64,000 nucleotides of DNA from a virus (lineage: Duplodnaviria > Heunggongvirae > Uroviricota > Caudoviricetes). The notes under the pieces are model-generated. The model had not been told where the DNA came from. It did no database searches and was given only the letters and a program-made list of their open reading frames with translations. The DNA lies in the IMG/VR virus record IMGVR_UViG_3300022932_000016, positions 19,906 to 83,905 of that record; one strand, 5' to 3'. Both the position numbers and the translations under genes were made by a program. Positions within the stretch are counted from its first letter, which is position 1, and every line of letters begins with the position of its first letter. This document shows positions 1 through 64,000 of the stretch, one piece after another.

Positions 1-246
1 GAAAGTCACGTTGAAGTAAGGCACGTCTACTGCGTTGAGTAGTTGTTGCGCTCGTTCAAGCGTAGTAACCGTAATAGTTACGTTCACGTTAGGGAAGATA
101 CCGATGAAGTTAGCGACAATGTCACCACTCATGTTTCGGTACGCGTCAGACCAGAGCTTCGCATATTGAATCTGCCATGCCTTTATTTCGTTTGTGCCAA
201 CAACTACACCGTTGATGGTGATTGGTTGGTCAGGTATGTTAGACAT
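1..246 (-). CDS. tail structural protein, N-terminal part (possibly distal tail protein Dit); gene continues beyond the window start
   Basis: ATG at 246-244 (rc) with GGAGT RBS 8 nt upstream. Frame stays open to position 1 (MSNIPDQPITINGVVVGTNEIKAWQ...). Lies immediately downstream of the tape measure gene. Confidence 0.45.
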   Translation of the reverse strand, partial: MSNIPDQPITINGVVVGTNEIKAWQIQYAKLWSDAYRNMSGDIVANFIGIFPNVNVTITVTTLERAQQLLNAVDVPYFNVTF

Positions 247-3200
247 ATATTTGGTTTACTCCTGTTACCATTGAGCGGTCGTTGATTGAGTTGCTGATAG
301 CACCCCCAACCTTGTTACCGTCTAGGTATACGTTGATTACTGTTGGACCATCGCTACCCTTTGATTGACCGTTAAGTTTGCTTGCAAGCTCGTCGATCCA
401 CCCAGTGTTGTTCTCAAGAGGCATAACCGCTTCTCGACCGTCTTCACCGAACATCGCCAGTGTAGCTTGGTCAACGACACCACCGCGCGCAAGTCGAGGG
501 ATAGTAGGGAAGTTTGGTGATAGACCACCGATACCAGGCACGTTGTCTGGTACCTTAATCTTGTTGATTGATTTGATGACACCGTTGATTGCGTCGATGA
601 TACCGTTGAAGACACCCTTGATGATACTAAGGATACCGCTGAAGACGTTTACGATGCTGTTCTTTAGGTTGGTGAACACTGTACCGATTGCGCTCGCAAG
701 TTGGTTGAATGCGTTTGAGATAGGCGCGATGATGTTGTTGTAGATCCAGTTGAAGATAGGTGCAAGCACGCTAACGATTCGGCTGAAGATACCACTTGCG
801 ACACCGACGATACCGTTCCATAGGCTTGAGAATGCGTTTGCGATTGGGTCGATTACCTTTGCTTTTATCCATGCGAAGATTGGTGACAAGAACGCCATGA
901 CTGAGTTGAACCCAGCTGTCACACCTGCGACGATACCCTGCCAGAGCCCGACGAAGAATCCCGCTACTGGTGTAATTACGTTGACGAATACCCAGTTAGC
1001 GAAGAGACCGATTAGCTGAGTGATTACAGACCAAGCGAGAATGAATGCGTCTGATATTCCCATCCACAGGTTACCGAAGAACTGACCGAGTGGGGTAATT
1101 ACGTTCGTGAATACCCAAGCAGGTAGCGCAGCTAGTGCGTTAACGATAGTCGCGATTACCGCAATGATAACAACGACGATTGAAGCGAAGATTTGTGGGA
1201 TAGGACCGAATGCACCCTGTAGTGATAGCATGAAGATTTCACCAATTTGCGCACCGAGGTTGGTGAAGAATGTGATGATACCATTGAACACTCCAGTGAA
1301 CCAACTAGATACTGCTTCCCAGTTGAAGATGAGCGCGATGATTGCAGTAAGCGCAAGACCGATAGCTAGACCGACAGGGCCTAAGAACTTAACTACACTC
1401 GAGACGATTGTTAAGATTGCACGCAAGATACCTGGAAGTGCCCGCAGTAGCATAGGACCGAATGTCACGAAGAAGCGACCGATAGCAGGGCCAATCTCTG
1501 AGAAAGCGGCAACAATACGAGGACCGAGCGTTGTGAACACTCGAAGTATAGTAGGACCAATGTTCTTTAAGATGTTGACGATACCAGGCCCGAGTCCCTT
1601 GAATAGCGTGAACATATCTTGAATGAACGCTTTTGCGTATAAACCAGCCCACTTGAAGAATGTAGGGAACCAAGCACGAAGCTGTAGCAACCCAGCTAGT
1701 ACACCAGCAGGAATGATTAAGAAGTCCCACCAGTTTGACTTAGGTGCAAGACCGTCAAGACCAGCGAGCATACCCTTTAGCTTGTCTTTCAACGCACCAA
1801 AGTCAGGCAGAACAGGTTCGGTGATACCAAGGTCGCCAAGACCACCACCACCGCCACCTGCAGCGTCAGCTCCTGTAGGGCTGTTGATGACGTTCATCTT
1901 GTCGAATGCAGCGAGTTGCTTAGTGGCTTTCTTTGCAGCGTCACCAGCACCACCAAGGGCACCTGTTACGTCGCCAATACCTGTAGCAGCGTTACCAGTT
2001 GATTCAGTGATGCCGTCGAAGATGTCACCAAGTGCGTCAAGAGGACCCGTTGAAGGTGTCGCGCTGTTGAATACACCGAACAGTGAGATAAGGGCTACTA
2101 GAGCAGCAATAACGATTGCGACCCTACCCGCAGTCGATACGAGTGCGCGACCGAGGGTGAGTACAGCGGCAGCGATACCGAGAATGACTGGTGTAACCGC
2201 AAGACCGACCGCCAAGAAAGCGACAAACAATGTGATTGCTTGAGTTACTGATGGCCCTAAGAAGTTAGCGATTGATGTCGCCATCTGGATAACCGCGTTA
2301 AGACCAATAAGTACCGCTTGCGCAAGACCAAAGAACAGCCGTGTAGCGATAACGAGTGCAGGGGCAATGCCTTGACCAAGTACCTGTAGCAATTGTGCGA
2401 AGTTACCAAGCAATTGTCGGAATAGGCTTTCGTTTTGTTGAACGAATTGAATTGCGATACCCAGAACACTAACGAGTGCTTGTTGCATTGCTGATGATGA
2501 CGCAACCAGGGCTGCGAACAAACCGACCAAAAGACCAGTACCGTAACCAATTTCACCAATCAAGTTACCGATGAATGGAATACGTGAGATCAAGTCTGTT
2601 GCGAATGCTAGGAATAGACCACCTAGAATTGCAATAACTTGTGGGTATTGTTGAAGTAGGTTAAGTAGACCACCGACCGCTGAACCAATCTTTTCGAATG
2701 TCGCGACAACAAGTGGGTTTTCTACGAACGATAGGATACTTGCAAATAGGTTCTTAATTCGAGCGTATAGACCGTCAACCGCAACGGTCATACCGTCAGT
2801 GGTTACAGTCACACCGAAGAACGCGAGACCTACCCGCTTGAGGTTGTCTTGTAAGTTGTTCAAGATACCAGCGAATGTTGATGATTGCTTGATAGCACCC
2901 TGGAACGCTACCCCACCAGCTTTAGTAAGGTTGTTCAATGCTTTAACGATAACTTCAGATGTTACTGAACCATCACCGAATGCTCCACGAACTTCACCCG
3001 CGCTCTTGCCCATTGCTTCACCGATTGCTGAGATGAACCCAGGGAGTGAGTTTTGAATCTGCAAGAAGTCAGTACCAGTAGCTTTACCAGCACCGAAGAT
3101 TTGAGACAGAACGTAGTAGAAACGGTCTAATTGGTCAGAAGATGCACCGAAGGCACCACCGATGTCAGAGACACGTTGAATAACACCGAATGCTTGTTGA

Positions 3201-4114
3201 CCAGTAAGACCTACAGATACGAGCTTTTGTTCGTAAGCGATAAGACTTGAGGTGTCGTACGGTGTTGAGTTCGCGTAAGTGTAAAGGTCATAGATTGCTT
3301 TACCAGCTGCTTCAGTACTCTTCAGGAGGCTTTCAAGACCAAGTTGAGCAGACTCGATTAGCGAGATTGTTTTAAGAATAGGAATAGTCGAGAAGACCGC
3401 AACTGCGGCAGCAAGACCAAGACCCATACGACCGATTTCACCAGTCGCGGTGCGAATTGAGTTACCGAATTGTAGTACGCTCTTGCTACCCTCTGATAGG
3501 TCACCGAGCTTAATCTTGTTGAAGACTTGTCGGAAGTCAGTCCATGATTCTTTTAGCACCGATGACTGGTTAGCCGCTTTTTCTGTTTCGTCTTCAATCT
3601 GCTTAATACCAGCTGCGATAGTTGGTGCAAGTGAAGAAATGCCACCGAATTGTTGACCGAGTTGGCTTCCCATAGCTGAAGCGGTATCTTGTAGCGACGT
3701 GCGCTGTCGTTCTAGCCATGTGGTAGTGATTGCGCCAGCTGTAGCCGCGTCTGCACCCGTTCGGGTCAGAGTGTCGCGGTACGAGTTAGCGGTTCGGTCA
3801 AGACCTCGGTATTGTACGTCGAGCTTCTGTAGCTCGTTTGCGATTGATGATTGTTGCTTTGCGTATTGTGCGATGTTTTGTGCGTTAAAGGCGTTTTGAG
3901 TGCCCTTTTGAACGCTTGAAAGGCCTTTGTTGATAGCTTCGATGTTCTTTGCAAAACCTGCAGTAAGCGCATCAGCAGAGCCCTTAAAGGCGTTGGTCAT
4001 CGCACGGTCGATACTCTTCCCTGTTTGTTCGGCCTGTTTCTCAACAGCAGCCAGCTCGTTCTTGAGTTTGGTTGCGTCACCAGTTAGAAGATATTTTATT
4101 TCGCGGTCGTTCAT
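239..4114 (-). CDS. tail tape measure protein (1291 aa)
   Basis: Very long ORF downstream of major tail protein and chaperones. N-terminal coiled-coil-like region and a hydrophobic middle. About 8-10 tandem ~33-aa W/F-rich repeats in the C-terminal third. Conserved C-terminal motif ARGGVVDQATLAMFGEDGREAVMPL typical of siphovirus TMPs. Confidence 0.93.
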   Translation of the reverse strand: MNDREIKYLLTGDATKLKNELAAVEKQAEQTGKSIDRAMTNAFKGSADALTAGFAKNIEAINKGLSSVQKGTQNAFNAQNIAQYAKQQSSIANELQKLDVQYRGLDRTANSYRDTLTRTGADAATAGAITTTWLERQRTSLQDTASAMGSQLGQQFGGISSLAPTIAAGIKQIEDETEKAANQSSVLKESWTDFRQVFNKIKLGDLSEGSKSVLQFGNSIRTATGEIGRMGLGLAAAVAVFSTIPILKTISLIESAQLGLESLLKSTEAAGKAIYDLYTYANSTPYDTSSLIAYEQKLVSVGLTGQQAFGVIQRVSDIGGAFGASSDQLDRFYYVLSQIFGAGKATGTDFLQIQNSLPGFISAIGEAMGKSAGEVRGAFGDGSVTSEVIVKALNNLTKAGGVAFQGAIKQSSTFAGILNNLQDNLKRVGLAFFGVTVTTDGMTVAVDGLYARIKNLFASILSFVENPLVVATFEKIGSAVGGLLNLLQQYPQVIAILGGLFLAFATDLISRIPFIGNLIGEIGYGTGLLVGLFAALVASSSAMQQALVSVLGIAIQFVQQNESLFRQLLGNFAQLLQVLGQGIAPALVIATRLFFGLAQAVLIGLNAVIQMATSIANFLGPSVTQAITLFVAFLAVGLAVTPVILGIAAAVLTLGRALVSTAGRVAIVIAALVALISLFGVFNSATPSTGPLDALGDIFDGITESTGNAATGIGDVTGALGGAGDAAKKATKQLAAFDKMNVINSPTGADAAGGGGGGLGDLGITEPVLPDFGALKDKLKGMLAGLDGLAPKSNWWDFLIIPAGVLAGLLQLRAWFPTFFKWAGLYAKAFIQDMFTLFKGLGPGIVNILKNIGPTILRVFTTLGPRIVAAFSEIGPAIGRFFVTFGPMLLRALPGILRAILTIVSSVVKFLGPVGLAIGLALTAIIALIFNWEAVSSWFTGVFNGIITFFTNLGAQIGEIFMLSLQGAFGPIPQIFASIVVVIIAVIATIVNALAALPAWVFTNVITPLGQFFGNLWMGISDAFILAWSVITQLIGLFANWVFVNVITPVAGFFVGLWQGIVAGVTAGFNSVMAFLSPIFAWIKAKVIDPIANAFSSLWNGIVGVASGIFSRIVSVLAPIFNWIYNNIIAPISNAFNQLASAIGTVFTNLKNSIVNVFSGILSIIKGVFNGIIDAINGVIKSINKIKVPDNVPGIGGLSPNFPTIPRLARGGVVDQATLAMFGEDGREAVMPLENNTGWIDELASKLNGQSKGSDGPTVINVYLDGNKVGGAISNSINDRSMVTGVNQIYV

Positions 4115-4428
4115 ATTTCGATCAGTTTTTTGTATTCGTCGATTAGTTTCTTGATTGATTCACCCTTTTTAGAGTGAGGGGCTGCGGCAATCTGTACGTG
4201 GTTTATGTACTCGATTGCTTTCTGCTGGTGAGCTGTCTTGATAAGCAAGTTGACATCTCGAGCAGGCATCTGTTCAACGTCCTCGAGTCGATATTGCGGA
4301 TAATAGTAACAGACCAACGCGTATATTTGTCGGTTACTGTTACTATCATCATCGCTTTTGGGGTTTTTGTTTTTGACTGAACCACCATTGGCGCTGATTG
4401 ATACAGGCGCTTTAGGTGTGGTAGCCAT
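4111..4428 (-). CDS. tail assembly chaperone-like protein (second of pair)
   Basis: Position between the chaperone and TMP (ATGA overlap with the TMP start). Starts 2 nt after the upstream stop (TAATCATG). Confidence 0.45.
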   Translation of the reverse strand: MATTPKAPVSISANGGSVKNKNPKSDDDSNSNRQIYALVCYYYPQYRLEDVEQMPARDVNLLIKTAHQQKAIEYINHVQIAAAPHSKKGESIKKLIDEYKKLIEI

Positions 4429-4430
4429 GA

Positions 4431-4739
4431 TTAGTTAGCTGAGAGTTCTTTCTCTGCCATGTTGTTAAAGGCTTGTAGAACATTGATTGGTGAAGCGTCG
4501 AGTGCTTCTTCAATTGACACCTTGTGGTCTACTGGTGTGATGAGTCCGTAAACGAACTGTTGCATCTTGTTCGAAACAGCTTGTTTTTCTTCGTCTGTGC
4601 TTGCTGCGTCAAGTTCTTTTTGAATAGCTTGGTTAGCTTTCAACTCAGACACTAATGGTCGTCGAAAATCGAATACTTTACCGTCGATCTCGAATGCGAA
4701 CGATTTGCTAATGTTGTCTGATAGATTGTACTGTGACAT
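4431..4739 (-). CDS. tail assembly chaperone (G-like)
   Basis: About 100-aa acidic protein between the major tail protein and TMP, which is the conserved synteny. Confidence 0.5.
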   Translation of the reverse strand: MSQYNLSDNISKSFAFEIDGKVFDFRRPLVSELKANQAIQKELDAASTDEEKQAVSNKMQQFVYGLITPVDHKVSIEEALDASPINVLQAFNNMAEKELSAN

Positions 4740-4861
4740 CTTGTGTTAGTCTCCTTTGGACTTAGTTGTATTTCATCTCTAATTATATAGATTTGATAAA
4801 AACAGCACCCCCGATAGCGCAATGCCATCGAGGGTTAGTGTTTGATCTTCGAGAGCTATGA

Positions 4862-5362
4862 TTAGCTGTCGACGGTAGTGTCGCCACCACCAAGGATCTG
4901 TGCAACTGCTTCGCCTTGGCCAGGTTGACCTGTGAATGCTACAGTAATTGTAAGCAATGCACCGTCTTGCATGTCGATTGAGCTTAGTGTTGCCACCGCG
5001 CTGTTAATACGAACTGCTAGGTTACCAGTACAGTCAAGGATATCGAGGTCGTTTGCGATGTCTTCTTCAGAACATGCAGCAGGAACGATGTCGATAGCAC
5101 CATCAGCGTTGGTAACTTCTTGACCTGTTGAGAGAATCTCACCGTTGGCTTTGAAGTATTGTGGGAGTACGGCTGCAACTGATGATGGTGTAAGACCACG
5201 TAGTTGAAGCTCTACAGATGCTTTAATACCTGTAGTAATGGTTGATGTACGACCGTCAATTGTTGTGTAGTCGTTAGACGTAACATCAAATGATGGGCTG
5301 TAATCCATAACGTCGGTAATGGTTGTCGCACCAAATCGTACAGTGAAAGGACCTTTAAACAT
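4862..5362 (-). CDS. major tail (tube) protein
   Basis: 166-aa protein directly upstream of chaperones and TMP, downstream of head-tail joining genes. Composition resembles siphovirus tail tube proteins. Confidence 0.65.
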   Translation of the reverse strand: MFKGPFTVRFGATTITDVMDYSPSFDVTSNDYTTIDGRTSTITTGIKASVELQLRGLTPSSVAAVLPQYFKANGEILSTGQEVTNADGAIDIVPAACSEEDIANDLDILDCTGNLAVRINSAVATLSSIDMQDGALLTITVAFTGQPGQGEAVAQILGGGDTTVDS

Positions 5363-5379
5363 ATTTTTGTGTTTCCTTA

Positions 5380-5811
5380 TTAACTTTCTATATTTGGCGC
5401 GCTATTAGGCGCTCTGTATAATTGAACATTTACAGTGAGCAAGCCAGTTTGAAGTTCTTCGCTGTCAATGTCTTGACTTGAAGCAAACTGAGATGTAGAC
5501 ACGTAGTCTATATCAAACCCCTCAAGGTGAAAGCAGTCTTTCGCGTTCAATCGTTCTTCGAGGTTGAATAGAGTTCTATCAACGTCTTTGTTCGATGTGT
5601 CGCGGTACTGTACCTGTATTAGATACTGTTTTACTACTTCACCCGTGATAAGTCTTCGCACTGTTTGACCACCGTTGGTTGTGATAACAAAGCTATCTGC
5701 TGGGGCTTTCAGCGGTATTCGGTTGATAAACAAGTTATTGCCGAACGCACCGTAACCTTCGATTTCTAGCCACTGTACAAATGATTCTGATACGGTTACT
5801 GGGTCTGTCAT
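5380..5811 (-). CDS. tail terminator / tail completion protein
   Basis: Synteny: lies between the HK97 gp10-like gene and the major tail protein. 143 aa. Confidence 0.45.
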   Translation of the reverse strand: MTDPVTVSESFVQWLEIEGYGAFGNNLFINRIPLKAPADSFVITTNGGQTVRRLITGEVVKQYLIQVQYRDTSNKDVDRTLFNLEERLNAKDCFHLEGFDIDYVSTSQFASSQDIDSEELQTGLLTVNVQLYRAPNSAPNIES

Positions 5812-6173
5812 ATCGCGTCCATCATTGTTATGTCTAGTATAATCATAGCTTCGTCACCCTTTGCCACCTTGTTGATAGCGTTCTTCGCAAAGTCTTTACC
5901 TGTCCCAGGTGTTGTGTACCTGTGGATCTCGGTTCCGTCTGATGCGATACCTTCTTCTTGGTCACCTGCGTATGGTTCTGACCACTCAACTGAAACTTGG
6001 CGTTGGCCAGCTTTTGTTGGGTGAGCTGAGTTACGTAGGGCACCAGTCTTCTTCGGAGTGTTTGGGTCAGCTTCACGTATGACCGCTTCTGCGATCTGTA
6101 CGAGGGCTACCCCGAAGTGGTTGTCGATACTATCACCGATAACCTGTGCGTTGATATTCTTTACTAACGGCAT
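5808..6173 (-). CDS. HK97 gp10-like head-tail joining protein
   Basis: TGALRNS motif matches the DTGxLRNS signature of the HK97 gp10 family. Position within the connector module. Confidence 0.6.
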   Translation of the reverse strand: MPLVKNINAQVIGDSIDNHFGVALVQIAEAVIREADPNTPKKTGALRNSAHPTKAGQRQVSVEWSEPYAGDQEEGIASDGTEIHRYTTPGTGKDFAKNAINKVAKGDEAMIILDITMMDAI

Positions 6174-6174
6174 A

Positions 6175-6561
6175 TTATGATTCCTCTGGGTCTGGTAGGT
6201 CTGCGATTGCTTTAACTTTCGTTAAGAAGCAGTGCACGTTGTCTACGTTGTTAGCGAGTAACTTTCGTTGCCCCACTACTACGCGAGAGATACGGTACCA
6301 AGCGTCTGATTCATCACCACCGAACAGGTTAGCGACTATGTACAGACCTTCGAGACGGTAGGCGTTCGCAAGAACGATTGGGTCTTTCGGGTTTAAGTAC
6401 ACATGAGCGTCTGCTGCGTGTTCTTCGGCACTTGCCGTTTGCAAATATGAGCCACCTAGGTGAAACAATGACTTAACCGTTTGGTTTATAACGACGGTCT
6501 TATCGTTGTACCCATCTGTATCAACGTCGATTAGCTTAATTGAGTCTTTGTAGCTTATCAT
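6175..6561 (-). CDS. head closure / head-tail adaptor protein
   Basis: 128 aa. Synteny between the gp6-like and gp10-like genes. Confidence 0.5.
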   Translation of the reverse strand: MISYKDSIKLIDVDTDGYNDKTVVINQTVKSLFHLGGSYLQTASAEEHAADAHVYLNPKDPIVLANAYRLEGLYIVANLFGGDESDAWYRISRVVVGQRKLLANNVDNVHCFLTKVKAIADLPDPEES

Positions 6562-7334
6562 CGTACAGGCACCCTATTACGCTTAGCCCCGTTAGGACCA
6601 GCGAATAGAGCAACTGTGGCTGAATGATCGCTACTGCTAATTGGGGTTACTGGTTTGTCAGTCTTTGACCAACTGTGACCGTCAACTGATTCAGAAGTGA
6701 TGTTACCCATCGCTGCTGAGTTGTTTGGGTCTAGTCGGTAGTCAACCATGTCTGCAAGCAGATACATGATTGCTGGGTCTGACGCTACGTCGTGGTAATC
6801 TGCATCGACTGCGAGGGCTAGTTTCACTTGCTTCGGGTGACCTACTTGAAATAGAGTCGTGAAGTTAGCGATTACTGTAGGGTCATAAGACCACCCAGGA
6901 ACGTCGATTTCGATCCACTTGCCCCAACCGTTACCCATGTACTGAGGTATTGCTCCTACGAGATCGTCGAGAGTAATGAAACTCTCATTGTCGAGTACGA
7001 GGACCAACTTAGCTCGGTACGCTGTGTCGAATGGTTGTACGAGTGCAAACTTATCTTTGAGCTCAAGCGGAAACACCATCACATCACCGATAGGTTCGTC
7101 AGCAGGCAATAAATTGTCGATGACTTCTTGGGTGACAGGTAGTGTTTGACCGATGGAGAACCCGTTGTATTGGGTCTTACCAAGCTCACTGTAAATGTTC
7201 GTTTGTGGCGTCAGAGAGTAACCTAGAGCAGACTCAAGCTCAACGGTTGCACGAGCGATTGCTGCGAGAACCATATTTTCGTCTTCGTCAGATACAGTGT
7301 TTCCCGTAAGCTGTTCGTACTGTTCTATAGTCAC
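6558..7334 (-). CDS. head-tail connector (gp6-like N-terminal region) with C-terminal extension
   Basis: Immediately downstream of the capsid gene. N-terminus (EQYEQLTGNTVSDEDENMVLAAIARATVELESALGY) resembles gp6/gp15-type connector proteins. At 258 aa it is longer than usual. Confidence 0.45.
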   Translation of the reverse strand: MTIEQYEQLTGNTVSDEDENMVLAAIARATVELESALGYSLTPQTNIYSELGKTQYNGFSIGQTLPVTQEVIDNLLPADEPIGDVMVFPLELKDKFALVQPFDTAYRAKLVLVLDNESFITLDDLVGAIPQYMGNGWGKWIEIDVPGWSYDPTVIANFTTLFQVGHPKQVKLALAVDADYHDVASDPAIMYLLADMVDYRLDPNNSAAMGNITSESVDGHSWSKTDKPVTPISSSDHSATVALFAGPNGAKRNRVPVR

Positions 7335-7409
7335 TCTCTTATACCTTTTTTTTATTTTTCTTTTATCTTGGTGCCCCCGCCCATAAGACGGGAGCTATGC
7401 AACTATATC

Positions 7410-9695
7410 TTAGCTTTCTGAGCTAGAGATTGAGGCAACAAGTTCTGGTTCTGTAACAACACCACCACGGAAGAATGATCCACGGATCACAACTTCGTTG
7501 CGTTGGAATGCTGAACGAACTTCACCAGCTACTTCGTATGATGCACGACCGTCTACGTCGTATGAGAGACCACCAGATGTTCGTCCTGTGAATGCGCTCA
7601 TGTCTGCGTAGAAGATTGGGTCAGTAACAGTAACCGCTACACCGTGTACTAGGAAAGTACGAGTGTCACCTGCGTTAAGCGTAGGTAGAAGGTCGCTAGG
7701 AACTGTTACGAAAGATGTACCGAATACTGAACCAGCGTTCAATTCAGCAACAAGACCGAAGTTTTGTTCTGTGATTGCTGATCGTAGGATTGCAGCCTTA
7801 GTCTTGTTTGATAGGATCAACTTACCAACAGTTGTGCTGTCAGCAGCTTCGGCTACAGCTTCTGCTAGGTCAGCAGTGCTTCCTGAGAACTCAACTGTTT
7901 GACCAGTCGCGTTAACAGCTTGTTGTAGACGAGCGATAACAAGTTGTGCGCGCTTTTTGTCGTAGTCGTTTGTGAATTGCTTAGCAATGTCACGCATGAT
8001 GTCAACAGCAGCGAACTTGATTGTTGCAAGTGCTACAGCTGTAACGTATGCAAGTTCTTCTAGTTCGTCGTCGTGTGGCGCGAAAGTTGGTTCACCGTAT
8101 GGCTTCAATAGGTCGTCGTCGTCGATTGGACCAGTTGTTAGGCCACCTGAGTAACCAGTTGATACGTTTTGCATGTCAACTGTAGTACCACGTGATAGCC
8201 ATGCGAACTTGATCGCGTCAGTTTCACGCCAGTCAGTTGCTTCAAGTAGTGCAGAGTAGCTGTTTAGCTTACCTTGTACTTCAGAAAGAACTTCAGGACC
8301 GATAACTAGGTTACCGAGGTCTTCTAGCTTGATTGAGTTTTCTACTTTACCAGCTTCTACAAGTGCGTCGTAGTTAACCTTGTTGATAGCACGCAATTCG
8401 TTGTATGCTTCTACGTTAAGGTCGCGTGTTGATGCAATAGCAAGAGCAAGTTGGTTCTTGATTGTAGCGTTTTTGCTTACAGGAGCTTCTTCAACAAACT
8501 CAGTTTCTTCAACTTGAGCGTCAAGGGCGTTCTTCACAGCTGCGTCAATCATAGCTTGTGCTTCTTCTTTTGTCATTTCAATTTCCTTTTTATTTTCTGT
8601 TTTTTCTTCAACAACTTCTTCAGTCGCTTCCACCTCTTCGGTTTCAGTTTCTTCAGTTCCGTTGTCGACTGTTTCGCTTGCTTCGTTGTCGCTTACGTCA
8701 ACCTTGATGGTGATTTCTGCGTCATCGTCTTTAGCGAGTTCAGCTTCCCATCGAGCTTCTCGAGCTTGACGTTCTGCTTTTTCCTCTTCTGTTTCGATGT
8801 ATTCGCTAGTGCGAGTGGTAGTGACCGTTTCGATCCATGTACCGTTCTCAGCTTTTTCGCGAGTAGTTTCTTCGACAGTTTCGGCTTCTGCTTCAGGTGT
8901 TTCAACTTCAGCTTCAGCTACTTCTTCAGCAACTTCTTCTTCGGCTTCAACTTCTTCGGCTTCTTTTTCGGCTTCGATTTCTTCTGCAACGACTTCGGTA
9001 TCTTCTTCAGGTACTTCAACCACTTCAGGGACTTCGACAACCTTTGTTTCTTTATCTTCTACTTCTGCAGGGGCTTCATTGAGTTTAACTTCAACGAACT
9101 CTTCAGTAGCTTCAGAAATCTTTGTTTCTTTTGCCATATTTTCCTCTTTAGGTGCGATTACTAATTTTTCCTCTAGTCCGTCGACTTTGAGACCCTCAGC
9201 TTTCGCTTTTTCTAAGGAATTGTGGACAGTTTCGTTAAACGAGTTAACGTGTGCGTTATAGTTGTTAGGAGTAACTACTTGACTTAACCCACAAAGCTCA
9301 GCGTTATTGTAGATGCCAGTATCAGGATCAAGGCGACCGAGAGTTTCAATACTAAAGCTGTTAGAGAAACCACCGACCAACAGGTCGTACGCAACTTTAG
9401 CGTATGCGTTTTCTTTAACTGCGTAAATAATCTTCTCAACAGTAACTTTGTTGCCAGATTTCTTAACACCAACAGTTTTTCCAATAAGACTTCGCAATGT
9501 GTCGTCGTGATCGGCAGTAAGCTGGTTACCGTAATCTTCGAGGCTCATTGAATCAATGTCGTATCGTGTGCCGTTGCGTTGCGTAGAATCGTCAGTAATA
9601 GTTAGACCGTTCGGGAATGATACAACGCCATCTCCCTCATCCGTGAAACCGCCTACTTCGGCAGTGACAACGTAACTATTTCTACTTTTTTCCAC
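7410..9695 (-). CDS. prohead protease - scaffold (Glu-rich coiled coil) - HK97-fold major capsid protein fusion (761 aa)
   Basis: N-terminal ~150 aa has an S78-like prohead protease pattern (ADHDDTLRSLIGK...GGFSNSFSIETLG). It is followed by a ~200-aa E/K/V-rich low-complexity region. The C-terminal ~320 aa is HK97-type MCP-like (DWRETDAIKFAWLSRGTTVDMQ...). One continuous ORF downstream of the portal. Confidence 0.8.
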   Translation of the reverse strand: MEKSRNSYVVTAEVGGFTDEGDGVVSFPNGLTITDDSTQRNGTRYDIDSMSLEDYGNQLTADHDDTLRSLIGKTVGVKKSGNKVTVEKIIYAVKENAYAKVAYDLLVGGFSNSFSIETLGRLDPDTGIYNNAELCGLSQVVTPNNYNAHVNSFNETVHNSLEKAKAEGLKVDGLEEKLVIAPKEENMAKETKISEATEEFVEVKLNEAPAEVEDKETKVVEVPEVVEVPEEDTEVVAEEIEAEKEAEEVEAEEEVAEEVAEAEVETPEAEAETVEETTREKAENGTWIETVTTTRTSEYIETEEEKAERQAREARWEAELAKDDDAEITIKVDVSDNEASETVDNGTEETETEEVEATEEVVEEKTENKKEIEMTKEEAQAMIDAAVKNALDAQVEETEFVEEAPVSKNATIKNQLALAIASTRDLNVEAYNELRAINKVNYDALVEAGKVENSIKLEDLGNLVIGPEVLSEVQGKLNSYSALLEATDWRETDAIKFAWLSRGTTVDMQNVSTGYSGGLTTGPIDDDDLLKPYGEPTFAPHDDELEELAYVTAVALATIKFAAVDIMRDIAKQFTNDYDKKRAQLVIARLQQAVNATGQTVEFSGSTADLAEAVAEAADSTTVGKLILSNKTKAAILRSAITEQNFGLVAELNAGSVFGTSFVTVPSDLLPTLNAGDTRTFLVHGVAVTVTDPIFYADMSAFTGRTSGGLSYDVDGRASYEVAGEVRSAFQRNEVVIRGSFFRGGVVTEPELVASISSSES

Positions 9696-9842
9696 GTTTC
9701 TATTCCTTTTTTGTTTTAAGGGACGTTTTTTGTGTAAAACTTTTGTTTGTTTCTTTTACGAAGACCATTCGCAGTGTCTGTGCATGACCTCTATACGTTC
9801 TTCTAGTTGTATTATACATATTATTGTTTTATGATAGTTTCA

Positions 9843-10301
9843 ATGACTACCGAAGACCTCGAGCAGACAATTATTAAAGGCATTTTTACGCTGGGCAATC
9901 ACATCTTGATTTCACCAGAGTGTTTACACATGCGAAAAGAGTTAGTTGACGACAACCGTATCATGCTTTGTCGCAACGTCATACTGTATATCGACAAGAA
10001 CGGTATCACCGAGAACTTCCCACAAGCTCGCTACGAGATGAGACCACTAGCTTTTGCAACACTTATGACACCAGTATGCGACATCACCATAAGTCAAGGT
10101 GAAGTGTACTCTATAAGTTACAAGCATGTTCACGAAGTCGGGGTGTTCCCACAGAGTATCGACATCGAAGAGGTGCTAACAGAGGTAGATCGCGTCGCTT
10201 TCACGTTTGACGCAGAGTTTAACACCGCTCGAGTGCTGCGATTGTCGCGACACAAGCTAGACCCACGGTTTAACCAGCCAAAACGCTCTCTTATTGAATA
10301 A
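9843..10301 (+). CDS. hypothetical protein
   Basis: ORF on the strand opposite the flanking structural genes. Start chosen at the internal ATG (MTTEDLEQ). Confidence 0.45.
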   Translation: MTTEDLEQTIIKGIFTLGNHILISPECLHMRKELVDDNRIMLCRNVILYIDKNGITENFPQARYEMRPLAFATLMTPVCDITISQGEVYSISYKHVHEVGVFPQSIDIEEVLTEVDRVAFTFDAEFNTARVLRLSRHKLDPRFNQPKRSLIE

Positions 10302-10327
10302 AACCTATTGCGTTTTCTGTATATACG

Positions 10328-10516
10328 TTGTACGATATGTATATGTATACCGAAGAAGACTACGCAACAGTTGAAGCTATGACCATCTTTGGTGGTTCGT
10401 TCGTTGTCGCACTCGCCCATGCGTGTCGACAAGCTGACGCGGTTAACCTAGCGAAAATTAAAGCAACGTGGCCAGAATACTGGGCTGAGTATTCAGAAAT
10501 GAGCAAGAACTTATGA
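10328..10516 (+). CDS. hypothetical small protein
   Basis: ORF only. Confidence 0.3.
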   Translation: MYDMYMYTEEDYATVEAMTIFGGSFVVALAHACRQADAVNLAKIKATWPEYWAEYSEMSKNL

Positions 10517-10663
10517 GCAAGACACACCAAGAGAAACTAGAAAAGCTACACTGGTGGCGTAATTACTGGTTGATGATGATATTTATTATGCTGACAGCTA
10601 TAAACTTCACTCTCGCGCTGAACCTGAGCGCGATTACTGCGGCACTGAGGTATTTATAATGAA
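10514..10663 (+). CDS. small membrane protein (single TM, 49 aa)
   Basis: Read directly from sequence: MSKTHQEKLEKLHWWRNYWLMMIFIMLTAINFTLALNLSAITAALRYL. Start overlaps the upstream stop and its end overlaps the next ATG. Confidence 0.3.
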
Positions 10664-11027
10664 CGACAGCGAATTATTTAGTAACAACTTTGGTAAATGG
10701 TGCGAAGCACACGGTATTGAGCTTAGTAGCACGATACACGTAGAAGGTAAGTTTGCTGCTTTGGTCGATTTGAACCAGTTAAAAGAAGCTATTATGCGGT
10801 TTACTGATGAGCAAACGACCATTGAAGTCGAAGACGTGAAAAGTGAGCTGCTATTTGATCTTGATGAGATTGATAACAAACCTTGGCGCGTCTTCAGACA
10901 ACTTGGTGCGATTATGCCAGAATACAAGGACGAGTACCTACGATACGAGCACTTCTACATGCACGGTGGTAGCAAAGATGTAATGAAACTAATTGAAGAT
11001 TTTGAGAAGGAGCACCCAATAGTATGA
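10659..11027 (+). CDS. hypothetical protein
   Basis: ORF with translationally coupled neighbours. Confidence 0.45.
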   Translation: MNDSELFSNNFGKWCEAHGIELSSTIHVEGKFAALVDLNQLKEAIMRFTDEQTTIEVEDVKSELLFDLDEIDNKPWRVFRQLGAIMPEYKDEYLRYEHFYMHGGSKDVMKLIEDFEKEHPIV

Positions 11028-11197
11028 CCTTAGTACGATTTAGAATTACCCAAACCCTCTTTGGTTATGTTGACCGAGAGATTGGCGACCAAGACCCAGA
11101 CGAATACGCAGACGAGCTTATCGAAGAGGGTCTCACCTCACGCGACTTCAACGTAATGGGTGACGACACCGAAGTAGACAGCTGGGACAAGCTATAA
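11024..11197 (+). CDS. small acidic protein (57 aa)
   Basis: ATG overlaps the upstream TGA (GTATGA). Read from sequence. Confidence 0.3.
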   Translation: MTLVRFRITQTLFGYVDREIGDQDPDEYADELIEEGLTSRDFNVMGDDTEVDSWDKL

Positions 11198-11200
11198 CAA

Positions 11201-11659
11201 ATGATCTCGTCAAAAGAACGTGAAAAACTTCGCGAAGACCTGTTAAAGGTTAGATTTCTTCACCCTAAGAAGTGCTTAGAGGAGTGTGTCTGTGGTCGCG
11301 ATGAGTTACTATGGTCTATTGACGAGTACACCGAGTTAGTTACTGCCGAGCGGGTGCGTTTCGCAGAGAAGAAGGCAGAAGACTACGGTGCGATATTGCA
11401 ACGTATGGGAGCGAACAAATGCGCGACTTGCAAAGACTACATGGCAGAAGCTGATGAAGTCTATTGTGACAGTTGCGATGATATTATTCACCTCAAGTGT
11501 GCAGGGTTCACTACTACAAGTAGCGCGTACGATGATGACGGCACCGTTCTATGTGTCGATTGCAAGAAGAAGGAAGAAGAGCGAATAGAAAACGAGCCCA
11601 TCGAAATGGACCCGTGGGGGAGCACAGAAAGTATCTTTGACGATAACTTACCGTTTTAG
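11201..11659 (+). CDS. zinc-finger protein with PHD-type C4HC3 spacing
   Basis: CATC-x11-CDSC-x4-H-x2-C-x17-CVDC, plus an upstream CLEECVC cluster. Confidence 0.55.
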   Translation: MISSKEREKLREDLLKVRFLHPKKCLEECVCGRDELLWSIDEYTELVTAERVRFAEKKAEDYGAILQRMGANKCATCKDYMAEADEVYCDSCDDIIHLKCAGFTTTSSAYDDDGTVLCVDCKKKEEERIENEPIEMDPWGSTESIFDDNLPF

Positions 11660-13326
11660 GCTTTTACAGCGATTTTTTGTTTTGAGTAACGCTTTGTTAC
11701 TTCTTTGAGCGCGGCTTCTGTGTCGTCGAACAGTACAGTCAATAGTTTGACGTACCCGTTTTCGAACTTACCGAAGATGTCGGTAGTGCCTGATACTTCA
11801 CCGTCTTTAGCTTCAATACCGTTAAGGGTAATGATTGTGGTTTCATCTTTTACTGACGAGTTAATCATAGCGACAGGGTTATCTTCTTGCGCGAACTCGA
11901 TTTCAAGTTCAGGTAAGAATTGACGAATAGGGACTTTGTTAGTAGCGATTTCTACTAGGTCATCATCAGCCAGCTCGTTGAGGTTGTAAGTAACTTCTTT
12001 GGTGGTGTTTTCTTCAATGTCTTCGTCACCTCGGTCAGGACCGCCATCTACGTCACCATCGTTGCCGTCATCTGCAGTTGTCGCGTCTGGCTTACCAAGG
12101 TCGGTAACTTCGATTTCACCGCGCGCGAACTTTGAAGCCACGTCTGCAGCATAACCAGCATCAGTTAGAGCCTTCATTACGTCGAACTCAGCTTGTCGTA
12201 CTTCGACTGCCGCTTTTGCAGCGTCTTGGTCTGATTCAAGTGGGTTATCTAGAGCCATTTCGTAGTGGGTTTTGTCCCACTCGTCTTTGTAGTGTGTTCG
12301 GTAGTCGAGGTTCAATGCGTCAATGATTGTTTCGATCTGAGGCATAATCGCGTTTTCTGTGAAGTCGTCTTTTTGTGTACGAGATACTTCGCGACCAGTA
12401 CCAGATTCTTCCATACCCATGAGTGTCTTAGACACGCCACCGATAGCGAATAGGTTGTCGAGGTGAATCTTGTTAATGTCCGCTAGTGCCGCTTTGTCAA
12501 GGTCTTGTTGCATGTCGACCCAGTCAACAGTACCGCTACCGTTACCGAAGATTGGTTCACCCTTGTTGTGGTTCTGAAGACGTGAAACAAAGTTCGCAAA
12601 GTCTTCTTCTTCTAGTTCGATTGAAGTAGAGATGATACCAGGAGTATTAAGGTTACCTTGAATAGCCTGTCGAGCGTAGTCAGAGGCTTGCTTCATTGTA
12701 AACTGAGCATCGCGAGCCGCGTCTGCCATTGAGAAGTGACCGTTACTATTGAACGGGTCCATGAGACTGATAGGGATAATCATATCCTTGTGTAGCTCAC
12801 GGGTCTTCCCGTTTCGAGATTCGATGTAGCCACCGAGTTCACCAGTTTCGCTGTTGATGACCTTGCGTACGTTGTACGGGTTCAAAAGTGAGAATGATTG
12901 TACTGCACCTAAGTGACCGTCAGCGTATACACGTCGAGCTGCGTAGAGGTAGAAAACCCCTTCAAGGTCGAGGTATGTAGAGATGTTATACCAGAACACT
13001 CGTTCAGAGAAGTTCTTTGATTCACGGATAAGAGGAAGGTAAGGGTGAACTACCGCAGTCTTGTCGTGATTCGCTGCTTCAAGGACTTTCTTAGAAGCGT
13101 TTGTGTAGATGTTGCGCTTGCCGATGACAGCTGTTCGGTTAGCGCGTCGAGTAATAACAGCATAACCGAAGTCGCTGTACATGTCTTTGTCTGTAATCGT
13201 TGTAGCTGACCAAGACGGAGACATAGTTCGCCCGCCATTCCGAAGAAAGTCAGTCGATAAATTGTTCTTTGTCTTTGCTACGGCCGTTGCATTGGCTCTT
13301 GAAAGACTATCAAGATTTTTATTCAC
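11656..13326 (-). CDS. portal protein (HK97/SPP1-type)
   Basis: 556 aa with a portal-like core and an acidic D/E-rich C-terminal tail. Lies upstream of the capsid gene in the head module. Confidence 0.88.
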   Translation of the reverse strand: MNKNLDSLSRANATAVAKTKNNLSTDFLRNGGRTMSPSWSATTITDKDMYSDFGYAVITRRANRTAVIGKRNIYTNASKKVLEAANHDKTAVVHPYLPLIRESKNFSERVFWYNISTYLDLEGVFYLYAARRVYADGHLGAVQSFSLLNPYNVRKVINSETGELGGYIESRNGKTRELHKDMIIPISLMDPFNSNGHFSMADAARDAQFTMKQASDYARQAIQGNLNTPGIISTSIELEEEDFANFVSRLQNHNKGEPIFGNGSGTVDWVDMQQDLDKAALADINKIHLDNLFAIGGVSKTLMGMEESGTGREVSRTQKDDFTENAIMPQIETIIDALNLDYRTHYKDEWDKTHYEMALDNPLESDQDAAKAAVEVRQAEFDVMKALTDAGYAADVASKFARGEIEVTDLGKPDATTADDGNDGDVDGGPDRGDEDIEENTTKEVTYNLNELADDDLVEIATNKVPIRQFLPELEIEFAQEDNPVAMINSSVKDETTIITLNGIEAKDGEVSGTTDIFGKFENGYVKLLTVLFDDTEAALKEVTKRYSKQKIAVKA

Positions 13327-13601
13327 GCGTTGTATTTACCTAATTGTTTATTCTAACTTGATTATACATAGTAATGAAATACCAGAGAGTCAAGGGGTAG
13401 CTAATAAGAAACACCGCTCGTGAAAGCGGTGGTCTATAAGGGGGTATAAGATGATGTGTGCGCCCATGATGCCCAATGCACATATCGGTCGGAGGGTATT
13501 TGTGCTACTAATCAAGTCAACACAATGGTATATTATAGTATCGCCTACCCCCGAAGTCAACGACCCTAGACAACACCAGGACCTGATGATACAGTAGGGT
13601 T

Positions 13602-13868
13602 ATGAGCTATGAAAACTATGTAAAAGACGACGACGAGTTCTACCTCACCGTAGGTGATCTCCGCTCCGCCATGAGAGATTTGCCCGATAACGCAAAGGTC
13701 TACTACCAACGTATCGAAGACGTGTACTTCGAAAAACACGGGTGGAAGCCAGACCTCCTAGTCCCAGACGACTTTATGCCAGATGAACGTGAACTCGACA
13801 ACCAATATGTTCGAGCGTTCGCAGGTTTCAAGTATGACGGTCGACTATGCTTGACAGCACACTACTAG
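13602..13868 (+). CDS. hypothetical protein
   Basis: ORF; first gene of the plus-strand block, divergent from the portal. Confidence 0.4.
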   Translation: MSYENYVKDDDEFYLTVGDLRSAMRDLPDNAKVYYQRIEDVYFEKHGWKPDLLVPDDFMPDERELDNQYVRAFAGFKYDGRLCLTAHY

Positions 13869-14040
13869 AGCGATAAAATAGTAACGTGCGCTAGTCACAG
13901 TGTCATAGACACCTCCAACTTGCGTTAATCGTATAAAGCAAAGGCCACCCTCTTACTTTCCAGTTCAGGGGTGGTTTTTGTTTGTCCTAGAGTTGACAAA
14001 AGGTATTGTATTTTTACTAAAAGTGCAATATACTTATTCT

Positions 14041-14292
14041 ATGAGCAAACCAGTGAAACAATACAACGCGGTCACGATGAAGAACGGTGTCACACGACAG
14101 GTTCCAACGCAGTACCACAAACCAAGCGGTAAGAAGAAGACCGTCTCTATGACGCTACCTATTACACTTACCGAGGTGGTAGAAAATCTCGCGAACATCG
14201 ACTTTAACGATAACAAGAGTAACGCGTACGAAACGCTATTATTAGAAGCTCTAGAAAGCAGGGGTCTACATGTACAGTCGAACGATAACTAA
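14041..14292 (+). CDS. hypothetical protein
   Basis: ORF. Start uncertain (13978 or 14041). Confidence 0.35.
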   Translation: MSKPVKQYNAVTMKNGVTRQVPTQYHKPSGKKKTVSMTLPITLTEVVENLANIDFNDNKSNAYETLLLEALESRGLHVQSNDN

Positions 14293-14734
14293 ATCAGCAG
14301 AGTACCGAGCGTTGCTTCCGACGCTCCTACGGGTAGAACACACCCTCAAAGGTAATCAGATAGCACGTGATATTAGTATCTTCAAAGACTTCACAAGCGG
14401 TCTCTACACGTACGAGTCACTCGGTCTACGCTATAACAACCTACGCGGTTCACGTATATCTCAGATCGTTAGGTCAATCGAGCACCAAATAAAGAACCCG
14501 AATGCACCGAACCCTATAATGACCGACCAGACAATGTGGCGACGCAACCGTAAAATCTACGAGCTTTATTGCACTGGTGAATATAGTTTCGCTGACCTAG
14601 GTAAAAAGTTCAATCTCGGTGACGCTCGCGTCAGTCAAATCATCAAAGATGTCACACACAACGAAGAACTCCGACGCTCCCGAGAGGCGTTTAATGAACC
14701 ACTTATAAGCGATATGGTCAACCACCGTGCGTAA
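14270..14734 (+). CDS. sigma-70 region-4-like HTH protein (two tandem HTH-like segments)
   Basis: SLGLRYNNLRGSRISQIVRSIEHQI and FADLGKKFNLGDARVSQIIKDV resemble sigma region 4 and ArpU/RinA-type HTH. Confidence 0.55.
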   Translation: MYSRTITKSAEYRALLPTLLRVEHTLKGNQIARDISIFKDFTSGLYTYESLGLRYNNLRGSRISQIVRSIEHQIKNPNAPNPIMTDQTMWRRNRKIYELYCTGEYSFADLGKKFNLGDARVSQIIKDVTHNEELRRSREAFNEPLISDMVNHRA

Positions 14735-15000
14735 CCTCCGATGTTTTTTCGGTATGCACGACTGGAGACCTATCGAAGAACCCCACGTCGAGTTCGTCAC
14801 TAAGTGGGTCGTATACGAAGTAACGCTTGCTGTATGCTCTCGTTGCGCAGACCTCGCAGAGGTAAGAAAGGACTATAACTGATGAGTCAAAAGCTATATA
14901 ACATACTGATAATCTGGGCATTCGCGTTAGTGACCGCTATCGTTATCACGTTCATCTATACTATGCTGAACCCGAAACAGCTTATACTGGGGTGCTAAAA

Positions 15001-15333
15001 ATGGTGCGCGACCCTCTCTTCGGTGACCAAGTTCACATTGCTGACCTATCTCCCGCTCGACGCGATAGCGTCCAACGCTGCCGAGACGTCCAAGAGTTAG
15101 TCGCACTCGCAGAAGAGCGCAACCTATACCGACACTATGCGTCAACCGAGCGCAACCTCATCATGTTTCACGCATATTGTACAGGTAAGATGACCTACGA
15201 GCAGATGTCCCATGTGTCCAAACTCGGTATATCAACCATCAGCAGTATTATGTCGCGTATCATATACCAGACGCTGGCCCATGAAGGCGACATCGTTATG
15301 AACAACGCTAAAGAAAGGAGCATACTCGTATGA
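15001..15333 (+). CDS. sigma-70 region-4-like HTH protein (paralog 2)
   Basis: TYEQMSHVSKLGISTISSIMSRIIYQ. ATG with GGGGTG RBS. The track start at 14992 is GTG. Confidence 0.5.
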   Translation: MVRDPLFGDQVHIADLSPARRDSVQRCRDVQELVALAEERNLYRHYASTERNLIMFHAYCTGKMTYEQMSHVSKLGISTISSIMSRIIYQTLAHEGDIVMNNAKERSILV

Positions 15334-15788
15334 GTAATCCCAATTACGAGCGCACCCTCGCTAGGGTTGAGCAAAATAGGCTCAACATCGTGACCAACAA
15401 GGTTCGCAAGTTGTACCGAGAGGACCTGTATGGTATGAACGTACGAGAGCTGTCTGTTTATTACCTGTCGACCCTTAAAGCTCACGAGAGTGAGCTTATC
15501 CGACGCGCCCCAGAACACCACAACATGTCACGCTCTATCGCCATGGTGCGTCAATATGCTTCTGGTCTCACATACGAACAGGTGGGCAAACTACACGAAC
15601 GGTCTCCCCAAAGGGTACGTCAGGTCGTAACAAAAATGATTTCGCGCTTGAGAAAGCTACACGAACAAGACCTATTGAAGCAAAGTAAGGTAATCGCTAC
15701 CATCGTCAACAATATCGCAACCGTTGAAGCAAACGGGTACGACTACGATGACCTCATGCTCAAGTTCTCACAGGTGAAGCGTATATGA
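15330..15788 (+). CDS. sigma-70 region-4-like HTH protein (paralog 3)
   Basis: LTYEQVGKLHERSPQRVRQVVTKMISRLRKL is a strong sigma r4-type helix-turn-helix. Confidence 0.6.
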   Translation: MSNPNYERTLARVEQNRLNIVTNKVRKLYREDLYGMNVRELSVYYLSTLKAHESELIRRAPEHHNMSRSIAMVRQYASGLTYEQVGKLHERSPQRVRQVVTKMISRLRKLHEQDLLKQSKVIATIVNNIATVEANGYDYDDLMLKFSQVKRI

Positions 15789-16177
15789 GTTTCGCGTCCA
15801 ACCGATCTCCGATACGCCTATCTGGTGTGTCGCGGGGTAAAATCGTCATAGGTGGGGGTGCTAAGCGTGGTGGTTTCACGATGTACGGTGGTCGTCGTCG
15901 CAAGCGTAACAAGATCATGCTCCCTTCGCTGTACGAAAACTACAAAGTCGTTCAGACCTCCGATACTCCTAGTTCCAAAAAAAATCCCAACTCGGCAGTG
16001 ACGAGAGCAGACCGTATCGGTGGGTTGATACTGTTCATCGTATTCTCTTTTCTGATACTCACACTCGCGATAGGGTGGATCATAGTACTCATTGTCTTCG
16101 CAGCACCGTTGATTGTCGTGCTTGGGTTCTTAGGCTTATTCGCGCTACCCTTTTTCGCGCTCACTCATCGAAAATAG
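15785..16177 (+). CDS. membrane protein (basic N-terminus, 2-3 C-terminal TM helices)
   Basis: Hydrophobic stretch LILFIVFSFLILTLAIGWIIVLIVFAAPLIVVLGFLGLFALPFFAL. Confidence 0.45.
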   Translation: MSFASNRSPIRLSGVSRGKIVIGGGAKRGGFTMYGGRRRKRNKIMLPSLYENYKVVQTSDTPSSKKNPNSAVTRADRIGGLILFIVFSFLILTLAIGWIIVLIVFAAPLIVVLGFLGLFALPFFALTHRK

Positions 16178-16224
16178 AAGAAAAAATTACGAGGGGGGTT
16201 GCTACGGCCTCACGCAATTAAAAA

Positions 16225-16255
16225 GATGAACGGGTTTTTGGCCCGCTCATCTCTT
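16225..16255. terminator. stem-loop terminator between convergent genes
   Basis: GATGAACGGG-TTTTTG-GCCCGCTCATC hairpin. On the minus strand it is followed by TTTTT, so it is mainly a terminator for gene 16266-16592. Confidence 0.5.
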
Positions 16256-16265
16256 ATATTGTCGC

Positions 16266-16592
16266 TTATTTGCTTACTGGGATAAAGTAGTAAACGCTTT
16301 TCTTGCTATTGGTTAGCTCAAGAATGTTTTTTACCTTGTGCGCTAGTAATTCTTTACCGTATACAATCTGCATAGTGGTTGTAACTACCTTGTCGCCCTC
16401 GGTGTAACGTATCACGTGTTGGCGGTTTACCTTTTTACCTGTTTCGTCTCGGACGCTTGATGCTTTACCCTCTACACTCTTTACAATTTGCTTGCGGTAA
16501 TCGCTTGCAACTTGTAGCTTGTGCTTAGGCACTGTAACTTTTGCTTTAGTTGTTTTAGTTTTAGCGGTTGTAGTAGCTTTAGTGCTTACCAT
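16266..16592 (-). CDS. small basic protein, paralog A
   Basis: 108 aa, Lys/Thr-rich N-terminus. About 60% identical to 17081-17377 (shared ...VPKHKLQVA... and GKKVNRQHVI...GDKVVT...GKELLAH... segments). Confidence 0.5.
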   Translation of the reverse strand: MVSTKATTTAKTKTTKAKVTVPKHKLQVASDYRKQIVKSVEGKASSVRDETGKKVNRQHVIRYTEGDKVVTTTMQIVYGKELLAHKVKNILELTNSKKSVYYFIPVSK

Positions 16593-16794
16593 AATTGTTT
16601 ACCTCGTGCGCTTATAATTATAATTGTAGTAGTCGCGCCCTGTCTACTGTTAATAGTATACTACACTATGCAATAAAAGTCAATACCTTTTATCAATAAT
16701 CTTTTATGGATTTATGGCGATGGTAACTCCGTCCTCAGTACCATGGAACTCTTGGCGTCGCCAACTGAAGCCGTACCCCAGGCACAGGCCAATG

Positions 16795-16829
16795 TTTCAC
16801 GTGAAATGGTTTTTTGTTTTCACGTGAAA
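16795..16829. repeat. two copies of perfect 12-bp palindrome TTTCACGTGAAA
   Basis: Copies at 16795-16806 and 16818-16829, 23 bp centre to centre. Operator-like. Confidence 0.6.
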
Positions 16830-16877
16830 TGTTTTCGGTCCCCTGCCTGCCGCCCCACCTTTTCATCGCCTTACCTA

Positions 16878-16960
16878 AGATTCATTTGTTAGCCTTAGCC
16901 GCCATGCGGGCGCCCCACTATGGCGATAGCCTGTAGCGGATTACATTTGTCTGGCTTAGC
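16878..16960 (+). repeat. two copies of the motif (T)ACATTTGT-N-GCCTTAGCC
   Basis: Copies at 16878-16901 and 16934-16960. Further copies at 17561-17590 and 19160-19185. Confidence 0.5.
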
Positions 16961-17080
16961 CCAGCAGCGGTGTTGATCTTATCCTGAGAACACAGGAGGG
17001 AATAGTGGTAGCCGTGTGCCAGGTCCCCTGCCTGAGCTTGGAGTAGCGTACCCCACCAAGTACGCTATCCTATCGCCTAA

Positions 17081-17377
17081 CTACGCTGTAGGTACGAAGT
17101 AGTAGACCGAGCCCTTACGATTAGTAAGTTCGAGAATGTCCTTGCTTGTGTGTGCAAGTAGTTCTTTCCCGTAGATAATCTGTAGGGTAGCTGTAACGAC
17201 TTTGTCGCCCTCAAGATAAGTAATGACGTGTTGTCGGTTTACTTTCTTGCCTGCTTCATCACGAACGCTGGTAGCCTTACCAGTAACGCTCTTGATAATG
17301 TTCTTGCGAAAAGTTTTAGCCACTTCCAACTTGTGGGCTGGTACTGTAACTTTAACTGGTGCTTTGGTTGCTGTCAT
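17081..17377 (-). CDS. small basic protein, paralog B
   Basis: 98 aa, homologous to 16266-16592. AAGGAGA RBS. Confidence 0.5.
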   Translation of the reverse strand: MTATKAPVKVTVPAHKLEVAKTFRKNIIKSVTGKATSVRDEAGKKVNRQHVITYLEGDKVVTATLQIIYGKELLAHTSKDILELTNRKGSVYYFVPTA

Positions 17378-17560
17378 AATATCTCCTTATGATTATGATG
17401 ATGTGGGTATCTTTACCACTGTAAGTATTATCTCATAGGCTGAGGTAAAATACAATACCTTTTTGGCACATAAGGATTCCCCTGGATACCGTCCGGATCG
17501 GCAGTAAAGCCTCGGAATAGGGGAGTATGCCACCTGGAGTGAGGCTTTGGCAACCAGCCT

Positions 17561-17590
17561 CTAGCGATTTACATTTGTTTGCCTTAGTTC
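17561..17590 (+). repeat. third copy of the TACATTTGT...GCCTTAG motif
   Basis: Sequence CCTCTAGCGATTTACATTTGTTTGCCTTAG closely resembles the copy at 16929-16958. Confidence 0.5.
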
Positions 17591-18304
17591 TGTGGACTAG
17601 GATGGTGTTATATCCAACTTATCCACGTTCTCATGGATTCTAGGAGCTCTGAGATAACGCGGTGTTGGGAGGCCTCTAGGACATGGATATATCCACCTGG
17701 GTCAGGCTACCAAACTATGCGTTTTGCGGTGAAATGCTCAAATCTGCTGGGAGTAATCCAGGTAGTACAGGATTCGGAAGTCTGGCTTCTTCCAGCACGG
17801 GTAGGAGAAGGTCGTTGGCAATCCAGAGCTTCAATTCAGGGAAATGGGCGGCTCAATGGCAAAAAAACGTCTGGATTCGGCAAAAAGGGGTGGTCGATGG
17901 CAAAAAGGGGGCGGATTCCTACTCCAAAGGTGTTCAGAAAAGTTGGAGATTGTGGCGTGCTGTCCGCCTTTTCCGTGGTTCTTCGTTGGCTTTGGCTATG
18001 GAGATGTGGGATAGGAGTGTTTCAGTAGATAAAACCCAATATGTTTTCCTGCGATTGCTCGGCATGGGATCCTCTGTAGAGCCTTTAGTATAACGTCTTG
18101 TACTCTCTATATAGCAATTAGACACAGGAGAAGGGTTCTGGCGAGATTTTTTTCGTTTCGGGTGAGCCTTTGTACGTTGGAGTACAATCGGTCTTCACAG
18201 GAGCGTTTCGTTGAGCAAATGGGTGCGTGCAAGCCTTTACTGGGTATGTGTATCCACCTATACGATAAGTACAAGAAGAATTGGTCTTTGCCGAGTTTTT
18301 CTGC

Positions 18305-18742
18305 CTAGTATTGAAACTGACCGAAACGTGAGATGAGTTCGCCTCGTGCTAGTTCAAGCACCCTTGCGATGTCCCTGTCGTTCAGTGCCGCTCGGTTGCT
18401 TGGTAAACCTAGCTGTGCCGTATCGTTCAGTTTGACACGACTGAAACTGTTTAGAAGCCTACCGTACTTTGCATAGTTCATGCGATTGTACACTATCACT
18501 TCCTCTATATCGAAGAACTTGGTGTAAATGGTTATGCCAGTTCTTTTTTCTACTTTTTGAATGTAGATGTTCTTTGCCTGCTCTGTGTCGATGTGCGGTC
18601 CCGCTTTGACTAGCTGAATGACCTTGCGACCGTTGACTTTGATGCCGTGGTAAATACCAACCCGACTGTCCTTACCGTACTTTTCACTCGGTATAAAGCT
18701 CATTGCCGTGTCGGTAATTTGCTTTAGATTGTGCTGTTGCAT
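18305..18742 (-). CDS. hypothetical protein with C-terminal HTH-like segment
   Basis: 145-aa ORF. Its 5'UTR (ATAATCATAATCATCATAAGGGAAG) resembles that of gene 17081-17377. TATAAT at 18772-18777 (rc). Confidence 0.45.
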   Translation of the reverse strand: MQQHNLKQITDTAMSFIPSEKYGKDSRVGIYHGIKVNGRKVIQLVKAGPHIDTEQAKNIYIQKVEKRTGITIYTKFFDIEEVIVYNRMNYAKYGRLLNSFSRVKLNDTAQLGLPSNRAALNDRDIARVLELARGELISRFGQFQY

Positions 18743-19159
18743 AGTGATACTTCCCTTATGATGATTATGATTATAGCGTTTGTATCTGTTGCTATTAAGT
18801 ATAGTATAACACAGGCTGGGGTATTTTGCAATAGGTTTTATGTAGATTAGGACTGCGTGGCTTCAGTTGGATTCAACGGCAGCAGCGGGGGTTTGAGCCG
18901 TGATAAGATACGTTAAAGCCTGGTCTTTACATCAGGCGTGAAATGGGTTGTAATAGTTGCATCCTTCGTGTATAATTATGTCTAGCGAGTAGCTCTATAG
19001 TAGCAACGTAGGTTGAGCTAGTAGAGCAGTCGCGGCAGTTGAGTACTCCCTTTATAGGGGGTTCTTTTAATTGTAAGGGCAAGAACAGATTATAGCCGAG
19101 GTTTTCGAGCCTGTCTCCAGCACAACGATATAGCGGTGTGGGGCGGTCGAATGCGCCTT

Positions 19160-19185
19160 TGCGTATACATTTGTTTTAGCCTGCC
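19160..19185 (+). promoter_or_regulatory. fourth TACATTTGT motif; candidate promoter of the plus-strand early operon
   Basis: TTGTTT-16nt-CATAAT about 40 nt upstream of the ATG at 19227. Confidence 0.35.
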
Positions 19186-19226
19186 CCCAAATCATAATAA
19201 TTATCATTCTAAGAAAGGAAGCGATA

Positions 19227-19451
19227 ATGGCAAACACACAACACGATAACGTGGGTGAGGTTCTAGTCCTTAAAGACTTTACAACACCTGACGTTGCCTT
19301 TTCACTAAACGCAACCGTTGCCAGCGATGGCTCGATTGTACTGTATGACTACAAGCGTACGGGCTCAAATCACGATAGCAAAATCATTGTTATCAACGAG
19401 GACGAGTTCGACCAGTTAGCTTCATACCTAGGCTATATCAAAGAGGTATAA
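19227..19451 (+). CDS. hypothetical protein
   Basis: AAGGAAG RBS. First gene of the plus-strand block. Confidence 0.5.
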   Translation: MANTQHDNVGEVLVLKDFTTPDVAFSLNATVASDGSIVLYDYKRTGSNHDSKIIVINEDEFDQLASYLGYIKEV

Positions 19452-19453
19452 CC

Positions 19454-19816
19454 ATGGCAGAGTTCAAACCAACTAAGTTCGAGCCTATGAAAGGGTTGCA
19501 CAAAGTTGAAAAAGTGGACTACCGACGTTGGGCAATCGACCGTAACTTACGGGTTCTAGGGCGTGGCGAGTACAAACTCGCAGACATCGTAGATAACATA
19601 AGGGATTACACACGAGATTGGCAAAACGAAGCAAGGCAAGCGATGACTTACCCAATTAAAATGGATAAGCATATCAGCGTTTACTTGCTAGACAACGGTG
19701 TTCACTCCTTCGTATTGTTAGTAAACGATATGCAAGGCAGCTCATACAACCGCAACAGGTTCGAGAGTACACAAGAACAGGAAATCACACTGTTCATAGT
19801 ATCGGAGGTATCATAA
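19454..19816 (+). CDS. hypothetical protein
   Basis: ORF, tightly packed with its neighbours. Confidence 0.5.
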   Translation: MAEFKPTKFEPMKGLHKVEKVDYRRWAIDRNLRVLGRGEYKLADIVDNIRDYTRDWQNEARQAMTYPIKMDKHISVYLLDNGVHSFVLLVNDMQGSSYNRNRFESTQEQEITLFIVSEVS

Positions 19817-20298
19817 TGGCTAATAATCGAACACGGTTAGAGCAAATGGTGTCCGAGATCATGGCAAAAGGTGACGTTCGCCCCGTATTAAATAACCGCA
19901 ACTATTCAAATGTATTCGCTGATGGCAAGTATATTTACTCGTATGGGCCTCATTTTATTATGGGTGCGTATATAGGTAATACATGGCTGGTCAATAGCGA
20001 CCGTTACTCAACGAGTACGGGACGACAGCTGAGTTATTTGCGGGACGCTTTACGAAAGAACGGTATACCTGATAGCCGAATTATCTTCGCACCAATGGAA
20101 GGTAAGCAAAGCACAGTCGGGGACCTCTTGAGGCACGCAGTACGAGCTTGCGACGGAGAGATTGCCAATTATACCAAGCAACTCGAAAAGACACGAAACG
20201 GAAGCGGCAACAATCTTCGTATTAAAGGTTTAATCACCGATTACGAGGAATCGTTAAAGCGTCTGGTCGTATTAAAGGAGATGCAAGTAAATGGCTAA
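19816..20298 (+). CDS. hypothetical protein
   Basis: ORF, coupled. Confidence 0.5.
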   Translation: MANNRTRLEQMVSEIMAKGDVRPVLNNRNYSNVFADGKYIYSYGPHFIMGAYIGNTWLVNSDRYSTSTGRQLSYLRDALRKNGIPDSRIIFAPMEGKQSTVGDLLRHAVRACDGEIANYTKQLEKTRNGSGNNLRIKGLITDYEESLKRLVVLKEMQVNG

Positions 20299-20980
20299 TC
20301 AATCTAGTGCAGACGTAACAATTACAGCTCAGGCAAGTATTGCTAAAGAGCTGTTCGACTATATCAAGGCAGTTCAAGGTGATAGTGAATATAACATTAT
20401 CAGCGAAGAGGCTTTCGATGACGTAGAAATACCAACTGACCCAGAGGCTGAGGTAATAATCAGCGGTTGGGCAACTGGTAGGTGGTCGTATGGTAACGGT
20501 AATCTTCCTGGGTATTTTGCAGGTCGTCTTAATGATGACACGTGGCGATACGAGAAAGAGTCCCACATCGGCTACGGTAAGCTAGTTTCAGCAATCAAGC
20601 GCAAAAATGGCTGGTTCGAGCTAGAATACAAAGACCAAGAAGGCGGTTCGCAGTTTATTGACGTTGGCTCTATGAGAATAGACAAGGACAACGTAGATGA
20701 CAACGAGCCGAGCGTTTCATCAGACACTATGGACTATACCGTAGCTAATATGATGGACGTTTTCGGGTATAGCGAGTATGAAGCCCTTGACATAATGCAC
20801 GGGGACGAAATCGCAGATGCCTGGTCAGAATACTCAGACTTAGGAGGGGCAATACAAGATGCCGAGTCCTTCTATGATGAGCATAGTGAAGATATTTACG
20901 AAGGCAACTTTGACGTAGCCGAGGTGCTACTCGAAGAACAACGTAAAGCGAAAGAGGGTGAGGCGACAAAAACGCCTTAG
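20291..20980 (+). CDS. highly acidic protein (D/E-rich)
   Basis: 229 aa with a strongly acidic C-terminal half (DEHSEDIYEGNFDVAEVLLEEQ...). Confidence 0.5.
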   Translation: MANQSSADVTITAQASIAKELFDYIKAVQGDSEYNIISEEAFDDVEIPTDPEAEVIISGWATGRWSYGNGNLPGYFAGRLNDDTWRYEKESHIGYGKLVSAIKRKNGWFELEYKDQEGGSQFIDVGSMRIDKDNVDDNEPSVSSDTMDYTVANMMDVFGYSEYEALDIMHGDEIADAWSEYSDLGGAIQDAESFYDEHSEDIYEGNFDVAEVLLEEQRKAKEGEATKTP

Positions 20981-21039
20981 CCCATCAACATTTAGTTCAA
21001 TTTATTTTATTTATATCTCTTTGAAAGGAGAACAACACA

Positions 21040-21306
21040 GTGAACAATTATTCAAACGGACAAAAAGTAATCGTAATCGCACCAGAGGGCTACATCTTCG
21101 CAGGTATTCTTGCCGATGCAATGCTTCCTGGTCACCTTCGCCTAGAAAACTACAAGCAAATTGTTGGTTGGGATAGCGATAAGGGCGTTGGTGCAGTTGC
21201 AAATGGTACAATCGAAGCCCAACTTACAGAGGGTAGCGAATGGATTGAGCTCCCTGAGTTCAGTTACCGAGTCGTGATTGACGCCACCAAAATGAAAGGT
21301 CTGTAA
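21040..21306 (+). CDS. hypothetical protein
   Basis: ORF. Confidence 0.4.
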   Translation: MNNYSNGQKVIVIAPEGYIFAGILADAMLPGHLRLENYKQIVGWDSDKGVGAVANGTIEAQLTEGSEWIELPEFSYRVVIDATKMKGL

Positions 21307-21533
21307 TGCAGTACAAAGAGGAAATGACCTATATGCTTCCTCGGGTACGACTTGATGGACCAGTTAAGGCACCAGTCGACCAAGGACGCTTTCAACGACC
21401 AACTTATACTAAATCAGGCAAATCTCCGTTCTCATCAAGTATTAACGATACGTTCGTAAGAAAAGGTATCATGGAAATGCGAGTTCGGCTCAATTTTGCA
21501 ACCGCTAATGACTTCAAAGGAGTTAAATCGTAA
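21306..21533 (+). CDS. hypothetical protein
   Basis: ORF, coupled. Confidence 0.35.
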   Translation: MQYKEEMTYMLPRVRLDGPVKAPVDQGRFQRPTYTKSGKSPFSSSINDTFVRKGIMEMRVRLNFATANDFKGVKS

Positions 21534-22426
21534 TGGGTAGCAACAAATCACTAATCGAAAAGATGCTGGACCGTATCAAAGAGCAACCTCGTATTGCCTT
21601 AGCAATCGAAGGTCAAGCAGGTATGGGCAAATCAGCAATCGTTGAGAGCTGGGCTGCAGAGAACAATGTTCCTGTAGTTAAGCTACTCGCAAGTACACTA
21701 AGCGAGGAAGACATCGCAGGTGTAATCGTAGCCGACCATGAAAAGCACACAGGTGAATACTACAGCCTTGGTCTTCTTGACCGTGTAGTGAAAGAGCCTA
21801 CTGTATTGTTCCTAGATGAGCTTAATACCTCGGTCAAGGAAACAGCAGATGCTTTGCTGACACTTATTGAAAGTCGCCACCTCCCTGACGGTACTAAGCT
21901 ACACCCTGACACAATCATCGTGGCAGCTATGAACCCTGCAATCGCCTATGGTAACTATGAGTTATCACCTGCCATGCGTAACCGCTTTGCGTGGGTACGT
22001 TGGTCACAGGACGCGAAAGAATGGTGGACTAATTTCGGTGTCGAAGTGCCTGAAGAGGACGACGTTCGTGTTATGGTTGATAAACTAATCAACGAGGACG
22101 GTCTTGACTTTACAGACGACAAAGGCTTCACAGAAGAAACGAATACGTTTACCACTCCTCGATCTTTGACTAGGCTCTTGCAGTTTGCAGGTAGTGTAGC
22201 CGAAGTGAAGATGTTTGCACCGAGCTTTATCGGTAAGGACGCAGTAGCGTTGATTGACGCCTACAAAGAAGTTGACGTTGATATTCGCGGCAATAGTTTC
22301 TTTACTCGTGAAAAGGAAGAACCAACGTCTAAGACGACTGGTGTTAAGGGCGCAACTGGTACAGGTGGTGTTCAGACAACCAGCCTTCACGCTCGATTAG
22401 CTAAACGTATCGAAGAACGGGAATAA
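21533..22426 (+). CDS. MoxR-like AAA+ ATPase
   Basis: Walker A (EGQAGMGKS), Walker B (LFLDELN) and a sensor region (AAMNP...AMRNRF). Confidence 0.85.
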   Translation: MGSNKSLIEKMLDRIKEQPRIALAIEGQAGMGKSAIVESWAAENNVPVVKLLASTLSEEDIAGVIVADHEKHTGEYYSLGLLDRVVKEPTVLFLDELNTSVKETADALLTLIESRHLPDGTKLHPDTIIVAAMNPAIAYGNYELSPAMRNRFAWVRWSQDAKEWWTNFGVEVPEEDDVRVMVDKLINEDGLDFTDDKGFTEETNTFTTPRSLTRLLQFAGSVAEVKMFAPSFIGKDAVALIDAYKEVDVDIRGNSFFTREKEEPTSKTTGVKGATGTGGVQTTSLHARLAKRIEERE

Positions 22427-22427
22427 T

Positions 22428-23633
22428 ATGAAAATCTATGACGACCAGGACAAGCTAGACGCTCTCGTGAAATCCTTGAAGCGTCATGGCTATACTTCAT
22501 ACGGTGTTGCCCTACAGCAACTCGGTACTCGATGGACAGATGAAAAAGGTGTAATCGGCTTCACGAACCCACAAGGTATCGTGATTAACGGCACCCTTAA
22601 TATCAACGAGCAATCTTTGGTAGCCCGTCACGAAGTATTGCACACGCTTCTACGGCACCTCGATGACACAATCTGGGGTGACGGACGTGACGACCACGAA
22701 GTTCGTAATATGGCAGGCGACCTTGAGTTGTCCCACTACTACGATGATGTAGACAGCCGACACTTTAATATCGGTGGTCCTCTTGCAGGTGGTTTGAACG
22801 TACAACGTCGAGCCCACGGCAAGTACTTCGGTATGGACTGTGTCGAGATTTACGATGACCTAATCAAGAACGGCAAAGCTAAAGGCAAGCCGCTTGGTGA
22901 TTGTATTCAAGGCGATGGGCCAAAGGGTAAAAGTAGTGGGGCGAGCGCAGGCGACCTCGATGACAAGGGTAAGAAGGAAACATCTGTTTCGCCTAGTCCC
23001 CAGCCAGCGAAGATGTCTGACGAATTGAAGAAGGAACTCTTGAACAAGATTAAGGTAGAGCGACAGGAACGCTACGAGCAATCAACCATTGAACGTGGTC
23101 TGCGTGCGGAAGTAGATATTGACCCAGAGGTCGAGTTGTTCTACTCCCTTAACCGTTATTTCATCAAAGAGCAACAGCTTAGCCGAAACAAGAGTTATGC
23201 ACGACCGAACAAGAAATATCAAGGCGCAATCGTCAAGAAGGGCCGACGTAAGACTCGCAGCCCAGGTAAGACGTTAGTGGTGTATATCGACCGTTCGGGA
23301 AGTATGAGCGACGAAAAGACTGGTAAAGCGGAAGCAATTCTTGCAAACACAGTCAAAAGGCTCAACCACGTTACCGTTGTAACTAAATACTTTAGCGATG
23401 AAGTATCAATGGACGGTAATATCGGTGGTGGTACAAATTATTCTGCCGTTATTGACGACATAATGATTAACAAGTACCGAGATGTGGCAATCGTAACCGA
23501 CAACGACAACGATGGACGTGCGAATATCGCAGACGTTGATGCCGTGTGGATCGTATCGGTTGAACCAGGATACCCAACGAGAATTGCTCAACGCTTTAAT
23601 GCGACAATGCTTGTGGAAACGGAGATTAGGTAA
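22428..23633 (+). CDS. VWA-domain protein with N-terminal HExxH putative metallopeptidase domain (DUF2201-like)
   Basis: ARHEVLHTLLRH HExxH motif. C-terminal MIDAS (VVYIDRSGSMSD...GGTNY). Adjacent to MoxR, a known pairing. Confidence 0.75.
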   Translation: MKIYDDQDKLDALVKSLKRHGYTSYGVALQQLGTRWTDEKGVIGFTNPQGIVINGTLNINEQSLVARHEVLHTLLRHLDDTIWGDGRDDHEVRNMAGDLELSHYYDDVDSRHFNIGGPLAGGLNVQRRAHGKYFGMDCVEIYDDLIKNGKAKGKPLGDCIQGDGPKGKSSGASAGDLDDKGKKETSVSPSPQPAKMSDELKKELLNKIKVERQERYEQSTIERGLRAEVDIDPEVELFYSLNRYFIKEQQLSRNKSYARPNKKYQGAIVKKGRRKTRSPGKTLVVYIDRSGSMSDEKTGKAEAILANTVKRLNHVTVVTKYFSDEVSMDGNIGGGTNYSAVIDDIMINKYRDVAIVTDNDNDGRANIADVDAVWIVSVEPGYPTRIAQRFNATMLVETEIR

Positions 23634-23869
23634 TGCGAATACTCGATAAGAAATGGAAACACGACCTGTTTCAAATCGGTGCTTTTGTTTTAGTGGCGTC
23701 GATGTTGAATAAGGCTGCTGACGGTGATATGGTCTTGTACCTATTGTCGCTTGCCTACCTTATCGGGTTCGGTGTATCAAACTTTCACGAGGGCGAGATG
23801 CGAGCTGATGTTCGCAACGCCCTTCGTAAGAAGATTGCAGAAAAAGAGGCTCAAGATGACAAAAGCTAA
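23633..23869 (+). CDS. small membrane protein (2 TM)
   Basis: Hydrophobic segments IGAFVLVASML and LLSLAYLIGFGV. Confidence 0.4.
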   Translation: MRILDKKWKHDLFQIGAFVLVASMLNKAADGDMVLYLLSLAYLIGFGVSNFHEGEMRADVRNALRKKIAEKEAQDDKS

Positions 23870-24152
23870 GACAAATCTGCCTGATTACAGCAATTATACG
23901 GCACCTAAAATCAAAGACGGTGTACCGATTACTCGGGAGCACTATACGTTCGATGAACGTGTGATGTTGATGATGAAGGACCGTTACCCAGACCGTAGCG
24001 ATGCCCTTATCCGATCTTCGGTGAGCATACTGTATTCGCTAAGTGGGTGGCAACCGTCAGACGGTGAACCAAGCGAGTACACGGAAAACTATATAACCAA
24101 CTTACTCATAATGAGCATAGTAGAAGAGGAGCGACAAAATGGCGATATTTGA
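23856..24152 (+). CDS. hypothetical protein
   Basis: Internal ATG with AAAGAGG RBS. The track ORF extends upstream to 23724. Confidence 0.4.
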   Translation: MTKAKTNLPDYSNYTAPKIKDGVPITREHYTFDERVMLMMKDRYPDRSDALIRSSVSILYSLSGWQPSDGEPSEYTENYITNLLIMSIVEEERQNGDI

Positions 24153-24423
24153 AAGAACACCTAGAGATATAGGCTATCTTACCGTTACCTATGACGAGCT
24201 AATGTCATACAGCAGGATACCAGAACTGGTTTGCGATAATTGCAACAACCTGTTGAAACACGATGAGCTTGCCGTAGTGATACCAGTATTGAACTCAGCC
24301 TATTGCCCTATCTGTACACCTGATTATTTTGAGAGTGTAAAAGACTACCCAGAAGACAGGCCGATCAGAGCAAGGCGCGAGCAGTTCTGGTGCGACTTCT
24401 ATGGTATAGAAAGGACAATATGA
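24139..24423 (+). CDS. small Cys-rich (zinc-ribbon-like) protein
   Basis: CDNCNN...CPICTP. Confidence 0.4.
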   Translation: MAIFERTPRDIGYLTVTYDELMSYSRIPELVCDNCNNLLKHDELAVVIPVLNSAYCPICTPDYFESVKDYPEDRPIRARREQFWCDFYGIERTI

Positions 24424-24614
24424 TAACCAAGAACCCAAAAACTTATAGTGATATAAAAACTGGCAAGATGGTGTTGGCGAAACTCGATGTGCTAATTATG
24501 CCTAACGGTGAAATGTTATGCGCGGGAGAACACATCACGTGGCTTCCTGTTTCTTCGAATATAGTGGAGCAGTTAAGCGACTTCAAAGACGCGATTACGG
24601 GAGAACCTGTATGA
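24420..24614 (+). CDS. hypothetical small protein
   Basis: ORF, coupled. Confidence 0.3.
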   Translation: MITKNPKTYSDIKTGKMVLAKLDVLIMPNGEMLCAGEHITWLPVSSNIVEQLSDFKDAITGEPV

Positions 24615-24748
24615 GTTTCTACGAAGATTATGTAGCCGATGGTTTGTGTTGCATGGTTTGCGGCACGCTCATCGACGGTGAAGAGCCTGGTTACCCACGA
24701 GAGTGTGGTTGTGAACTTAACGAGGAGGAAGGAGATGACGATGAATAA
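24611..24748 (+). CDS. small Cys-rich acidic protein
   Basis: CCMVCG...CGCELNEEEGDDDE. Confidence 0.3.
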   Translation: MSFYEDYVADGLCCMVCGTLIDGEEPGYPRECGCELNEEEGDDDE

Positions 24749-24947
24749 CGAAGATGATAATTATATCTATGTTGATATTCCTGGGACCAATATGACGGTT
24801 CAGGTGAAATGTGAATATGAAGGAATTGTAGTTGACGTTTTCGAGGTAGCCTCTGACGACAGCGTTGAGCCTATAGCCTCTACCTACAAGTTCTACAGTG
24901 AGCTTGGTGTAGAGTTGAAACAGACCTCGAGTGAGGCGACCGAATGA
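24735..24947 (+). CDS. hypothetical small protein
   Basis: GAGGAGGAAGGAG RBS. Confidence 0.35.
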   Translation: MTMNNEDDNYIYVDIPGTNMTVQVKCEYEGIVVDVFEVASDDSVEPIASTYKFYSELGVELKQTSSEATE

Positions 24948-25165
24948 CATTTGTTTGGCCTTGCCGCGCTCCGAAACAAAGGACGCAGCGTGTGATTATC
25001 CACCGCAGAAAAGGTCGTGGGCGTGTAAAGAGTAAGTACGACAAGATGTTCGGCACAAAGGGTAAGTGGGCTGTGCTGTGCGGTCAATGGGTTACGGGCG
25101 ATGTGAACGTAACTACCGATGATAGAAAAGTAACGTGTATGAAATGTTTAAGGAGAATGCGATGA
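24944..25165 (+). CDS. small Cys-containing protein
   Basis: ORF, coupled. C-x2-C at the C-terminus. Confidence 0.35.
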   Translation: MTFVWPCRAPKQRTQRVIIHRRKGRGRVKSKYDKMFGTKGKWAVLCGQWVTGDVNVTTDDRKVTCMKCLRRMR

Positions 25166-25329
25166 GCGTGAGTTTACGAGAAGTCCTTGAAGGGGCTGAA
25201 TACGATTTGAACACCTACAATGACGCTATCTGGCTTTTGTCGAAGCGAAGTGAGTTTGAGGACTTAATCGAAGAGGCAGAAGAAACAGTTGAGCGTATTG
25301 GTGAAGAACGAGAGCGGGATTTCGAATGA
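25162..25329 (+). CDS. hypothetical small acidic protein
   Basis: ORF. Confidence 0.3.
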   Translation: MSVSLREVLEGAEYDLNTYNDAIWLLSKRSEFEDLIEEAEETVERIGEERERDFE

Positions 25330-25511
25330 TCGACAGGATAACCTACCGAATTACAGACGAAACACCAGCCCACATACGTTTTAGCCTTTGGGTTAACGGT
25401 GGTTTGATTTGCACACCTGGCGGCTTATGTTTGCGGGTTGACGAGTTTGAACCTTTTATGGCTAAACTTGGCGCGGTTTCTGACTCTGAGTGGTATAACA
25501 GTTTAGATTAG
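25326..25511 (+). CDS. hypothetical small protein
   Basis: ORF. Confidence 0.3.
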   Translation: MIDRITYRITDETPAHIRFSLWVNGGLICTPGGLCLRVDEFEPFMAKLGAVSDSEWYNSLD

Positions 25512-25556
25512 ATAAAAGCTATTGTATTTTATCTTGAAACGTGTTACTATTAGAGT

Positions 25557-25784
25557 ATGAAACAGATTAAAGTCAATTATATTGCGACAGGTGAATGGGC
25601 CAGTTATGGCACACCTTTTTGGTTAGAGTGTCAGCACTCTGATTACGAAGAGGACGGTCAGCGATTATATTGCGACCACTGTGACAAAATGGGCTACCGA
25701 TATGAAGAACAAGAGTACGAGGGTACAGACGACAATGGCAACATTGAGTTCAGCACCCATACCGTAATTGAATGGTTTGAATAA
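25557..25784 (+). CDS. small Cys/His-containing acidic protein
   Basis: CQHSDYEEDGQRLYCDHCDKMGY. Confidence 0.4.
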   Translation: MKQIKVNYIATGEWASYGTPFWLECQHSDYEEDGQRLYCDHCDKMGYRYEEQEYEGTDDNGNIEFSTHTVIEWFE

Positions 25785-25801
25785 CCAGAAAGGAGCAAGT
25801 T

Positions 25802-26527
25802 ATGCGTGTACGAAACGAAGTAAACAATATATTCGATGAAATGATGATACCTAGGATTACAAGTACAGTCGAGAAGAACCGATTGAAAATTGGTTACACA
25901 GAGATTGGACAGGAAGTCGACCTTGGCTTAAAGCAAGCGTCGCACACCCTTATCAGCGGTATTAGTCGCTCGGGCAAGACCCAAATGGCGTTACACCTGT
26001 TAGACAGCTTAACGAAGTATTCTATGGTGGTGGTTTATTCGATGAAACCAGGAGACTTCTTTATGTATCGGGACAAGGTCAGACTTGTTGAAGATAAATA
26101 TGAAATGTTCAGCTTATTGCGTATGACGGTGGGCGAGATTGAAAAACGAGCGAACCGTATTCGTGAGCAGAGCGAGAAGGCTGGTCACGTCGTTGAATGT
26201 ACCGACCGACCGATGATTGTTATGATTGATGAATATGCGTCACTTTCAAAGGACATGGACGATGCAACCGAAAACGCTATCGAAAAGATTGCGGCAGTTG
26301 GTGCAGGTCTAAACGTCTACTTGTATATTATTACCCAAGTACCAAAGAAATCAGTTATGCTAGGTACGCTAAGGGATAATATGATGACAGACATCGCTTT
26401 CAAACAGCGTTCACCTGAAACAAGCAGAATGGCGATTGGCTCGAATGCGGCAATGATGCTACCACTCGGTCAATGTATCGTGCGAAACGTCGACAGGAAC
26501 TTCAAAGTTACCCACATGACGGAATAG
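25802..26527 (+). CDS. FtsK/SpoIIIE-like P-loop ATPase domain protein
   Basis: Walker A (ISGISRSGKTQ) and Walker B (IVMIDEYASL) arranged as in the FtsK/HerA motor domain. 241 aa. Confidence 0.6.
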   Translation: MRVRNEVNNIFDEMMIPRITSTVEKNRLKIGYTEIGQEVDLGLKQASHTLISGISRSGKTQMALHLLDSLTKYSMVVVYSMKPGDFFMYRDKVRLVEDKYEMFSLLRMTVGEIEKRANRIREQSEKAGHVVECTDRPMIVMIDEYASLSKDMDDATENAIEKIAAVGAGLNVYLYIITQVPKKSVMLGTLRDNMMTDIAFKQRSPETSRMAIGSNAAMMLPLGQCIVRNVDRNFKVTHMTE

Positions 26528-26534
26528 AAAATAA

Positions 26535-26563
26535 CCGCAGAGTAAAATCTGCGGATTTTCTTT
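26535..26563 (+). terminator. rho-independent terminator
   Basis: CCGCAGA-GTAAAA-TCTGCGG followed by ATTTTCTTT. Confidence 0.65.
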
Positions 26564-26836
26564 CGCTGGTACAAAGCCTGTGTTTGTTGGATTACTCTTC
26601 GCTGCTGCCTGAAGCCTTAAGCCTGCGACCGCCCCACACACTGCACGTTACGCTATGGTAATGACGTACCATCTCCATAAATCCACGATAAAATCGTATC
26701 CTCGAGTTAACAAAATACTTGACTTCCTATGCTGGATATGATTATTTAGGAGTAAATAGGCGTTGCGTTTTTCTCGGTTGTTTTTTTTCGTTGCAATTTT
26801 TTGACGATACCTTCGCATCAGAACTTAATCCACGAA

Positions 26837-26865
26837 TTGACGTACCCCTTGCCAAGCGGTATAAT
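26837..26865 (+). promoter_or_regulatory. sigma-70-type promoter TTGACG-17-TATAAT
   Basis: Near-consensus hexamers with 17-nt spacing. The spacer contains TTGCCAAGCGG. ATG at 26873 is only 8 nt downstream, so the mRNA may be leaderless. Confidence 0.55.
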
Positions 26866-26872
26866 AGTAGTA

Positions 26873-27037
26873 ATGTTTGACTATGCAATACAGCTACCCA
26901 CGATTGACAAGGTACTCGGTTGCCCTTGGGGAAGAGCGGTTTGGCGGCATGGGCACAAAACTGGTCGTTTCGTTCGACACGGCAGGTTGCAATACGTACA
27001 AAGGCATAACAAAAAATACTTGGTGGTAATGGGCTAA
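26873..27037 (+). CDS. small protein (54 aa), paralogous N-terminus with the next ORF
   Basis: MFDYAIQLPTIDKVL versus downstream MIDYIIELPPIDEML. Starts directly after the promoter. Confidence 0.3.
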   Translation: MFDYAIQLPTIDKVLGCPWGRAVWRHGHKTGRFVRHGRLQYVQRHNKKYLVVMG

Positions 27038-27237
27038 TGATTGATTATATAATCGAGCTACCTCCTATAGATGAAATGTTATACCGAGATAAGCGGGTTA
27101 ACCTGGCTATGCAACCAGCTAGACCAGATATAGGAATGTTCAAGTTCTTCAAGCTCGAACGGCACCTATTCAGGCGAAGGCGCACGGGGTGTTACCTCCT
27201 TGTAACAGATAACCCAGAAGTGGCGGCAATAGGCTGA
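27037..27237 (+). CDS. small protein (66 aa)
   Basis: ORF. ATGA overlaps at both ends. Confidence 0.3.
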   Translation: MIDYIIELPPIDEMLYRDKRVNLAMQPARPDIGMFKFFKLERHLFRRRRTGCYLLVTDNPEVAAIG

Positions 27238-27860
27238 TGACCCAAGACGAGATGTACGAGATTATGCAAAAGCATTTGTCTAGCCCTGCCCCCTGGCGGC
27301 AGAAACTTTCTGGTTCTTGGGACGGTTTTCGTAAAGCTAATCACTACACTGGACCCGTGAAGAACGACATCTTTGTTCGACCACCTGTTGAACACGACAA
27401 TAAGTTTGTTTTTGAGATGAAAAAACCCGCAAAAGTTGATCGCGGGAAGAAGAATAACATTGAACACATGATTAAGGGCCGAATGGGGCAGTTGAAACAC
27501 TCGAGAAGTGCCTATACAATCACAACCCTCGATTCTGGAGAAGTCGAGATGGTAGACCACACTGGGGGGTTAATACATTCGTTTGACCTTGCCCGCCACC
27601 AGTCAAGCTCAGTGTCTACACCGTTTCCACCTCGATGGGAGAGTGCTTGGGGACAGGGGGTAGAGGATTTCACTGCTCATCACAGAATGGCGACACCAAG
27701 TTTTGAGATAGAAACGGAAGAGTTGACAACGCTTTCTGGTGAATCCCACACTGTTCTTAGAAGTATATCGCAGAAGAATACATGGGTTAGGGACGAGTGG
27801 GAAAAACCACGCTTCGCACAAGGTGGAATCATCAAGTTAGATGACTACACCGATTGGTAA
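27237..27860 (+). CDS. hypothetical protein
   Basis: 207-aa ORF. Confidence 0.5.
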   Translation: MTQDEMYEIMQKHLSSPAPWRQKLSGSWDGFRKANHYTGPVKNDIFVRPPVEHDNKFVFEMKKPAKVDRGKKNNIEHMIKGRMGQLKHSRSAYTITTLDSGEVEMVDHTGGLIHSFDLARHQSSSVSTPFPPRWESAWGQGVEDFTAHHRMATPSFEIETEELTTLSGESHTVLRSISQKNTWVRDEWEKPRFAQGGIIKLDDYTDW

Positions 27861-27891
27861 CCATCTTCGAACTCAGAACGCAGCCAGCGAG

Positions 27892-27921
27892 CTCCTGTGA
27901 TGTCACAGGGGCTTTATTTAT
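27892..27921 (+). terminator. rho-independent terminator between convergent genes
   Basis: CTCCTGTGA-TG-TCACAGGGG stem followed by GCTTTATTTAT. Confidence 0.65.
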
Positions 27922-29420
27922 GCACCGATGACTTCGATTTGTGAACCTGTGATCGCTGCTGCGTCAGCCAGCTTGACCGACTTAGTACCGAAAGTAGTAT
28001 CGACAGGGACCCCGAGAAGCACATCGTCTTCGTCTGGTATAGCCATCGTACCTGTTTTATTGTCAGAATCGTATACCACGCCATCACGAACGTCAGCTGG
28101 TGAGAGATTTGAGTCTGCATTTGTCAGGTTATCCCCGTCTGGTATAAACGTACCGTCTGGACTGAAAGTACCGTACCTGTAGATGATAGTCGCACCGTCT
28201 ACGATTTGAATTGGGCCGTAGTAGAACCGTGTTTTAGAGTTTTCGTTGATGTATGAGGTCACACCAGAAGCCCCAACGCGTAATGCACCAGTATTAGCTG
28301 TGAATGCCCAGTCGAGAACGGGTCGGGTTGCCATGTTGTCGACATAGATATTACCCTTGATCCATACAGTAGTTGCGGTTGAGCGAGAAATTGCTGTACC
28401 ACCGATACCAGTTGCGCTTTCGTAGTTAAGGCTAGGACCTGATCGAACGTCTCCATTGATAGTGAGAAGCTGACCATTTTGCATATCTATAGCTGGACCA
28501 CCTGATTGTGAGCTGTTACCGATACCACCTGTGACGTTGCCGTTGACGACTACAGTACAACCTGTAGCTGTAGAAGCAATCTGCATAGCGTAAGTGCTAG
28601 GGTTTTGACCACCTAATAGGTTACCGTTAAAAACAACCGATTTAGCTCGAATAATCATAATGACGATTGAACCACCGTTTGAGTTGGTAGTAGGGGACGC
28701 GTCACCAGTAAGTATAACGTCACTATTTGCGTTATCAATGTAGACAAGTACACCAGATTGGCCGCTTTGCTTAACCAGACTGGCTGTTACTGAGATGGTA
28801 TTTGCGAGCGTACCGATTACCGCGACAACACCTCCAGGGTTAGGTACTGAGTTTGTTGCGTGGAATGCAAGCGCGGTAACTGTGAGGTCGCCTGAAGATG
28901 TGTTGTAGATACCTGATGTCGTTTGCGTGTTTGTGATAGTACCGCTTACGTTAATAGTAACGTCTACGTCACTCGCATTGAGAACAAGTGAGGTTGCGAC
29001 CCCCGTTGCGCTTGAGTCACCAGTCCAGTTAGTCCCCGTCATTGATAATGTACCTGTCGCACCCGATAATAGGGACACGAACGCTGCTGCGGTTCCTGTG
29101 ATTGCACCAGCTGCGATAAGACCCGCATTGATTACTGAACCAGTCGCGGAGTAAGACGCATCTAGTTCGATTAGAGAAGATGTCGCTGTCAGAGCAAGGA
29201 TTAGCGAAACACTGCAGGTCACTGTGCGAGCCGTGCTACCCGTGAGAACAAACTTACCGCTACCAGTGTTTGAGAGCGACTGTACGGCTACGTTTTGGTC
29301 GATGGTAACTGTGTGACCAGTCAACGCTTGGGCAACGTCGTTTACGCCAGGGAGTACACCACCGCTCCATGTTGCGGGGTTAGACCAGTTTCCAGATGCT
29401 TGAGATGCGATATTTGCCAT
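27918..29420 (-). CDS. beta-helix tail fiber/tailspike-like protein, paralog 2
   Basis: N-terminus has a passenger/autotransporter-associated beta-strand-repeat-like motif (G-W-x-P-x-TW-GG-V-PG-x-D-V). Ser/Thr/Gly/Asn-rich repeats. Homologous to 29427-30827. Confidence 0.65.
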   Translation of the reverse strand: MANIASQASGNWSNPATWSGGVLPGVNDVAQALTGHTVTIDQNVAVQSLSNTGSGKFVLTGSTARTVTCSVSLILALTATSSLIELDASYSATGSVINAGLIAAGAITGTAAAFVSLLSGATGTLSMTGTNWTGDSSATGVATSLVLNASDVDVTINVSGTITNTQTTSGIYNTSSGDLTVTALAFHATNSVPNPGGVVAVIGTLANTISVTASLVKQSGQSGVLVYIDNANSDVILTGDASPTTNSNGGSIVIMIIRAKSVVFNGNLLGGQNPSTYAMQIASTATGCTVVVNGNVTGGIGNSSQSGGPAIDMQNGQLLTINGDVRSGPSLNYESATGIGGTAISRSTATTVWIKGNIYVDNMATRPVLDWAFTANTGALRVGASGVTSYINENSKTRFYYGPIQIVDGATIIYRYGTFSPDGTFIPDGDNLTNADSNLSPADVRDGVVYDSDNKTGTMAIPDEDDVLLGVPVDTTFGTKSVKLADAAAITGSQIEVIGA

Positions 29421-29426
29421 TGATTA

Positions 29427-30827
29427 TTACTCGCTTAGGGTGGCGATTTGACCACCAGTTATATTTGCTAGGTCGGGGTTGTCGAGAAGTGCTGTACCTA
29501 CAGTAGCATCAACGTCGACTCCTGCTCTTACTGAATCGGGACTAGGCACATTGAGGGTTCCTTCTATCCCCGTTGGGTAAGCAGTACCCTTACGAGTGTT
29601 ACTCACTGACGGACCTTGACCCTCAGCTTTGAGGTTGACCGCTGCACCAGTCCATGCTGGGTAGGCTGACGCTGATTGGTAGCCGATAATAAAGTAATTA
29701 CCGTCAGTGCGGACGAGCTTACCTGCAACCGCAGCCGCTGAACTGTATGCACCGATAGTATATGTGTTACCCGTGTGTGGTTCCCCCACTATAACAGGCG
29801 TATAACCATTGTTAATCGCGGTTTGAGTTCCATTTGATATGATATCCCCGTAGACCCGAATGTAGGCAGTAGATGCAGAAGCAGGAGTAATAAGCGGTGT
29901 AGTTGTCACACCTGTGGTTGCAGATGAGATAACGTCACCGTGTATTTCAGCGGTAAGAGGGCCGTTAAGTGCGAAACCAGGGCCTGTATATGTGTTGAGA
30001 ATATCACCGTAGACGTAAACGTATGCACGGTTGTTAAATGAAGCGAGGTTACCTAAGTTTGTCACTTTCATATCCCCGTTAACGATCAGCGTAGGTATAG
30101 GCATTGGCTGGTTGGTCACCGCTTGAGATGACGCTGTCGTCATTGTGAGAATGTAGGTGTTAGCAAGGTTTGGGGTCACCATATCACCGTTCCATGTAAA
30201 CGTACCAATAAATGCAGTGCCCATAGCAAACGCTGCGGGGGTTTGTAGCATAGTCCATGTAGTGTTGCTGGTCACGTTGAGTGTGAAGTAACTTGCAAGA
30301 CCCGCGTTATAAACGACCTGGCTGTTGCTTAGTGTCATATAGTTGAGGTTGAGCGTAATACCAGTACTAGCGGTTGCGGCTACGTTAATAAGAGCAGGCT
30401 CGTTACCTGAGTTGTTTGTGTCACCGTTGAATGTGTTAACGCTAATAGTGACCGTACCTGAAGCACCTGCGATGAAGCCAATGACTGAAAGCATTGATGA
30501 GCCAGTGTGAGCACCGATAGTTACCGTATCAGCTGTAATAACAGACCCAGTCGCAGAATATAAAGCCGTGAACTCGATAAAGTCAGAGTTTGTTGAACCG
30601 ACTGCCGTTCGCAGTAGTGTTGTGACGGTGAGGGTTCTTGGGGTACTACCTGTAATCTGTAGCACGGCAGCATTGGCGTTTTGAGTGAGGTTTGTAACCG
30701 TCACGTTTGTGTCGAGTGTAACAACGTGGTTGATGTTCACAGTATCAGCGGAGCCTGGAACTACACCACCCGTCCATGTAGACGGTGATGACCAAGGACC
30801 TGCTGCACCTGAAGTAATTGTAGCCAT
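29427..30827 (-). CDS. beta-helix tail fiber/tailspike-like protein, paralog 1
   Basis: MATITSGAAGPWSSPSTWTGGVVPGSADTVNI... aligns with the N-terminus of 27918-29420. Shared C-terminal G..VD.T.GT......A.ITG.QI motif. Confidence 0.65.
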   Translation of the reverse strand: MATITSGAAGPWSSPSTWTGGVVPGSADTVNINHVVTLDTNVTVTNLTQNANAAVLQITGSTPRTLTVTTLLRTAVGSTNSDFIEFTALYSATGSVITADTVTIGAHTGSSMLSVIGFIAGASGTVTISVNTFNGDTNNSGNEPALINVAATASTGITLNLNYMTLSNSQVVYNAGLASYFTLNVTSNTTWTMLQTPAAFAMGTAFIGTFTWNGDMVTPNLANTYILTMTTASSQAVTNQPMPIPTLIVNGDMKVTNLGNLASFNNRAYVYVYGDILNTYTGPGFALNGPLTAEIHGDVISSATTGVTTTPLITPASASTAYIRVYGDIISNGTQTAINNGYTPVIVGEPHTGNTYTIGAYSSAAAVAGKLVRTDGNYFIIGYQSASAYPAWTGAAVNLKAEGQGPSVSNTRKGTAYPTGIEGTLNVPSPDSVRAGVDVDATVGTALLDNPDLANITGGQIATLSE

Positions 30828-30839
30828 ATATCTATTCTA

Positions 30840-33800
30840 CTACGAGTAGGTCGCAGTAGCTCTGTTGTCCCATGAGTCGATGGCTGTCATTACCACGACT
30901 GGTGAAGTTAATGTTAATCGAGTGAGTGACCAACCACTTGTGGCTTCAGAAGTCGCAGAAGGTGCTGAACCCATGTAATCGTAGATACCAGATTGAGCGT
31001 GACGAATCTCACCTAATCCACCACCACCGCCCCCACCTGCTGAAGGAGCCCAGCGCAAACCATTTGTTGCGGTTGAGTCAGCGGTTAGAACGTAAGCGTC
31101 TGCACCGATTGGTAGAGGGACGGAGTTACCGACTGGGTTACCAACAACCACGTCACCCTTTGCGGTTGTAACCGCGCCACCAGCAACACCCGTGGCACCT
31201 ACTGGACCAGTATTACCAGTAGAACCGACTAGACCGTTTGGACCAGTCGCACCGATTGGACCAGTAGCACCAGGATCACCCTGCACACCTTGCACACCAG
31301 TGAAACCACGTAGACCTGAAGCACCCGATGGGCCAGTAGCCCCAGTTGGACCCGTTACGCCCGCACCAGTTGCACCCTGTGGCCCAGTAGCACCACCAGG
31401 AGAACCAGCAACACCAGTCGCACCTGCAGGGCCAGTCGCACCATTTGTACCAGCGACCCCTGTTGCACCACGTGGACCAGTTGCACCCACTGGGCCTTCT
31501 GCTGAGTTAGGGACGTAGATGAATGTGTAATCGTTGTTTGAGAACGCTGTACCTGACACTGGGGTAATATCTAATAGATACCAACCAGATTGAGGTACGA
31601 TGTCGTTGACTGCGATGACGTTCATTTGTGGTGAGCCCGCTGTTCGGTGCATGTATAGGTAACCCTTTGGAGATACCGTAGATGAATCAATCAATGTAAA
31701 TAGAGCAGAGCGGTCTTGACTAGCAGCATCAAGCGTGTCCATACGTAGCTTCGTAATTGAAGCGAACGCGGCATTGTCAGATGTGAACTTTCCTGTAGTA
31801 GGGTCAGCGTCTATAGCGGTGTCACCTGTGTATGAGTATGTGAACCCAGCAACCGCACCAGTCGCACCAGTTGGGCCAGTGTAACCTAATGCACCAAGAC
31901 CACCAGATACACCCGTAGCACCGACTGGACCAGTCGCACCTGTTATACCAGTAGCACCTGTTGAACCAGAACCAGTGGCGCCTTGTGGGCCAGTAAATCC
32001 TCGAACACCCGTTTCACCCTGTGGACCTGTCGCACCACCTGGAGTACCAGGAGTACCTGGCGTACCAGAAGCACCAGTCGCACCAATCAATAGAGCAGGA
32101 CCTAGGTCGCTCCAGTCAGAACCCGTCCAGACCCATGCGTGACCAGTATCGTTTGTAACGAAGATTTCACCGAGATTTGGTGTAGAAGGTAGAGCCGCGA
32201 AGTTTGCGACAGTACCCTTAATAATAAGACCAGGACCGATAGGACCAGTTGCCCCTGTTCGACCGATAGGACCAGTCGCACCTGTAGTACCCGCACCTGT
32301 TGAACCCGCAGGACCAGAAGGACCTGTTGGCCCAAGCACGCTACCTGTTGATTGCCAGAGTGAACCGTCCCAGATGTATAGGTCACCGTTAACGAGCCAT
32401 GCGTCACCAACTACGTTACCAGTAGAAGGCAGAGATTCAACATCAGGTTTTGACCCCTTGACTTCGATACCAACACCCGATGGACCAGTTGGACCCATTG
32501 GCCCTGTTTGACCATTTACACCGTTAGACCCTGTAGGACCTTGAATACCTGTTGCGCCCGTTCGTCCTAGAGGACCAGTTGCACCAGAAGCACCCGCGAT
32601 TCCAGCGAGACCCATATCTTGCCAAGCTGAACCGCTCCATACCCAGTTGTGCCCGTCATCTGCTGTGGTGTAGATGTCACCCGCAGTTGGGAGAGCAGGA
32701 AGTGAAGCGTAGTTAGCTACTACACCCTTGACACGTAGACCGATACCTGTCGCACCAGTGTTACCTAGGTTACCAGTAGCACCTTGTACACCCGTAAAGC
32801 CACGCACACCAGTAAGACCTTGAGGCCCTGTTGGACCAGTTGTACCTTGGTTACCTGTTGCACCCGTGAAACCGACTGTGATAGGACCGATATTGTCCCA
32901 TGTCGCTCCATTCCACAACCATGCTTCATTGTTAGGTTCGATTACAACGTAAATGTCACCTTGTTCGACACCCTCTAGACCGTAAAGGTCAAACTCCTCA
33001 ACGACAGTACCCTTAATTCGGGCACCTTCACCACGAGGACCAGTTGCCCCCGTGTTACCAGTTGCACCAGTGTTACCAGTTTGACCCTGAACACCCGTGA
33101 AACCTCTAACCCCAGTCCAACCTTGAGGACCAGTGTTACCAGACGCTCCTGTTGGACCCATAATGCGACCAACATTTTCCCAGCTGTCACCGTCCCACAT
33201 CCAGAGTTCACCATTAACCATCCAGCCATCACCGATTGTATTACCAGTAGAAGGAAGGAACTCAACACCTGTTTTTGTACCAAGAATGCGAACACCGACA
33301 CCTGTTGCCCCAGTTACACCTTGAGGACCTGTGAAACCTCGTACACCAGTGTTACCAGTTTGGCCGATTGCTCCAGTTACACCCGCACCAGTTGCACCTT
33401 GAGGACCAGTTGGGCCAACCATAGGACCGATGTCCATCCAAGAAGAACCGTTCCATGACCAACCGTGCCCCGTGTCAGCTGTAATGTAAACGTCACCCGT
33501 TGTGCCCGAGCCAGGAAGAGCTGCTGAGTTAGCAACAACACCCTTAATCGTGATACCCACACCAGTTGCCCCTGTCCCACCGATAGCACCCGTAGGACCA
33601 GATGGGCCAGTAGGACCGCTGAACCCGATGTCACCTTGCGGACCAGTAGGACCCGCGACACCAGTTGAACCACGACTGAAAGCTAAGAATGCGCCCGTAC
33701 CACCAGTACCACCATTCAATACCCATAACTCATAGTTTGAAGCACCAGTAGGCCCAGTTGTACCTTGGGGACCTGTAGCACCAGAAGGACCAGCAGGACC

Positions 33801-35501
33801 AGATTCACCTTGAACACCTTGTGGACCTGTAGCACCTGTCGTACCAGCTCCAGTTGCACCCGTGACTCCAGTGAAGCCGCGTACACCTGTTGCACCTGTA
33901 TAACCACGAACACCCGCAGGGCCAGTTGCACCTGTTTGACCTTGAGGACCTGTCGCACCAGTTCGCCCAGAACCAGTAGCACCGCTACCACCGACAGGGC
34001 CAGATGGACCTTCAGGGGCGACTGACACAATGTAGTCGTCCATTGAGATACCCTTGTAATAAATAACGTCATCGTTACCGATTTTGAATAGAGGGATTGA
34101 TCGTTCTAGGGTGAAGAAATAAGACTTAGTTTCGAGCTTGTCAGTCATCTTCACTTCGATTTGGTATGTGTTAGCTTCTGCGAATGTAGTTTCACCGTCA
34201 GCAAAGGTTGTAGCCGTGAAGTCAGGTACGGTTACGTTACCAGAAGTGTCGCTACTATTTGTAACATCGTCCCAAGAGCCCCAATCACCTGCAGTGGTTA
34301 GGTTACGAGAGCGGTATGAAACACCAGTGGTAGCATTTACCGCGTTCTTAGGTGTGCCAGAAATGGTTAGTGGTGAGAACCGACCACCGATTTGCATTTG
34401 TACTGCGTCAAAGTCGCCAGCACCTGAGTCAATACGTTCAGCATTAATGTTAAGAACTGGAGAGTTGTATGGTAGAAGATTTGCTGTCTTGCTTGCAAGG
34501 GTCATCTTGCCGCGTGAGTCTTTTGCGCTTACTTGAAAGTTGAAGTTATCACCGTAATTAGCAACGTCTAGAGAAACGTCGATGTCTTCATCGTCATAAG
34601 GAATGTTTACCGAGTTCCAAGGAGTAACAGCGAGGTACGAATCCATTGTTGCGTATTTATTCGCTGTGGCTGCTTGATCTGGGTATGTGATCGTAACGTG
34701 CGGTTCAGAGTAGCTCTGGACAAGGTATTGATCGTCACCTGTAATCGTAACAGTGTCGGGGTTGTTGTCGTAGTAGCCGAATGTAGTAAATGTAGGTTCG
34801 CCACCTACGATAGAAACAGTTCGGTCGATTGTTTGGTCAGAACCAAGACCGTTACCGATGTAGTAGCGGACAGTCGTAGAAGCGACATTCTTCATCGCAT
34901 TTCGAATTGCGTTTCGCTCAGCGGTGCTTAGTGTCCAGTTATAAGTTTGACCACCGTTCGCACCGAAGTTTCGCCATGCGTATTGAGTACCACCAGTAAT
35001 GCTAGGTAGCATGAAGAACCCAGTAACGGTGTTTCCTGCTGGGTTTGCGTAAGATACGCTAGGTGTACCCTCATCGTTGAAGTCAGAAGCACCCTGAATG
35101 TTAGGGTTACGAGGGATATTATCAAGACCGAAGTTACCACCGACATCTCGTGGGCCACCTGAGTTATTGTAGAGTGACCAACCAGAGCTGAAGTTGCCAC
35201 CGATGTAGATACCTTTTGTACCGTTGTCATCGTGTTGCACCCACGCTGAGAAAGAGTGAATGTTGTGCGTACCTGCGCCACGGGTTGTAGAACCACGAGA
35301 GAAGCTACCAACCTGACCGTTGATACTGATAGAACCAGACTCTGTGGCAGCAATTGAGGCACCACTAGGGATAATTAACTGAAGGGTGGCGTCAACACGT
35401 GAGCGGTTGTTTGGTATGTCAACGTATGAGCTCCAGACAATACGAAGCCCCCAGTTCGCGAAAGAACCTGAACCGTTACGTTGTGTTGATGAACCTGCCA
35501 T
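30840..35501 (-). CDS. tail fiber / anti-receptor protein with extensive collagen-like (G-X-Y, Thr-rich) repeats, 1553 aa
   Basis: N-terminal ~480-aa globular domain. Long GxT/GPTGP triple-helix repeats interrupted 6 times by a ~48-aa W-rich module. Conserved fiber-like C-terminus (KGDVVVGNPVGNSVPLPIGADAYVLTADSTATNGLRWAP). Confidence 0.85.
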   Translation of the reverse strand: MAGSSTQRNGSGSFANWGLRIVWSSYVDIPNNRSRVDATLQLIIPSGASIAATESGSISINGQVGSFSRGSTTRGAGTHNIHSFSAWVQHDDNGTKGIYIGGNFSSGWSLYNNSGGPRDVGGNFGLDNIPRNPNIQGASDFNDEGTPSVSYANPAGNTVTGFFMLPSITGGTQYAWRNFGANGGQTYNWTLSTAERNAIRNAMKNVASTTVRYYIGNGLGSDQTIDRTVSIVGGEPTFTTFGYYDNNPDTVTITGDDQYLVQSYSEPHVTITYPDQAATANKYATMDSYLAVTPWNSVNIPYDDEDIDVSLDVANYGDNFNFQVSAKDSRGKMTLASKTANLLPYNSPVLNINAERIDSGAGDFDAVQMQIGGRFSPLTISGTPKNAVNATTGVSYRSRNLTTAGDWGSWDDVTNSSDTSGNVTVPDFTATTFADGETTFAEANTYQIEVKMTDKLETKSYFFTLERSIPLFKIGNDDVIYYKGISMDDYIVSVAPEGPSGPVGGSGATGSGRTGATGPQGQTGATGPAGVRGYTGATGVRGFTGVTGATGAGTTGATGPQGVQGESGPAGPSGATGPQGTTGPTGASNYELWVLNGGTGGTGAFLAFSRGSTGVAGPTGPQGDIGFSGPTGPSGPTGAIGGTGATGVGITIKGVVANSAALPGSGTTGDVYITADTGHGWSWNGSSWMDIGPMVGPTGPQGATGAGVTGAIGQTGNTGVRGFTGPQGVTGATGVGVRILGTKTGVEFLPSTGNTIGDGWMVNGELWMWDGDSWENVGRIMGPTGASGNTGPQGWTGVRGFTGVQGQTGNTGATGNTGATGPRGEGARIKGTVVEEFDLYGLEGVEQGDIYVVIEPNNEAWLWNGATWDNIGPITVGFTGATGNQGTTGPTGPQGLTGVRGFTGVQGATGNLGNTGATGIGLRVKGVVANYASLPALPTAGDIYTTADDGHNWVWSGSAWQDMGLAGIAGASGATGPLGRTGATGIQGPTGSNGVNGQTGPMGPTGPSGVGIEVKGSKPDVESLPSTGNVVGDAWLVNGDLYIWDGSLWQSTGSVLGPTGPSGPAGSTGAGTTGATGPIGRTGATGPIGPGLIIKGTVANFAALPSTPNLGEIFVTNDTGHAWVWTGSDWSDLGPALLIGATGASGTPGTPGTPGGATGPQGETGVRGFTGPQGATGSGSTGATGITGATGPVGATGVSGGLGALGYTGPTGATGAVAGFTYSYTGDTAIDADPTTGKFTSDNAAFASITKLRMDTLDAASQDRSALFTLIDSSTVSPKGYLYMHRTAGSPQMNVIAVNDIVPQSGWYLLDITPVSGTAFSNNDYTFIYVPNSAEGPVGATGPRGATGVAGTNGATGPAGATGVAGSPGGATGPQGATGAGVTGPTGATGPSGASGLRGFTGVQGVQGDPGATGPIGATGPNGLVGSTGNTGPVGATGVAGGAVTTAKGDVVVGNPVGNSVPLPIGADAYVLTADSTATNGLRWAPSAGGGGGGGLGEIRHAQSGIYDYMGSAPSATSEATSGWSLTRLTLTSPVVVMTAIDSWDNRATATYS

Positions 35502-35522
35502 TTATTTATATACCTTTTAGTT

Positions 35523-38051
35523 TTATACTGGGTCTCTAATGTAATATGAGAGACCGTCGCTGTCCTGTCGAATGAATACTCGTGAGCTTGGGTAATATGT
35601 GTCACCATTTACAGTCATATTGTTCATTTCGATAGTGTCATTGTTTGCGCGGAATGCGACTTCGTTGTTCGAGTCGTATGAGGCGAACTCGCTCGGTGTC
35701 ATCATTGTGTATGACCCTACGTTCTCATCTGAGTATACCCGAATACCGCGTGTGTCAATCTGGACACTTGTGTTAAGGATTTCACCGTTGAACTGAGACC
35801 AGACTTGTCGGTAAACACCTGTTACTAACATTGGGTCAGTTATATAGAATGCGGACGCACCGTCTGATTCGATTTCGAGGTCGAAGTATACGTCATTGCT
35901 TATTATAGCCTCTGTATAAAAGAAAGTCCAAGTGTAGATTTGCCCTGAAAGCATGTCGAACTCGTAGTTGTCTACTGAGTTTTTCAGACGAATATGAGCA
36001 TTACCTGTAGTCGTTTTGCTTGCGTAGACTGAGAATGAGTAAGTACCACCGAGTGTCACAGGGATACGCTGGCTTATCTTCTTGCTGCTGCCTGCAATCA
36101 TAATCGAGTGACCAGATACCGCACCGTATGCAAGTGAAGATGGAGCGTCTTGCTCTTCGAGCGTGCCCACACCAGTTTCTGTCCAGTGGGACAGGGCATT
36201 TCCTTCGCGAGAGAAGCCAACAGAGTTTTGGATTAAGTTACCGCCACCAGTTGATTGAATCGTTGATGTGATGTTTTCGAGGGTTTGCAGAACTTGTGTG
36301 AACTGTGAGGTTGTTTCATTCGCAAACGACGTGTACTCAGCCACGAGAGATGTGATGCTGTTGTTTTGGTGGTCTACCTGGATCTTTGTGTTGTAGAGCG
36401 TGGTCAAGACATTACCAGCAGTTTGTTGGTTTGTCGTACCGTCGTCAAATGGAACTGAAACGAGAGTTTCTTTGATGCTACCACCCTCCATGACGATACC
36501 GATTTCGTTGATGAACATATCGTATTCGTCGCCACCGTTATCCATAGTAATTACGTCACCTACGTCATAGACACATAGACCGATTGTAGTAGCTTGACCT
36601 GTGTAGTAAACAACACCGTCATAAATATCTTCAAAGAGGTTTTCGATGAAAGCATTGCGGTCGGGGTCCATGATCCAGTTGTTAACAATGCGGTAAGTCG
36701 TAAGACCATCTGCTAGGGCTGATGTCTCGTCGGTCACCACGATGTTGTCGTCTTGTGGTTGTCGAGATAGCGATAGTTGGTTGACGATACCAGTTGAAGC
36801 GATTACCTTGAGCTTGCTGAGTGTGCTGTGGTCGAGCGTGTCGACTGGGTTCATGTCGATTGGGGTGAACTGAAGTTGGTTTTCTGGCGTGATGCGAGCT
36901 GTTGAGCCTGTCGCTTCTGCGATGTCCGCGATGAAGTCACGAACCATGTAGTTGTTGATGTTCGCGAATGCGTCAGAAGGGAGTGAATAGTCGAGGTTTG
37001 GTAGTGTTGGATCGTATACCGCGCTACCATTTGTGATGATAGATGTTGCTACTTCTTCGATAAGACCCTCAATTGTGATTGGGTAAACGAGGTTCAGACC
37101 ACCGTAAGGTGTTGAAGCGGCTACGACAAGCGCGTCATCAATGGTGATTGTAGTGCTAGGTGCGTCTTCGTCTTTTTCGACCTTCGTTACTTCCCCACGG
37201 TGAAGGATAAAACGGTCGAAGTAAGCCAGGTCAGCGTTGTTGCTAACTTGTGGTGCAAGCACGAGGTCGTCTAAGTAGTAGTCGATGTCAGCAGAACCGT
37301 TACCAGTTTGCAAGTACAAATCCATGACAGGTGATTGCATTAGTCGAACTCGGTCTTGAGCTTCGAAGTTGATCGTATATTGAGTCCAGGTTGTGCTTGT
37401 TGAGATAGCGATGTTTGGTGTTTCGTCCCATGTACCGTCAGCCTGTAGGTAAACAACCGTACCGTCTGCTTGTTGCATTGTCAAAACGAGGGTTAGAACA
37501 CCGTCTGCTGTAGATTTGTGCCAGAAAGAGAAGGTGTATAGACCTTCAGGTGTAAGCCGTATCATGTTAGGGCTGTCATTCGCGTTACTAACACCAGCTG
37601 TAACATAATTGTCGTCTGCGTCAACGTGTAGCCGAAGTGATTTCGTACCACTGTGGTGTTCAGAAGCTGTTATCGAAGCAAGACTTTCGCCACCTTCTGT
37701 GCCTAAGTACCAACCAGACACTGTAGATGTTGGCCATGTGTCAATTGACTCGAGATTGCCGTTATAAATAACTTCAAAAGTCTCTTTTTGCACGAGAAGT
37801 GCTGAGTCTGCGCTCAATCCTTCTTTGTCTTCAACGATACCGTGTATCTTTAGAACATTTCGTGAACCAACTGCTGAGTTGAATGAGCCAGCTGTGGTGA
37901 TATTGCTTGAGATGATTGTAGGAGCGTCAGTACCTTGCTCGTAGTATTCGACAGAGTCGATATTTGTTTCAGAATAGAAAGCAGTAGCGTAGTGAATACG
38001 CTTGATAGTCTGCTTCATTGTTCGGAGCTTGTCTGGTCGGACGGTCTTCAT
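35523..38051 (-). CDS. tail-tip/baseplate structural protein (putative adhesin or receptor-binding component)
   Basis: 842-aa protein immediately upstream of the fiber genes in the same operon. Confidence 0.55.
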   Translation of the reverse strand: MKTVRPDKLRTMKQTIKRIHYATAFYSETNIDSVEYYEQGTDAPTIISSNITTAGSFNSAVGSRNVLKIHGIVEDKEGLSADSALLVQKETFEVIYNGNLESIDTWPTSTVSGWYLGTEGGESLASITASEHHSGTKSLRLHVDADDNYVTAGVSNANDSPNMIRLTPEGLYTFSFWHKSTADGVLTLVLTMQQADGTVVYLQADGTWDETPNIAISTSTTWTQYTINFEAQDRVRLMQSPVMDLYLQTGNGSADIDYYLDDLVLAPQVSNNADLAYFDRFILHRGEVTKVEKDEDAPSTTITIDDALVVAASTPYGGLNLVYPITIEGLIEEVATSIITNGSAVYDPTLPNLDYSLPSDAFANINNYMVRDFIADIAEATGSTARITPENQLQFTPIDMNPVDTLDHSTLSKLKVIASTGIVNQLSLSRQPQDDNIVVTDETSALADGLTTYRIVNNWIMDPDRNAFIENLFEDIYDGVVYYTGQATTIGLCVYDVGDVITMDNGGDEYDMFINEIGIVMEGGSIKETLVSVPFDDGTTNQQTAGNVLTTLYNTKIQVDHQNNSITSLVAEYTSFANETTSQFTQVLQTLENITSTIQSTGGGNLIQNSVGFSREGNALSHWTETGVGTLEEQDAPSSLAYGAVSGHSIMIAGSSKKISQRIPVTLGGTYSFSVYASKTTTGNAHIRLKNSVDNYEFDMLSGQIYTWTFFYTEAIISNDVYFDLEIESDGASAFYITDPMLVTGVYRQVWSQFNGEILNTSVQIDTRGIRVYSDENVGSYTMMTPSEFASYDSNNEVAFRANNDTIEMNNMTVNGDTYYPSSRVFIRQDSDGLSYYIRDPV

Positions 38052-38059
38052 CTGTATAT

Positions 38060-38299
38060 CTACTTATCTTTGGTGTGGTTTGCACTCACAACTTGTTGGA
38101 TAGTTTGAGTCTGAACATTACCGTCTTTTACAGTAAAGATGAAGTTTGCGTAGCATTTACGGCATCGAGCTTCACCAGCTGAGCCATCTGATACTTTTAC
38201 GCACAGAGAGTTACACTTATAGTTTTGACCGTTGGTTCGAGATAGCTTCTCGTAAGGGCACCGTACTTCGTGGAAGTTATTTACCTGCATTGTCGTCAT
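38060..38299 (-). CDS. small Cys-rich (zinc-ribbon) protein
   Basis: CPYEKLSRTNGQNYKCNSLC...CRKC. Confidence 0.4.
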   Translation of the reverse strand: MTTMQVNNFHEVRCPYEKLSRTNGQNYKCNSLCVKVSDGSAGEARCRKCYANFIFTVKDGNVQTQTIQQVVSANHTKDK

Positions 38300-38570
38300 C
38301 TCGCAGGTTAACTACATCTTCTTCTGGTATTTCACCAGTTTCTCGCTCGAAGTAGTTCCGAGTGAATGTAGGGGTGTCGTTAGGGGTTGTGCTGACAGTT
38401 GCAGGGGTAGTCTTTGCGCGCTTGCGTGATTTCTTCTGCGGTAAGCTCGTCGAATCGCTTTCCGAGCTTTTCGCTAAAAAATCGTCAAGAATCTCCTGTT
38501 GAGCCTTGGTCAGCTTGTAAAACTTATTCTTGCTAAGTTTGAGTAGTAGTTGTGGGTTAGTCACGGACAT
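38277..38570 (-). CDS. hypothetical basic protein
   Basis: Trimmed to the internal ATG (MSVTNPQLL...). The upstream part of the track ORF overlaps a divergent promoter region. Confidence 0.4.
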   Translation of the reverse strand: MSVTNPQLLLKLSKNKFYKLTKAQQEILDDFLAKSSESDSTSLPQKKSRKRAKTTPATVSTTPNDTPTFTRNYFERETGEIPEEDVVNLRDDDNAGK

Positions 38571-38675
38571 GTTGTCGTCTCTTTCTATTTGTTTGTCTAT
38601 CTCTAGTATATATAAAGGTGAAAAACAGGGGTTACGGAAAGGCGGCACGGTAGTGGTAAACTTGGTGGTAAAAAT

Positions 38676-39044
38676 GTGTTGACAGCTCGTTTTATGGGTG
38701 GTACGATAGGTGTGTACATTAAAATATCGGTAGTTCACAGGAGGTGTGTTATCACAAGTTTCCAATCACAGATTACACAGAACAACAGAAAGGGTGCTAG
38801 AAACGCTTGGGTGCAAGCTAAAGACAATACATATTGTCTAGAGAAAGGTTGTGACTTTAAGTCAGAAGCGAACCTAATGATACACGTATCGCGTGTTCAC
38901 GGTTTGAACCGAACTCAATATCTTGCTAACCACAAGCTACCGTTCAGCACTAGACTGTACACACAAAAACACGCAGAGAAAATGCAGAGGGCTGCAGAAC
39001 TGCGAGTAATCAATAAACAACTCAAGAGAGAGCGAGGTGAATAA
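38676..39044 (+). CDS. C2H2-like zinc-finger protein
   Basis: C-x4-C-x11-H-x4-H (CLEKGCDFKSEANLMIHVSRVH). Start uncertain; an AGGAGG lies at 38730-38735 but has no canonical in-frame start after it. Confidence 0.4.
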   Translation: MLTARFMGGTIGVYIKISVVHRRCVITSFQSQITQNNRKGARNAWVQAKDNTYCLEKGCDFKSEANLMIHVSRVHGLNRTQYLANHKLPFSTRLYTQKHAEKMQRAAELRVINKQLKRERGE

Positions 39045-39047
39045 ATA

Positions 39048-39458
39048 ATGGCACTAACTGAGTTTACAGTAGGAATGCGAGACCCTAAATCGCACGACGA
39101 GGGGATCATTAGTCTCACCGTTGACGGTATCTACTTTGGTCAAGATAAACCAGACTTCGAGTTCGCAAAGATTCTTTTCGACCAAGACGCAGGTATTATC
39201 AAGTTAGAACCAGTCGCTACGAAAGAACACCTAGGAGTAGCTTACTTAAAGTCAATGACTCGAAACGGTCGGACTAACTACACACTACGTTCAATTCGTT
39301 TTGCGAAGAGCGGTATTGCACCACGAGGCAAGTACGTTCAAGTAGCAGGTGAAGAGAATACATATAGGTTCTTCAAACCAGCAGCTCGTTCAGCAGACGT
39401 ACGACTTGGTACTAAAAAGCCAGGCTACGTTCGACCACGAACACGCACAATCGAGTAG
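39048..39458 (+). CDS. hypothetical protein
   Basis: 136-aa ORF. Confidence 0.5.
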   Translation: MALTEFTVGMRDPKSHDEGIISLTVDGIYFGQDKPDFEFAKILFDQDAGIIKLEPVATKEHLGVAYLKSMTRNGRTNYTLRSIRFAKSGIAPRGKYVQVAGEENTYRFFKPAARSADVRLGTKKPGYVRPRTRTIE

Positions 39459-39559
39459 TCGATTTCTGCCCTGCACGGTATGGCAGAAAACTACGGGTGT
39501 ATAAGCAACAGACCGCGAGGTCACCAAAATAATTAAGTCGCACACAAGGAGAACATAAC

Positions 39560-40294
39560 ATGGCACGAAGCACAAACCAAGTACAGTCTACAACTGACTA
39601 TGGGCAATTTAAAGTATTAGACGGTAACCGAAACGTAGACCAACGACACGTTAAGCGTCTTATCGCTCAAATCGAACGACCAGACTCAAAAGGTAAACCA
39701 ACTAACATTACAGAAATCTCACCGATTATTGTAAACGACCGCATGGAAGTTATTGATGGTCAACACCGTCTACAAGCTGCCGAAAAAGCAGGTATCGCAG
39801 TTGGTTACATCATGCGCCCAGGTCTTAAAGTTGGCGACGCTCTACAGATGAACATTACATCTAAGACTTGGAACCTAATGGACTACCTACACCTCTACGT
39901 CTCACAAGGTTCACAGACATACAAGAACTTTGCAGAGATTCTAGAAAACTTTACATGGTTAACACCAACCATTCTTTTGTCTATCATCGTGGGCGGTGAG
40001 TCATCAGGTAAGAACAAGCGATTTAAGCTCGGGCAATTAGCAGACTTCGACCACGAAGTTATCTCTGCTCGTGTACAACAAATCGAAGACGTTGCACGTA
40101 TCAACCCTATCTTTATTCAAGGTAAGATGATTCGGGCATACTTGTCAGCTCTTGGTACACCAGGATTCTCACACGACCGTTTCTACAATAACTTCAAGCA
40201 CACTGGTGGTGTATTTCGTGCTCAACTACAATGGTTTGACAACGTGTCAATCATTATGAACATTCACGACAAAGCTATTGCAGAAGTAAAATAG
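39560..40294 (+). CDS. ParB-like nuclease domain / DGQHR-motif protein
   Basis: VIDGQHRLQAAEKAGI motif characteristic of the ParB N-terminal / DGQHR domain. Confidence 0.65.
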   Translation: MARSTNQVQSTTDYGQFKVLDGNRNVDQRHVKRLIAQIERPDSKGKPTNITEISPIIVNDRMEVIDGQHRLQAAEKAGIAVGYIMRPGLKVGDALQMNITSKTWNLMDYLHLYVSQGSQTYKNFAEILENFTWLTPTILLSIIVGGESSGKNKRFKLGQLADFDHEVISARVQQIEDVARINPIFIQGKMIRAYLSALGTPGFSHDRFYNNFKHTGGVFRAQLQWFDNVSIIMNIHDKAIAEVK

Positions 40295-40343
40295 TCGAGT
40301 TACAATAGCGTTACGCATAGGTAAAAACCTTAGCGACGTATCG

Positions 40344-40378
40344 AAAGAGAGACTAACCTACGGGCTGGTCTCTTTTTC
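40344..40378 (+). terminator. putative terminator
   Basis: AAAGAGAGAC...GGTCTCTTTTT hairpin plus T-run. Overlaps the 3' end of the convergent gene. Confidence 0.4.
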
Positions 40379-40894
40379 GTTGTTGTATTGAAAGTTGGTG
40401 CGCGCGAAGTCACCGAATAGTTGCATAGCCCACTGGTCATAGATGTACGCGGCTTGTATAGGGTCGTCATCTGCCCAAACCCGCTTGATCTTCATACCAG
40501 GGATTTGAATAAATACAGCCCACTTGTTAAGGCGTGAGTCCCAAGAGACTCCTTTATAGCCAGAAGTATTTTGCTTACCGATGGCTACGTTCTGCGCATT
40601 CTGCTGCCGAGTGACTTTTCTCAGATTGCTCTTGCGGTTATCGAAACGGTTGCCGCTTTTGTGGTCGATCATCTGACTATTCATAATGAAGTTGTGCAGA
40701 CCGATTTGCTTCTCACCAACCACCGTGATTGCATACCCGCTTCTACCGACCAACCAGCGACGCTTCAAGACACGCTCAGCGTCATCTTCGTCAACGATTG
40801 TCTTAGCGCGTACCTTACCGTCTTTATCTAACAAAAACAGGGTGCAAACCCCGTCTTTGATGATATGTGGGTTACCTGTTAACTTTTTACCCAT
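40358..40894 (-). CDS. HNH homing endonuclease with AP2 DNA-binding domain
   Basis: HNH_3-like motif (HNFIMNSQMIDHKSGNRFDNRKSNLRKVTRQQNAQN). AP2-like motif (SGYKGVSWDSRLNKWAVFIQ...RVWADD...AAYIYDQWAMQLFGDFARTNF). Confidence 0.8.
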   Translation of the reverse strand: MGKKLTGNPHIIKDGVCTLFLLDKDGKVRAKTIVDEDDAERVLKRRWLVGRSGYAITVVGEKQIGLHNFIMNSQMIDHKSGNRFDNRKSNLRKVTRQQNAQNVAIGKQNTSGYKGVSWDSRLNKWAVFIQIPGMKIKRVWADDDPIQAAYIYDQWAMQLFGDFARTNFQYNNEKETSP

Positions 40895-40933
40895 AATCGT
40901 TCCTGCCCGCTGGAGACGGGTGGCAGAGGCTGT

Positions 40934-41368
40934 TTAGCTCTCTACTTCCTCGTCTTCATCTTGTTGTTTGTATTTCGCGTTGAACTCGAGTGTTTGACGT
41001 TCGCGAAGTCCTTCGTAACCAAGCTCTTCAAGGTCAGCAAGTGATTGCTTTGCACCCGCGAGTTGCTTTTCGAAGATGTCGATACGTGACTGGATGAACT
41101 TCTTCTCGAGTAGGTCACGGTCAATCTTGTTTTCTAGCTCTTTAGCGACCGTTTCTAGGTCTTCTAGTGAGGTCAATACAGAGGTAATTGGCGCGAATGT
41201 ACCGTCGAGGTTCTGAATGTTCAAAGAGTACTTGACTACACCTGGATCAAGTGAAGATACGCTCAGTTGAACGTGATAATCGGTTTCATTGTTGCGAATG
41301 CTCTTGCGGATTACGCGCTGCACCTTTTTTTCAATCGCAAGCAATCGTGATTCTGTTGTCTTTGCCAT
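40934..41368 (-). CDS. hypothetical coiled-coil protein
   Basis: GGGAGA RBS. 144-aa ORF. Confidence 0.5.
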   Translation of the reverse strand: MAKTTESRLLAIEKKVQRVIRKSIRNNETDYHVQLSVSSLDPGVVKYSLNIQNLDGTFAPITSVLTSLEDLETVAKELENKIDRDLLEKKFIQSRIDIFEKQLAGAKQSLADLEELGYEGLRERQTLEFNAKYKQQDEDEEVES

Positions 41369-41518
41369 TTATTTTCTCCCTAATTTTCGTTTACGTCGTA
41401 GCTCAGCTTTCGGCTGCATAGCCCAACGCGCTTTCGTGTACTTTGGATCTGACGGCTTAGTCGCTCGTCGTTGTTCACGGTTTTGTGGGCTGCTGATGTG
41501 TATTTTATCTTCTACCAT
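41369..41518 (-). CDS. small basic protein (49 aa)
   Basis: Read from sequence: MVEDKIHISSPQNREQRRATKPSDPKYTKARWAMQPKAELRRKRKLGRK. Its stop abuts the downstream ATG. Confidence 0.25.
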   Translation of the reverse strand: MVEDKIHISSPQNREQRRATKPSDPKYTKARWAMQPKAELRRKRKLGRK

Positions 41519-41858
41519 ATTACTATTATACAGGACAATGAAAAAAGTAGCATTGGCAAAGGACGCCCTGTATGATATGAATTGGGACGAGAACCAGGAA
41601 GAGGTGCAAACCCTCGACGCTATATTCTTATCGACTTCTGATTTGCAGTTTACTGCTTGGACAGAATGATATAGCAGGTTATCGCTGTAACCCTTTGACG
41701 TGACAGGTCATTGTACTACTTATAGGGGGTGGTTACACTGATGAAACTCCGACGGCATGGCTCCGAGAAAGATTCAGCTTACCTATCCTTCAAGACGTTT
41801 AAGTTCTTGGGGGGTAGGGGGGGCTGTTTCACCACGCTCTAACAATCACCAAAAAAGA

Positions 41859-42374
41859 TTAGGGTTTGCTAACGTGGTAGTAAGCACAGACTTCACCAAC
41901 AATAGAAGTGAAATCGTTATCAGCCAAGAAATCGTCCATCTCTTCTACGTCCCAATGGTCAACGTGTGTCTCAAAATCATTACCTTCGGCTCCTGCGTGC
42001 TGGTCGTGATGAACTACAGGGAAGCAAAGCAGCAAAGTTTTTGAATGCTCAATCAATTTTTTAATGAGGGTTTTCGCGTCTTCTTTTTCCATGTGCTCAA
42101 TCATATCTGCCGCAATGATAAGATCGTAGTCTTTATACTCGTGAGTACGCGCGTCTTCGACAATTACTTCATCGTATTTATTTTCAAGGTTGAACATCTC
42201 AACGTACGGCTCGAAAACCTCGAGCGCGGTCCAGTGCTGGGAGGGCATACGACCCATTAGCGAATATGTACCAACACCCGCACCAATGTCGAGCACGGTT
42301 TTGAAATCATCTTCATGGTCTAGAAGCCACTGTCTAATAATATGTTTGTTCTCGAAATCTGAAACGCCTGCCAT
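41859..42374 (-). CDS. class I SAM-dependent methyltransferase
   Basis: Motif I (VLDIGAGVGTYS) and motif post-II (DLIIAADMIEHM). Confidence 0.75.
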   Translation of the reverse strand: MAGVSDFENKHIIRQWLLDHEDDFKTVLDIGAGVGTYSLMGRMPSQHWTALEVFEPYVEMFNLENKYDEVIVEDARTHEYKDYDLIIAADMIEHMEKEDAKTLIKKLIEHSKTLLLCFPVVHHDQHAGAEGNDFETHVDHWDVEEMDDFLADNDFTSIVGEVCAYYHVSKP

Positions 42375-42386
42375 TATGACTCTTTT

Positions 42387-43781
42387 CTATTTATGTTTGA
42401 ATCGTTCGGTGCCATCTGACTTGAACGACTTGAATTGATTTGTGACACCCGCAGTGATAACCCTACCAGCGTAGAAGGTTCGCAGCAAAAAGCCATAAAT
42501 TGGCATTTCGACTGTGATTTTCTTACCGCTATCGAAGTATCGGGTGTAAATACCCCTACAAATGTCGATAATGTCTTCACGAGAGCCACCGACTACACCG
42601 CAGTTGAGTATGTGTTGGCGGTTTCGCGCGGTGAAAGTGCGATATGGTTCGACGGTTGAGTGCTGTCGCAACCATCTACTTTGTGAAGGCACACCCTGCT
42701 CGATACCAGAATAAATCTTTCCAGGTTGCATATCTCTGAACGGGTTATTGACCACCTCGACATCGGTTGAATCTACGCAGAAAACATTATCAATTTCGGG
42801 GTGCTGTTTCAGGTAGCGGTAAATGCTAAGCCACCGCTGAAAGTACGGGTTTAATACGCTTTCAACTTTTATGTGGGTGACCTGCTCGGTATCGGGTTCG
42901 TCGAAGCAATCGTGCAGAAGCACTAGCTTTTCGCCCTGCAATGAATCAATGAGCGGCTTCATCGCGCTATAGTCTGCTGACCAGTTCACCTTGCGTTGAG
43001 GGTCTTCGTGCGAAGTAAAGTAAGAAGCGATAATTACGTTATTCATTCCTGCACTATCAGACTTCTTAACCTCTCGGTAATCAATGTACTCGCTGGATTT
43101 TAGCGATTCGCGGTATAATTTCGCGTTGTTCGCGAGACCAGTTCGACGTGCGTGCTGTTCGATTGAACTTGAAACCTCTTGGTATTCGTCCATGCTGTAA
43201 ATAAGGTTCGAACTATCGGGCACGTCCATTGCTCTGAACGTAGTAAGGCCAGCGTTGAAGATGCGATTAGTCCATGCGGTGTGTTCAAACATAGAGATAC
43301 CGAATCGCGGGTCTAAGCCACCCACCTTTTCAAGCACTACCTTGTTAGCATAAATCATGCAACCGCGAGTATGCGAGTAAGCCACGATTGTGCTGTCGCG
43401 ATATATCTCAAGCATATCGGTTAGTTGTTTTGCTGGGTTATTTGCGAACTCCCGAAACTGGTACATAAGGTGGGGCTCTTCGCTATCGACGTACGGTTTC
43501 CACCAGTCTTTCACCTTTGGGTATGTGTCGTCATCGAACAGGAAGAAGTCAGTCGCACCGCGTTCTTCGAGCAATTCGAGACATTTGTTTTTGACCCTTG
43601 CGACACCACCCCGTTCAGGGAAAACGTAATCAGCTTCTTTGGGCGCATTTTCATCGTGGTCTGATACAACGACAAGCACGGCACCTTTTGGCAGATACTT
43701 TTTAATTTCTTTGTATGTTTTCTTGAAAACATCTGGTCTTTTGTAGGTTGATATTGCAACCCCGACTACAGGTTCATTCAT
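42387..43781 (-). CDS. glycosyltransferase (GT-A/GT2-like N-terminal domain plus additional C-terminal domain)
   Basis: VVGVAISTYKRPD...FLFDDDTYP (DxD). Confidence 0.65.
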   Translation of the reverse strand: MNEPVVGVAISTYKRPDVFKKTYKEIKKYLPKGAVLVVVSDHDENAPKEADYVFPERGGVARVKNKCLELLEERGATDFFLFDDDTYPKVKDWWKPYVDSEEPHLMYQFREFANNPAKQLTDMLEIYRDSTIVAYSHTRGCMIYANKVVLEKVGGLDPRFGISMFEHTAWTNRIFNAGLTTFRAMDVPDSSNLIYSMDEYQEVSSSIEQHARRTGLANNAKLYRESLKSSEYIDYREVKKSDSAGMNNVIIASYFTSHEDPQRKVNWSADYSAMKPLIDSLQGEKLVLLHDCFDEPDTEQVTHIKVESVLNPYFQRWLSIYRYLKQHPEIDNVFCVDSTDVEVVNNPFRDMQPGKIYSGIEQGVPSQSRWLRQHSTVEPYRTFTARNRQHILNCGVVGGSREDIIDICRGIYTRYFDSGKKITVEMPIYGFLLRTFYAGRVITAGVTNQFKSFKSDGTERFKHK

Positions 43782-44437
43782 AGTAATTGATCCAAGAACT
43801 TCTTATATTTTTCGAACTTTACGTTACTTGTTGATAGGTAATCAGTAACGTCTTCGATTTTAATGTTTTTAACATCATCATACGGCACTGAGCTTTGCCC
43901 GTCAAGCGGGTTATAGAAGTTGAAGTACAGGCTTTTAATTTGCAGATCAAAATCCGTGTCTACGATGTTGTTGGTGACGTAGAGTGCTTTTTGCTTCTCG
44001 ATAACAACAGGGATATGGAGCTCGTAGTTTGTGTCATTCATATCGTTCTCCGTGAGATACCTACCCGTTTTCATTAACGAGGTTTTGTACGGGTCGTTCG
44101 CTCTGCTTTTTATTTTGTCAGCTAACGTCGGGTACTTTCGGTCGTGAACTACCTGCGGGTTGAACGGTGCGGTCAGATAGACATCGTCCATCATAAGAAT
44201 GAACTGGTCGCTCAACTCTGGCATTCGAACTGCGAGTGCAAACTTGAGCATTTGGTCAGCGAACTTACCCGCTTGAGAGCGGTGATGAACGTGGATAATT
44301 TCACCAGCGAGCCGTGCTGGGGGTTTATCCCCGATGATGTATACGGTGCCTAAGCTGGGGTAGAACTTCTTTAACAAGCGAACCGAATAAACCAATTCAT
44401 CGCTGTTCGTATGCTTGTAGAGATAGACCGCGTCCAT
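43778..44437 (-). CDS. Stealth CR2-like sugar-phosphate transferase domain protein
   Basis: NSDELVYSVRLLKKFYPSLGTVYIIGDKPP resembles the Stealth conserved region 2 signature. LMMDDVY acidic motif. Confidence 0.45.
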   Translation of the reverse strand: MDAVYLYKHTNSDELVYSVRLLKKFYPSLGTVYIIGDKPPARLAGEIIHVHHRSQAGKFADQMLKFALAVRMPELSDQFILMMDDVYLTAPFNPQVVHDRKYPTLADKIKSRANDPYKTSLMKTGRYLTENDMNDTNYELHIPVVIEKQKALYVTNNIVDTDFDLQIKSLYFNFYNPLDGQSSVPYDDVKNIKIEDVTDYLSTSNVKFEKYKKFLDQLL

Positions 44438-44438
44438 G

Positions 44439-44696
44439 TTATTTCTTCTTAGCGGGCTCGACTACATCTTCTTTAGTGATGATGTACTTGTACTTAACGA
44501 AGTATTTGATACCGTCACCATCGAGAACAGTGTAGCCACGCAACGTGTGGTGAGTGATTTGCACCTTGTAAATGTATGGTGGTATGCGGTCACCAGCTAA
44601 GAAAAGAGCGAGACCAGTCTTTTGTTGCATGACTGATGAGCGAACGAGAATCGTATCATTTTCTTTATAGAAGTATTTTTCAAATGGATTTTTCAT
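44439..44696 (-). CDS. hypothetical protein
   Basis: ORF, coupled. Confidence 0.4.
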   Translation of the reverse strand: MKNPFEKYFYKENDTILVRSSVMQQKTGLALFLAGDRIPPYIYKVQITHHTLRGYTVLDGDGIKYFVKYKYIITKEDVVEPAKKK

Positions 44697-45061
44697 AGCA
44701 AGTTTTTTAGCTCCTCTGCAATGTGGTTACGTCGAGATTGCGACACGTTGATGAGTCGCCACGATGAGTCGATTAGTTTATTAAGACGTGCGATTGTAGC
44801 TCGGTTCGCTGCGCTTTCAAGTCGCACTTTCTGGTTGACCTTTGTGTCTGACCAGTTGTTTTTTGAAAGCTCTCTTACCTTCTCGGCTTCGAACAGAATC
44901 ATTTCTGACTCGATGTCAGCGACAATCTCTTCTGCGGCTGAAACGTACTGTGCAAGTTTGTACATATTTTCGCTTAGTACTACAGGGGCAATGAGCGCAT
45001 CAGGAGATCGCAATTCCTCGCGAGTTTCTTTGATACCTTTGATTACTTCCTCTAGTGTCAT
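44693..45061 (-). CDS. hypothetical protein
   Basis: ORF. Confidence 0.45.
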   Translation of the reverse strand: MTLEEVIKGIKETREELRSPDALIAPVVLSENMYKLAQYVSAAEEIVADIESEMILFEAEKVRELSKNNWSDTKVNQKVRLESAANRATIARLNKLIDSSWRLINVSQSRRNHIAEELKNLL

Positions 45062-45107
45062 CTGCTGTTAATTATACAGGAATACCGATTGTTTTACCAT
45101 AGAGCCA

Positions 45108-45542
45108 ATGATAAACTGTAGAAAAGCAAAGGTTAAAAACGTGGCAAAAGTACTATCAACTTCTAAGTGGAAAACCACTAGGCAAAAATGGGTAAAGAAA
45201 AACCCAGTGACCGAGTTCAGTGAAGAGGGCGACACAGGTTGGGTGTGTGGTTTTTGCGGTGAACCAGTCTGGAAGTACGAGTTATCGCTTGACCATATTC
45301 TAAGGGTGCAAGACTACCCAAAGTTGAAGTACGACCACCACAATCTACGGCCAATGCACCAGCGTTGCAACTCGAACCTCGACGCGATCTGGCGAACCGA
45401 AAAAGGTCGCACCACTTTCGTTAAGCGCAAGAGAGAAGAACGCTCTTACAAGATACGCTGTATCAATGAAACGATTGAGTGGTACGAACTTGCTATCAGT
45501 ACTGGTGCCATTCCATACACTGCCAGCAAAAATCTTCTGTGA
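45108..45542 (+). CDS. HNH endonuclease
   Basis: CGFCGEP...LSLDHILRV...HHNLRPMHQRCN. Confidence 0.65.
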   Translation: MINCRKAKVKNVAKVLSTSKWKTTRQKWVKKNPVTEFSEEGDTGWVCGFCGEPVWKYELSLDHILRVQDYPKLKYDHHNLRPMHQRCNSNLDAIWRTEKGRTTFVKRKREERSYKIRCINETIEWYELAISTGAIPYTASKNLL

Positions 45543-45894
45543 AGCGTCGCGGGTCGATTGGTATTGCTTTACCGTTTACTTTAACTTGTATAGGGAATGA
45601 TCGAATGCCACTAGACCCCTCGACTTGAATCTTGAGGGGTAGTGACTTTACTCGTTTTTTGTACACGGTTTTACCGCAGGTATTGCACTTGCAGGTGTAC
45701 CATGTGAACGCTTCGTATTTTGAGCGGTGAAGCGTTTGTACAAAGTCGTGGGGTTTGCCCACTTTACCTTTGCACCATTTGTTTGTGTCTTTTTTGCTCT
45801 TGTGAACACTACGTTCAACCACAGCGGGTTGTTGGTATTTGATCCAGAGACCACTTGAGTGATAACCCCCGTGGTCGCGTTTAAGTTGTCCCAT
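45496..45894 (-). CDS. Cys-rich hypothetical protein
   Basis: Multiple CxxC pairs (CKCNTCGK, CWQC). Confidence 0.4.
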   Translation of the reverse strand: MGQLKRDHGGYHSSGLWIKYQQPAVVERSVHKSKKDTNKWCKGKVGKPHDFVQTLHRSKYEAFTWYTCKCNTCGKTVYKKRVKSLPLKIQVEGSSGIRSFPIQVKVNGKAIPIDPRRFTEDFCWQCMEWHQY

Positions 45895-46043
45895 GGGACC
45901 TCCTATGCTTATTGGTACTTGATTGTACCTAAGTCATAGCAGCCAGTACCGTCTTGCGGTCTTCAAGTTTCTTGCTGTTACCAATGCGCTTCCATGGTTT
46001 ACAAAGCCCACATGATCGTTTGGACTTGTAATTTGGTTTTCGT

Positions 46044-46352
46044 TTATGATTCGCCATTTAGTATATCTGCAATTTCTTGATAATCTTTATCTGTTAATTG
46101 TACCTCTGAGGTGTGTTTACCGCAAGCACAAGTAAACGTGACGTTTGGGTCACGCGGTTTCAGTTTGTCCGCTTCGAAGCGTGCTTTGATTTCTTCTGCT
46201 GTAACCATAATAATTTCTGGGGTCAGACAATACATCATTGACCCAAAGACTCGTCCTGCCCGCTGACCCCATTCGTTCGTATAGATACGCGTCGATTTTG
46301 TTTGGCAGTCTATCTCTGGTGTACTTCTATTATAACTGTTATAGCACGGCAC
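46044..46352 (-). CDS. hypothetical protein
   Basis: ORF. Confidence 0.4.
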   Translation of the reverse strand: MPCYNSYNRSTPEIDCQTKSTRIYTNEWGQRAGRVFGSMMYCLTPEIIMVTAEEIKARFEADKLKPRDPNVTFTCACGKHTSEVQLTDKDYQEIADILNGES

Positions 46353-46367
46353 GACAATTATTTTATT

Positions 46368-46820
46368 TTAAGATTCTGTTGGTTCTGTGATGCCATCAGG
46401 CCCACTGTTGATTGAGTAACCGCTTTCACCAACGATTTGCCCTGATCGCAGGGTCACGTTGCTGTAACGGTTGTAAATTGCTTGTTTGATGAGCGACTTA
46501 AATGCCTTGCGTTGATCTTTGTCTGTAATGGTCGCGTCTACGATAGTGAGTACTGCGCCTACGATTTGTTCAACGTCTCGGTCTGTAATGATGTTCGGTA
46601 CCATATTGATCCAACCCGTGTCAGATGAACCAGACGATTTACCGTCTTCTGAGCCAGTTGTGATGGTGCTTTTTACTTTTGCCCCGACTAGGTGAACACC
46701 TTGGTCGAAGCCCATTTCTGGTATTGGTAGGTCAATCGTGTGTTTAACGATGTCGCTACTAAGGCCCCAGCTAGTGCCGTTCTTTTCAAATACTAATTCT
46801 ACTTCTTGTGTTTTTGTCAT
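46368..46820 (-). CDS. hypothetical protein
   Basis: 150-aa ORF. Confidence 0.5.
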   Translation of the reverse strand: MTKTQEVELVFEKNGTSWGLSSDIVKHTIDLPIPEMGFDQGVHLVGAKVKSTITTGSEDGKSSGSSDTGWINMVPNIITDRDVEQIVGAVLTIVDATITDKDQRKAFKSLIKQAIYNRYSNVTLRSGQIVGESGYSINSGPDGITEPTES

Positions 46821-47249
46821 ATCTTTTCTTGTCTTTTCTTTATGAGTCGTGCCGTGTTGTAAAGGTTCTAATTGGTGGAAGCGTCGGGTATTGCACCCGA
46901 GTCCAGCGGTTTAATAGTTAAGCGTCTACAAGTTTGTTCTGTTTAAGACAGACATCTAGGTGGTGTGTTCACTTTTTATTTTGCGTGGTGGTGAGAAACC
47001 ACGACAACGACATTTATAGGGCGTATGACGTTTTATACGCTAATGAAGAACTTGTATAAAACGCACTGCTAGTAAGCAGCTGTGGCAAGAACTGGGCTGG
47101 CAACGAATTGCGCAACTGCGTTCTTAACTTTTGAAACGAATGTGTTTGCATTTAAGTGTGATTGAACTAATCATGTACTTGCAACTTAACTGTTAGGTAC
47201 TACTGTCGAAATCTATATCGCCCCCGTTACATCTATTATACACCTCTTG

Positions 47250-47278
47250 TTGACTTTGCCAAGGGCAAGCAGTATCGT
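47250..47278 (+). promoter_or_regulatory. promoter TTGACT-17-TATCGT with an inverted repeat TTGCC-N3-GGCAA in the spacer
   Basis: Seen directly. ATG at 47288 is 9 nt after the -10 element, so the mRNA may be leaderless. Shares TTGCCAAG and AGTAG-CAAT elements with the promoter at 26837. Confidence 0.45.
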
Positions 47279-47287
47279 AGTAGCAAT

Positions 47288-47773
47288 ATGATAGACATTG
47301 ATAGCATCGAAACACTTGAAGAGGCAAAGCAATTATTGCGTGATAACTGGGAACAAGGAATTAAGTGCCCTTGTTGCGGGCAGTGGGTGAAACGATACCC
47401 GTACAAGCTAAACTCGAACGCAGCTATATCTCTTATTTGGATATACCGTCTCGGTCTTGATGAAAAAGATGGCTGGGTTCACGTTCAACAGCGATTCACC
47501 GAAGTGTTCAACCGAAACGCTACAGCGATGAGCTACATCGTTTTGAAACACTGGGGCTTTATTGAACCTAAACCAAACAACCTCGACCCAGATAAAAACG
47601 CAAGCGGTTACTGGCGAATTACCACTAGGGGAATCAATTTCGTGCTTCACGGTACTAAAGAGCCAACGCACGCCCACGTATACAACAATCGTGCTGTAGG
47701 ATTTGCAGAAGAGTATGCTGATATTAAACAGGCACTCGGTGTCAAGTTTAGCTACGCAGAACTAATGCAATAA
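47288..47773 (+). CDS. hypothetical protein (CxxC zinc motif)
   Basis: 161-aa ORF. CPCCGQW. Confidence 0.5.
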   Translation: MIDIDSIETLEEAKQLLRDNWEQGIKCPCCGQWVKRYPYKLNSNAAISLIWIYRLGLDEKDGWVHVQQRFTEVFNRNATAMSYIVLKHWGFIEPKPNNLDPDKNASGYWRITTRGINFVLHGTKEPTHAHVYNNRAVGFAEEYADIKQALGVKFSYAELMQ

Positions 47774-47824
47774 TAGCTCGCGCGTGGTATAATCTCTTCA
47801 AAGTATATTAACTCGGAGATTATA

Positions 47825-48406
47825 ATGGCACCACCTAAGACACCTTGGTACGCGACAAGTAAAGCAATCAGTATTTTTATCGGTCTAGGAGTAGCGTTCG
47901 TGCTACTTTGGATCATCGTCGGTTCACTCGCAGGGTACAACAACACTTACGTTAACAAGACTGAAACTGTAGCGACCGCAAAGTCAAACATCAGCAAAGA
48001 AGAACAACGACGTGTCGACCTATTCAATAACCTTGTAGACGCTGTACAGTCAGCTAAGACGTTCGAACAAGAAACACAGACGCAAATCGCGACTGCACGT
48101 TCACAAGCTAACGGTGGTAACGTAGAACAAGCACAGCTAACACTTCAAGCGGTTACAGAAGCATACCCAGAGATCAAATCGACAGAACTATATAAGCAAA
48201 CAATGCTAGAGTTTAGCGCGACCGAAAACCGTCTCGCACAATACCGCGAACAGTACAACAGCACGGTTCAAGACTACAACCAGTACGTTCAAGGGTTCCC
48301 AAACACTCTATTCTTGAGCATTCTTGGTAAAGACCTTACTCGCAAACCACTGCTTGACTACAACGTAAACAACGCAGAAGCTCGCGACCTTTTCGACAAG
48401 GAATAA
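47825..48406 (+). CDS. LemA family membrane protein
   Basis: N-terminal TM. RRVDLFNNLVDAV motif. C-terminal YNxxVQxYNQYVQGFPNTL. Confidence 0.7.
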   Translation: MAPPKTPWYATSKAISIFIGLGVAFVLLWIIVGSLAGYNNTYVNKTETVATAKSNISKEEQRRVDLFNNLVDAVQSAKTFEQETQTQIATARSQANGGNVEQAQLTLQAVTEAYPEIKSTELYKQTMLEFSATENRLAQYREQYNSTVQDYNQYVQGFPNTLFLSILGKDLTRKPLLDYNVNNAEARDLFDKE

Positions 48407-48407
48407 T

Positions 48408-48647
48408 ATGGCAGAGTACGAAGCTAAACCTGTCTATATGCACGACTGCCCAGCCCTCGGTAAGAACACGAAGATTATCGAGTCTACTATGTTGAGCGAC
48501 GGTGACGACAAGGTGCTTCTGTACCGACAAAACAAGTGCCCATTCTGCTCTAAAACCGCAGGTGAAAAGCGGTACGGTGCTGGTGTGATACCTCTCGCTA
48601 ATGGTGGGTATTCAGTAGACATGGGACTGGCTGAGAAGTTCGAATGA
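48408..48647 (+). CDS. small zinc-ribbon protein
   Basis: C-x..-CPFC. Confidence 0.4.
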   Translation: MAEYEAKPVYMHDCPALGKNTKIIESTMLSDGDDKVLLYRQNKCPFCSKTAGEKRYGAGVIPLANGGYSVDMGLAEKFE

Positions 48648-49390
48648 ACGACCTAAAGCGGATACTCATCATATTTATCGCTGCTTGTATTATGATTGGG
48701 TTAGGCTTATGGATCAAAGACTTTGCTGACACCGAGGGTTGGAAAACCGCGTACAAATATAACATCGCGATACCCGCAGAGAAAAAGGACGAGTTCAACT
48801 ATGATGTCGACTCGCACCAAGGGCTTGTTCTATCTCGCGGTGAGTTTGAAACTAAAAAGGGCATCAAGTTTGACGACCAAAAAGAGACGTTCACATACGT
48901 AGAGGAGGTACATGAACACTACACTAGACACACCCAAACATATTCTTGCGGTTCTAGCAAACACCCACGTACTTGTACTCGTACCTACTACTCGTGGGAC
49001 AGGGTTGGTAGCGAAGAAAAGTATGCTGATAAAATCACCTACTTCGGGCGAGAGTACAACGCGAATAACTTCAATATCGGTAACTTCGTCTCTCGAGTTG
49101 ACGGGTATCACCGTTCGAACTGGGCAGACAGATACTACTACAATGTCGTACCGCTAAAGTTCACCGCTTCATTTTTGACTGATACATCAGAGGGGACTGT
49201 AGCATCGGCTTTTGACGGTCAGGTGAAACTCGAAACTGTTTCGGTTGAGCAACTGCGCAAAGACTCGTTGAATTACAAGCTCGTGAACAACGTCATCGTG
49301 ACGATTGTATCAATCATTATTCTAATTGCTGCGAGTATTGGCGCATGGTCATGGGTATGGTCAGACGGTAAGTGGAGTATGAAAGACTAA
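48644..49390 (+). CDS. membrane protein with N- and C-terminal TM helices
   Basis: ILIIFIAACIMIGLGLW and IVTIVSIIILIAASIGAWSW. Confidence 0.5.
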   Translation: MNDLKRILIIFIAACIMIGLGLWIKDFADTEGWKTAYKYNIAIPAEKKDEFNYDVDSHQGLVLSRGEFETKKGIKFDDQKETFTYVEEVHEHYTRHTQTYSCGSSKHPRTCTRTYYSWDRVGSEEKYADKITYFGREYNANNFNIGNFVSRVDGYHRSNWADRYYYNVVPLKFTASFLTDTSEGTVASAFDGQVKLETVSVEQLRKDSLNYKLVNNVIVTIVSIIILIAASIGAWSWVWSDGKWSMKD

Positions 49391-49704
49391 GTTAGGTCGT
49401 TGTCGAGTGAGTTCATCTGGTACTCCATGTAGTAATCAACTACATCGTCAGCAGGGTATTTCTGCCAGACCATTGTGAAATCATTGTCATCAAGTATAGA
49501 GATAAGTTCTGGCTGATTGAATAGCATTATAGCCTTCATTGCTGTTTGACCCATGGCTTCGCGAGTGTGCACCACGTGGTTCATGTTCTCATATTCTTCA
49601 GAGTAGAGGCGAATGACCGTGTTGTCGCGGTCTAGTTCGTAGTCTTCTTCACCTGTGTGTATTTCGATTACTGGGCTTTGTTCTCTAGGTATTAGCATGT
49701 TCAC
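49387..49704 (-). CDS. hypothetical protein
   Basis: ORF. Confidence 0.45.
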   Translation of the reverse strand: MNMLIPREQSPVIEIHTGEEDYELDRDNTVIRLYSEEYENMNHVVHTREAMGQTAMKAIMLFNQPELISILDDNDFTMVWQKYPADDVVDYYMEYQMNSLDNDLT

Positions 49705-49879
49705 CCTCCACTGTCAGCTGTGTGCTGTATTCAATTTCGTCTCTCAGAGCAGCGATTGCGAGTGAGCGACTAAGTTCGCCACGATCAACCATTCGCATGT
49801 AGTCTTCAAACCGCTTTAATCTATAGAGCTTTATCTCTTCTTCGATTTTGCGAGGCGACTTCCATTCTTTCTCTGTCAT
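49685..49879 (-). CDS. hypothetical small protein
   Basis: ORF. Confidence 0.35.
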   Translation of the reverse strand: MTEKEWKSPRKIEEEIKLYRLKRFEDYMRMVDRGELSRSLAIAALRDEIEYSTQLTVEGEHANT

Positions 49880-49888
49880 CTACCCTGA

Positions 49889-50215
49889 TTATAGCTGAAT
49901 ACCATTATCTTTACGGTTGTGACACCTTCGACACAGCCATTGCAGGTTACTTTGAACGTACCGCAGGTCAGGACGAACGCTACGTTTGATGATGTGGTCG
50001 ACATCGGTTGCGGGGTTACCACAGAACGAACACTTCGCATCGGGGTTATTAGCCACGAAGATAGCACGAGCTTCTTGCCATAAATCATAGTGCTTACCGC
50101 GTTGCTTGATTGCTTTGCGCGGTTTCGCTTCTACCTCTTTACGGGGTCGCTGTGAGCATTGGAACGAATAGTGCTTATCAACCGCTTTGCAGTATTTGCA
50201 GACGGTAGCTTTCAC
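49889..50215 (-). CDS. HNH endonuclease (terminase-associated type)
   Basis: CKYC...CSFCG...DVDHIIKRS...LQWLCRRCHNRKD. Adjacent to the packaging genes. Confidence 0.75.
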   Translation of the reverse strand: MKATVCKYCKAVDKHYSFQCSQRPRKEVEAKPRKAIKQRGKHYDLWQEARAIFVANNPDAKCSFCGNPATDVDHIIKRSVRPDLRYVQSNLQWLCRRCHNRKDNGIQL

Positions 50216-50805
50216 TACTTGACCCTAATGGTGACACCGCTGTACCCGTTCACAATATCGCGAATTGCGTCATTGATTTCGAGTATCGTTTCCTCGTCTT
50301 GGCTTTTGATCGTGAGTGAATACAGTTTCGGTTGGTCTTCAACCATACTTGAGAGAGCTTCGTCTTCTTCTTCGTTCACGTCCACGAATGCGTCGTTTGC
50401 AAGTGTATAGTCGAGCGCATCAAAGTGTATGTTCGAAATATCCAAGTGTTCAAGGCCTACTACGAAGTCATTGAAGCCGTCTTCTGTAATTACCCCGTAC
50501 TGTGACGAGATGAACAGAATCTTGCGTCGGGCTTCATCGTAATCTTCAGCTTCGACAGCCACGTAAGGTACTTCGACGTCCCAGCCTTCTTTTTCCATGA
50601 CCTTTTGTCGCGAGTGACCGTCGAGCAGGTAGATGTCACCATCGTGCTTCCAGACAAAGATAGGCAGGTAGAACCCGTCATCAATGATTGACTGCTTCAG
50701 CTTATCGTAGTTCTCTTTAGTGAGCACTTTTAATTCACCCTGAACAGGTATCGCTTCGCTAATTTTAACGAGTGGTAGGTTGGTCGGGTTGTGTACTTGT
50801 ATCAT
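50215..50805 (-). CDS. ParB-like nuclease domain protein
   Basis: YLLDGHSRQKV (ParB/Srx motif). Acidic C-terminus. Confidence 0.6.
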   Translation of the reverse strand: MIQVHNPTNLPLVKISEAIPVQGELKVLTKENYDKLKQSIIDDGFYLPIFVWKHDGDIYLLDGHSRQKVMEKEGWDVEVPYVAVEAEDYDEARRKILFISSQYGVITEDGFNDFVVGLEHLDISNIHFDALDYTLANDAFVDVNEEEDEALSSMVEDQPKLYSLTIKSQDEETILEINDAIRDIVNGYSGVTIRVK

Positions 50806-50813
50806 ATAATCTC

Positions 50814-51897
50814 CTAATTTAGTTTCACCACCATCGAAAAGCGTGGACCGAGATTCGTGGGGTTGCAGACTGCCATTTCGTTAATGACATCGACTGCGTA
50901 CACCTTTCCAGTGTATTTCTTCTTGATAATGTCCTCTACCTTTATTCTAGCGAACTTTGGTCTATTAACAACCAATACTATGTAGTTGTCGCGGTCAGTA
51001 ATGGTAGTTGGGTAACCTATTTTGAAGAACAGGTCTGCGAGTTGTTCAGCCAGCTCGATGTTGCTGAGAGTAAACGTAAGCGGGTCACCTTTTGATGGGA
51101 TACCAAGATCAAAATCCATTTCTGGTTTCTTGATGCGAAGTATCTCCGTAACGAATGCGTACACCGCGTCGGGCGAGGTAGAACGCATAATAACTTTGGG
51201 TAATGTTCGTGCAGACATTCTTTTGCTAATGAACTTCTTCAGAGAGCGAGCCGCACCTGCACCGCTACGAAGAATCACTAAACGCTCAAGGTTACCCTTC
51301 TTTTCAGCTACAGAGATACGGTAGGGTATATTGTTGCTGTCGAGCAAGTCCATCAAGCGGGTTGGGTCGTCTTTCTCGCGTATTCTGAACATCGTAACTG
51401 TCGAGCTACTGGTTCGGTCGTATTTGATTGAACCCCGCATAATAGCGTAAGCAAGAAACCTAAAGTATTCTACCTCGCTCATATCGACTGACCCGTTCTT
51501 AATAACGCCAGCTTGGTGACGTTTATCTTTCATACTGAACTGCAGAGGGCTTTTGACGATTGCTTGAACGTCTTTGGTGAGGGTGTTCAATTTCACTGTG
51601 TCGATTTGCTCAACTGCTATACGGTTACCCGTGAGAACGCTCTTTCGGTACAACGTCTTTCTAATAGGTAAAACGCTGTCTTCGGTGAGTGAAAAGTGGC
51701 TGATGATACCACCCTGTCGCTTAAAGATATTCACATGTTCATAAATGTATCCATCGTAATCGTACTCTGTAATGTTGAGTATCGGTGAGAATATACCGTG
51801 ACCCGCGAAGTTGGTAGTGAGAATCTCATCACCGACATTTAATTCAGTGACGTTTTTCCAACCGTCAACGGTTAACAGGTTGTTTGATGGGGTAAGC
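50814..51897 (-). CDS. Hint/intein-N-like domain protein, possible mobile endonuclease
   Basis: N-terminus (LTPSNNLLTVDGWKNVTELNVGDEILT) resembles Hint/intein block A. GTG start with AGGTGG RBS lying within the last codons of TerL. The frame differs from TerL. Confidence 0.4.
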
Positions 51898-51900
51898 ACG

Positions 51901-53307
51901 TTACCACCTGATGTATGCGCCAACAGGCTTTGGTTTGAACGCGTTGTATGCCATGTTAGCAATCATCATCGCGTCAGCCCAGTCAGGCGACCGACCGATT
52001 TTCTTGCGAAGAATGCTTTTTTTGACGACCCGCGTTTTCCCTGTGTCGAGATCGTAGGTGTGAGCAATAAGCTCTTTCTTAATTTCTGATATGTTGAAGT
52101 CTTTAGAACCCTCGAGTAGCTTCATACGTCCAGCGTCTAGGTCGAGCATAAGGTTGTAGAAGCCGTCTGAGCGCGTTTGTTGTGTCGCGATGTATACATT
52201 TACCTTCCAGCCCTTTGCGCGCAGTGCGTCGCGTGCTGAAGCCCCCACACCGTTACCCTCAATGGTGATGTACTTAGCAACTGCAGGAGTGAACCCATTT
52301 TTCATAGCAAAGTCGATGAGTTTCTCTGCAATAGCGTAGCCGATAGCTTGGTCGCTACCTTTTGGTGATTTGATTTCGATAGCTTTGACACCGACACCGT
52401 TTTCAACGAGTACCGCGATAGTTGCGTCCTTACCGCTGTCTGAAAGGTCGACACCGATTGCTTTGTTGAACTTCTCGTCTACTGGCTCGTCTAGGTCTGC
52501 TTCGAATGTCGTAGCTTTGTCGAGCAGTTTCATAGGGAACAGCGAGTCGTCGTCATCGAGATAATTCCAGTCCCCGTCAAGCAAACGCTTACGTTCTTGT
52601 GGTGGTAGCTTCTTCAAGTTTTCGATGTAGTTCGGGTCGATGAACGGGTTAGAGGTTACGGTTGCACGAATGTACACGTCGTATGCTGGCACTTTGACTC
52701 CATCTACCCAGACTTGACCGTTCTCCCACTTCTGAACTGGCCCCATACCACGCTTTTCATAAGGGTCATAGAACTCTTGACGAAGCCAGTTAGTTGAGGG
52801 GTTACACGCAAGCAGGGTTGTGCCGACTAGACCAAACTCGCGATTCATCCAGCGTCCTACACGTGAAGAAAGCACATCAACTGCGCGCTTGTCTGTTTCA
52901 CCCGCTTCGTCAACGAGTGCGATTGTAAGTTCAAGTGAACCCAGACTTTCGAAGTCAGGGTCTGATGGCTTTGCAGTTAGATCAAGAAACTGAACCCGCG
53001 AACCGTTACGATATTCAAGAAAGTTTTCACGACCGTTAATAGTGTAGTCGTCTTGGGTGATACCTAATGCGGGGTGCACCTTTGAAAGCAGTGTCGAGAG
53101 TGTTGTTTGTCGCAAGCTCATCAACTCTTTTCGAGCTAGACCAATGCGTATACCAGCGTACTTTCGTGACATAAGCGCAACAATAAGACATATAAAAAAT
53201 GACTTACCACCACCCGCACCACCACCATAAAGAATACGGGTACTTTGCGGGTTTAAGAACTCGTTATAAGCGAGCAACTGCGCGTCTGAAAATACGACAT
53301 CTGCCAT
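51901..53307 (-). CDS. terL: terminase large subunit
   Basis: Walker A (GGGAGGGKS). Nuclease motifs (GVDLSDSGKDATIAV...SPDWADAMMIA). Confidence 0.9.
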   Translation of the reverse strand: MADVVFSDAQLLAYNEFLNPQSTRILYGGGAGGGKSFFICLIVALMSRKYAGIRIGLARKELMSLRQTTLSTLLSKVHPALGITQDDYTINGRENFLEYRNGSRVQFLDLTAKPSDPDFESLGSLELTIALVDEAGETDKRAVDVLSSRVGRWMNREFGLVGTTLLACNPSTNWLRQEFYDPYEKRGMGPVQKWENGQVWVDGVKVPAYDVYIRATVTSNPFIDPNYIENLKKLPPQERKRLLDGDWNYLDDDDSLFPMKLLDKATTFEADLDEPVDEKFNKAIGVDLSDSGKDATIAVLVENGVGVKAIEIKSPKGSDQAIGYAIAEKLIDFAMKNGFTPAVAKYITIEGNGVGASARDALRAKGWKVNVYIATQQTRSDGFYNLMLDLDAGRMKLLEGSKDFNISEIKKELIAHTYDLDTGKTRVVKKSILRKKIGRSPDWADAMMIANMAYNAFKPKPVGAYIRW

Positions 53308-53882
53308 TAAGATTCATCGACTTCTGCATCAAGTTCGGTGCCTAGGTGTTCTTCAATCATTTCAGAAGCGTTTGATTCGATATATTTTGGTTCTTCGCCC
53401 TGCAATTCCTCAACGGTGTATGTTGGGTTGACCACACGAATCGTGAAGTCTGGCTTACCGAAGAATGAATCGTCTTCAGCTTCGACAGTAACTTTTTCAC
53501 CGAAACCAGTCTTTCGAACCCAGTCAGCAGCTTTGAGGTTACCAGACATAGCCATAGTAATCATACTGGTTGTCATAATGTATGCGGCATTCTTAACAGG
53601 TAGACCTTGCCACCAGTCAGGTTGGTTACGGATTACCTTGTCGATCCACTCTGGGTCAGCAAGAACTTCTTGCACGATTTTTGAGAGGTTTTTCACAGAT
53701 GGTTTACGTTGCACAACGTCACCGTCTTTTGTTAGCTGGTAATCAGACGGGTCCATGCCCGCTGCTTCCATAAGTTCTTTCTTTTCTTTTGCAATTTCGC
53801 GACCACGCTCTAGCTGAGCGATGAGTCGGGCTCGTCGTTCTTCGGGGGTCTCTTTGGGTTTTTGGTCGGGTTGATTATTCAT
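53307..53882 (-). CDS. putative terminase small subunit
   Basis: 191-aa gene immediately upstream of TerL, with an ATGA overlap. Confidence 0.5.
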   Translation of the reverse strand: MNNQPDQKPKETPEERRARLIAQLERGREIAKEKKELMEAAGMDPSDYQLTKDGDVVQRKPSVKNLSKIVQEVLADPEWIDKVIRNQPDWWQGLPVKNAAYIMTTSMITMAMSGNLKAADWVRKTGFGEKVTVEAEDDSFFGKPDFTIRVVNPTYTVEELQGEEPKYIESNASEMIEEHLGTELDAEVDES

Positions 53883-53896
53883 AATTCTATTACCTA

Positions 53897-54811
53897 TTAT
53901 ACTTTCTTATGCTCTTCGCGAAGGATAAGCGGAGCGGTATTACGCCAGTTGATTCGGTGGTGAATGCGAAACGCGTTGTTGTCTTTCTCTTTACCTGCAC
54001 CTTTTATAGCTGAGGTATTGTAGAGAACCGAGAACTTTGCACCTGACGGGTGAGTAATAATTGTGTACGCGGTCTTGGTATATGTACCGAGCGATTTGTA
54101 CATCTCAGACATACCGCCAGTGTTTGTCTGGGTGGTCTTCTGATTAAGCGCGATGAATGCTGTCGTCAAGAACAAGAACCCTTGGTGTGCGAGCGACGTG
54201 TAGGTGTTTACGTCTTCATTGATACGACCGACAAACTTGAACCGTCTGTCTGTCGAGCAAATGAAGCTGTTCATCACTTTGCGTCTGAACTGATCGGAGA
54301 CCATTTTCGAACCACCGCCACCGATATAGTCACCAGACTGTGCCATACAGAGTGAGTACATCATGGGTACTGACTTGAAATAGTCGAGCATTACGTCAAA
54401 TACTTTATCGAGGGTCTGCTCTTCTGGCAGTGGTGAAAGCATAAGCGATGAGTATTCGATGTTTTCGTTCATTCGCCACCTGAAACTATCGTAGTCGTCA
54501 TCAAGCTGGATAAAGTACTTGTAACCGAGCTGTTCTGCAATGTCAAAGGACGCGTTGCGAGCGTAGAAAATCGTTCGTCGCTCACCTGAGTTGTCGACTT
54601 CATCGAAACGCTCTGCTATTTCATTTTTGCTAAAGGTTACGACCCTATCATCACCCCATATTCTGCGGTACTCGAGAAGGGTTGCATCTTCAGTATCCAC
54701 GACTAACTTCCAATCACCTGTGTACCCGTGACGCTTGAGCGTGTTTACGGTTACTTGGTTATTCGGTCGCCCGTGGGTCAGGATCAGTGCTACGAAGTTT
54801 TTGTTTTCCAT
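53897..54811 (-). CDS. hypothetical protein, possible nucleotide-sugar transferase-like (DxD)
   Basis: VALILTHGRPN...QLDDDYD. Weak call. Confidence 0.3.
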   Translation of the reverse strand: MENKNFVALILTHGRPNNQVTVNTLKRHGYTGDWKLVVDTEDATLLEYRRIWGDDRVVTFSKNEIAERFDEVDNSGERRTIFYARNASFDIAEQLGYKYFIQLDDDYDSFRWRMNENIEYSSLMLSPLPEEQTLDKVFDVMLDYFKSVPMMYSLCMAQSGDYIGGGGSKMVSDQFRRKVMNSFICSTDRRFKFVGRINEDVNTYTSLAHQGFLFLTTAFIALNQKTTQTNTGGMSEMYKSLGTYTKTAYTIITHPSGAKFSVLYNTSAIKGAGKEKDNNAFRIHHRINWRNTAPLILREEHKKV

Positions 54812-55175
54812 GTAATTCTTTGTCGTAATTTGTTTGTGTTGACCTAATACTCATTAGGCGTTTGTTCATCTGTACATATCCCTCTTCGATTGCTTTGTCG
54901 AAGTCGATAATCACAAGGTGCGACGCTTCAAAGAGTTCTTGCACTTCTTTGGGGGCGTGGGCATAATACTCCGCGATCTTTCGATAGTCATAAACATAGT
55001 GCCGAGTCGCAGCTTTGCGAAGAAACACCTGAATATCTGAGGGTATATTTGACGCACGAATGCGCTCGTTGAGGTCGCGTACCTTTTTGTCATCAACCAG
55101 TTCGTCGATGTCGGGCTTATCGCCAGTTGGCGTATAAATCGGGGTCTTTATTTTGTCGCTATATATCTCGCTCAT
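54759..55175 (-). CDS. hypothetical protein
   Basis: Start trimmed to the internal ATG (MSEIYSDK...). Confidence 0.4.
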   Translation of the reverse strand: MSEIYSDKIKTPIYTPTGDKPDIDELVDDKKVRDLNERIRASNIPSDIQVFLRKAATRHYVYDYRKIAEYYAHAPKEVQELFEASHLVIIDFDKAIEEGYVQMNKRLMSIRSTQTNYDKELHGKQKLRSTDPDPRATE

Positions 55176-55217
55176 TCTGTATCTTATTGTACGGGAAAAT
55201 GTTATACTGACCTTCAA

Positions 55218-55385
55218 ATGGCAGAGCATCTAGACAACGTAAGGTACTTACCCGTACCGAAACAGTTGACACCAGAGCAACGCGAACACTGGGAATACCA
55301 GCTCGAGGTTGCAGAACGCGCAAGAGAGTATGCGCTACGAATGCTGGGACGTCTAGGTGTAGAGAAAGGTTTAAGTGAAGACTGA
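55218..55385 (+). CDS. small protein (55 aa)
   Basis: Read from sequence: MAEHLDNVRYLPVPKQLTPEQREHWEYQLEVAERAREYALRMLGRLGVEKGLSED. ATG lies 9 nt after a TGTTATACT extended -10-like element. Confidence 0.3.
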   Translation: MAEHLDNVRYLPVPKQLTPEQREHWEYQLEVAERAREYALRMLGRLGVEKGLSED

Positions 55386-55578
55386 CGAAGACATCTTAAA
55401 AGGTAAAGACCACGAACACGAATACTACGCGTCACAATGCGAAGAGGGTTGCGGTTGTGACTATTTGCATTTAGGGTGTAAAGACACTGACTGTACTTTC
55501 TACGCAATCGCTGACGGGTGGAAAGACTGCAACGTCGACTGGGAATACCGTATCAAGGAGCTGAAAAATGAATCGTGA
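55375..55578 (+). CDS. small Cys-rich protein
   Basis: CEEGCGCDYLHLGCKDTDC. Confidence 0.4.
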   Translation: MKTDEDILKGKDHEHEYYASQCEEGCGCDYLHLGCKDTDCTFYAIADGWKDCNVDWEYRIKELKNES

Positions 55579-55894
55579 AGAAAAGCTGAACAAGTATCAA
55601 CGTGAACACACCCTCTTATTAAATGAAATCAAAGAACTGCAAGAGCAGAAGAAGCCGATTGAAAACCGCTTACGCAAACTAAACTCACGTCGTCACCGAG
55701 TCGGTATGGCTATCTACGATTTGAAGCACGATGGTATGGTACCCGAAGTAACCGACCACGCAATCGTTCGTTATTTGCAACGCGTGGAGGGTTATGATAT
55801 AAATGACCTAAAGCTGAAAGTATCTCAATCGAAACAATCAGTCAAAGTGGGCAACGTAATCGTAACCGTTAATGAGGACCGCGAAGATGACTGA
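55568..55894 (+). CDS. hypothetical coiled-coil protein
   Basis: ORF. Confidence 0.45.
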   Translation: MNREEKLNKYQREHTLLLNEIKELQEQKKPIENRLRKLNSRRHRVGMAIYDLKHDGMVPEVTDHAIVRYLQRVEGYDINDLKLKVSQSKQSVKVGNVIVTVNEDREDD

Positions 55895-56174
55895 AAAAGA
55901 CACACGACTCCTGAAGAAGATTCGTCAACACCTGCACGACTTACACGTTGAATGGGAGAACGACCCAGAAACAGACGGTCACTGCAAAAGCACCGAGGGG
56001 TATGTCGGTCTTATATTGAGCTACCCGAACTGGTTCGAAACCGATGATTACGTAAACGCAAAGCCCGAAGTTGGTTGCGAGGTCTACTCCTACCTGTTTG
56101 GGCCACACCGTCTGCACCAATACAACACTATGGAAGAAGCATGGGACGCAGTCAAGCAATGGCGATACCGATAA
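55887..56174 (+). CDS. hypothetical protein
   Basis: ORF from the internal ATG. Confidence 0.4.
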   Translation: MTEKDTRLLKKIRQHLHDLHVEWENDPETDGHCKSTEGYVGLILSYPNWFETDDYVNAKPEVGCEVYSYLFGPHRLHQYNTMEEAWDAVKQWRYR

Positions 56175-56473
56175 AAAACCGCAACGTACCCGACATAGCT
56201 GACATCGAAGACATCATTGATAAGTTTATGCGTGACGCACACGTGAATATGCAAGCGGGTCGCAACTCATTACGTGCAGAAAAGCGAGCTATGGCTGCAA
56301 TCGTTGAACAACTCGCGTTTCGTGACGAGTACGCGGTCAAGATGACTATTGCCATGTTCTTACGTATGCAACTCGAAAGTATCAGTAAAGAAGACAAGCA
56401 CATAAACGTGGACGAGGTGCGTCGTCGTGCGGTAGAATATCTACAGGAGAACCGCGATGAGCAAATACGATGA
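56159..56473 (+). CDS. hypothetical protein
   Basis: ORF from the internal ATG (MAIPIKN...). Confidence 0.4.
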   Translation: MAIPIKNRNVPDIADIEDIIDKFMRDAHVNMQAGRNSLRAEKRAMAAIVEQLAFRDEYAVKMTIAMFLRMQLESISKEDKHINVDEVRRRAVEYLQENRDEQIR

Positions 56474-56645
56474 ACTACGACTCAAGTTTCTGAAAGACCA
56501 CGAGAAAGCTGACGAGATGGTTTTCAAGCTAAACGATGACTTTATCACCCCTGTTAAAGCAATTTATCTTGCACCAGACCCCGAAGTAGACTATGATGAA
56601 CTTGATACACTAATCGAGCAAATAAATCAAACTACAGAGGAGTAG
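56457..56645 (+). CDS. hypothetical small acidic protein
   Basis: ORF. Confidence 0.35.
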   Translation: MSKYDELRLKFLKDHEKADEMVFKLNDDFITPVKAIYLAPDPEVDYDELDTLIEQINQTTEE

Positions 56646-56648
56646 CAA

Positions 56649-57464
56649 ATGGAATACGGTAGCAATAACAATTCTAACGTGAAAAAGTACATCAAGTGGG
56701 GTGTCTGGGGCTTTATCGGTCTTCTAGTTCTCATTACACTTACTGGTTCACTCGCGTCAATCGGTACAGGTAAAGTCGGTGTCGTTACGAGTTACGGTCG
56801 CGTTACTGGTCGTGAACTAACTGAGGGTCTTTCAATCAAAGCACCTTGGGGTATCAACAGTGTTACTGAATACGACACTAAGACACAAAAGGTTCAGTCT
56901 AACGCAACAGCGTCTACTAAAGACTTGCAAGACGTTAACGCGACTGTCGTACTTACATACGCGCTAAATCGCGGTAAGGTATCAGAAGTTCACCAGAACG
57001 TCGGCAAAGACTTCCAAGCAATCGAAATTGACCCGCAGGTTCAAGAAGCATTCAAAGCAGTATCAGCTAAATATACTGCAAGCGAACTAATCACTAACCG
57101 CGCAGAAGTAAAGCGTGACGTGGTAGATAACCTAAAAGATCGTGTTGAGAAAAATGGTCGCTACAACATTCAAGACGTAGCTATCACTGAGTTCAAGTTC
57201 AGTGAAGCATTCAATCAAGCTATCGAAGCAGTGCAAATCGCTAACCAGAAGGTCGCACAAGCTCGTCAGGAGCTCGAGACAACAAAGGTTGAAGCAGAGA
57301 AGCAAGTTGCAGAAGCAACCGCACAGGCAGAGTCTCAGCGTCTTCGTCAGCAAACACTCACACCAGAGATTTTGCAACAACAATGGATCGCTAAGTGGAA
57401 TGGTGTACTACCAACTACTGACGCAAGCGGTGGCAACGCACAGTTTTACATTCCAACTAAATAA
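56649..57464 (+). CDS. SPFH/band-7 (prohibitin/stomatin-like) domain membrane protein
   Basis: N-terminal TM. GKVGVVTSYGRVTGRELTEGLSIKAPWG... followed by a coiled-coil region. Confidence 0.75.
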   Translation: MEYGSNNNSNVKKYIKWGVWGFIGLLVLITLTGSLASIGTGKVGVVTSYGRVTGRELTEGLSIKAPWGINSVTEYDTKTQKVQSNATASTKDLQDVNATVVLTYALNRGKVSEVHQNVGKDFQAIEIDPQVQEAFKAVSAKYTASELITNRAEVKRDVVDNLKDRVEKNGRYNIQDVAITEFKFSEAFNQAIEAVQIANQKVAQARQELETTKVEAEKQVAEATAQAESQRLRQQTLTPEILQQQWIAKWNGVLPTTDASGGNAQFYIPTK

Positions 57465-57682
57465 TGGCAAAGACGTTTATAGCGTTACGAGTCTACAGAA
57501 GGGCACCGATATTCGGTGACCCTTCTGGGAAACTCTATGACCGATTCACGTTTATGCTTGACGGTCAAGAATACGCAATAATGGCAGAAAGTGAAAAACA
57601 TGGCAACGAAGACAATCAGCGACGTGCTGGAATACCTGTACCGAAACAAGAAAAAAGAATTAGCAGAAGCAGTAATAGCTGA
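57464..57682 (+). CDS. hypothetical small protein
   Basis: ATG overlaps the SPFH stop. Overlaps the next ORF in another frame. Confidence 0.25.
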   Translation: MAKTFIALRVYRRAPIFGDPSGKLYDRFTFMLDGQEYAIMAESEKHGNEDNQRRAGIPVPKQEKRISRSSNS

Positions 57683-57884
57683 GTTGCGTCGACCCGCACC
57701 CGTTGCTCCCACACTGCAGCCTTCACGACCGTACTCACCGCTAACACCTATCTTCACAACACCGACACCGAAGTCACCCACTAACCCATACTTTGTTGGT
57801 GACCGACCTGACGCTTGGATGGGCACCTCTAGTTCTGTTGACAAACCCGAGGATAAAGAGTACCCTACGATTACAAAGCAATAA
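57600..57884 (+). CDS. hypothetical Pro/Thr-rich protein
   Basis: ORF from the internal ATG. Confidence 0.3.
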   Translation: MATKTISDVLEYLYRNKKKELAEAVIAELRRPAPVAPTLQPSRPYSPLTPIFTTPTPKSPTNPYFVGDRPDAWMGTSSSVDKPEDKEYPTITKQ

Positions 57885-57899
57885 TAGGAGAGAAAGAAA

Positions 57900-58190
57900 A
57901 TGATCTTGACCAACTGGCTCGTAGTCAACAAAAACGGTGTTAAATCAGTACGCAAACAAAAACCATCGCTCGACTGGGACGAAGTAGCGGTAAAATTGAA
58001 CATCGACGTACCAAAAGAATTATTCGAACGCCCAACTCTTGAGGCTTCACTCGTCGTAACAGATATCCCGAACAACGCATACCACCCAGACGTTATCCTC
58101 GATACTGTCGACTTGATTGAACAACAAACAGGTGCTAAGATTAACTTCACAGTAAGCACCGTAATTGAAAATGAATCAAACGAATCCTAA
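57900..58190 (+). CDS. hypothetical protein
   Basis: ORF. Confidence 0.4.
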   Translation: MILTNWLVVNKNGVKSVRKQKPSLDWDEVAVKLNIDVPKELFERPTLEASLVVTDIPNNAYHPDVILDTVDLIEQQTGAKINFTVSTVIENESNES

Positions 58191-58623
58191 CGAATACGAT
58201 TTTACCCAAGTTAACCCCCGTGATATTCATAGGGGCGACATCTTGTGGGAGTCTGGTCAATACGGTAGTATTCAGTTCGAAGTGCTAAACGAACCGACAC
58301 ACGTAGACGGTAAGTGGGAGTGGAAAGCTCGCACGACAGGTCACGGTGTTGTCGACTACCTTATTACTGACGGTATGGAGCATTATGGCCCACGCATCTA
58401 TCGCAACGCGGTTTATATGTTTGGTATCGAACCACTCGAAGATGAAGAAGACACAGAAGAACTCACACCGCTCGACAACTGGTTCAATGAATACGTTATG
58501 GTATCGAAAACAGGTAAGCAAACCGAAGCGGTTCACACCCTTATTCAACTGATGGCTCAAGAGCGTGAAAACGCGTTTTACCACGGGTTAACTCAGGGTA
58601 GAAAAGAAGGCAACGATGACTGA
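58165..58623 (+). CDS. hypothetical protein
   Basis: ORF. Confidence 0.45.
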   Translation: MKMNQTNPNEYDFTQVNPRDIHRGDILWESGQYGSIQFEVLNEPTHVDGKWEWKARTTGHGVVDYLITDGMEHYGPRIYRNAVYMFGIEPLEDEEDTEELTPLDNWFNEYVMVSKTGKQTEAVHTLIQLMAQERENAFYHGLTQGRKEGNDD

Positions 58624-58897
58624 TAAAGAAATCAGAGAGATCAAAAAGGAAGCGTACAAGCAGGGTTGGAACGAATGCGAAGACGAAATGCTTTTCGGTA
58701 CAGCTAAGCTACAAAGCCCAATCTATTCTGAACGTCACGTCAAAGTTGCTAAGCTAGAAGCGACTATCGAAACGCTTGAACAAATGCAGATGTCAGCGAA
58801 CCTGTATTCAGACTCGAGTAGTTTTTCGCAGGTTATCACTATATGGTTACCTCACCGTCTTGAAGAAGCTAAGAAGCAGTTAGAAGAGCTAGTATGA
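58616..58897 (+). CDS. hypothetical protein
   Basis: ORF. Confidence 0.4.
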   Translation: MTDKEIREIKKEAYKQGWNECEDEMLFGTAKLQSPIYSERHVKVAKLEATIETLEQMQMSANLYSDSSSFSQVITIWLPHRLEEAKKQLEELV

Positions 58898-59304
58898 AAC
58901 GCAACCCGTTCACTTGGTATGTAGACCGCTATAATATGGTCGGTAAGAGTCGTCGCAAGGCATCATTCAGGTTCAGCAAGCAAAGCTGGGAATCTCTTTT
59001 GCAGTATATTCAGTGGGACAAAGAAGACGCTGTTAAAGAGGCTCTCAGGGGACCGAACCTGCAACTTCTCAAGTCATGGGCGCACCGAGAAATTGTATGC
59101 GAAGACTGTGCTAACCGTGGTTGGATAGGTGGGGCTGCAATGACTTCTTGGTCTTGCAAACAATGCAGTCAACCAAAGATGTATGGTAGCACCGCGATAC
59201 CTCAAATATGTACCGCTTGTGCAATTAACTTGTTCAAGTGTCAGCGTTGTCTTAAAAGTCTTGACGATGACCTCGAAAAGTTATATAATCAACCCATAAA
59301 GTAA
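58894..59304 (+). CDS. Cys-rich (multi-CxxC) protein
   Basis: CEDC...CKQC...CTAC...CQRC. Confidence 0.45.
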   Translation: MKRNPFTWYVDRYNMVGKSRRKASFRFSKQSWESLLQYIQWDKEDAVKEALRGPNLQLLKSWAHREIVCEDCANRGWIGGAAMTSWSCKQCSQPKMYGSTAIPQICTACAINLFKCQRCLKSLDDDLEKLYNQPIK

Positions 59305-59436
59305 GATAAAGGTTTATTATGAGTTTTCTAGATAAGTTGAAATGCAAGTTTGGTTTTCACGACTGGGACAAGTACTCAGGTTACTACAAAGAACGTGTGT
59401 CTAAAAGCGCAGTGTGTCAGCGTTGTGGCAAGAAGA

Positions 59437-59832
59437 ATGTCTAAGATACTTGAAGCTATTGACGAACTAGCGTTGTCACTAGATGGCAAGGTCGTTTCAA
59501 CTGACGCGGCTGCAGAGCTGCAAAACTTCGTGAAAGAAGCTACTAAAAAGCTCGAGAATCTTTTATACAAAACTGGTGGTGATTACATACTCTTAAAATG
59601 CGGCAGTCTAAAGGGCTGGGAGCTTCACAGCGCAAAAGGCAAGAACCTGTCTGACGACTATATCAATAACGGTCGGTCAATGAGCGCAATGCTTCAAAAA
59701 GATAATGCACGTCAAAAAGAAATCATCTTAGAAATGATCGAAGAGTGCAACGGTACCATTCAGAACGACTGGGACGGTGACTACTACACCAAAGAGCAAG
59801 CTCGCGATTATATCACAACTTATAGCGCATAA
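59437..59832 (+). CDS. hypothetical protein
   Basis: ORF from the internal ATG. Confidence 0.4.
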   Translation: MSKILEAIDELALSLDGKVVSTDAAAELQNFVKEATKKLENLLYKTGGDYILLKCGSLKGWELHSAKGKNLSDDYINNGRSMSAMLQKDNARQKEIILEMIEECNGTIQNDWDGDYYTKEQARDYITTYSA

Positions 59833-59878
59833 CGACCAAACTGTATAATAGGTAATGAAATACAGAGAGGTTTTTTAT

Positions 59879-60049
59879 ATGGCAAACGTACCAACAAAAG
59901 CAGAAATCAAAAAGCTGCAAGAGCAATCACAAAAAGCTGACGACAAGAAACAAGCGTCACAAGAAAAACAAGGCAAAGACTTTGTTAATAACGGTCAAGG
60001 TAATATCCCAGAAACTATCTGGAAGGCTCTGCCTGGGAAGTCTGAATAA
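59879..60049 (+). CDS. small hydrophilic protein upstream of the endolysin
   Basis: ORF, with TAATG overlap to the endolysin. No TM, so not a holin. Confidence 0.3.
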   Translation: MANVPTKAEIKKLQEQSQKADDKKQASQEKQGKDFVNNGQGNIPETIWKALPGKSE

Positions 60050-61215
60050 TGGCTGATGTAAACCGAAAAACTGTTGACTACCTCGTACTTCACCACGCGG
60101 TGACACCTCTCTGGTCAGACAAATCTAAAGCATGGCTCGCTCAGTGGTTCAGCGACAATGGGTACGCTCGAGCTTATAGCTCAAACCCTGGCAACTGGTC
60201 TGGGCTTACTAACCCTTATACTGGCGCACGCTCTTACTCACAAGCCCACTTTGCAGGGCAACGTGTTGATGGTAGCACTCCTGACGCAACCGACCAAGAA
60301 CGAGCTGATGGTTACCGTCTAGTTCCTTTAGTCTCTGATGTATGGGGTCAAATCACATGGCACGCGGGTAACTGGGACATCAACACTCGTTCTATCGGTA
60401 TTGAAAACCTAGGTGACTACCGAAACTACACACTCCGTGATGGTGACGCAAAAGTTATCGCTGCTTTCTGGCGACCACAAGACCAAAAACTCGGTGGTGC
60501 AACTGCTGTAGTAGGTCACAAAGAAGTATCACAACTTGGTACTGAATGCCCTGCTCGAATCATGGAAATGCGTGACACAGTCGTTAACTACATTAACAAC
60601 CCACCTCAACCACCAAAGCCAGCTGAACCAACATGGCAAGCAATGGACGCACCACGTCGTATGCGAGCTAAGGCTGGTGGTACGACACTCGTTGAAGTAA
60701 AGACTGGTAACGGTGTCAAAGCCTACCCAGCTGGCACTGAGTTCGACCTTAACCAGAAATCTGACTGGAACGGCAAGACTTACCTGCGCACACCTTACTC
60801 ATCTACCAACAACATTGGTAACGGGTTCGACCAAGATTCACTCGAAAACCTACCTACTGTAGAAGTGAAAGAAGAAAGCAAGACTGAAGAAGTCGCATTC
60901 CAAAGCACTAAGTCTACAGACGCTACACTACCCGTTGGTGAAGAAAAGGTTATCCGAGCTGGTGTCAAGGGCGTTCGAACAATCGTCTGGACGGTCACTT
61001 ACACAAACGGTGTTGAAACCTCACGCACAGTTAAGTCTGACGCGGTAACAACTCCTGCTGTCGATGAGCTAATCGCGGTTGGTTCATACGTCGCACCTCC
61101 TACTACTCCACCAGTGATTCCTATCCCTGAAGATGGTGAAAGCGCAACTAGCTGGCTATCTAAGGTCATCAAGTTGATCGTTGAGTTCCTCTCAAAGTTC
61201 ACTTTCAAGAAGTAA
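60049..61215 (+). CDS. endolysin: N-acetylmuramoyl-L-alanine amidase (amidase_2/PGRP) with a G5 domain and a C-terminal amphipathic tail
   Basis: DYLVLHHAVT...HAGNWDINTRSIGIEN...VGHKEVS...TECP. G5-like VTYTNGVETSRTV...VDELIAVGS. C-terminus WLSKVIKLIVEFLSKFTFKK. Confidence 0.85.
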   Translation: MADVNRKTVDYLVLHHAVTPLWSDKSKAWLAQWFSDNGYARAYSSNPGNWSGLTNPYTGARSYSQAHFAGQRVDGSTPDATDQERADGYRLVPLVSDVWGQITWHAGNWDINTRSIGIENLGDYRNYTLRDGDAKVIAAFWRPQDQKLGGATAVVGHKEVSQLGTECPARIMEMRDTVVNYINNPPQPPKPAEPTWQAMDAPRRMRAKAGGTTLVEVKTGNGVKAYPAGTEFDLNQKSDWNGKTYLRTPYSSTNNIGNGFDQDSLENLPTVEVKEESKTEEVAFQSTKSTDATLPVGEEKVIRAGVKGVRTIVWTVTYTNGVETSRTVKSDAVTTPAVDELIAVGSYVAPPTTPPVIPIPEDGESATSWLSKVIKLIVEFLSKFTFKK

Positions 61216-61386
61216 AGTAGTATACTGTCTCTATGACAGTACAAGAAGCAGAAGAATACTATGAACCGCTGTCAGCTGCAGAAGCCCAGCGGTTCAATCT
61301 TTTAGTTACCGTTGGTATGAAACTAGGTAAACCTATCGAGGGTGCTTACGATTACGCTAAGGTTATTATGGAGAAGGCAAAAGAAG

Positions 61387-61641
61387 ATGAGCGCAAATAA
61401 CTTTTATTTTGCAAAAGAAATAGACGGTACATGGTACGGTTGGGACGAGATGGCAGAGGCGTGGGGCGATCACGATGAGAACAACCCCGTAAAACTGCAC
61501 TTAGTGCGCGCGATTACCGCGAACTCGTTGCAAGAGCTTGAGAGCAAGCTAAACGAAAAAGGTCTTGGGTACTCTGAATATGGTTTGACGACACAACCGT
61601 ATCTACCTAAAGACGGTACACCGATAGAAGTCGTTATTTAA
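61387..61641 (+). CDS. hypothetical protein
   Basis: ORF from the internal ATG. Confidence 0.35.
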   Translation: MSANNFYFAKEIDGTWYGWDEMAEAWGDHDENNPVKLHLVRAITANSLQELESKLNEKGLGYSEYGLTTQPYLPKDGTPIEVVI

Positions 61642-61846
61642 TAAAGTCAGTAATAGTAGTCTGACCCTCAAGAACGGGTATGTTGCTCGGTTGCGGTACA
61701 GATTTATTCTTCTTTTTACTCATAATCTTCATTTTAACAGAAAACAACAGAGGTGAACCCTATGTTGATTATTCTACATCGCTTAAAAGTGGACTTGACA
61801 ACCCTATGTAGCCTATGATAGGCACATAAATAGGAAAATATATCAC

Positions 61847-62662
61847 ATGCAAAGTCAAGCGCGTACAGTAACAATTGACCTCGAAGTGTCACCGTTACTA
61901 GCATATAGCTACCCCCCAATGTGGCAAGCGAACACGTTCAACATCGTTCACAACCAAATCTTAATGAGCTTTTCGTACAAGTGGCTCGATGAGAACAAAG
62001 TCCACCACGTTCAACTACCTGATTTTAAGACCCGATACAAAGCTGACAAACACGATGACAAAGATGTGGCTATCGCGCTGCACAAAATCCTAGACGAAGC
62101 GGCTATTGTCGTCGGACACAACATCCGTGGTTTCGACATCAAGATGGCAAACACCTACTTCATTAAGCACAAGCTAGGGGCACCGTCACCATACAAGACA
62201 GTTGATACGCTCGCGCAAGCAAGGCGTATTTTTAAATACCCGTCTAACCGACTCGATGAAATCAGCAAGTATCACGGGTACACTGGTAAATCGGACATCA
62301 AGGTTGGGGCGTTGTGGTATGATTGTCTCGAGAAGAAAGACAGCAAAAGCTGGAAACTCTTAAAAGAATATAACGACCAAGACGTTATCATCACTGAACA
62401 AACGTACATCGACCAACGTGGCTTCGACAGAACTCACCCAAATATGGGTATCATTCTCAATAAGCAGGGCGTTTGTGCGCACTGTGGTACAAGCTCTGCG
62501 GCCTTCCAGTCTCGAGGTACCGAGCTCCGCATCAACGGGCCAATCCGTCGTTACTGGTGTAACCCAGCTAAGGGCGGTTGCGGTGGTTGGAACAACGTAC
62601 GATACGTTGAAGATGAAGATCGCGTCGCTAAAGAGGACCGCCCTGACTTTGTCTCGGCATAA
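61847..62662 (+). CDS. DEDD-family 3'-5' exonuclease (DnaQ-like) with C-terminal zinc ribbon
   Basis: Exo I (IDLEVSP), Exo II (VVGHNIRGFDIKM), Exo III (YNDQDVIITEQ). C-terminal CAHCG...CNPAKGGCGG. Confidence 0.75.
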   Translation: MQSQARTVTIDLEVSPLLAYSYPPMWQANTFNIVHNQILMSFSYKWLDENKVHHVQLPDFKTRYKADKHDDKDVAIALHKILDEAAIVVGHNIRGFDIKMANTYFIKHKLGAPSPYKTVDTLAQARRIFKYPSNRLDEISKYHGYTGKSDIKVGALWYDCLEKKDSKSWKLLKEYNDQDVIITEQTYIDQRGFDRTHPNMGIILNKQGVCAHCGTSSAAFQSRGTELRINGPIRRYWCNPAKGGCGGWNNVRYVEDEDRVAKEDRPDFVSA

Positions 62663-62667
62663 AAGAT

Positions 62668-62922
62668 ATGAAATACAAAAGATACGACAAAAACAAAATG
62701 AGCTTCTGGGTCTACGCTGATAAAGTAGTTATCGCTATGACCCCGTTGCAAACCGTCCGCTACGATATTTACACTACAGCTAATAAGCGTAATTTCTACA
62801 CTTTCAAAAAAGCCATAGTCGAACTCGTGACAGACGATACCAAAGAAGTAACCGTGTACGATGTTATGACACTAGGTCAGAATAGTCGCATACACAGCGC
62901 GTCAGCGAGTAAACCAGAATGA
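62668..62922 (+). CDS. hypothetical protein
   Basis: ORF. Confidence 0.4.
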   Translation: MKYKRYDKNKMSFWVYADKVVIAMTPLQTVRYDIYTTANKRNFYTFKKAIVELVTDDTKEVTVYDVMTLGQNSRIHSASASKPE

Positions 62923-63290
62923 AAATGCAAGACTACATGTTTCAATTAACGGGTCGCATACCGTCTAAGAAAAACTCGCGAATCACTTTGCGCAACGGTC
63001 GCACTATACCAAGTAAAGCGTATACCGCATGGCACAGTATTGCCGAAGCACAACTGCTCGATTTAGCGAACGAGGGTTTAGACGAACCGCTATCCATAAC
63101 CTACCAATTCTACCTACCAGACAGACGCAGGACTGATCTATCTAACAAGATTGAATCCGTGAATGACCTGTTAGTAGATATTGGGTTCATTACAGATGAC
63201 AACGCGAACATTCTTAGCGTGTTGCACGTTTACTATATGGGTGTAGATAAAGAAAACCCTCGATGTGAAATCGGGGTTTCTAAGAACTAG
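62919..63290 (+). CDS. rusA: RusA-like Holliday junction resolvase
   Basis: RIPSKKNSR...PSKAYTAWH...DRRRTDLSNKIESVNDLLVDIGFITDDN. Confidence 0.7.
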   Translation: MKMQDYMFQLTGRIPSKKNSRITLRNGRTIPSKAYTAWHSIAEAQLLDLANEGLDEPLSITYQFYLPDRRRTDLSNKIESVNDLLVDIGFITDDNANILSVLHVYYMGVDKENPRCEIGVSKN

Positions 63291-63726
63291 GTGTTGGGTA
63301 TTGTATTCGCGCGAGCTTAATTGCTTCTGCGAGTGATTTACCATCTTCGTCCATCAATTGCTTTACAAGCTCACCTCGTGCTTTCTGTAGCGGGGTGAGT
63401 TCTTTGTCTTTAGGTCGTTCAGTTGTAGGTTTAACTTCGCCCCAACCTTGTTTACAGACGGTCTCATCACGTGAGTGCCAGTGACCACGTTCGCACTGCC
63501 AGTCACCTTTCTTGCGACGGTTCATTTCTTCAACCTTTGCGGTTGGTGCAACCATCGTTATTTCACGTACCTGTATGAGGGTGTCGTCAATTTCAACGTA
63601 GTCGGGTTTGTTCGGTGATAGCAAGAGTGCTTCAACCTTTGCCGCTCGTTCTAGATCAAGATAAAAAAGTGCACCGTTTCGGGTGATAACCACTTTCTGT
63701 TGTACTGATACTTCGTTTTCTTTCAT
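63280..63726 (-). CDS. hypothetical protein
   Basis: 148-aa ORF. Confidence 0.45.
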   Translation of the reverse strand: MKENEVSVQQKVVITRNGALFYLDLERAAKVEALLLSPNKPDYVEIDDTLIQVREITMVAPTAKVEEMNRRKKGDWQCERGHWHSRDETVCKQGWGEVKPTTERPKDKELTPLQKARGELVKQLMDEDGKSLAEAIKLARIQYPTPSS

Positions 63727-63905
63727 ATTTTTTCAACTCTTGTTTTAGTATAGTGCTTTTCAGCTGATTGGTAAATCTTTAACCAATGTTTTCGTAAACC
63801 CAAGGCAGATTGAACGATAAACTTCTCGCCCCAGAACGGTATGTTGAGGTAGATATTAAGAATACCGTGTATCTGTTCAACCGACACTTTGTCGTTTTCT
63901 ACCAT
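63723..63905 (-). CDS. hypothetical small protein
   Basis: ORF. Confidence 0.3.
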   Translation of the reverse strand: MVENDKVSVEQIHGILNIYLNIPFWGEKFIVQSALGLRKHWLKIYQSAEKHYTKTRVEKI

Positions 63906-64000
63906 GAGCTGAATAGCTTTATAATCGCTACTCTTTGAGGTGAGCTTTTTACCGTTAGCGGGTGCAGTCTCATTGATAATCTTATACAGGTGTTCGATGA

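Follow-up and report, generated by a model that had tools for sequence, protein, structure and literature searches.

Conserved internal start signals suggest nested products of a protease–capsid fusion gene in a family of uncultured tailed phages

The 64,000 nt of phage DNA analysed here (the window; positions 19,906 to 83,905 of IMG/VR record IMGVR_UViG_3300022932_000016) contain, on the minus strand at 7410..9695, a single uninterrupted ORF of 761 aa, which a first-pass annotation made from the sequence alone had correctly described as unbroken. Its GTG start codon (9693–9695) stands 8 nt downstream of a Shine–Dalgarno (SD) core, AAGGA (9704..9708, minus strand), and its stop codon occupies 7410–7412; residues M1, K3 and N6 are conserved across the family, indicating that the start of the ORF is correctly placed. 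More than 467 homologues of 690–810 aa share the same protease–linker–capsid architecture, and all 48 related IMG/VR loci that are not cut by a contig end (48/48) carry one unbroken fusion ORF of 622–858 aa. These >467 proteins define a family of uncultured phages with genomes of ~85–100 kb, found in freshwater, human-associated and other metagenomes, whose lineages are only ~45% identical in protein. The idea that the long ORF might be a tandem-repeat or low-complexity artefact was rejected, because a conserved, folded domain lies on either side of the low-complexity stretch. A search for the host in 185,579 species genomes returned one match, to an unclassified MAG, and no tRNAs were found.

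The fusion gene lies between the portal gene and the head–tail connector genes in nearly all related loci. In the window, the portal protein gene (11656..13326, minus strand; Pfam Phage_portal, E 3e-18, and synteny) is the upstream member of the head module, while genes for head–tail connectors (a 258-aa adaptor-like protein, a 128-aa protein and a gp10-like protein; 5808..7334, minus strand) follow directly downstream and are syntenic in nearly all related loci. No separate protease, scaffold or major capsid protein (MCP) gene was found in the 64-kb window, which covers all but about 20 kb of a genome of ~85 kb, and none of the three turned up in the gap between portal and fusion gene in other lineages.

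A tblastn search against 50,697 phage records produced no match. When scanned against Pfam and PHROGs, neither the full-length protein nor any of its three segments gave a match for either domain at thresholds as loose as E≤10. Both ends of the protein are thus invisible to these two collections, but deeper methods agree on their identities. The N-terminal part (9186..9695, minus strand; aa 1–~170) is by homology a divergent prohead serine protease of the S78 (HK97 gp4) type, with predicted activity and with candidate catalytic residues His63 (9507–9509) and Ser115 (9351–9353); the motifs quoted in the first-pass annotation are present as residues 61–65 (ADHDD) and 108–120 (GGFSNSFSIETLG). Its proposal of an S78-like protease is confirmed by the assemblin-like protease fold of this domain, by an exhaustive profile search, in which the N-domain profile retrieved 292 proteins at E≤1e-3 among 1.84 billion and Pfam labelled 66 of 74 distant relatives as Peptidase_S78 (with 12 Pfam capsid-domain matches among the 74), and by hhalign comparison with the S78 set (99.8% probability, E 2e-28, 143 columns). 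The Pfam check that had been suggested for the N terminus gave no match to PF04586, with the full protein or with residues 1–180 (E≤10), so that this test alone would have seemed negative despite the S78 relationship; PHROGs likewise gave no match to this domain, and a word-indexed search for homologues of the N-domain profile yielded close fragments only and no annotated relatives. The sole match of the domain in a sequence-profile search of the PDB, to a glutaredoxin (E 0.14), was judged spurious. T4 gp21 (PDB 5JBL), a free protein, is 16% identical to the N-domain, whose sequence affinity is with S78 (HK97 type) and not with the T4 family of gp21.

The C-terminal part (7413..8330, minus strand; aa ~456–761) is the body of an MCP with the HK97 fold, as the first-pass annotation had proposed, and both a fold match and sequence links to MCPs bear this out. 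BLASTP aligned it with the relative P0213 at E 4e-59 and 36% identity over 371 columns, and the stretch of P0213 covered by the alignment exceeds the PF05065 cut-off of 24.2 with a score of 31 bits; a PDB profile search with the capsid part returned only two matches, both phage MCPs. Here, too, the suggested Pfam check was negative, PF05065 matching neither the full protein nor residues 374–761. AF2, given an alignment of 11 sequences, modelled the domain poorly (pLDDT 52 overall), and the fold matches therefore rest on ~125 confident residues together with the sequence links.

Of the three parts that the first-pass annotation had distinguished, then, the protease and the capsid protein stand, but the acidic middle, read as a scaffold or delta-like segment, needs correction. 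The reported stretch of ~200 aa is indeed rich in Glu (34%, net charge −54), but what lies there (8577..9137, minus strand; aa 187–373) is a linker, hypervariable and of low complexity, that is not recognizable as a scaffold; it has degenerate tandem repeats (8878–9035, minus strand), one conserved island (8739–8861, minus strand; aa 279–319) and a length of up to ~250 aa in the family. A more delta-like candidate for a scaffolding or propeptide region may be found in the segment immediately ahead of the capsid fold (8331..8576, minus strand; aa 374–455), which is conserved among homologues and lies upstream of the point at which Pfam Phage_capsid begins in P0213; the AF2 model places three helices in residues 376–447, a prediction that is tentative given its low confidence (pLDDT 26–58).

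Both boundaries of the acidic linker coincide with candidate internal starts. The first (9135..9149, minus strand) comprises the ATG of Met187 (9135–9137) and a GAGGA core (9142–9146), and the second (8574..8591, minus strand) the ATG of Met374 (8574–8576) and an AAGGA core (8584–8588); both open typical M-(A/T)-K N-terminal sequences. Met374 and Thr375 are each at least 98% conserved among 120 homologues, and an SD core accompanies the ATG at Met374 in 31/31 sequences, against a background of 19% of linker positions, at which the Glu/Lys-rich coding sequence yields SD-like strings by chance. Among 23 lineage representatives, start codon and SD core occur together in 15/21 at the M374 column and in 15/22 at the M187 column, while the next-best column reaches 3/23 and a core accompanies the invariant structural Met508 in 1/23, so that only the M187 and M374 columns combine the two signals in most lineages; ATGs at the boundaries have a core in 30 of 30 cases and other in-frame ATGs in 12 of 216, none of these counts being phylogenetically corrected. 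For comparison, ~35% of the genes in the window have the same core at their start, against a background of 4.8%. Codon usage is biased accordingly at the synonymous level: outside the M187 and M374 sites, these genes write K-E as AAG-GAx in only 22% and E-E as GAG-GAx in only 25% of cases, whereas at the two sites the choice that forms GGA is always taken, across ~11 amino-acid contexts. The mRNA around the Met374 ATG is unstructured, folding at ~0 kcal/mol where the median for the gene is −5, a degree of openness shared by only 8% of positions; this accessibility signal is weaker at Met187. Where a lineage has no Met at the aligned column, an in-frame ATG, in most cases with a core, is present close by, downstream of the protease; the post-protease ATG lacks an SD core in the divergent lineages L045, L046 and L049, and an equivalent of M374 is missing from the clades that diverge most. 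A scan for promoters and terminators across the fusion gene found three where 3.1 were expected, no more than chance, and an internal promoter is thus unsupported as a route to shorter products.

Judged from these sequence signals, the gene has what appears to be a conserved in-frame internal start downstream of its protease, as nested genes do, and on balance we favour the view that ribosomes also initiate at Met374; initiation at Met187 is predicted with less confidence. The ORF is single, as the first-pass annotation had it, but the conserved internal start signals suggest that a single polypeptide is not all that is made.

Elements of this organization are familiar from other head-assembly systems. 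HK97 encodes its protease gp4 and capsid protein gp5 in separate genes, and shares with the present ORF the protease superfamily, the capsid fold and the lack of a separate scaffolding protein. Its gp5 is a protein of 385 aa consisting of a delta domain and the capsid body, which the 388-aa product predicted from Met374 would closely resemble in size and layout. HK97 gp4 is a free protein targeted to the prohead by a C-terminal tail, whereas the protease described here is covalently tethered to a capsid subunit. The tripartite capsid gene of Gifsy-2 is also a composite gene that joins a protease to a C-terminal MCP and whose product is processed during assembly, but the Gifsy-2 protease is of the ClpP type, central in position and preceded by a domain of unknown function, whereas that of the present ORF is N-terminal and of the S78 type. 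In the pairs lambda C/Nu3, HSV-1 UL26/UL26.5 and HFTV1 gp17/gp17.5, as would be the case here, an N-terminal protease of assemblin fold is followed by an in-frame internal start that gives rise to an abundant, protease-free C-terminal product; for HFTV1 this has been proven by Ribo-seq (bioRxiv 10.64898/2026.09.13.751334). The part shared by the two products is a scaffold in those pairs, with the capsid protein in a separate gene, and would be the capsid protein itself in this family; there is one internal start there and two putative ones here, and expression that is proven there is predicted here.

The closest parallels are fusions of protease, scaffold and capsid protein in several actinophage clusters (Jacobs-Sera et al., 2020; PMC7302621), among them Microbacterium Cluster EE (BurtonThePup/Anseraureola gp5) and Clusters AN, AX, FE, CW, DM and EL (PMC7302621, PMC9671004). 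The arrangement is therefore not new; the first-pass annotation had called it rare, and it is uncommon but well documented in actinobacteriophages. Like the ORF described here, the Cluster EE fusions carry an N-terminal S78 domain (at 10–150 in Anseraureola gp5, by Pfam, alongside a capsid domain) and a C-terminal HK97-like capsid protein in a single ORF, directly between the portal and head–tail adaptor genes and with no separate protease or scaffold gene, so that our ORF, with both functions and no such separate gene in the window, is a fusion of the actinophage type. They differ in being ~530 aa long, with a short linker and domains recognized by Pfam, and the published fusions are typical of very small genomes (15–17 kb; PMC7302621, PMC9671004), whereas the present family has proteins of 620–860 aa with a hypervariable acidic linker, missed by Pfam and PHROGs, and genomes of ~85–100 kb. 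PMC7302621 and PMC9671004 make no mention of conserved internal starts in protease–capsid fusions, and the conserved M187 and M374 start signals are the previously unreported feature; they suggest nested shorter products. Cluster EE relatives are 75–100% identical and for that reason offer no comparative power for the same test. As an anecdotal observation, Met166 of Anseraureola gp5 is preceded by GAGAGGA.

Our working model, which we consider quite likely as a whole, is that one reading frame encodes a protease, an acidic tether, a delta-like segment and an HK97-fold MCP, with nested starts included. By analogy with HK97, the full-length protein would co-assemble into the procapsid through its capsid domain, bringing the tethered protease inside the shell, and the covalent fusion would thereby do the work of the C-terminal tail by which free gp4-type proteases are targeted. 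Following assembly, the protease would strip away everything N-terminal of the mature capsid protein, cutting mostly in trans, at a site predicted to fall within residues ~400 to 460; the self-processing in cis that the first-pass annotation had read from the fusion does not follow from it. Initiation at Met187 would yield a 575-aa linker–capsid protein and initiation at Met374 a 388-aa protein, so that the form carrying the protease, started at the GTG or at a weak-SD start, would make up the minority, and most of the building material would be protease-free capsid protein. Lambda C/Nu3 and herpesvirus UL26/UL26.5 set their stoichiometry by the same device, which the present gene would carry over to the capsid protein itself. 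To the fuller version, in which three in-frame starts (GTG or weak-SD, ATG187 and ATG374) form a nested, three-in-one capsid operon that sets the ratios of protease-tethered, acidic-linker and plain delta-plus-capsid proteins, we would give about an even chance; protease dosage, internal filler or scaffold, and shell subunit would then be programmed translationally by a single ORF.

The main competing interpretation is that the 761-aa protein is the only product, that every subunit brings a protease and an acidic tail that are later cut off, and that the ATGs with their SD cores are pause sites or relics of three ancestral genes. The ORF is unbroken in all complete loci, the published accounts present the actinophage fusions as single fused genes and no more, some divergent lineages do not have the SD core or the second Met, and, by a rough estimate, a procapsid large enough for ~85 kb of DNA could accommodate 41 kDa of propeptide per subunit. 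Relics, however, would have lost any synonymous-site bias among lineages that share only ~45% protein identity, and a pause site needs neither an invariant ATG at the right spacing, nor unstructured mRNA, nor M-(A/T)-K N termini; we therefore regard a pure polyprotein as possible but rather unlikely. The T4 protease gp21 recognizes L/I-x-E motifs and cuts after the Glu, and the neighbourhoods of Met187 and Met374 might correspondingly be protease cleavage sites (for example, ...E/Q | M-T...) conserved for substrate recognition. They do lie at domain boundaries, where maturation cuts are expected, and M374-T375 is conserved in the protein, but the N-terminal side of the Met is not constant (E, Q, D, T, S, N and K occur there), and selection on the protein cannot explain either the synonymous choice of AAG and GAG that makes the GGA core or the open mRNA. 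As an explanation of the conservation, cleavage sites are accordingly improbable, and one site could be a start and a cleavage site at once.

It is very improbable, in our judgement, that the N-terminal domain has the fold of a protease but is a non-catalytic structural or scaffolding module, maturation being left to another protease or not occurring at all. Such a reading would fit the missing Pfam S78 match, the low confidence of the structure model around the His63 loop and the third catalytic residue, which could not be assigned; it is contradicted by the invariance in the family of H63 and S115, which hhalign places on the His and Ser that do not vary in relatives annotated as S78, by the standing of this domain as the most conserved part of the protein (80–95% column identity) and by the window, in which no other protease gene was found. 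An assembly or sequencing artefact joining separate genes, for which there speaks nothing but its a priori possibility, we regard as effectively excluded, since the same architecture recurs in more than 467 proteins, in every complete locus and in many independent metagenomes.

In HK97 and other well-studied phages, far fewer protease molecules than capsid subunits are packaged, whereas strict fusion forces a protease:capsid ratio of 1:1, and it is this question of stoichiometry that conserved internal starts, if they function as we propose, would resolve. The acidic tether, which evolves by repeat slippage, amounts to a natural test of how much spacer is tolerated inside a capsid, and the domain alignments obtained here would allow annotation pipelines to recognize the MCP and protease of the family. 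The logic of nested starts may apply to protease–capsid fusion genes in general. If our reading is correct, the nested-gene solution of lambda, Mu, the herpesviruses and an archaeal virus would have arisen again, or persisted, in these phages, with the capsid protein itself included.

The fusion ORF (7410..9695, minus strand; 761 codons, with an AAGGA core lying 8 nt before the GTG start) contains both motifs quoted in the first-pass annotation, ADHDD at residues 61–65 and GGFSNSFSIETLG at residues 108–120, and its description as a single uninterrupted reading frame was borne out: among 54 related IMG/VR loci, the gene is one unbroken ORF of 622–858 aa in all 48 whose copy is not cut off at the edge of its contig. 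Among 5.8 billion proteins searched, >467 homologues of the fusion protein were found, and the 120 among the matches listed are all 687–806 aa long and similar to it end to end. These homologues, together with the 48 intact loci, rule out an assembly accident as the origin of the ORF. Five loci share 97–99% N-domain identity with the window, and the two of these on long contigs suggest a genome of about 84–86 kb. The gene lies between the portal gene (11656–13326) and head–tail connector genes (5808–7334), a gene order conserved in almost all related loci; among the larger ORFs of the window no second gene for a capsid protein, scaffold or protease was found, nor was one found between the portal and fusion genes in other lineages.

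Several further features of the window were observed. A cassette of small ORFs (9807–11659, plus strand, opposite to the flanking portal and fusion genes; 164, 62, 122, 57 and 152 aa) looks like a clade-specific insertion in the head module; its three largest ORFs have no match in Pfam or PHROGs, and homologues of these three are confined to the closest clade (L001–L005). The portal protein has 556 aa in the window versus 716–773 aa in other lineages (loci L015, 91–2412, and L046, 38–2188), where a C-terminal extension, absent from the window portal and outside the part covered by Pfam, ends in a Cys/His motif and by eye resembles a MuF-like minor head protein. The terminase large subunit gene (51901–53307, minus strand) is ~38 kb from the portal gene, so that the head/packaging module is unusually scattered; a 382-aa ORF with a TTG start (50814–51962, minus strand), downstream of and overlapping it, has a weak Intein_splicing match (E 0.006), which raises the possibility of an interruption or rearrangement in the terminase region. 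Taken together, a TET-associated glycosyltransferase (53897–54811, minus strand; PF20691, E 1e-32; phrog_842, beta-glucosyl-HMC-alpha-glucosyltransferase) and a large glycosyltransferase (42387–43781, minus strand; phrog_1579, E 4e-124) suggest DNA hypermodification by the phage, possibly with glycosylated hydroxymethyl-pyrimidines. The local GC peak (0.54 vs ~0.46 for the window) and negative GC skew coincide with the gene (30840–35501, minus strand) for a tail-fibre protein of 1553 aa that has matches to collagen-like repeats.

At E≤10, Pfam and PHROGs gave no match for the full fusion protein or for residues 1–180, 181–373 or 374–761; tblastn against 50,697 phage genomes found no match to it, and no listed homologue has an entry in its precomputed Pfam field. 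The Pfam check proposed in the first-pass annotation therefore found nothing at either end, which for the N-terminal 150 aa is the outcome named there as refuting the fusion reading; at face value it would have misled, as its outcome was reversed by deeper profile and structure methods. Conservation across the family peaks in residues 1 to ~175 (80–95% column identity); this stretch has invariant residues including D62, H63, D65, S111, S115, E117, E133, S138 and E162, and gave an AlphaFold2 model of pLDDT 77 and pTM 0.74 from a 20-sequence alignment. Run exhaustively with HMMER against 1.84 billion cluster representatives, the N-domain profile matched 292 proteins at E≤1e-3; of the 74 aligned distant matches used for comparison, 66 carry the Pfam label Peptidase_S78 (Caudovirus prohead serine protease), and the set yields 12 capsid-domain matches (7 Phage_capsid, 5 Phage_capsid_4). 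The N-domain profile aligned with this set by hhalign (probability 99.8%, E 2e-28, 143 columns); H63 is paired with the His that is invariant in NPVxLxxH, S115 with the Ser that is invariant in GGFxNxFSIGF, and S138 and N144/145 with SxVxxPAN. From the S78-labelled relatives, this alignment and the paired His and Ser, we conclude that the N-domain, as first proposed, is S78-like and belongs to the HK97-gp4-type protease superfamily as a divergent member with an intact predicted nucleophile and general base. Almost all stand-alone S78 relatives (250–400 aa, e.g. P0237, P0261, P0270 and P0284) have a short basic C-terminal tail (e.g. NKAIRxLLKxKK), consistent with the capsid-targeting tail at the C terminus of HK97 gp4; its absence from the fused proteins is expected if covalent tethering takes over its role.

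The AlphaFold2 model of the C-domain (11-sequence alignment) is poor overall (pLDDT 52) with a confident core of ~125 residues, yet each of its best ten Foldseek matches in the PDB is a shell with the HK97 fold (T5, PhiTE, SaPI1/80alpha, two encapsulins, Cozz and Bas63). The C-domain sequence profile matched only two PDB chains, both phage major capsid proteins, and residues 422–760 align with the relative P0213 (36% identity, E 4e-59) over a region of P0213 that itself exceeds the Pfam curated Phage_capsid threshold. With the head-module position, these results uphold the proposed HK97-fold major capsid protein, and we regard the two domain identities, protease and HK97-fold capsid, as very probably correct.

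The intervening segment had been described as a scaffold or delta-like region. An acidic, Glu-rich segment is indeed present (residues 187–373; 34% Glu, net charge −54), but it is hypervariable in length and sequence (column identity 5–40%, gaps up to 80%; ~30 to ~250 residues between the M187 and M374 columns across lineages), with degenerate tandem repeats of 12, 21 and 27 nt in its DNA; it behaves like a disordered acidic tether rather than a recognisable scaffolding protein. Residues 374–455 make a stronger candidate delta-like propeptide, being conserved, predicted at low confidence to form three helices, and placed before the start of the Pfam capsid model. Within the linker, the conserved island REKAENGTWIETVTTTRTSEYIETEEEKAERQAREARWEAE (8739–8861, minus strand; aa 279–319), found in some lineages (e.g. 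P0001–P0003, P0005, P0008 and partly P0081) and missing from others, is perhaps a small module that folds or binds. In L015, a phage class-I Glu/Gln-tRNA synthetase gene (4480–5871, plus strand; PF00749, E 4e-92, with an anticodon-binding domain as well) directly precedes a fusion gene with an extremely Glu/Pro-rich linker, which may be coincidental or a supply-side adaptation to poly-Glu translation.

Two in-frame Met residues, M187 and M374 (ATGs at 9135–9137 and 8574–8576), coincide exactly with the domain boundaries and are retained across the 120 listed homologues (M187 in at least 90%, M374-T375 in at least 98%). Both follow a Shine–Dalgarno core, AAAGAGGAAAAT-ATG and AAAAAGGAAATTGAA-ATG respectively, the latter closely resembling the annotated start, AAAAAGGAATAGAAAC-GTG. 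Since Glu/Lys-rich coding DNA can mimic such motifs, four tests were made on DNA of related loci. At other sites in these genes, AAG-GAx accounts for 22% of K-E pairs and GAG-GAx for 25% of E-E pairs; ahead of the M374 ATG, GGA-forming codons are used every time, across ~11 amino-acid contexts. An AGGA/GAGG/GGAG core is present in 31/31 sequences with ATG at M374 versus 19% of positions in the linker and 7.7% across the gene. Over ~1,050 alignment columns from 23 lineage representatives (<80% identity), only the M374 (15/21) and M187 (15/22) columns combine start codon and core in most lineages, the runner-up reaching 3/23 and the invariant structural Met508 having a core in 1/23; pooled with kinship ignored, 30/30 boundary ATGs are cored versus 12/216 other in-frame ATGs. 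The ±20-nt mRNA window at the M374 ATG folds at ~0 kcal/mol versus a gene median of ~−5, and 8% of positions are as open, compared with 15% for the annotated start, making M374 the more accessible; accessibility at M187 is weaker (median 14%). Lineages without Met at the aligned column have an in-frame ATG just past the protease domain, mostly cored (uncored in L045, L046 and L049). The full-length start in most lineages is GTG, or ATG with a weak Shine–Dalgarno sequence, and no internal promoter signal was found in the fusion gene. The balance of these signals leans towards at least one functional internal start, whereas the full three-product model stands at about even chances.

Under that model, the 761-aa protein would join the procapsid via its capsid domain, bringing the tethered protease inside; initiation at M374 would yield the bulk shell subunit of 388 aa, and at M187 a linker-bearing form; after assembly, the protease would cut away all sequence N-terminal to the mature capsid protein. 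We infer nested translation from the gene sequence, and co-assembly and trans-cleavage by analogy with HK97. The predicted M374 product matches HK97 gp5 (385 aa) in size and layout. The fusion had been taken to imply self-processing in cis, which does not follow, because HK97-type proteases work within the assembled prohead. Nesting of protease and scaffold genes is an established principle (lambda C/Nu3, HSV-1 UL26/UL26.5). A further case, in the archaeal virus HFTV1, was shown by Ribo-seq (bioRxiv 10.64898/2026.09.13.751334). In contrast to all three, the shared C-terminal part here would be the capsid protein itself.

Protease–capsid fusions have already been published by Jacobs-Sera et al. 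(PMC7302621), who describe them as common among siphoviruses with small genomes (Clusters AN, AX, FE, CW, DM, RRH1) and likewise report them in Cluster EL. Given these several actinophage clusters, this gene layout, though uncommon, is not rare, as it had been called, and the present fusion represents a new, divergent family of the known kind. The Gifsy-2 ‘tripartite capsid gene’, with a ClpP-type protease, is reportedly an experimentally studied relative (in work attributed to Effantin et al. in 2010). Gp5 of the Microbacterium phage Anseraureola is a fusion of the published type (Pfam S78 plus capsid domain). Its gene, from a cultured phage (L056, ON108642; 3807–5393), has only four internal ATGs, and Met166, at the end of the S78 domain, has GAGAGGA 10 nt upstream; the cluster is highly homogeneous, and the case hints that internal initiation may be general to protease–capsid fusions. 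It is plausible that conserved internal initiation signals set the present gene apart from the published fusions, and its apparent novelty seems to lie in the conserved boundary Met residues with their putative initiation signals rather than in the fusion.

Follow-up and report, generated by a model that had tools for sequence, protein, structure and literature searches.

The DNA between positions 16593 and 19226 is probably an early-transcription control region, containing the early-to-middle switch, of a novel tailed phage; we put the probability of this reading, which is drawn from the sequence and its conservation, at roughly 0.55. Host-type promoters, a small RNA, a phage-specific motif that is repeated and resembles a promoter, and a word array lie together here, and an early control region, rather than one exotic element, is therefore the most likely explanation. 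The phage, previously unseen, has a genome of approximately 85 kb, of which the window (the whole stretch of DNA analysed) covers 64 kb. It had no DNA-level match to deposited phages, and its portal and endolysin had no protein-level match in 50,697 phage records. Comparisons were made with about 10 related metagenomic phage contigs, labelled L001, L002, etc. The preliminary description had called the region a regulatory hub, and four conserved host-type promoters, an oriented, repeated promoter-like motif, palindromic operators and hairpins with covarying stems bear this out. Its proposal of a lysis switch is without support; no lysis gene is nearby, and the amidase is situated at 60 kb.

The three minus-strand ORFs noted initially are present, the first lying just outside the start of the region at 16593. 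The intervening DNA was divided into region A (16593-17080), region B (17378-18304, 927 nt) and region C (18743-19226). The genes and associated hairpins are as follows.

16225-16251, no strand assigned: candidate two-way intrinsic terminator hairpin, GATGAACGGG-TTTTTGG-CCCGCTCATC, with flanking A and T runs
16266-16592, minus strand: paralog 1, small putative early gene, 108 aa, codon-periodic substitutions (p 7e-17)
17043-17071, no strand assigned: hairpin some 10 nt beyond the paralog 2 stop codon, on its 3′ side; conserved loop CCCACC(AA), stem covarying
17081-17377, minus strand: paralog 2, small putative early gene, 98 aa
18305-18742, minus strand: putative early gene, 145 aa, candidate product without assigned role (ORF list, codon periodicity)

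When compared with the relatives, coding sequences display strong 3-base substitution periodicity (p 1e-6 to 1e-25), and the indels inside the three minus-strand genes are multiples of 3; the comparison of the 145-aa gene also contains 8-column gaps at its poorly aligned 3′ end. Substitution periodicity is absent from regions A, B and C (p 0.18, 0.32 and 0.9, respectively), where many indels of 1-2 nt break any frame. ORFs of 131 and 136 aa in region B are not kept in the relatives and were rejected as genes. Periodicity, indels and unconserved ORFs thus agree with the original observation that the remainder has no convincing ORF, and a search among the relatives for well-supported ORFs filling the region found none. 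The non-coding DNA is 74-80% identical to that of the relatives, as against 61% for the neighbouring 145-aa gene, and it includes invariant blocks of about 30 nt. The three small leftward genes are separated by DNA that is non-coding, yet under selection.

The paralogy of the first two genes was recognized correctly, but an identity of 74% over 90 residues at the protein level (approximately 70% in DNA) makes them closer than the 60% first given. Among 5.8 billion sequences, their family accounts for only about 11 protein clusters. Paralog 1 matched no Pfam or PHROG family, and paralog 2 is predicted to have a mostly beta fold without known relative. The hairpin at 16225-16251, which is kept in the relatives and was absent from a simple terminator scan (it has one stem mismatch), likely separates the plus-strand Mor-like operon from paralog 1 on the minus strand as a two-way intrinsic terminator. 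The hairpin at 17043-17071 has an identical loop and at least six different, all-Watson-Crick stems in a comparison of the window, L001, L002-4, L010, L007, L023 and L024.

The region contains three near-consensus promoters of the sigma-70/sigma-A type with a common upstream signature, and a fourth copy of the signature is found at 14 kb.

16655-16683, minus strand: early promoter P1, TTGACT-17-TATACT, AAAAGGTA upstream; hexamers conserved in relatives
17427-17455, minus strand: early promoter P2, TTGTAT-17-GATAAT, AAAAGGTA upstream; invariant hexamers and variable spacer in relatives
18803-18831, minus strand: early promoter P3, TTGCAA-17-(TG)TATACT, AAAACCTA upstream; from promoter scan and signature search

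The shared signature, AAAAGG-TATTGnnn-N17-TATAcT, precedes the three small minus-strand genes and the Mor-like activator operon at 14 kb. Nine matches to the pattern [TC]ATTGnnn-N16-18-[TGC]A[TC]A[AC]T occur in 64 kb, and only four of them, at 14004(+), 16685(-), 17457(-) and 18833(-), have an upstream A-tract (AAAAGG or AAAACC). Promoter-like sites are in excess, 15 being found in 3.5 kb where 5.2 would be expected. In the relatives the hexamers of the early promoters are kept and the spacers vary. Clusters of strong early promoters driving many tiny genes are familiar in virulent phages, from the SPO1 host-takeover module and the T5 and T7 early regions. The present region resembles these in having several near-consensus host-type promoters within 5 kb, each leading to one small uncharacterized gene with a strong ribosome-binding site. 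It differs in that its genes are spaced by 0.4-0.85 kb of conserved non-coding DNA with repeats of its own, and in having no sequence similarity to any deposited phage.

Region C contains, in addition, what the sequence supports as an independent small RNA gene, with its own promoter and its own intrinsic terminator.

18948-18976, plus strand: putative small RNA promoter, TTGTAA-17-TATAAT; equivalents in L001, L003, L004, L006 and L007
18981-19073, plus strand: predicted small RNA of about 90 nt, with promoter, terminator and conserved fold

The AGTAG-rich stretch described earlier at 18965-19040 is present, and constitutes the body of this RNA. In the predicted RNA, a short linker joins a long 5′ hairpin, closed by GCGA/UCGC, to an intrinsic terminator (stem 19045-19062, U run to 19072). 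The promoter-to-terminator cassette lies at the same place in five lineages, with the same two-hairpin layout and different stem sequences; single-sequence z values range from -2.1 to -6.8. The alignment-fold z is -5.4 on the plus strand and -1.2 on the minus strand, i.e. the signal is strand specific. Conservation of structure was judged by layout and not by a column-wise count of covariation, the helix registers differing between lineages. No Rfam match to the small RNA was obtained: a scan with the Rfam 15 covariance models at the gathering threshold gave a tmRNA (46873-47225) as the sole match in the 64-kb window, and a search of 16100-19400 relaxed to E values up to 10 gave nothing meaningful. 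A search for conserved targets found none. The earlier suggestion that the region could encode ncRNAs consequently holds for one discrete small RNA, but not for the 0.85-kb gap in region B, which is without a conserved or stable fold. Short promoter-to-terminator RNAs are known in phages, e.g. lambda oop and 6S RNA and P22 sar. The present RNA is like them in its constitutive-looking sigma-70 promoter, its structured length of about 90 nt, its strong intrinsic terminator and its location, with divergent transcription units on either side and a long operon shortly downstream. Unlike them, it is not antisense to a gene, and it has no sequence or Rfam relationship to them. The rightward operon appears to have its own promoter, and read-through control as at lambda PR′-tR′ is therefore not required.

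That promoter is likely supplied by the fourth copy of a composite motif of approximately 70 nt, comprising a GCCyCAC box followed by AGCC-N12-CATTTG-N3-GCCTTnGCC.

16851-16904, plus strand: motif copy 1, box CGCCCCAC at 16851-16858, CATTTG at 16883; 33.1 bits
16911-16965, plus strand: motif copy 2, box CGCCCCAC at 16911-16918, AGCC-N12-CATTTG at 16944; 40.7 bits, best in the window
17545-17603, plus strand: motif copy 3, inverted box GTGAGGC at 17539-17545, CATTTG at 17572; 36.4 bits
19138-19206, plus strand: motif copy 4, inverted box GTGGGGCG, CATTTG at 19168, putative operon promoter; 15.1 bits
19227-19451, plus strand: first gene of the rightward operon, the operon ending near 27860

All four copies reported at the outset are real. 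A weight matrix built solely from copies in other phages gave 33-41 bits for the copies at 16883, 16944 and 17572, as compared with a shuffle maximum of 18.8. The copy at 19168 falls below that maximum; it was accepted because of its conserved position, being near-invariant at the same place in the relatives, and its GCCyCAC box, not because of its score. Matrix matches in the window are confined to the plus strand between 16.8 and 27.6 kb, and the remaining ones are inside or directly in front of the rightward operon; two of them (27273 and 27576) fall within a plausible gene, with scores barely above the shuffle maximum. The window has up to eight copies, five of them with strong support. 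Every relative has the motif at orthologous positions and in one unchanging orientation, and a GCCyCAC box is situated 25-40 nt upstream of each of six copies, in either orientation. The fourth copy does lie just upstream of the plus-strand operon, 59 nt before its first ATG, and this placement is conserved. At 17572, 19168 and their orthologs, -10-like hexamers occur 16-18 nt after TTGTyT: copy 3 has TAGGAT at 17598-17603, 17 nt after TTGTTT, with -10-like hexamers also in L001, L002-5 and L010, and copy 4 has a -35-like TTGTTT and a -10-like CATAAT at 19193-19198. No recognizable -10 hexamer was found at 16883 or 16944; these copies may be binding sites only, or may be read by a different form of the polymerase.

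Candidate activators are encoded beside the region. The product of 14270-14734 matches the Pfam Mor family (PF08765) at 25.7 bits, against a cut-off of 24.9, and two more paralog-like helix-turn-helix (HTH) proteins are encoded at 14992-15788, one of which (15330-15788) has a weak match to sigma-70 region 4. The corresponding genes of the relatives give weak Mor matches. In phage Mu, a cascade leads from the early genes to Mor, acting at the middle promoter, and then to C, acting at the late promoters. As in Mu, a Mor-family protein is encoded here under an early-type promoter, and the candidate target sites combine an upstream recognition element with a -35 that is weak or atypical. Two reports state that activators of the Mor type act at promoters with a -10 and without a -35, at a site centred at -43.5 (PMC4390567, PMC2582627), and, in one of these, that the Mu Mor dimer binds a 16-bp dyad there (PMC4390567). 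With TTG as the -35, the AGCC-N12 segment would occupy about -54 to -39; it is not a clear dyad. Unlike Mu, the present phage has three paralogous Mor-like genes, its motif extends over about 70 nt with no 16-bp dyad like the Mu Mor site, and the best copies are without a -10.

Several palindromes accompany the motif.

16752-16764, no strand assigned: palindrome TTGGCGTCGCCAA; kept in L001 and L004, lost in L002, L003 and L005
16793-16831, no strand assigned: two TTTCACGTGAAA palindromes, matching in sequence the central 12 bp of parS

The TTGGCG-N-CGCCAA inverted repeat and the TTTCACGTGAAA pair (16795-16806 and 16818-16829, with no other copy in the window) are where they had been placed. 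GGTCCCCTGCCTG does occur twice, but at 16837 and 17022, not at 16841 and 17013. Another palindrome, TCATAATAATTATCA at 19192-19206, overlaps the putative -10 of the rightward operon promoter. It resembles a Fur-family operator, with one mismatch to the 7-1-7 consensus, TGATAATnATTATCA, although the host's own Fur consensus may differ. Weaker copies are present in the leaders of the leftward genes, and matches with up to three mismatches to this consensus number 12 against 2.8 expected. Unlike Fur operators, this AU-rich element could act as an enhancer of translation, since its orientation matches that of each gene.

The 0.85-kb non-coding part of region B (17456-18304) contains a further array of repeats.

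17468-17920, no strand assigned: array of seven GGATT/AATCC words, consensus yGGAT(T)C(GG), with three GGCAAAAA tracts
17489-17503, no strand assigned: invariant core site CGTCCGGATCGGCAG, holding the sole CCGG of the 64-kb window

The three GGCAAAAA repeats were correctly reported (17858, 17879 and 17899; one further copy in 64 kb). The seven words fall within the 927 nt of region B, as compared with 0.6 per kb in the rest of the window, and L006 and L010 have 12-14, in both orientations. Elsewhere in the genome GGAT is avoided (0.27 of expectation). Region B shows no unusual RNA stability: alignment-fold z values for four sub-blocks are either positive or between -0.7 and -1.6, as also seen in coding controls, and single-sequence values are -0.9 to +1.4. 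A large structured RNA of the GOLLD/ROOL type was rejected for region B, which has no conserved stable fold and no Rfam match.

Other explanations have been considered for individual elements. The composite motif might not be a promoter, but an operator in several copies, or a decoy, to which a phage DNA-binding protein binds, or else a signal that acts at the RNA level, for processing or antitermination, in long rightward transcripts. This is doubtful. It would suit the two of the three strongest copies that are without a -10, the tandem arrays in region A of the relatives (2-4 copies, 47-90 nt apart), the one copy that spans a stop/start junction within the operon, and the others that lie inside genes; but the motif is strictly co-oriented with the downstream genes and holds a fixed place before the first gene of the operon in every lineage. 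A box that works upstream in either orientation is typical of DNA recognition rather than of an RNA signal, and no consistent hairpin was found within the motif. It is improbable that the TTTCACGTGAAA palindromes are functional ParB-family sites recruiting host ParB/Spo0J (or a Noc-like protein) as a clamp, or an unrecognized phage ParB, to the early region for positioning, silencing or spore entrapment, as in phi29. The parS sequence, TGTTTCACGTGAAACA, was checked against the ParB literature. In a test with the 16-mer palindrome tGTTnCACGTGnAACa, the central 12 bp are exact in both copies, and copy 1 with its flanks, TGTTTCACGTGAAATG, matches at 14 of 16 positions. Copy 2 has four mismatches to TGTTTCACGTGAAACA by eye and is absent from matches with up to three; a two-mismatch match is not rare by chance, another being present at 8022. 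The palindrome is retained, once or twice, in the window, L001-4, L010, L022 and L023; it shares its core with parS centromeres and lies near early promoters, and the phi29 genome offers a precedent, with five parS sites bound by host Spo0J (PMC2731898). In contrast to such centromeres, most copies here have not retained the outer bases by which parS is distinguished, the palindrome is absent from L006, L007, L008 and L024, and neither a ParB-domain protein nor ParA was matched among approximately 65 window ORFs scanned. A CACGTG-centred palindrome could, moreover, be used by any dimeric HTH repressor.

Region B (17456-18304) could be a replication origin or another DNA-level nucleoprotein platform, which is conceivable but unlikely. 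In that case the many GGAT(T)C words, together with the invariant GTCCGGATCGGCA core, would be bound by a phage or host protein, bending of the DNA would be due to the GGCAAAAA A-tracts, and the flanking divergent promoters would activate by transcription. In accord with this, the word density is kept although single sites come and go between relatives, a GGAT-poor genome otherwise free of CCGG keeps one CCGG-containing site here in six lineages, an RNA fold signal is absent, and region B lies between divergent promoters, adjoining an operon with ATPase genes. Iteron-type origins are exemplified by lambda ori, P1 oriR and P4 ori/crr. Region B is like them in being non-coding and flanked by promoters, with A-tracts and many copies of a short word both ways, but its words are only 6-9 bp and spaced irregularly (15-160 nt), and no regularly spaced direct repeats of 17-22 bp were found in the region. 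Nine DnaA boxes (TTATCCACA, up to one mismatch) were counted in the window, where 14.6 would be expected, and one of them is in the region; a marked AT-rich unwinding element is missing (G+C content 0.44-0.51), GC skew gives no origin signal, and a Pfam scan of the window ORFs (about 20 kb of the genome lies outside) matched no replication initiator, helicase or primase. Of the proposed 'origin or iterons', the dense array is present, and no classical iterons, DnaA-box cluster, obvious AT-rich element or recognizable adjacent initiator gene were found. A G-rich ncRNA of about 0.7 kb, transcribed from the motif copy at 17572 and titrating an RNA-binding protein as CsrB does CsrA, is quite improbable. 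It is suggested by that copy's promoter-like motif and properly spaced -10 (in the window, L001, L002-5 and L010), a plus-strand GC skew of +0.2 to +0.3 across 17.5-18.3 kb, a plus-strand GGA density of 25 per 700 nt (the window maximum; mean 4.8), and turnover of sites at constant density, as in sponge RNAs. GUACAGGAUUC at 17762-17772 also resembles the CsrA SELEX consensus, RUACARGGAUGU. Against this, the words occur in both orientations (33 plus vs 22 minus over six lineages), their conservation reaches past GGA to GGATTC, which CsrA binding does not explain, a terminator and hairpin-loop presentation were sought and neither was found, and Rfam CsrB, RsmY and RsmZ gave no match even at E values up to 10. 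Equally speculative is that region B represents a new kind of phage 'word array', a non-coding platform of 0.5-0.9 kb that concentrates GGAT and CCGG words, one invariant CCGG-bearing core among them, in a genome otherwise purged of both, and that offers a host or phage protein, as DNA or as a G-rich transcript, many sites acting as decoys or as a platform for assembly, with the parS-like and Fur-like sites coupling the early switch to host physiology.

For the favoured reading, an early control region, we infer the following timing, direction of control and protein-DNA contacts. Upon infection, host RNA polymerase would fire the consensus promoters; their products would be the Mor-like activators, the small RNA and the proteins of the three small genes. 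The composite-motif sites would then be activated by a phage factor, for which the simplest candidate is one of the three Mor/sigma-region-4-like proteins, and the copy at 19168 would turn on the rightward operon. From the copies at 16883, 16944 and 17572, rightward transcription would run against the leftward early genes and contribute to their shut-off; a terminator scan, which bears on this antisense step, found no plus-strand terminator after regions A or B. The parS-like pair, the Fur-type box over the operon -10 and the GGAT(T)C array may serve to bind dimeric or multimeric proteins by which the switch is tuned or coupled. These pairings of proteins and sites are candidates.

The conserved lone CCGG in a genome otherwise free of this site marks a cis-element whose importance outweighs the avoidance of restriction, and it therefore provides an easy experimental handle. 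For a phage lineage that is essentially uncharted, the region offers a compact, testable map of a possible early-transcription layout; it comprises a new small RNA, several candidate sites for host factors, a defined signature for early promoters and a candidate second class of promoter, for which a Mor-like protein is a plausible activator. Current ideas are not overturned by it; rather, known principles are extended to a new lineage.

The interval between paralog 1 (16266-16592), the left-hand member of a pair of small minus-strand genes, and the rightward operon starting at 19227 is best described, from sequence comparison, as a region that controls the early genes of a new lineage of phages. 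In this region host-polymerase promoters would drive tiny early genes, the activator genes and a small RNA. They would alternate with rightward sites of a second, phage-specific class of promoter, which is also found at the head of the next operon; operator-like palindromes and a word array lie in between. The elements, with their conservation and orientation, and the lack of genes can be read from the sequences; the order of expression, the identity of the activator, every protein-DNA contact and the antisense shut-off are inferred.

Among the window's genes are those for a portal, a tape-measure protein and long tail fibres of collagen-like sequence, for several glycosyltransferases, one of them TET-associated, and for a G5-domain amidase. 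A 152-aa ORF (11201-11659, plus strand) has a PHD-finger-like zinc-binding match (PF00628, 26.4 bits; cut-off 24), which is unusual in a phage. No match was found among 50,697 deposited phage records, either for the window DNA in near and distant searches or for the portal and endolysin in protein searches. The known relatives are metagenomic contigs only: five from IMG/VR (L001-L005; approximately 80% DNA identity, two of them 84-86 kb) and more distant Logan/ENA contigs (L006-L010 and L021-L025) obtained via exact-protein look-ups. When viral, metagenome and genome collections were scanned by alignment, none beyond L001-L005 came to light. The small-gene family comprises only 11 protein clusters in a collection of 5.8 billion sequences, and had no match in 185,579 reference genomes. 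Shine-Dalgarno sites are strong after the early promoters, which argues against a Bacteroidetes host.

Three gaps lie between and around paralog 1, paralog 2 (17081-17377, minus strand; 74% protein identity to paralog 1) and a 145-aa gene (18305-18742, minus strand): regions A (16593-17080), B (17378-18304) and C (18743-19226). Every feature listed for them in a preliminary description is present in the sequence, mostly at the positions given, two coordinates being 4-9 nt off. Its central claim, that approximately 1.9 kb here lacks genes, is borne out by comparison with relatives. When the window was compared with L001, L003 and L004, substitutions in coding sequences were concentrated at a single codon position (p 1e-6 to 1e-25). 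Indels inside the three minus-strand genes were multiples of 3, the 145-aa comparison also showing 8-column gaps in its 3' end, which aligns poorly. No codon periodicity was seen in A (16700-17080, p 0.18), B (17460-18200, p 0.32) or C (18840-19226, p 0.9). These regions contain dozens of 1-2 nt indels and insertions of hairpin size, together with invariant blocks of approximately 30 nt. Their identity to relatives is 74-80%, higher than that of the adjoining 145-aa gene (61%). A protein-coding role for region B was rejected: its ORFs of 131 and 136 aa are broken or shifted in every relative, and periodicity is absent. In L003-L005 an insert at the equivalent of 18209, within the non-coding gap, is a 64-aa ORF with its own promoter. 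An ORF upstream of the small RNA in L007 (2400-2950) resembles, by eye, an HNH homing endonuclease; HNH genes occur in the window at 40358-40894, 45108-45542 and 49889-50215.

The predicted promoters and the principal RNA elements are as follows.

Predicted promoters, terminator and hairpin of the probable early control region
16683-16655, minus strand: near-consensus early promoter, TTGACT-17-TATACT, preceding paralog 1
17455-17427, minus strand: near-consensus early promoter, TTGTAT-17-GATAAT, preceding paralog 2
18831-18803, minus strand: near-consensus early promoter, TTGCAA-17-TATACT, preceding the 145-aa gene
14004-14034, plus strand: fourth early-signature promoter, AAAAGGTATTGTAT...TATACT, heading the operon 14270-15788
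18948-18976, plus strand: small-RNA promoter, the fifth of host type
19045-19072, plus strand: strong intrinsic terminator, approximately 70 nt past the small-RNA promoter
17043-17071: hairpin with loop CCCACC(AA), approximately 10 nt past the paralog 2 stop codon

The three leftward promoters share the upstream signature AAAA(G/C)(G/C)TATTG. A loose promoter pattern matched nine times in 64 kb, and beyond these three the A-tract signature was found only at 14004 (plus strand). The operon headed by that site encodes three small helix-turn-helix proteins, one of them above the Pfam Mor threshold. In the relatives the promoter hexamers are fixed and the spacers variable, the pattern expected of real promoters. 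Spo0A 0A boxes near the promoters were rejected, the region holding one TGNCGAA. No phage RNA polymerase was identified; a 761-aa ORF has no PDB or PHROG match.

The composite motif, pooled from all lineages, has the consensus (T)AGCC-N12-CATTTG-yyn-GCCTTnGCCC and lies on the window's plus strand in every case. A matrix built solely from copies outside the window matched most strongly at 16944 (40.7 bits), 17572 (36.4) and 16883 (33.1), and also at 24948, 27273, 27576, 22981 (15.9 bits) and 19168 (15.1 bits), all on the plus strand and spanning 16.8-27.6 kb. Copies 22981 and 19168 score below the shuffled-sequence maximum of 18.8 bits; despite this, copy 19168 was accepted on account of its near-invariance at the equivalent place in relatives and its upstream box. 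That box, GCC(C/T)CAC, is situated 25-40 nt upstream, in either orientation, in six copies; the window has 13 such boxes in all, so that these make up six of them. In the window and relatives alike, a motif copy immediately precedes the rightward operon's first gene. A -10-like hexamer follows the TTG of CATTTG by 16-18 nt in copies 17572 and 19168 and their orthologs, and is absent at 16883 and 16944. Copies 22981 and 24948 are internal, each with an upstream GCCyCAC box; one is inside a DUF2201-like gene and the other exactly on a stop/start junction (TGA/ATG overlap, 24944-24947).

Several identities were considered for this motif. The consensus sequences of sigma-54, Bacteroidetes-type and sporulation-sigma promoters, compared by eye with the motif, were rejected for their spacing or for positions that are not conserved. 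The sequence GGCGGTCGAATG at 19142-19153 is similar to the ops/RfaH element, GGCGGTAGnnTG; the remaining copies do not match, and the similarity was treated as chance. A CRISPR-like or ToxI-like array was rejected for the tandem copies, given their degeneracy and uneven spacing. Given the orientation and position of the motif and its orientation-free upstream box, a phage-specific, activator-dependent promoter class would be the best fit. As candidate activators, the Mor-like proteins encoded nearby suggest themselves. The Mor and C proteins of phage Mu work from a site centred at -43.5, at promoters with a -10 and without a -35 (PMC4390567, PMC2582627).

The AGTAG-rich stretch of the preliminary description is real, and forms the body of a predicted transcript of approximately 90 nt (18981-19073, plus strand). 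The cassette occurs at the equivalent place in L001, L003, L004, L006 and L007, with stem sequences almost wholly different. Folded singly, the version of each lineage gives the terminator hairpin and, joined to it by a short linker, a long 5' hairpin that GCGA/UCGC closes (z -2.1 to -6.8). Against column shuffles, the alignment fold of the close relatives gave z -5.4 on the plus strand and -1.2 on the minus strand (coding controls, +1.1 to -3.1). The suggested Rfam scan was run and gave no family for the small RNA or the whole region at the gathering or a permissive threshold, and no tRNAs were found. Elsewhere in the window, a full-length tmRNA match (RF00023, 46873-47225, minus strand, 72.9 bits, E 2e-26) is without an ARAGORN call. 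A covariance model of the small RNA recovered only close relatives, the diverged ones being unalignable, and provided no usable covariation counts because helix registers differ between lineages; the case for covariation thus relies on the equality of folds obtained independently. In the window the small RNA pairs strongly with the leader of paralog 1 (-36 kcal/mol, z -3.3), but this pairing is not kept in relatives (z -0.4 to -2.0), so that no target is claimed, and a search for a conserved target found none. Between the terminator and motif copy 19168, a hairpin at 19119-19140 remains paired although its sequence differs between L001 and L003 (CACA.CG...CG.TGTG and GTCG...CGAC); the block 19075-19225 has an alignment-fold z of -3.5.

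Two perfect copies of the palindrome TTTCACGTGAAA are situated 23 bp apart in region A, and one or two are kept in most relatives. The palindrome is identical to the middle 12 bp of parS, the centromere bound by ParB (TGTTTCACGTGAAACA in the literature); copy 1 agrees at 14/16, a stringency at which the window has another chance match. No ParB gene was found among the window ORFs scanned. Host-type parS sites in a phage genome have a precedent in phi29 (PMC2731898). At the 17043-17071 hairpin, which has no U tract, the loop is kept while the stem takes at least six different forms among the lineages, every one fully paired, and this is clear covariation for a putative RNA (or single-stranded DNA) hairpin. 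Words akin to the CCACC loop or the GGAT array recur in a small hairpin, GTAT-CCACCT-ATAC (18249-18262), which lies downstream of the 145-aa gene, and in the perfect palindrome TGGATATATCCA (17685-17696) of region B. An AU-rich element, (A/T)ATCATAAT, is common to all four leaders. In front of the rightward operon it reads TCATAATAATTATCA (19192-19206), over the putative -10, one mismatch from the Fur-family 7-1-7 box. Fur-type matches at three or fewer mismatches numbered 12 against 2.8 expected. The possible box is only a lead, as the host's own consensus may differ.

Region B contains seven GGATT/AATCC words in 927 nt, in both orientations, against 0.6 per kb in the rest of the window. The equivalents in L006 and L010 have 12-14, also in both orientations, and single sites are gained or lost between relatives while the density is kept. 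The plus strand is G-rich here, and nowhere else in the window are GGA and GGAT as dense; genome-wide, GGA/TCC stands at 0.4-0.5 of expectation on both strands, GATC at 0.4 and ACC/GGT at 1.58. For CCGG, approximately 88 sites were expected in the window and none lies outside region B. The single site, at 17493, is in GTCCGGATCGGCA, a variant of the repeated word (cf. GTCTGGATTCGGCA at 17868) kept in L001-L004, L006 and L010; CCGG is not avoided in L007 and L008, which are distant relatives. The intervals 41859-44437 and 53897-54811 encode a protein with a methyltransferase domain and the TET-associated glycosyltransferase, and include two genes resembling glycosyltransferases. They suggest hypermodified DNA, which may be related to the skewed word usage.

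These data suggest that region B is a multi-site protein-binding platform. A large structured RNA in the 0.85 kb was rejected, alignment-fold z lying within the control range and single-sequence z at -0.9 to +1.4. An origin of replication, or iterons, is a possible though unproven reading of region B. DnaA boxes show no enrichment, a cluster of them was rejected, and GC skew was uninformative. The region may otherwise act as a scaffold coupled to transcription, or be the template from which a decoy RNA is made.

The view of the interval as a regulatory hub with ncRNA was largely right; its ncRNA part is supported for the small RNA cassette and not for region B, where no folded RNA was found. 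A lysis function has no basis. The proposed comparison of RNA folds among related phages supported the 17043-17071 hairpin and the plus-strand fold of the small RNA, and not region B. The layout suggests a double role for the rightward sites, which would turn on the next gene class, presumably after the early genes, and would send transcription convergently against the leftward early genes, as an antisense shut-off.

Follow-up and report, generated by a model that had tools for sequence, protein, structure and literature searches.

Our analysis suggests that this phage uses ordinary sigma70-type promoters and that about one third of its transcription-unit heads are probably expressed from leaderless or near-leaderless mRNAs, most of the rest being led by Shine-Dalgarno (SD) sequences. 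The data come from a window of 64,000 nucleotides, i.e. positions 19,906 to 83,905 of the IMG/VR record IMGVR_UViG_3300022932_000016, and all coordinates below are those of the window. A previous sequence-only reading of this DNA had described a recurrent promoter-like element, TAT(A/C)RTAGTAG, lying several times shortly before an ATG, and had proposed leaderless mRNAs for at least three transcription units. The leaderless part of that proposal is supported by our sequence comparisons and appears to apply more widely than was thought, to seven heads, but it is not tied to the TAGTAG string.

The phage is uncultivated, tailed and siphovirus-like, with a genome of ~84-86 kb and a GC content of 46%. 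Besides the tape-measure, portal and large terminase (TerL) genes (Table 1), the window encodes tail-fibre-like proteins, two glycosyltransferases, a DNA polymerase exonuclease subunit and RusA, and likewise ParB-like proteins and several HNH endonucleases. Nucleotide queries of 13-20 kb against a phage collection gave no matches in either the near or the distant mode, and the relatives of TerL in that collection are all below 40% identity. The first scans of viral contigs, made with the 161-aa protein, the 241-aa protein and the 466-aa tail protein, returned nothing useful. Close relatives of 84-86 kb were found in IMG/VR (UViG 3300022751_000001, 3300022924_000017 and others) with DNA identities of 73-90%. 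We found no sigma factor or RNA polymerase among the ~50 of ~97 phage proteins scanned and no integrase among the genes scanned, and for most of the proteins encoded at the leaderless-type heads neither Pfam nor PHROGs suggested a function. A search of bacterial genomes with one gene family singled out no host, its matches being scattered over unrelated MAGs, including Bdellovibrionales, Rickettsiales, Thermotogota and Nitrospiraceae.

Sigma70-type promoters are characterised by two hexamers 16-18 bp apart, the -35 box resembling TTGACA and the -10 box TATAAT. Between 10 and 30 kb of the window we observed 51 such promoters, compared with 29 +/- 5 expected. Five of the six promoters that match the two hexamers at 11 of 12 positions are intergenic (binomial p=7e-5), while intergenic DNA makes up 10.6% of the window. 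The promoters at 26837-65, 47262>47235 and 13560>13532 each reach 11/12 and the one at 47250-78 reaches 9/12. The -35 boxes are weak at 45061-, 45108+, 55175- and 55218+, the last of which has a TGn extended -10 instead. Comparison with the relatives reveals footprints at several of these promoters, in which the hexamers are kept and the spacer drifts.

We listed every transcription-unit head and sought the best promoter within 250 nt upstream of each. This promoter ends 6-10 nt before the ATG at seven heads, namely 13602+, 26873+, 45061-, 45108+, 47288+, 55175- and 55218+, and most other heads have a promoter 24-205 nt upstream together with an AGGAG-type SD. None of the seven promoter-abutting heads has an SD, versus 12 of the 13 leadered heads (Fisher p=1.0e-4), and the start codon is ATG at all seven. 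A missing SD is little proof by itself because some operon-internal genes of this phage also lack one. Promoters matching at 9/12 or better end 4-10 nt before the ATG at 4 of 80 annotated ATG starts versus 12 of 1615 other ATGs (p=0.005). The ORFs are genuine, as substitutions relative to the relatives fall mostly in the third codon position (e.g. 6/3/44, 5/5/39 and 3/3/15), and the ATGs of the compared head ORFs are conserved in the relatives. All seven heads have a TANNNT near the ATG, no SD and an ATG start, as TA-led genes do, and a TANNNT ~10-12 bp before the start codon is an accepted computational signature of leaderless genes (PMC3160421).

Table 1. Promoters, predicted heads and other features of the window (gaps are counted from the -10 box to the ATG).
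Feature	Position	Strand	Remarks
Tape-measure protein	239-4114	-	
Portal	11656-13326	-	
Promoter TTGACT-17-TATAAT	13560>13532	-	element cited at 13524 is its -10 box; points to portal gene
Head TAGACA-17-(TGa)TACAGT, 6 nt, ATG 13602	13567-13604	+	not cited in the sequence-only reading; no SD
Leader/promoter region of gene 16266-16592	16612-16640	-	region on which the sequence-only reading was centred
Possible second promoter TAGACA-18-TATAAT	16646>16617	-	-10 in palindromic TTATAATTATAA (16612-23)
Main promoter TTGACT-17-TATACT of gene 16266-16592	16683>16655	-	element cited as palindromic at 16652 is its -10 box
Promoter TTAATA-17-TATAAT of gene 18305-18742	18798>18770	-	
Promoter TTGCAA-17-TGtTATACT of gene 18305-18742	18831>18803	-	
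Promoter TTGTAA-17-TATAAT	18948-18976	+	conserved in relatives
Terminator	19045-19062	+	conserved in relatives
Head TTGACG-17-TATAAT, 7 nt, ATG 26873	26837-26875	+	
Divergent pair	45059-45110	both	46 bp between ATGs
Head ccTGTATAAT, 9 nt, ATG 45061	45076>45071 (TATAAT)	-	122-aa gene leading operon with glycosyltransferase
Head TACCAT, 7 nt, ATG 45108	45095-45100 (TACCAT)	+	HNH endonuclease
tmRNA (Rfam RF00023)	47225>46873	-	72.9 bits, threshold 47; model positions 1-374
tmRNA promoter TTGGCA-16-TATAAT	47262>47235	-	-35 47262>47257, -10 47240>47235
Insertion, 540 bp, strain-specific	47244-47783	+	
Head TTGACT-17-TATCGT, 9 nt, ATG 47288	47250-78 (promoter)	+	in insertion; 161-aa gene; no SD
Large terminase (TerL)	51901-53307	-	
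Bidirectional pair	55173-55220	both	42 bp between ATGs
Head TACAAT, 10 nt, ATG 55175	55191>55186 (TACAAT)	-	138 aa; leads operon 138 aa-glycosyltransferase-191 aa-TerL
Head TGtTATACT, 9 nt, ATG 55218	55200-08 (TGtTATACT)	+	55 aa; leads 55218-63290 operon

The ATG at 26873 opens a gene for a 54-aa Cys/His-rich protein, the first in the 26873-27860 unit, and a terminator lies at 27889-27914. Across three sequences (the window and the relatives L016 and L017), the hexamer and ATG positions of this head are invariant at 15 of 15 versus 10 of 24 other positions (p=1.4e-4), and the lengths of the 17-nt spacer and the 7-nt gap are invariant as well. This footprint backs the earlier placement of a leaderless start at 26873. 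The distance of 8-9 nt that had been given for the ATG after the -10 box is right for 47288 (9 nt) and not for 26873, where it is 7 nt. The gap itself, at 26866-72, reads AGTAGTA in the window, AGTGTAA in L016 and AGGGTAA in L017, i.e. its TAGTAG portion varies between relatives. Two other interpretations of this region were tried and rejected. An in-frame TTG at 26801 is excluded as the start by upstream indels of 5 and 29 nt, and a divergent minus-strand promoter through TTGGCA (26855>26850) has no acceptable -10 box (GTGGAT or TGGATT) and its site is not conserved. The ATG of the 13602 head opens an 88-aa gene leading the 13602-16177 operon. L015 and L016 conserve its -10 box and its ATG with the same 6 nt between them, and a -35 box is again found at 17 nt in the relatives despite a 3-nt indel.

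Four of the heads form two back-to-back pairs. At 55175/55218, the plus-strand ATG opens a conserved 55-aa ORF and does follow the element cited earlier by 9 nt, the element, TGTTATACT, being an extended -10. The minus-strand ORF at 54759-55229 truly starts at 55175, a start fixed by the N-termini of homologs; these (71-84% identity) are 135 aa long, and the extension from 55175 to 55229 changes non-synonymously in the relatives. No stronger promoter was found further upstream of either ATG. Close relatives add little at 55176-55217 because they are ~90% identical there. The same 42-bp layout is found in L031 (80% protein identity), where the flanks are unalignable and another gene stands in as the divergent partner. 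The common layout is CAT, 9 nt, A(G/C)TATAACA, 8 nt, TA(C/T)AAT, 10 nt, ATG, and 19 of 21 element positions are identical between the two sequences versus 9 of 27 elsewhere (p=8e-5). The extended -10 and the conserved geometry together speak for the leaderless placement at 55218.

The 138-aa gene that starts at 55175 has been followed into further loci. It has TATAAT-10-ATG in L032 and ccTGTATAAT-6-ATG in L034, L035 and L118 (60-64% identity), and in L034 and L035 a terminator hairpin is located directly upstream of the TATAAT-6-ATG. In loci where the gene lies inside an operon, it carries an SD-like sequence (L033 and L036) or overlaps with the preceding gene (L037). The IMG/VR set of the 138-aa family (80 loci) was left out of these counts; it consists mostly of C-terminal domains of longer ParB-like proteins, for which automatic start-finding is invalid. 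At the other pair, the TATAAT, the 9-nt gap and the ATG of the 45061 head are kept in L008 and L011, and the HNH segment (45085-45504) is an insertion absent from both. The 45108 and 47288 heads have no orthologous site in the relatives with which they could be compared.

The 47288 head lies within inserted DNA. The alignment of L007, L008, L009 and L011 jumps from 47243 to 47784 of the window, so the 540 bp here stand where these relatives have ~20 nt, and the near-identical contigs L012 and L013 share the insertion. The N-termini of homologs align with ATG 47288 and fix it as the start codon, and the ORF has no in-frame ATG, GTG or TTG upstream within the open frame. Only 62 nt are available between this ATG and the 5' end of the tmRNA. 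Both facts favour the leaderless placement that had been proposed for 47288. A homolog of the 161-aa protein in L001 (63% identity) has TATAAT, 7 nt and ATG without an SD. More distant homologs (L003, L006 and genome MAGs) are uninformative on the promoter because they are operon-internal or have an ordinary SD. As judged from the alignments, the 47244-47783 unit is a recent insertion, and its promoter-plus-ATG appears compact enough to travel with the gene.

The neighbouring tmRNA gene was the sole match in a permissive Rfam scan of the whole window, and ARAGORN called no tmRNA here. Its 5' GGGGGCG pairs with ...CGCUUCCACCA 3' in the acceptor, which ends in CCA, and the tag frame encodes 26 residues, ANTFVSKVKNAVAQFVASPVLATAAY. 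The -10 box of the tmRNA promoter ends 9 nt before the mature 5' GGGGG. The left end of the insertion supplies the -35 box of this promoter, for which the relatives have TGCACA.

Most of the other sites cited as copies of the TAGTAG element turn out to belong to different structures. Every string quoted in the earlier reading could be found, within a few nucleotides of where it had been placed, and the gene map agrees that all of them are outside the protein-coding genes; the interval 46821-47287 does hold the tmRNA gene. The sites at 13524, 16617, 16652 and 18789 are -10 boxes, or fall in the region, of minus-strand sigma70-type promoters, and the genes served by these promoters have ordinary SD leaders. 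The promoter at 13560>13532 has invariant hexamers and a diverged spacer in the relatives, and a terminator-like hairpin (13431>13412) lies between it and the portal gene. For gene 16266-16592, the main promoter would give a leader of ~55 nt with an SD (GAGG, 9 nt before ATG 16592), and both of its hexamers are kept in L015 and L016 with a varying spacer. The TATAAT of the possible second promoter is altered in L016. The TAGTAG at 16612-16640 is conserved as an arm of an inverted repeat of 5 bp, AGTAG (16628-32)-N11-CTACT (16644-48), in this minus-strand leader, and not as a promoter extension. A plus-strand promoter at 16613-24 was considered and excluded. TTTACC, the closest fit to a -35 box there, leaves a spacing of just 15 nt, L016 does not keep the second TATAAT, and no ORF follows on the plus strand.

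The 18789 element falls between the two promoters of gene 18305-18742, and the SD in the leader of this gene is AAGGGAAG. The TAGTAGs at 18987 sit in a transcribed hairpin downstream of the 18948-18976 promoter, and in the relatives the arms of this hairpin co-vary and the TAGTAG words are not kept.

We propose that the units of this phage would be transcribed by the host sigma70-type RNA polymerase, and that at the seven abutting heads the first transcribed nucleotide would be the A of the ATG or lie 1-4 nt upstream of it. The resulting mRNAs would have no room for a ribosome-binding site, and their translation would go by the leaderless (5'-AUG, 70S-type) route. At the two back-to-back pairs, with 42-46 bp between the ATGs, a single short stretch of DNA would have to serve two competing polymerases. 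Gaps of 6-7 nt (13602, 26873 and 45108, and also L034, L035 and L118) are predicted to fit a 5' UTR of 0-1 nt, and gaps of 9-10 nt (45061, 47288, 55175 and 55218) to give leaders of 1-4 nt unless the start is unusually distal; these predicted positions follow E. coli-type spacing rules. For a sigma70-type promoter the expected start is ~7 nt past the -10 box, and the 9 nt that separate the -10 box of the tmRNA promoter from the mature tmRNA 5' end provide one indirect check on this. In E. coli even one extra 5' nucleotide reduces leaderless translation, and in Caulobacter each added nucleotide reduces it ~2-fold (PMC8459731).

An alternative hypothesis could be that the adjacent hexamers are not working promoters at all, transcription coming from further upstream or by read-through and giving leadered mRNAs without an SD. 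Protein S1 and an unstructured A/U-rich region could, for instance, allow such mRNAs to be translated, and the TA-rich hexamers would then reflect no more than AT-rich initiation regions. The operon-internal genes without an SD, which must be translated nevertheless, lend this hypothesis some weight, as do the weak -35 boxes at 45061, 45108, 55175 and 55218 and the 9-10 nt gaps, which exceed the modal distance from -10 box to start. It leaves unexplained, however, why TTGACG-17-TATAAT and its exact distance to the ATG are invariant at 26873 amid neighbouring variation and upstream indels, and why the 42-bp geometry is kept between flanks that cannot be aligned. The terminator ahead of the 138-aa gene in L034 and L035, the SD which this gene acquires when operon-internal (L033 and L036), and the failure to find a better promoter upstream of 55175 or 55218 argue against it too. 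We consider this hypothesis unlikely and regard promoter-abutting, leaderless or near-leaderless starts as the probable arrangement.

The sequence-only reading itself implies another model, in which TAT(A/C)RTAGTAG is a phage-specific promoter consensus made of a -10 box with a conserved downstream extension, uniting the eight listed sites in one regulatory class that is perhaps read by a phage factor. Exact matches to TATMRTAGTAG occur at 26860 and 47273 (2 found versus 0.07 expected), both with a TTGAC -35 box at 17 nt and with spacers agreeing at 10 of 17 positions in register. L016 has a TATAATAGTAGC too, at its minus-strand counterpart of the 18831>18803 promoter, and ~5 of 14 supported promoters have AG right after the -10 box. 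The exact matches are, however, found at no other sites than these two, from which the consensus had itself been written. The six other listed sites mismatch it, and five of the eight, including 16612-16640, are minus-strand promoters with SD leaders or transcribed RNA structure. With one mismatch allowed, a comparison with shuffled sequences, the check that had been suggested, gave 8 matches versus 3.2 +/- 1.9 expected, a count reached by 2 of 100 shuffles. TAGTAG alone occurs 44 times, mostly within genes. The extension at 26866-72 is not kept in the relatives, the 47273 copy is inside a recent insertion that relatives lack, and the scanned proteins offered no phage factor of the sigma or RNA polymerase kind to read it. 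We think it very unlikely that such a class exists. The comparison with the relatives appears to have largely refuted it already, and on that comparison the TAGTAG string is incidental, with no real signal.

The two promoters had also been noted to share TTGAC...TTGCCAAG(G)GC. The 8-mer is indeed present in both spacers (26873 and 47288), and it does not stand up as a common regulatory feature. If it were a common operator, one regulator would control both units, and the identity of the two 8-mers and the inverted repeat formed by TTGCCaagGGCAA at 47256-68 could be taken as hints of this. The 8-mer is, however, offset from the -35 box by 7 nt in one promoter and 1 nt in the other, and it shows no enrichment in the window (3 found versus 1.9 expected, with 25 of 100 shuffles reaching 3). 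At 26849-56 it is not conserved, becoming TTGCCATG and GTGCCCTG in the relatives, and at 47257-62 it is explained by the divergent promoter of the tmRNA, whose -35 box it forms on the opposite strand (TTGGCA) with a 16-nt spacer to the TATAAT ahead of the tmRNA 5' end. With ~100 promoter pairs to compare, an 8-mer shared by one of them would be no great surprise (our estimate is ~0.16). A shared operator is hardly credible to us, and the sequence comparisons indicate that the spacer 8-mer, too, is incidental and carries no real signal. Ordinary sigma70-type promoters abutting some of the start codons account for these heads better in our opinion.

If the starts are confirmed, this would be a mesophilic-looking phage that keeps leaderless initiation for the leading gene of about one third of its operons, and it could serve as a natural system for asking why a phage mixes initiation modes, e.g. 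for timing, resistance to host shut-off or compactness. Gene callers that rely on an SD would mis-start or miss such genes: one homolog (P0022, 156 aa) was called 18 residues too long from an upstream ATG, and the apparent ORFs adjoining the L031 head were left uncalled. The 540-bp insertion indicates that a promoter-plus-ATG unit can move a gene between phages without a leader. The current understanding of transcription and translation is unchanged by these results. A broader and quite speculative reading, which we think has some chance of being right but is doubtful as a whole, is that a widespread, uncultivated siphovirus lineage of 78-110 kb, with TAGT-type DNA glycosyltransferases and, in the window phage and its close relatives, a tmRNA, systematically heads its main operons with leaderless or near-leaderless mRNAs, including a 42-bp either/or switch. 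In the 42-bp unit the opposite-strand -10 boxes are each 9-10 nt from the divergent ATGs, and the switch could lie between the packaging operon and a replication/lysis-side operon. It could be coupled to a phage manipulation of host translation, by analogy with what phiYS40 does with IF2 and IF3.

Start codons abutted by a promoter are a known arrangement, seen in phage lambda cI and in phiYS40. In the lytic Thermus thermophilus phage phiYS40, the majority of middle and late mRNAs carry no leader (Sevostyanova et al. 2007, as described in PMC3594737). As far as that description goes, the two phages are alike in having many leaderless units, use of the host RNA polymerase and -10-dominated promoters abutting the start codons, which are predicted features in our phage. 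They differ in that about one third of the heads are of this type here, beside strong AGGAG leaders, and in that some promoters here have consensus -35 boxes; manipulation of IF2 and IF3, as in phiYS40, is not known for our phage. In Deinococcus-Thermus, the phylum of the phiYS40 host, genes are commonly expressed from a -10 region that adjoins the ORF (PMC12340547). The heads also resemble bacterial TA-led genes, which have TANNNT ~6-12 nt before the ATG, no SD, a preference for ATG and the first-gene position (PMC3160421; PMC12340547; PMC8459731). Those genes are found in cellular genomes and are concentrated in Actinobacteria and Deinococcus-Thermus, whereas the present ones belong to a phage of 46% GC with strong SDs elsewhere.

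The lambda cI mRNA made from PRM, the textbook case of a leaderless phage mRNA, starts at the A of the AUG (PMC9031893, citing Shean and Gottesman 1992). On that account, the likeness is of a phage gene with a sigma70 promoter divergent from a neighbouring one; lambda has a single regulatory gene of this kind, in a lysogeny switch with defined operators, and our phage has several operon heads, including that of the packaging operon. We identified no repressor or operators here. The 47244-47783 unit has a further parallel in the morons of lambdoid phages, in which a gene flanked by its own promoter is inserted between conserved genes. Like a moron, it is self-contained, combining a gene with its own promoter, and close relatives of the one strain that has it lack it; unlike morons, it has no terminator after the gene and no leader or SD, and the -35 box of the adjacent tmRNA promoter is rebuilt by its left end. 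Against this background the present phage is mildly unusual in mixing SD-led with leaderless-type heads, in the fixed geometry of its 42-bp pair and in carrying a promoter-plus-ATG as a mobile cassette.

The two glycosyltransferases encoded by the phage (Table), taken together, suggest that its DNA is hypermodified. One of them matches phrog_1579 with E=4e-124, while the other matches the family annotated as beta-glucosyl-HMC-alpha-glucosyltransferase and has homologs in related loci that carry the Pfam domain TAGT. The phage also encodes a full-length tmRNA, which was recognized by Rfam and not called by ARAGORN, and whose gene is 87-93% conserved among related phages. The tag peptide that it encodes, ANTFVSKVKNAVAQFVASPVLATAAY, is longer than normal, and its last three residues are AAY where LAA would be typical. 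Gene 46368-46820, which has no Shine-Dalgarno (SD) sequence, starts 52 nt past the 3' end of the tmRNA gene.

Features located in the window
Feature	Position	Strand	Remark
Glycosyltransferase	42387-43781	-	
Glycosyltransferase	53897-54811	-	
tmRNA gene, full-length	46873-47225	-	Rfam, 72.9 bits
HNH endonuclease gene	45085-45504		not in relatives L008, L011
Near-consensus promoter TTGACT-17-TATAAT, then hairpin	13412-13560	-	
Promoter, ~45-nt hairpin, conserved intrinsic terminator	18948-19072	+	
Leader with ATCATAAT string	17378-17410	-	
Leader with ATCATAAT string	18743-18775	-	
Leader with ATCATAAT string	19190-19226	+	

A terminator-like hairpin (13431>13412) lies ~100 nt past the near-consensus promoter and immediately ahead of the portal gene, and the pair could produce a small RNA or serve as a late leader controlled by antitermination. 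The plus-strand array of promoter, hairpin and terminator precedes the long operon 19227-26527, and RNAalifold gave two compensatory pairs for this array from an input of only two effectively different sequences. The leaders of three units have in common the string ATCATAAT(C/A)AT(C/T)AT...AAGG directly 5' of the SD, which may be a shared regulatory or translational element.

An ORF-free region of 488 nt, kept in relatives and assigned to no Rfam family, holds two pairs of repeats. The perfect palindrome TTTCACGTGAAA occurs twice with a spacing of 23 nt (16795-16829) and looks like a candidate operator, and the 13-mer GGTCCCCTGCCTG occurs at 16837 and 17022, at a distance of 185 nt. The small minus-strand genes 16266-16592 and 17081-17377 each match the other's position in relatives at ~70% DNA identity, and we therefore consider them to be paralogues; the former has tandem promoters and an N-terminus rich in Lys and Thr. 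No convincing ORF was found in the 963 nt separating divergent units at 9696-10658, where the only candidates start with TTG and lack an SD.

The HNH gene looks like a homing-endonuclease insertion, ~29 nt being found in its place in L008 and L011. Its segment adjoins the promoter of the leaderless-type head at 45061 and is overlapped by the convergent gene 45496-45894. Automatic gene calls handled such leaderless-type starts wrongly: P0022, the homolog of the gene starting at 55175, was called from an upstream ATG with 18 residues in excess, and in the related locus L031 (965-1500) two apparent ORFs adjoining the head were both uncalled. The ccTGTATAAT at 45071-45079 (-) is found again just 5' of position 1501 in L034, L035 and L118, its carriers being leaderless-type heads of phages only distantly related. 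The TG touches the hexamer in this element, one position nearer than in the classical extended -10, TGnTATAAT.
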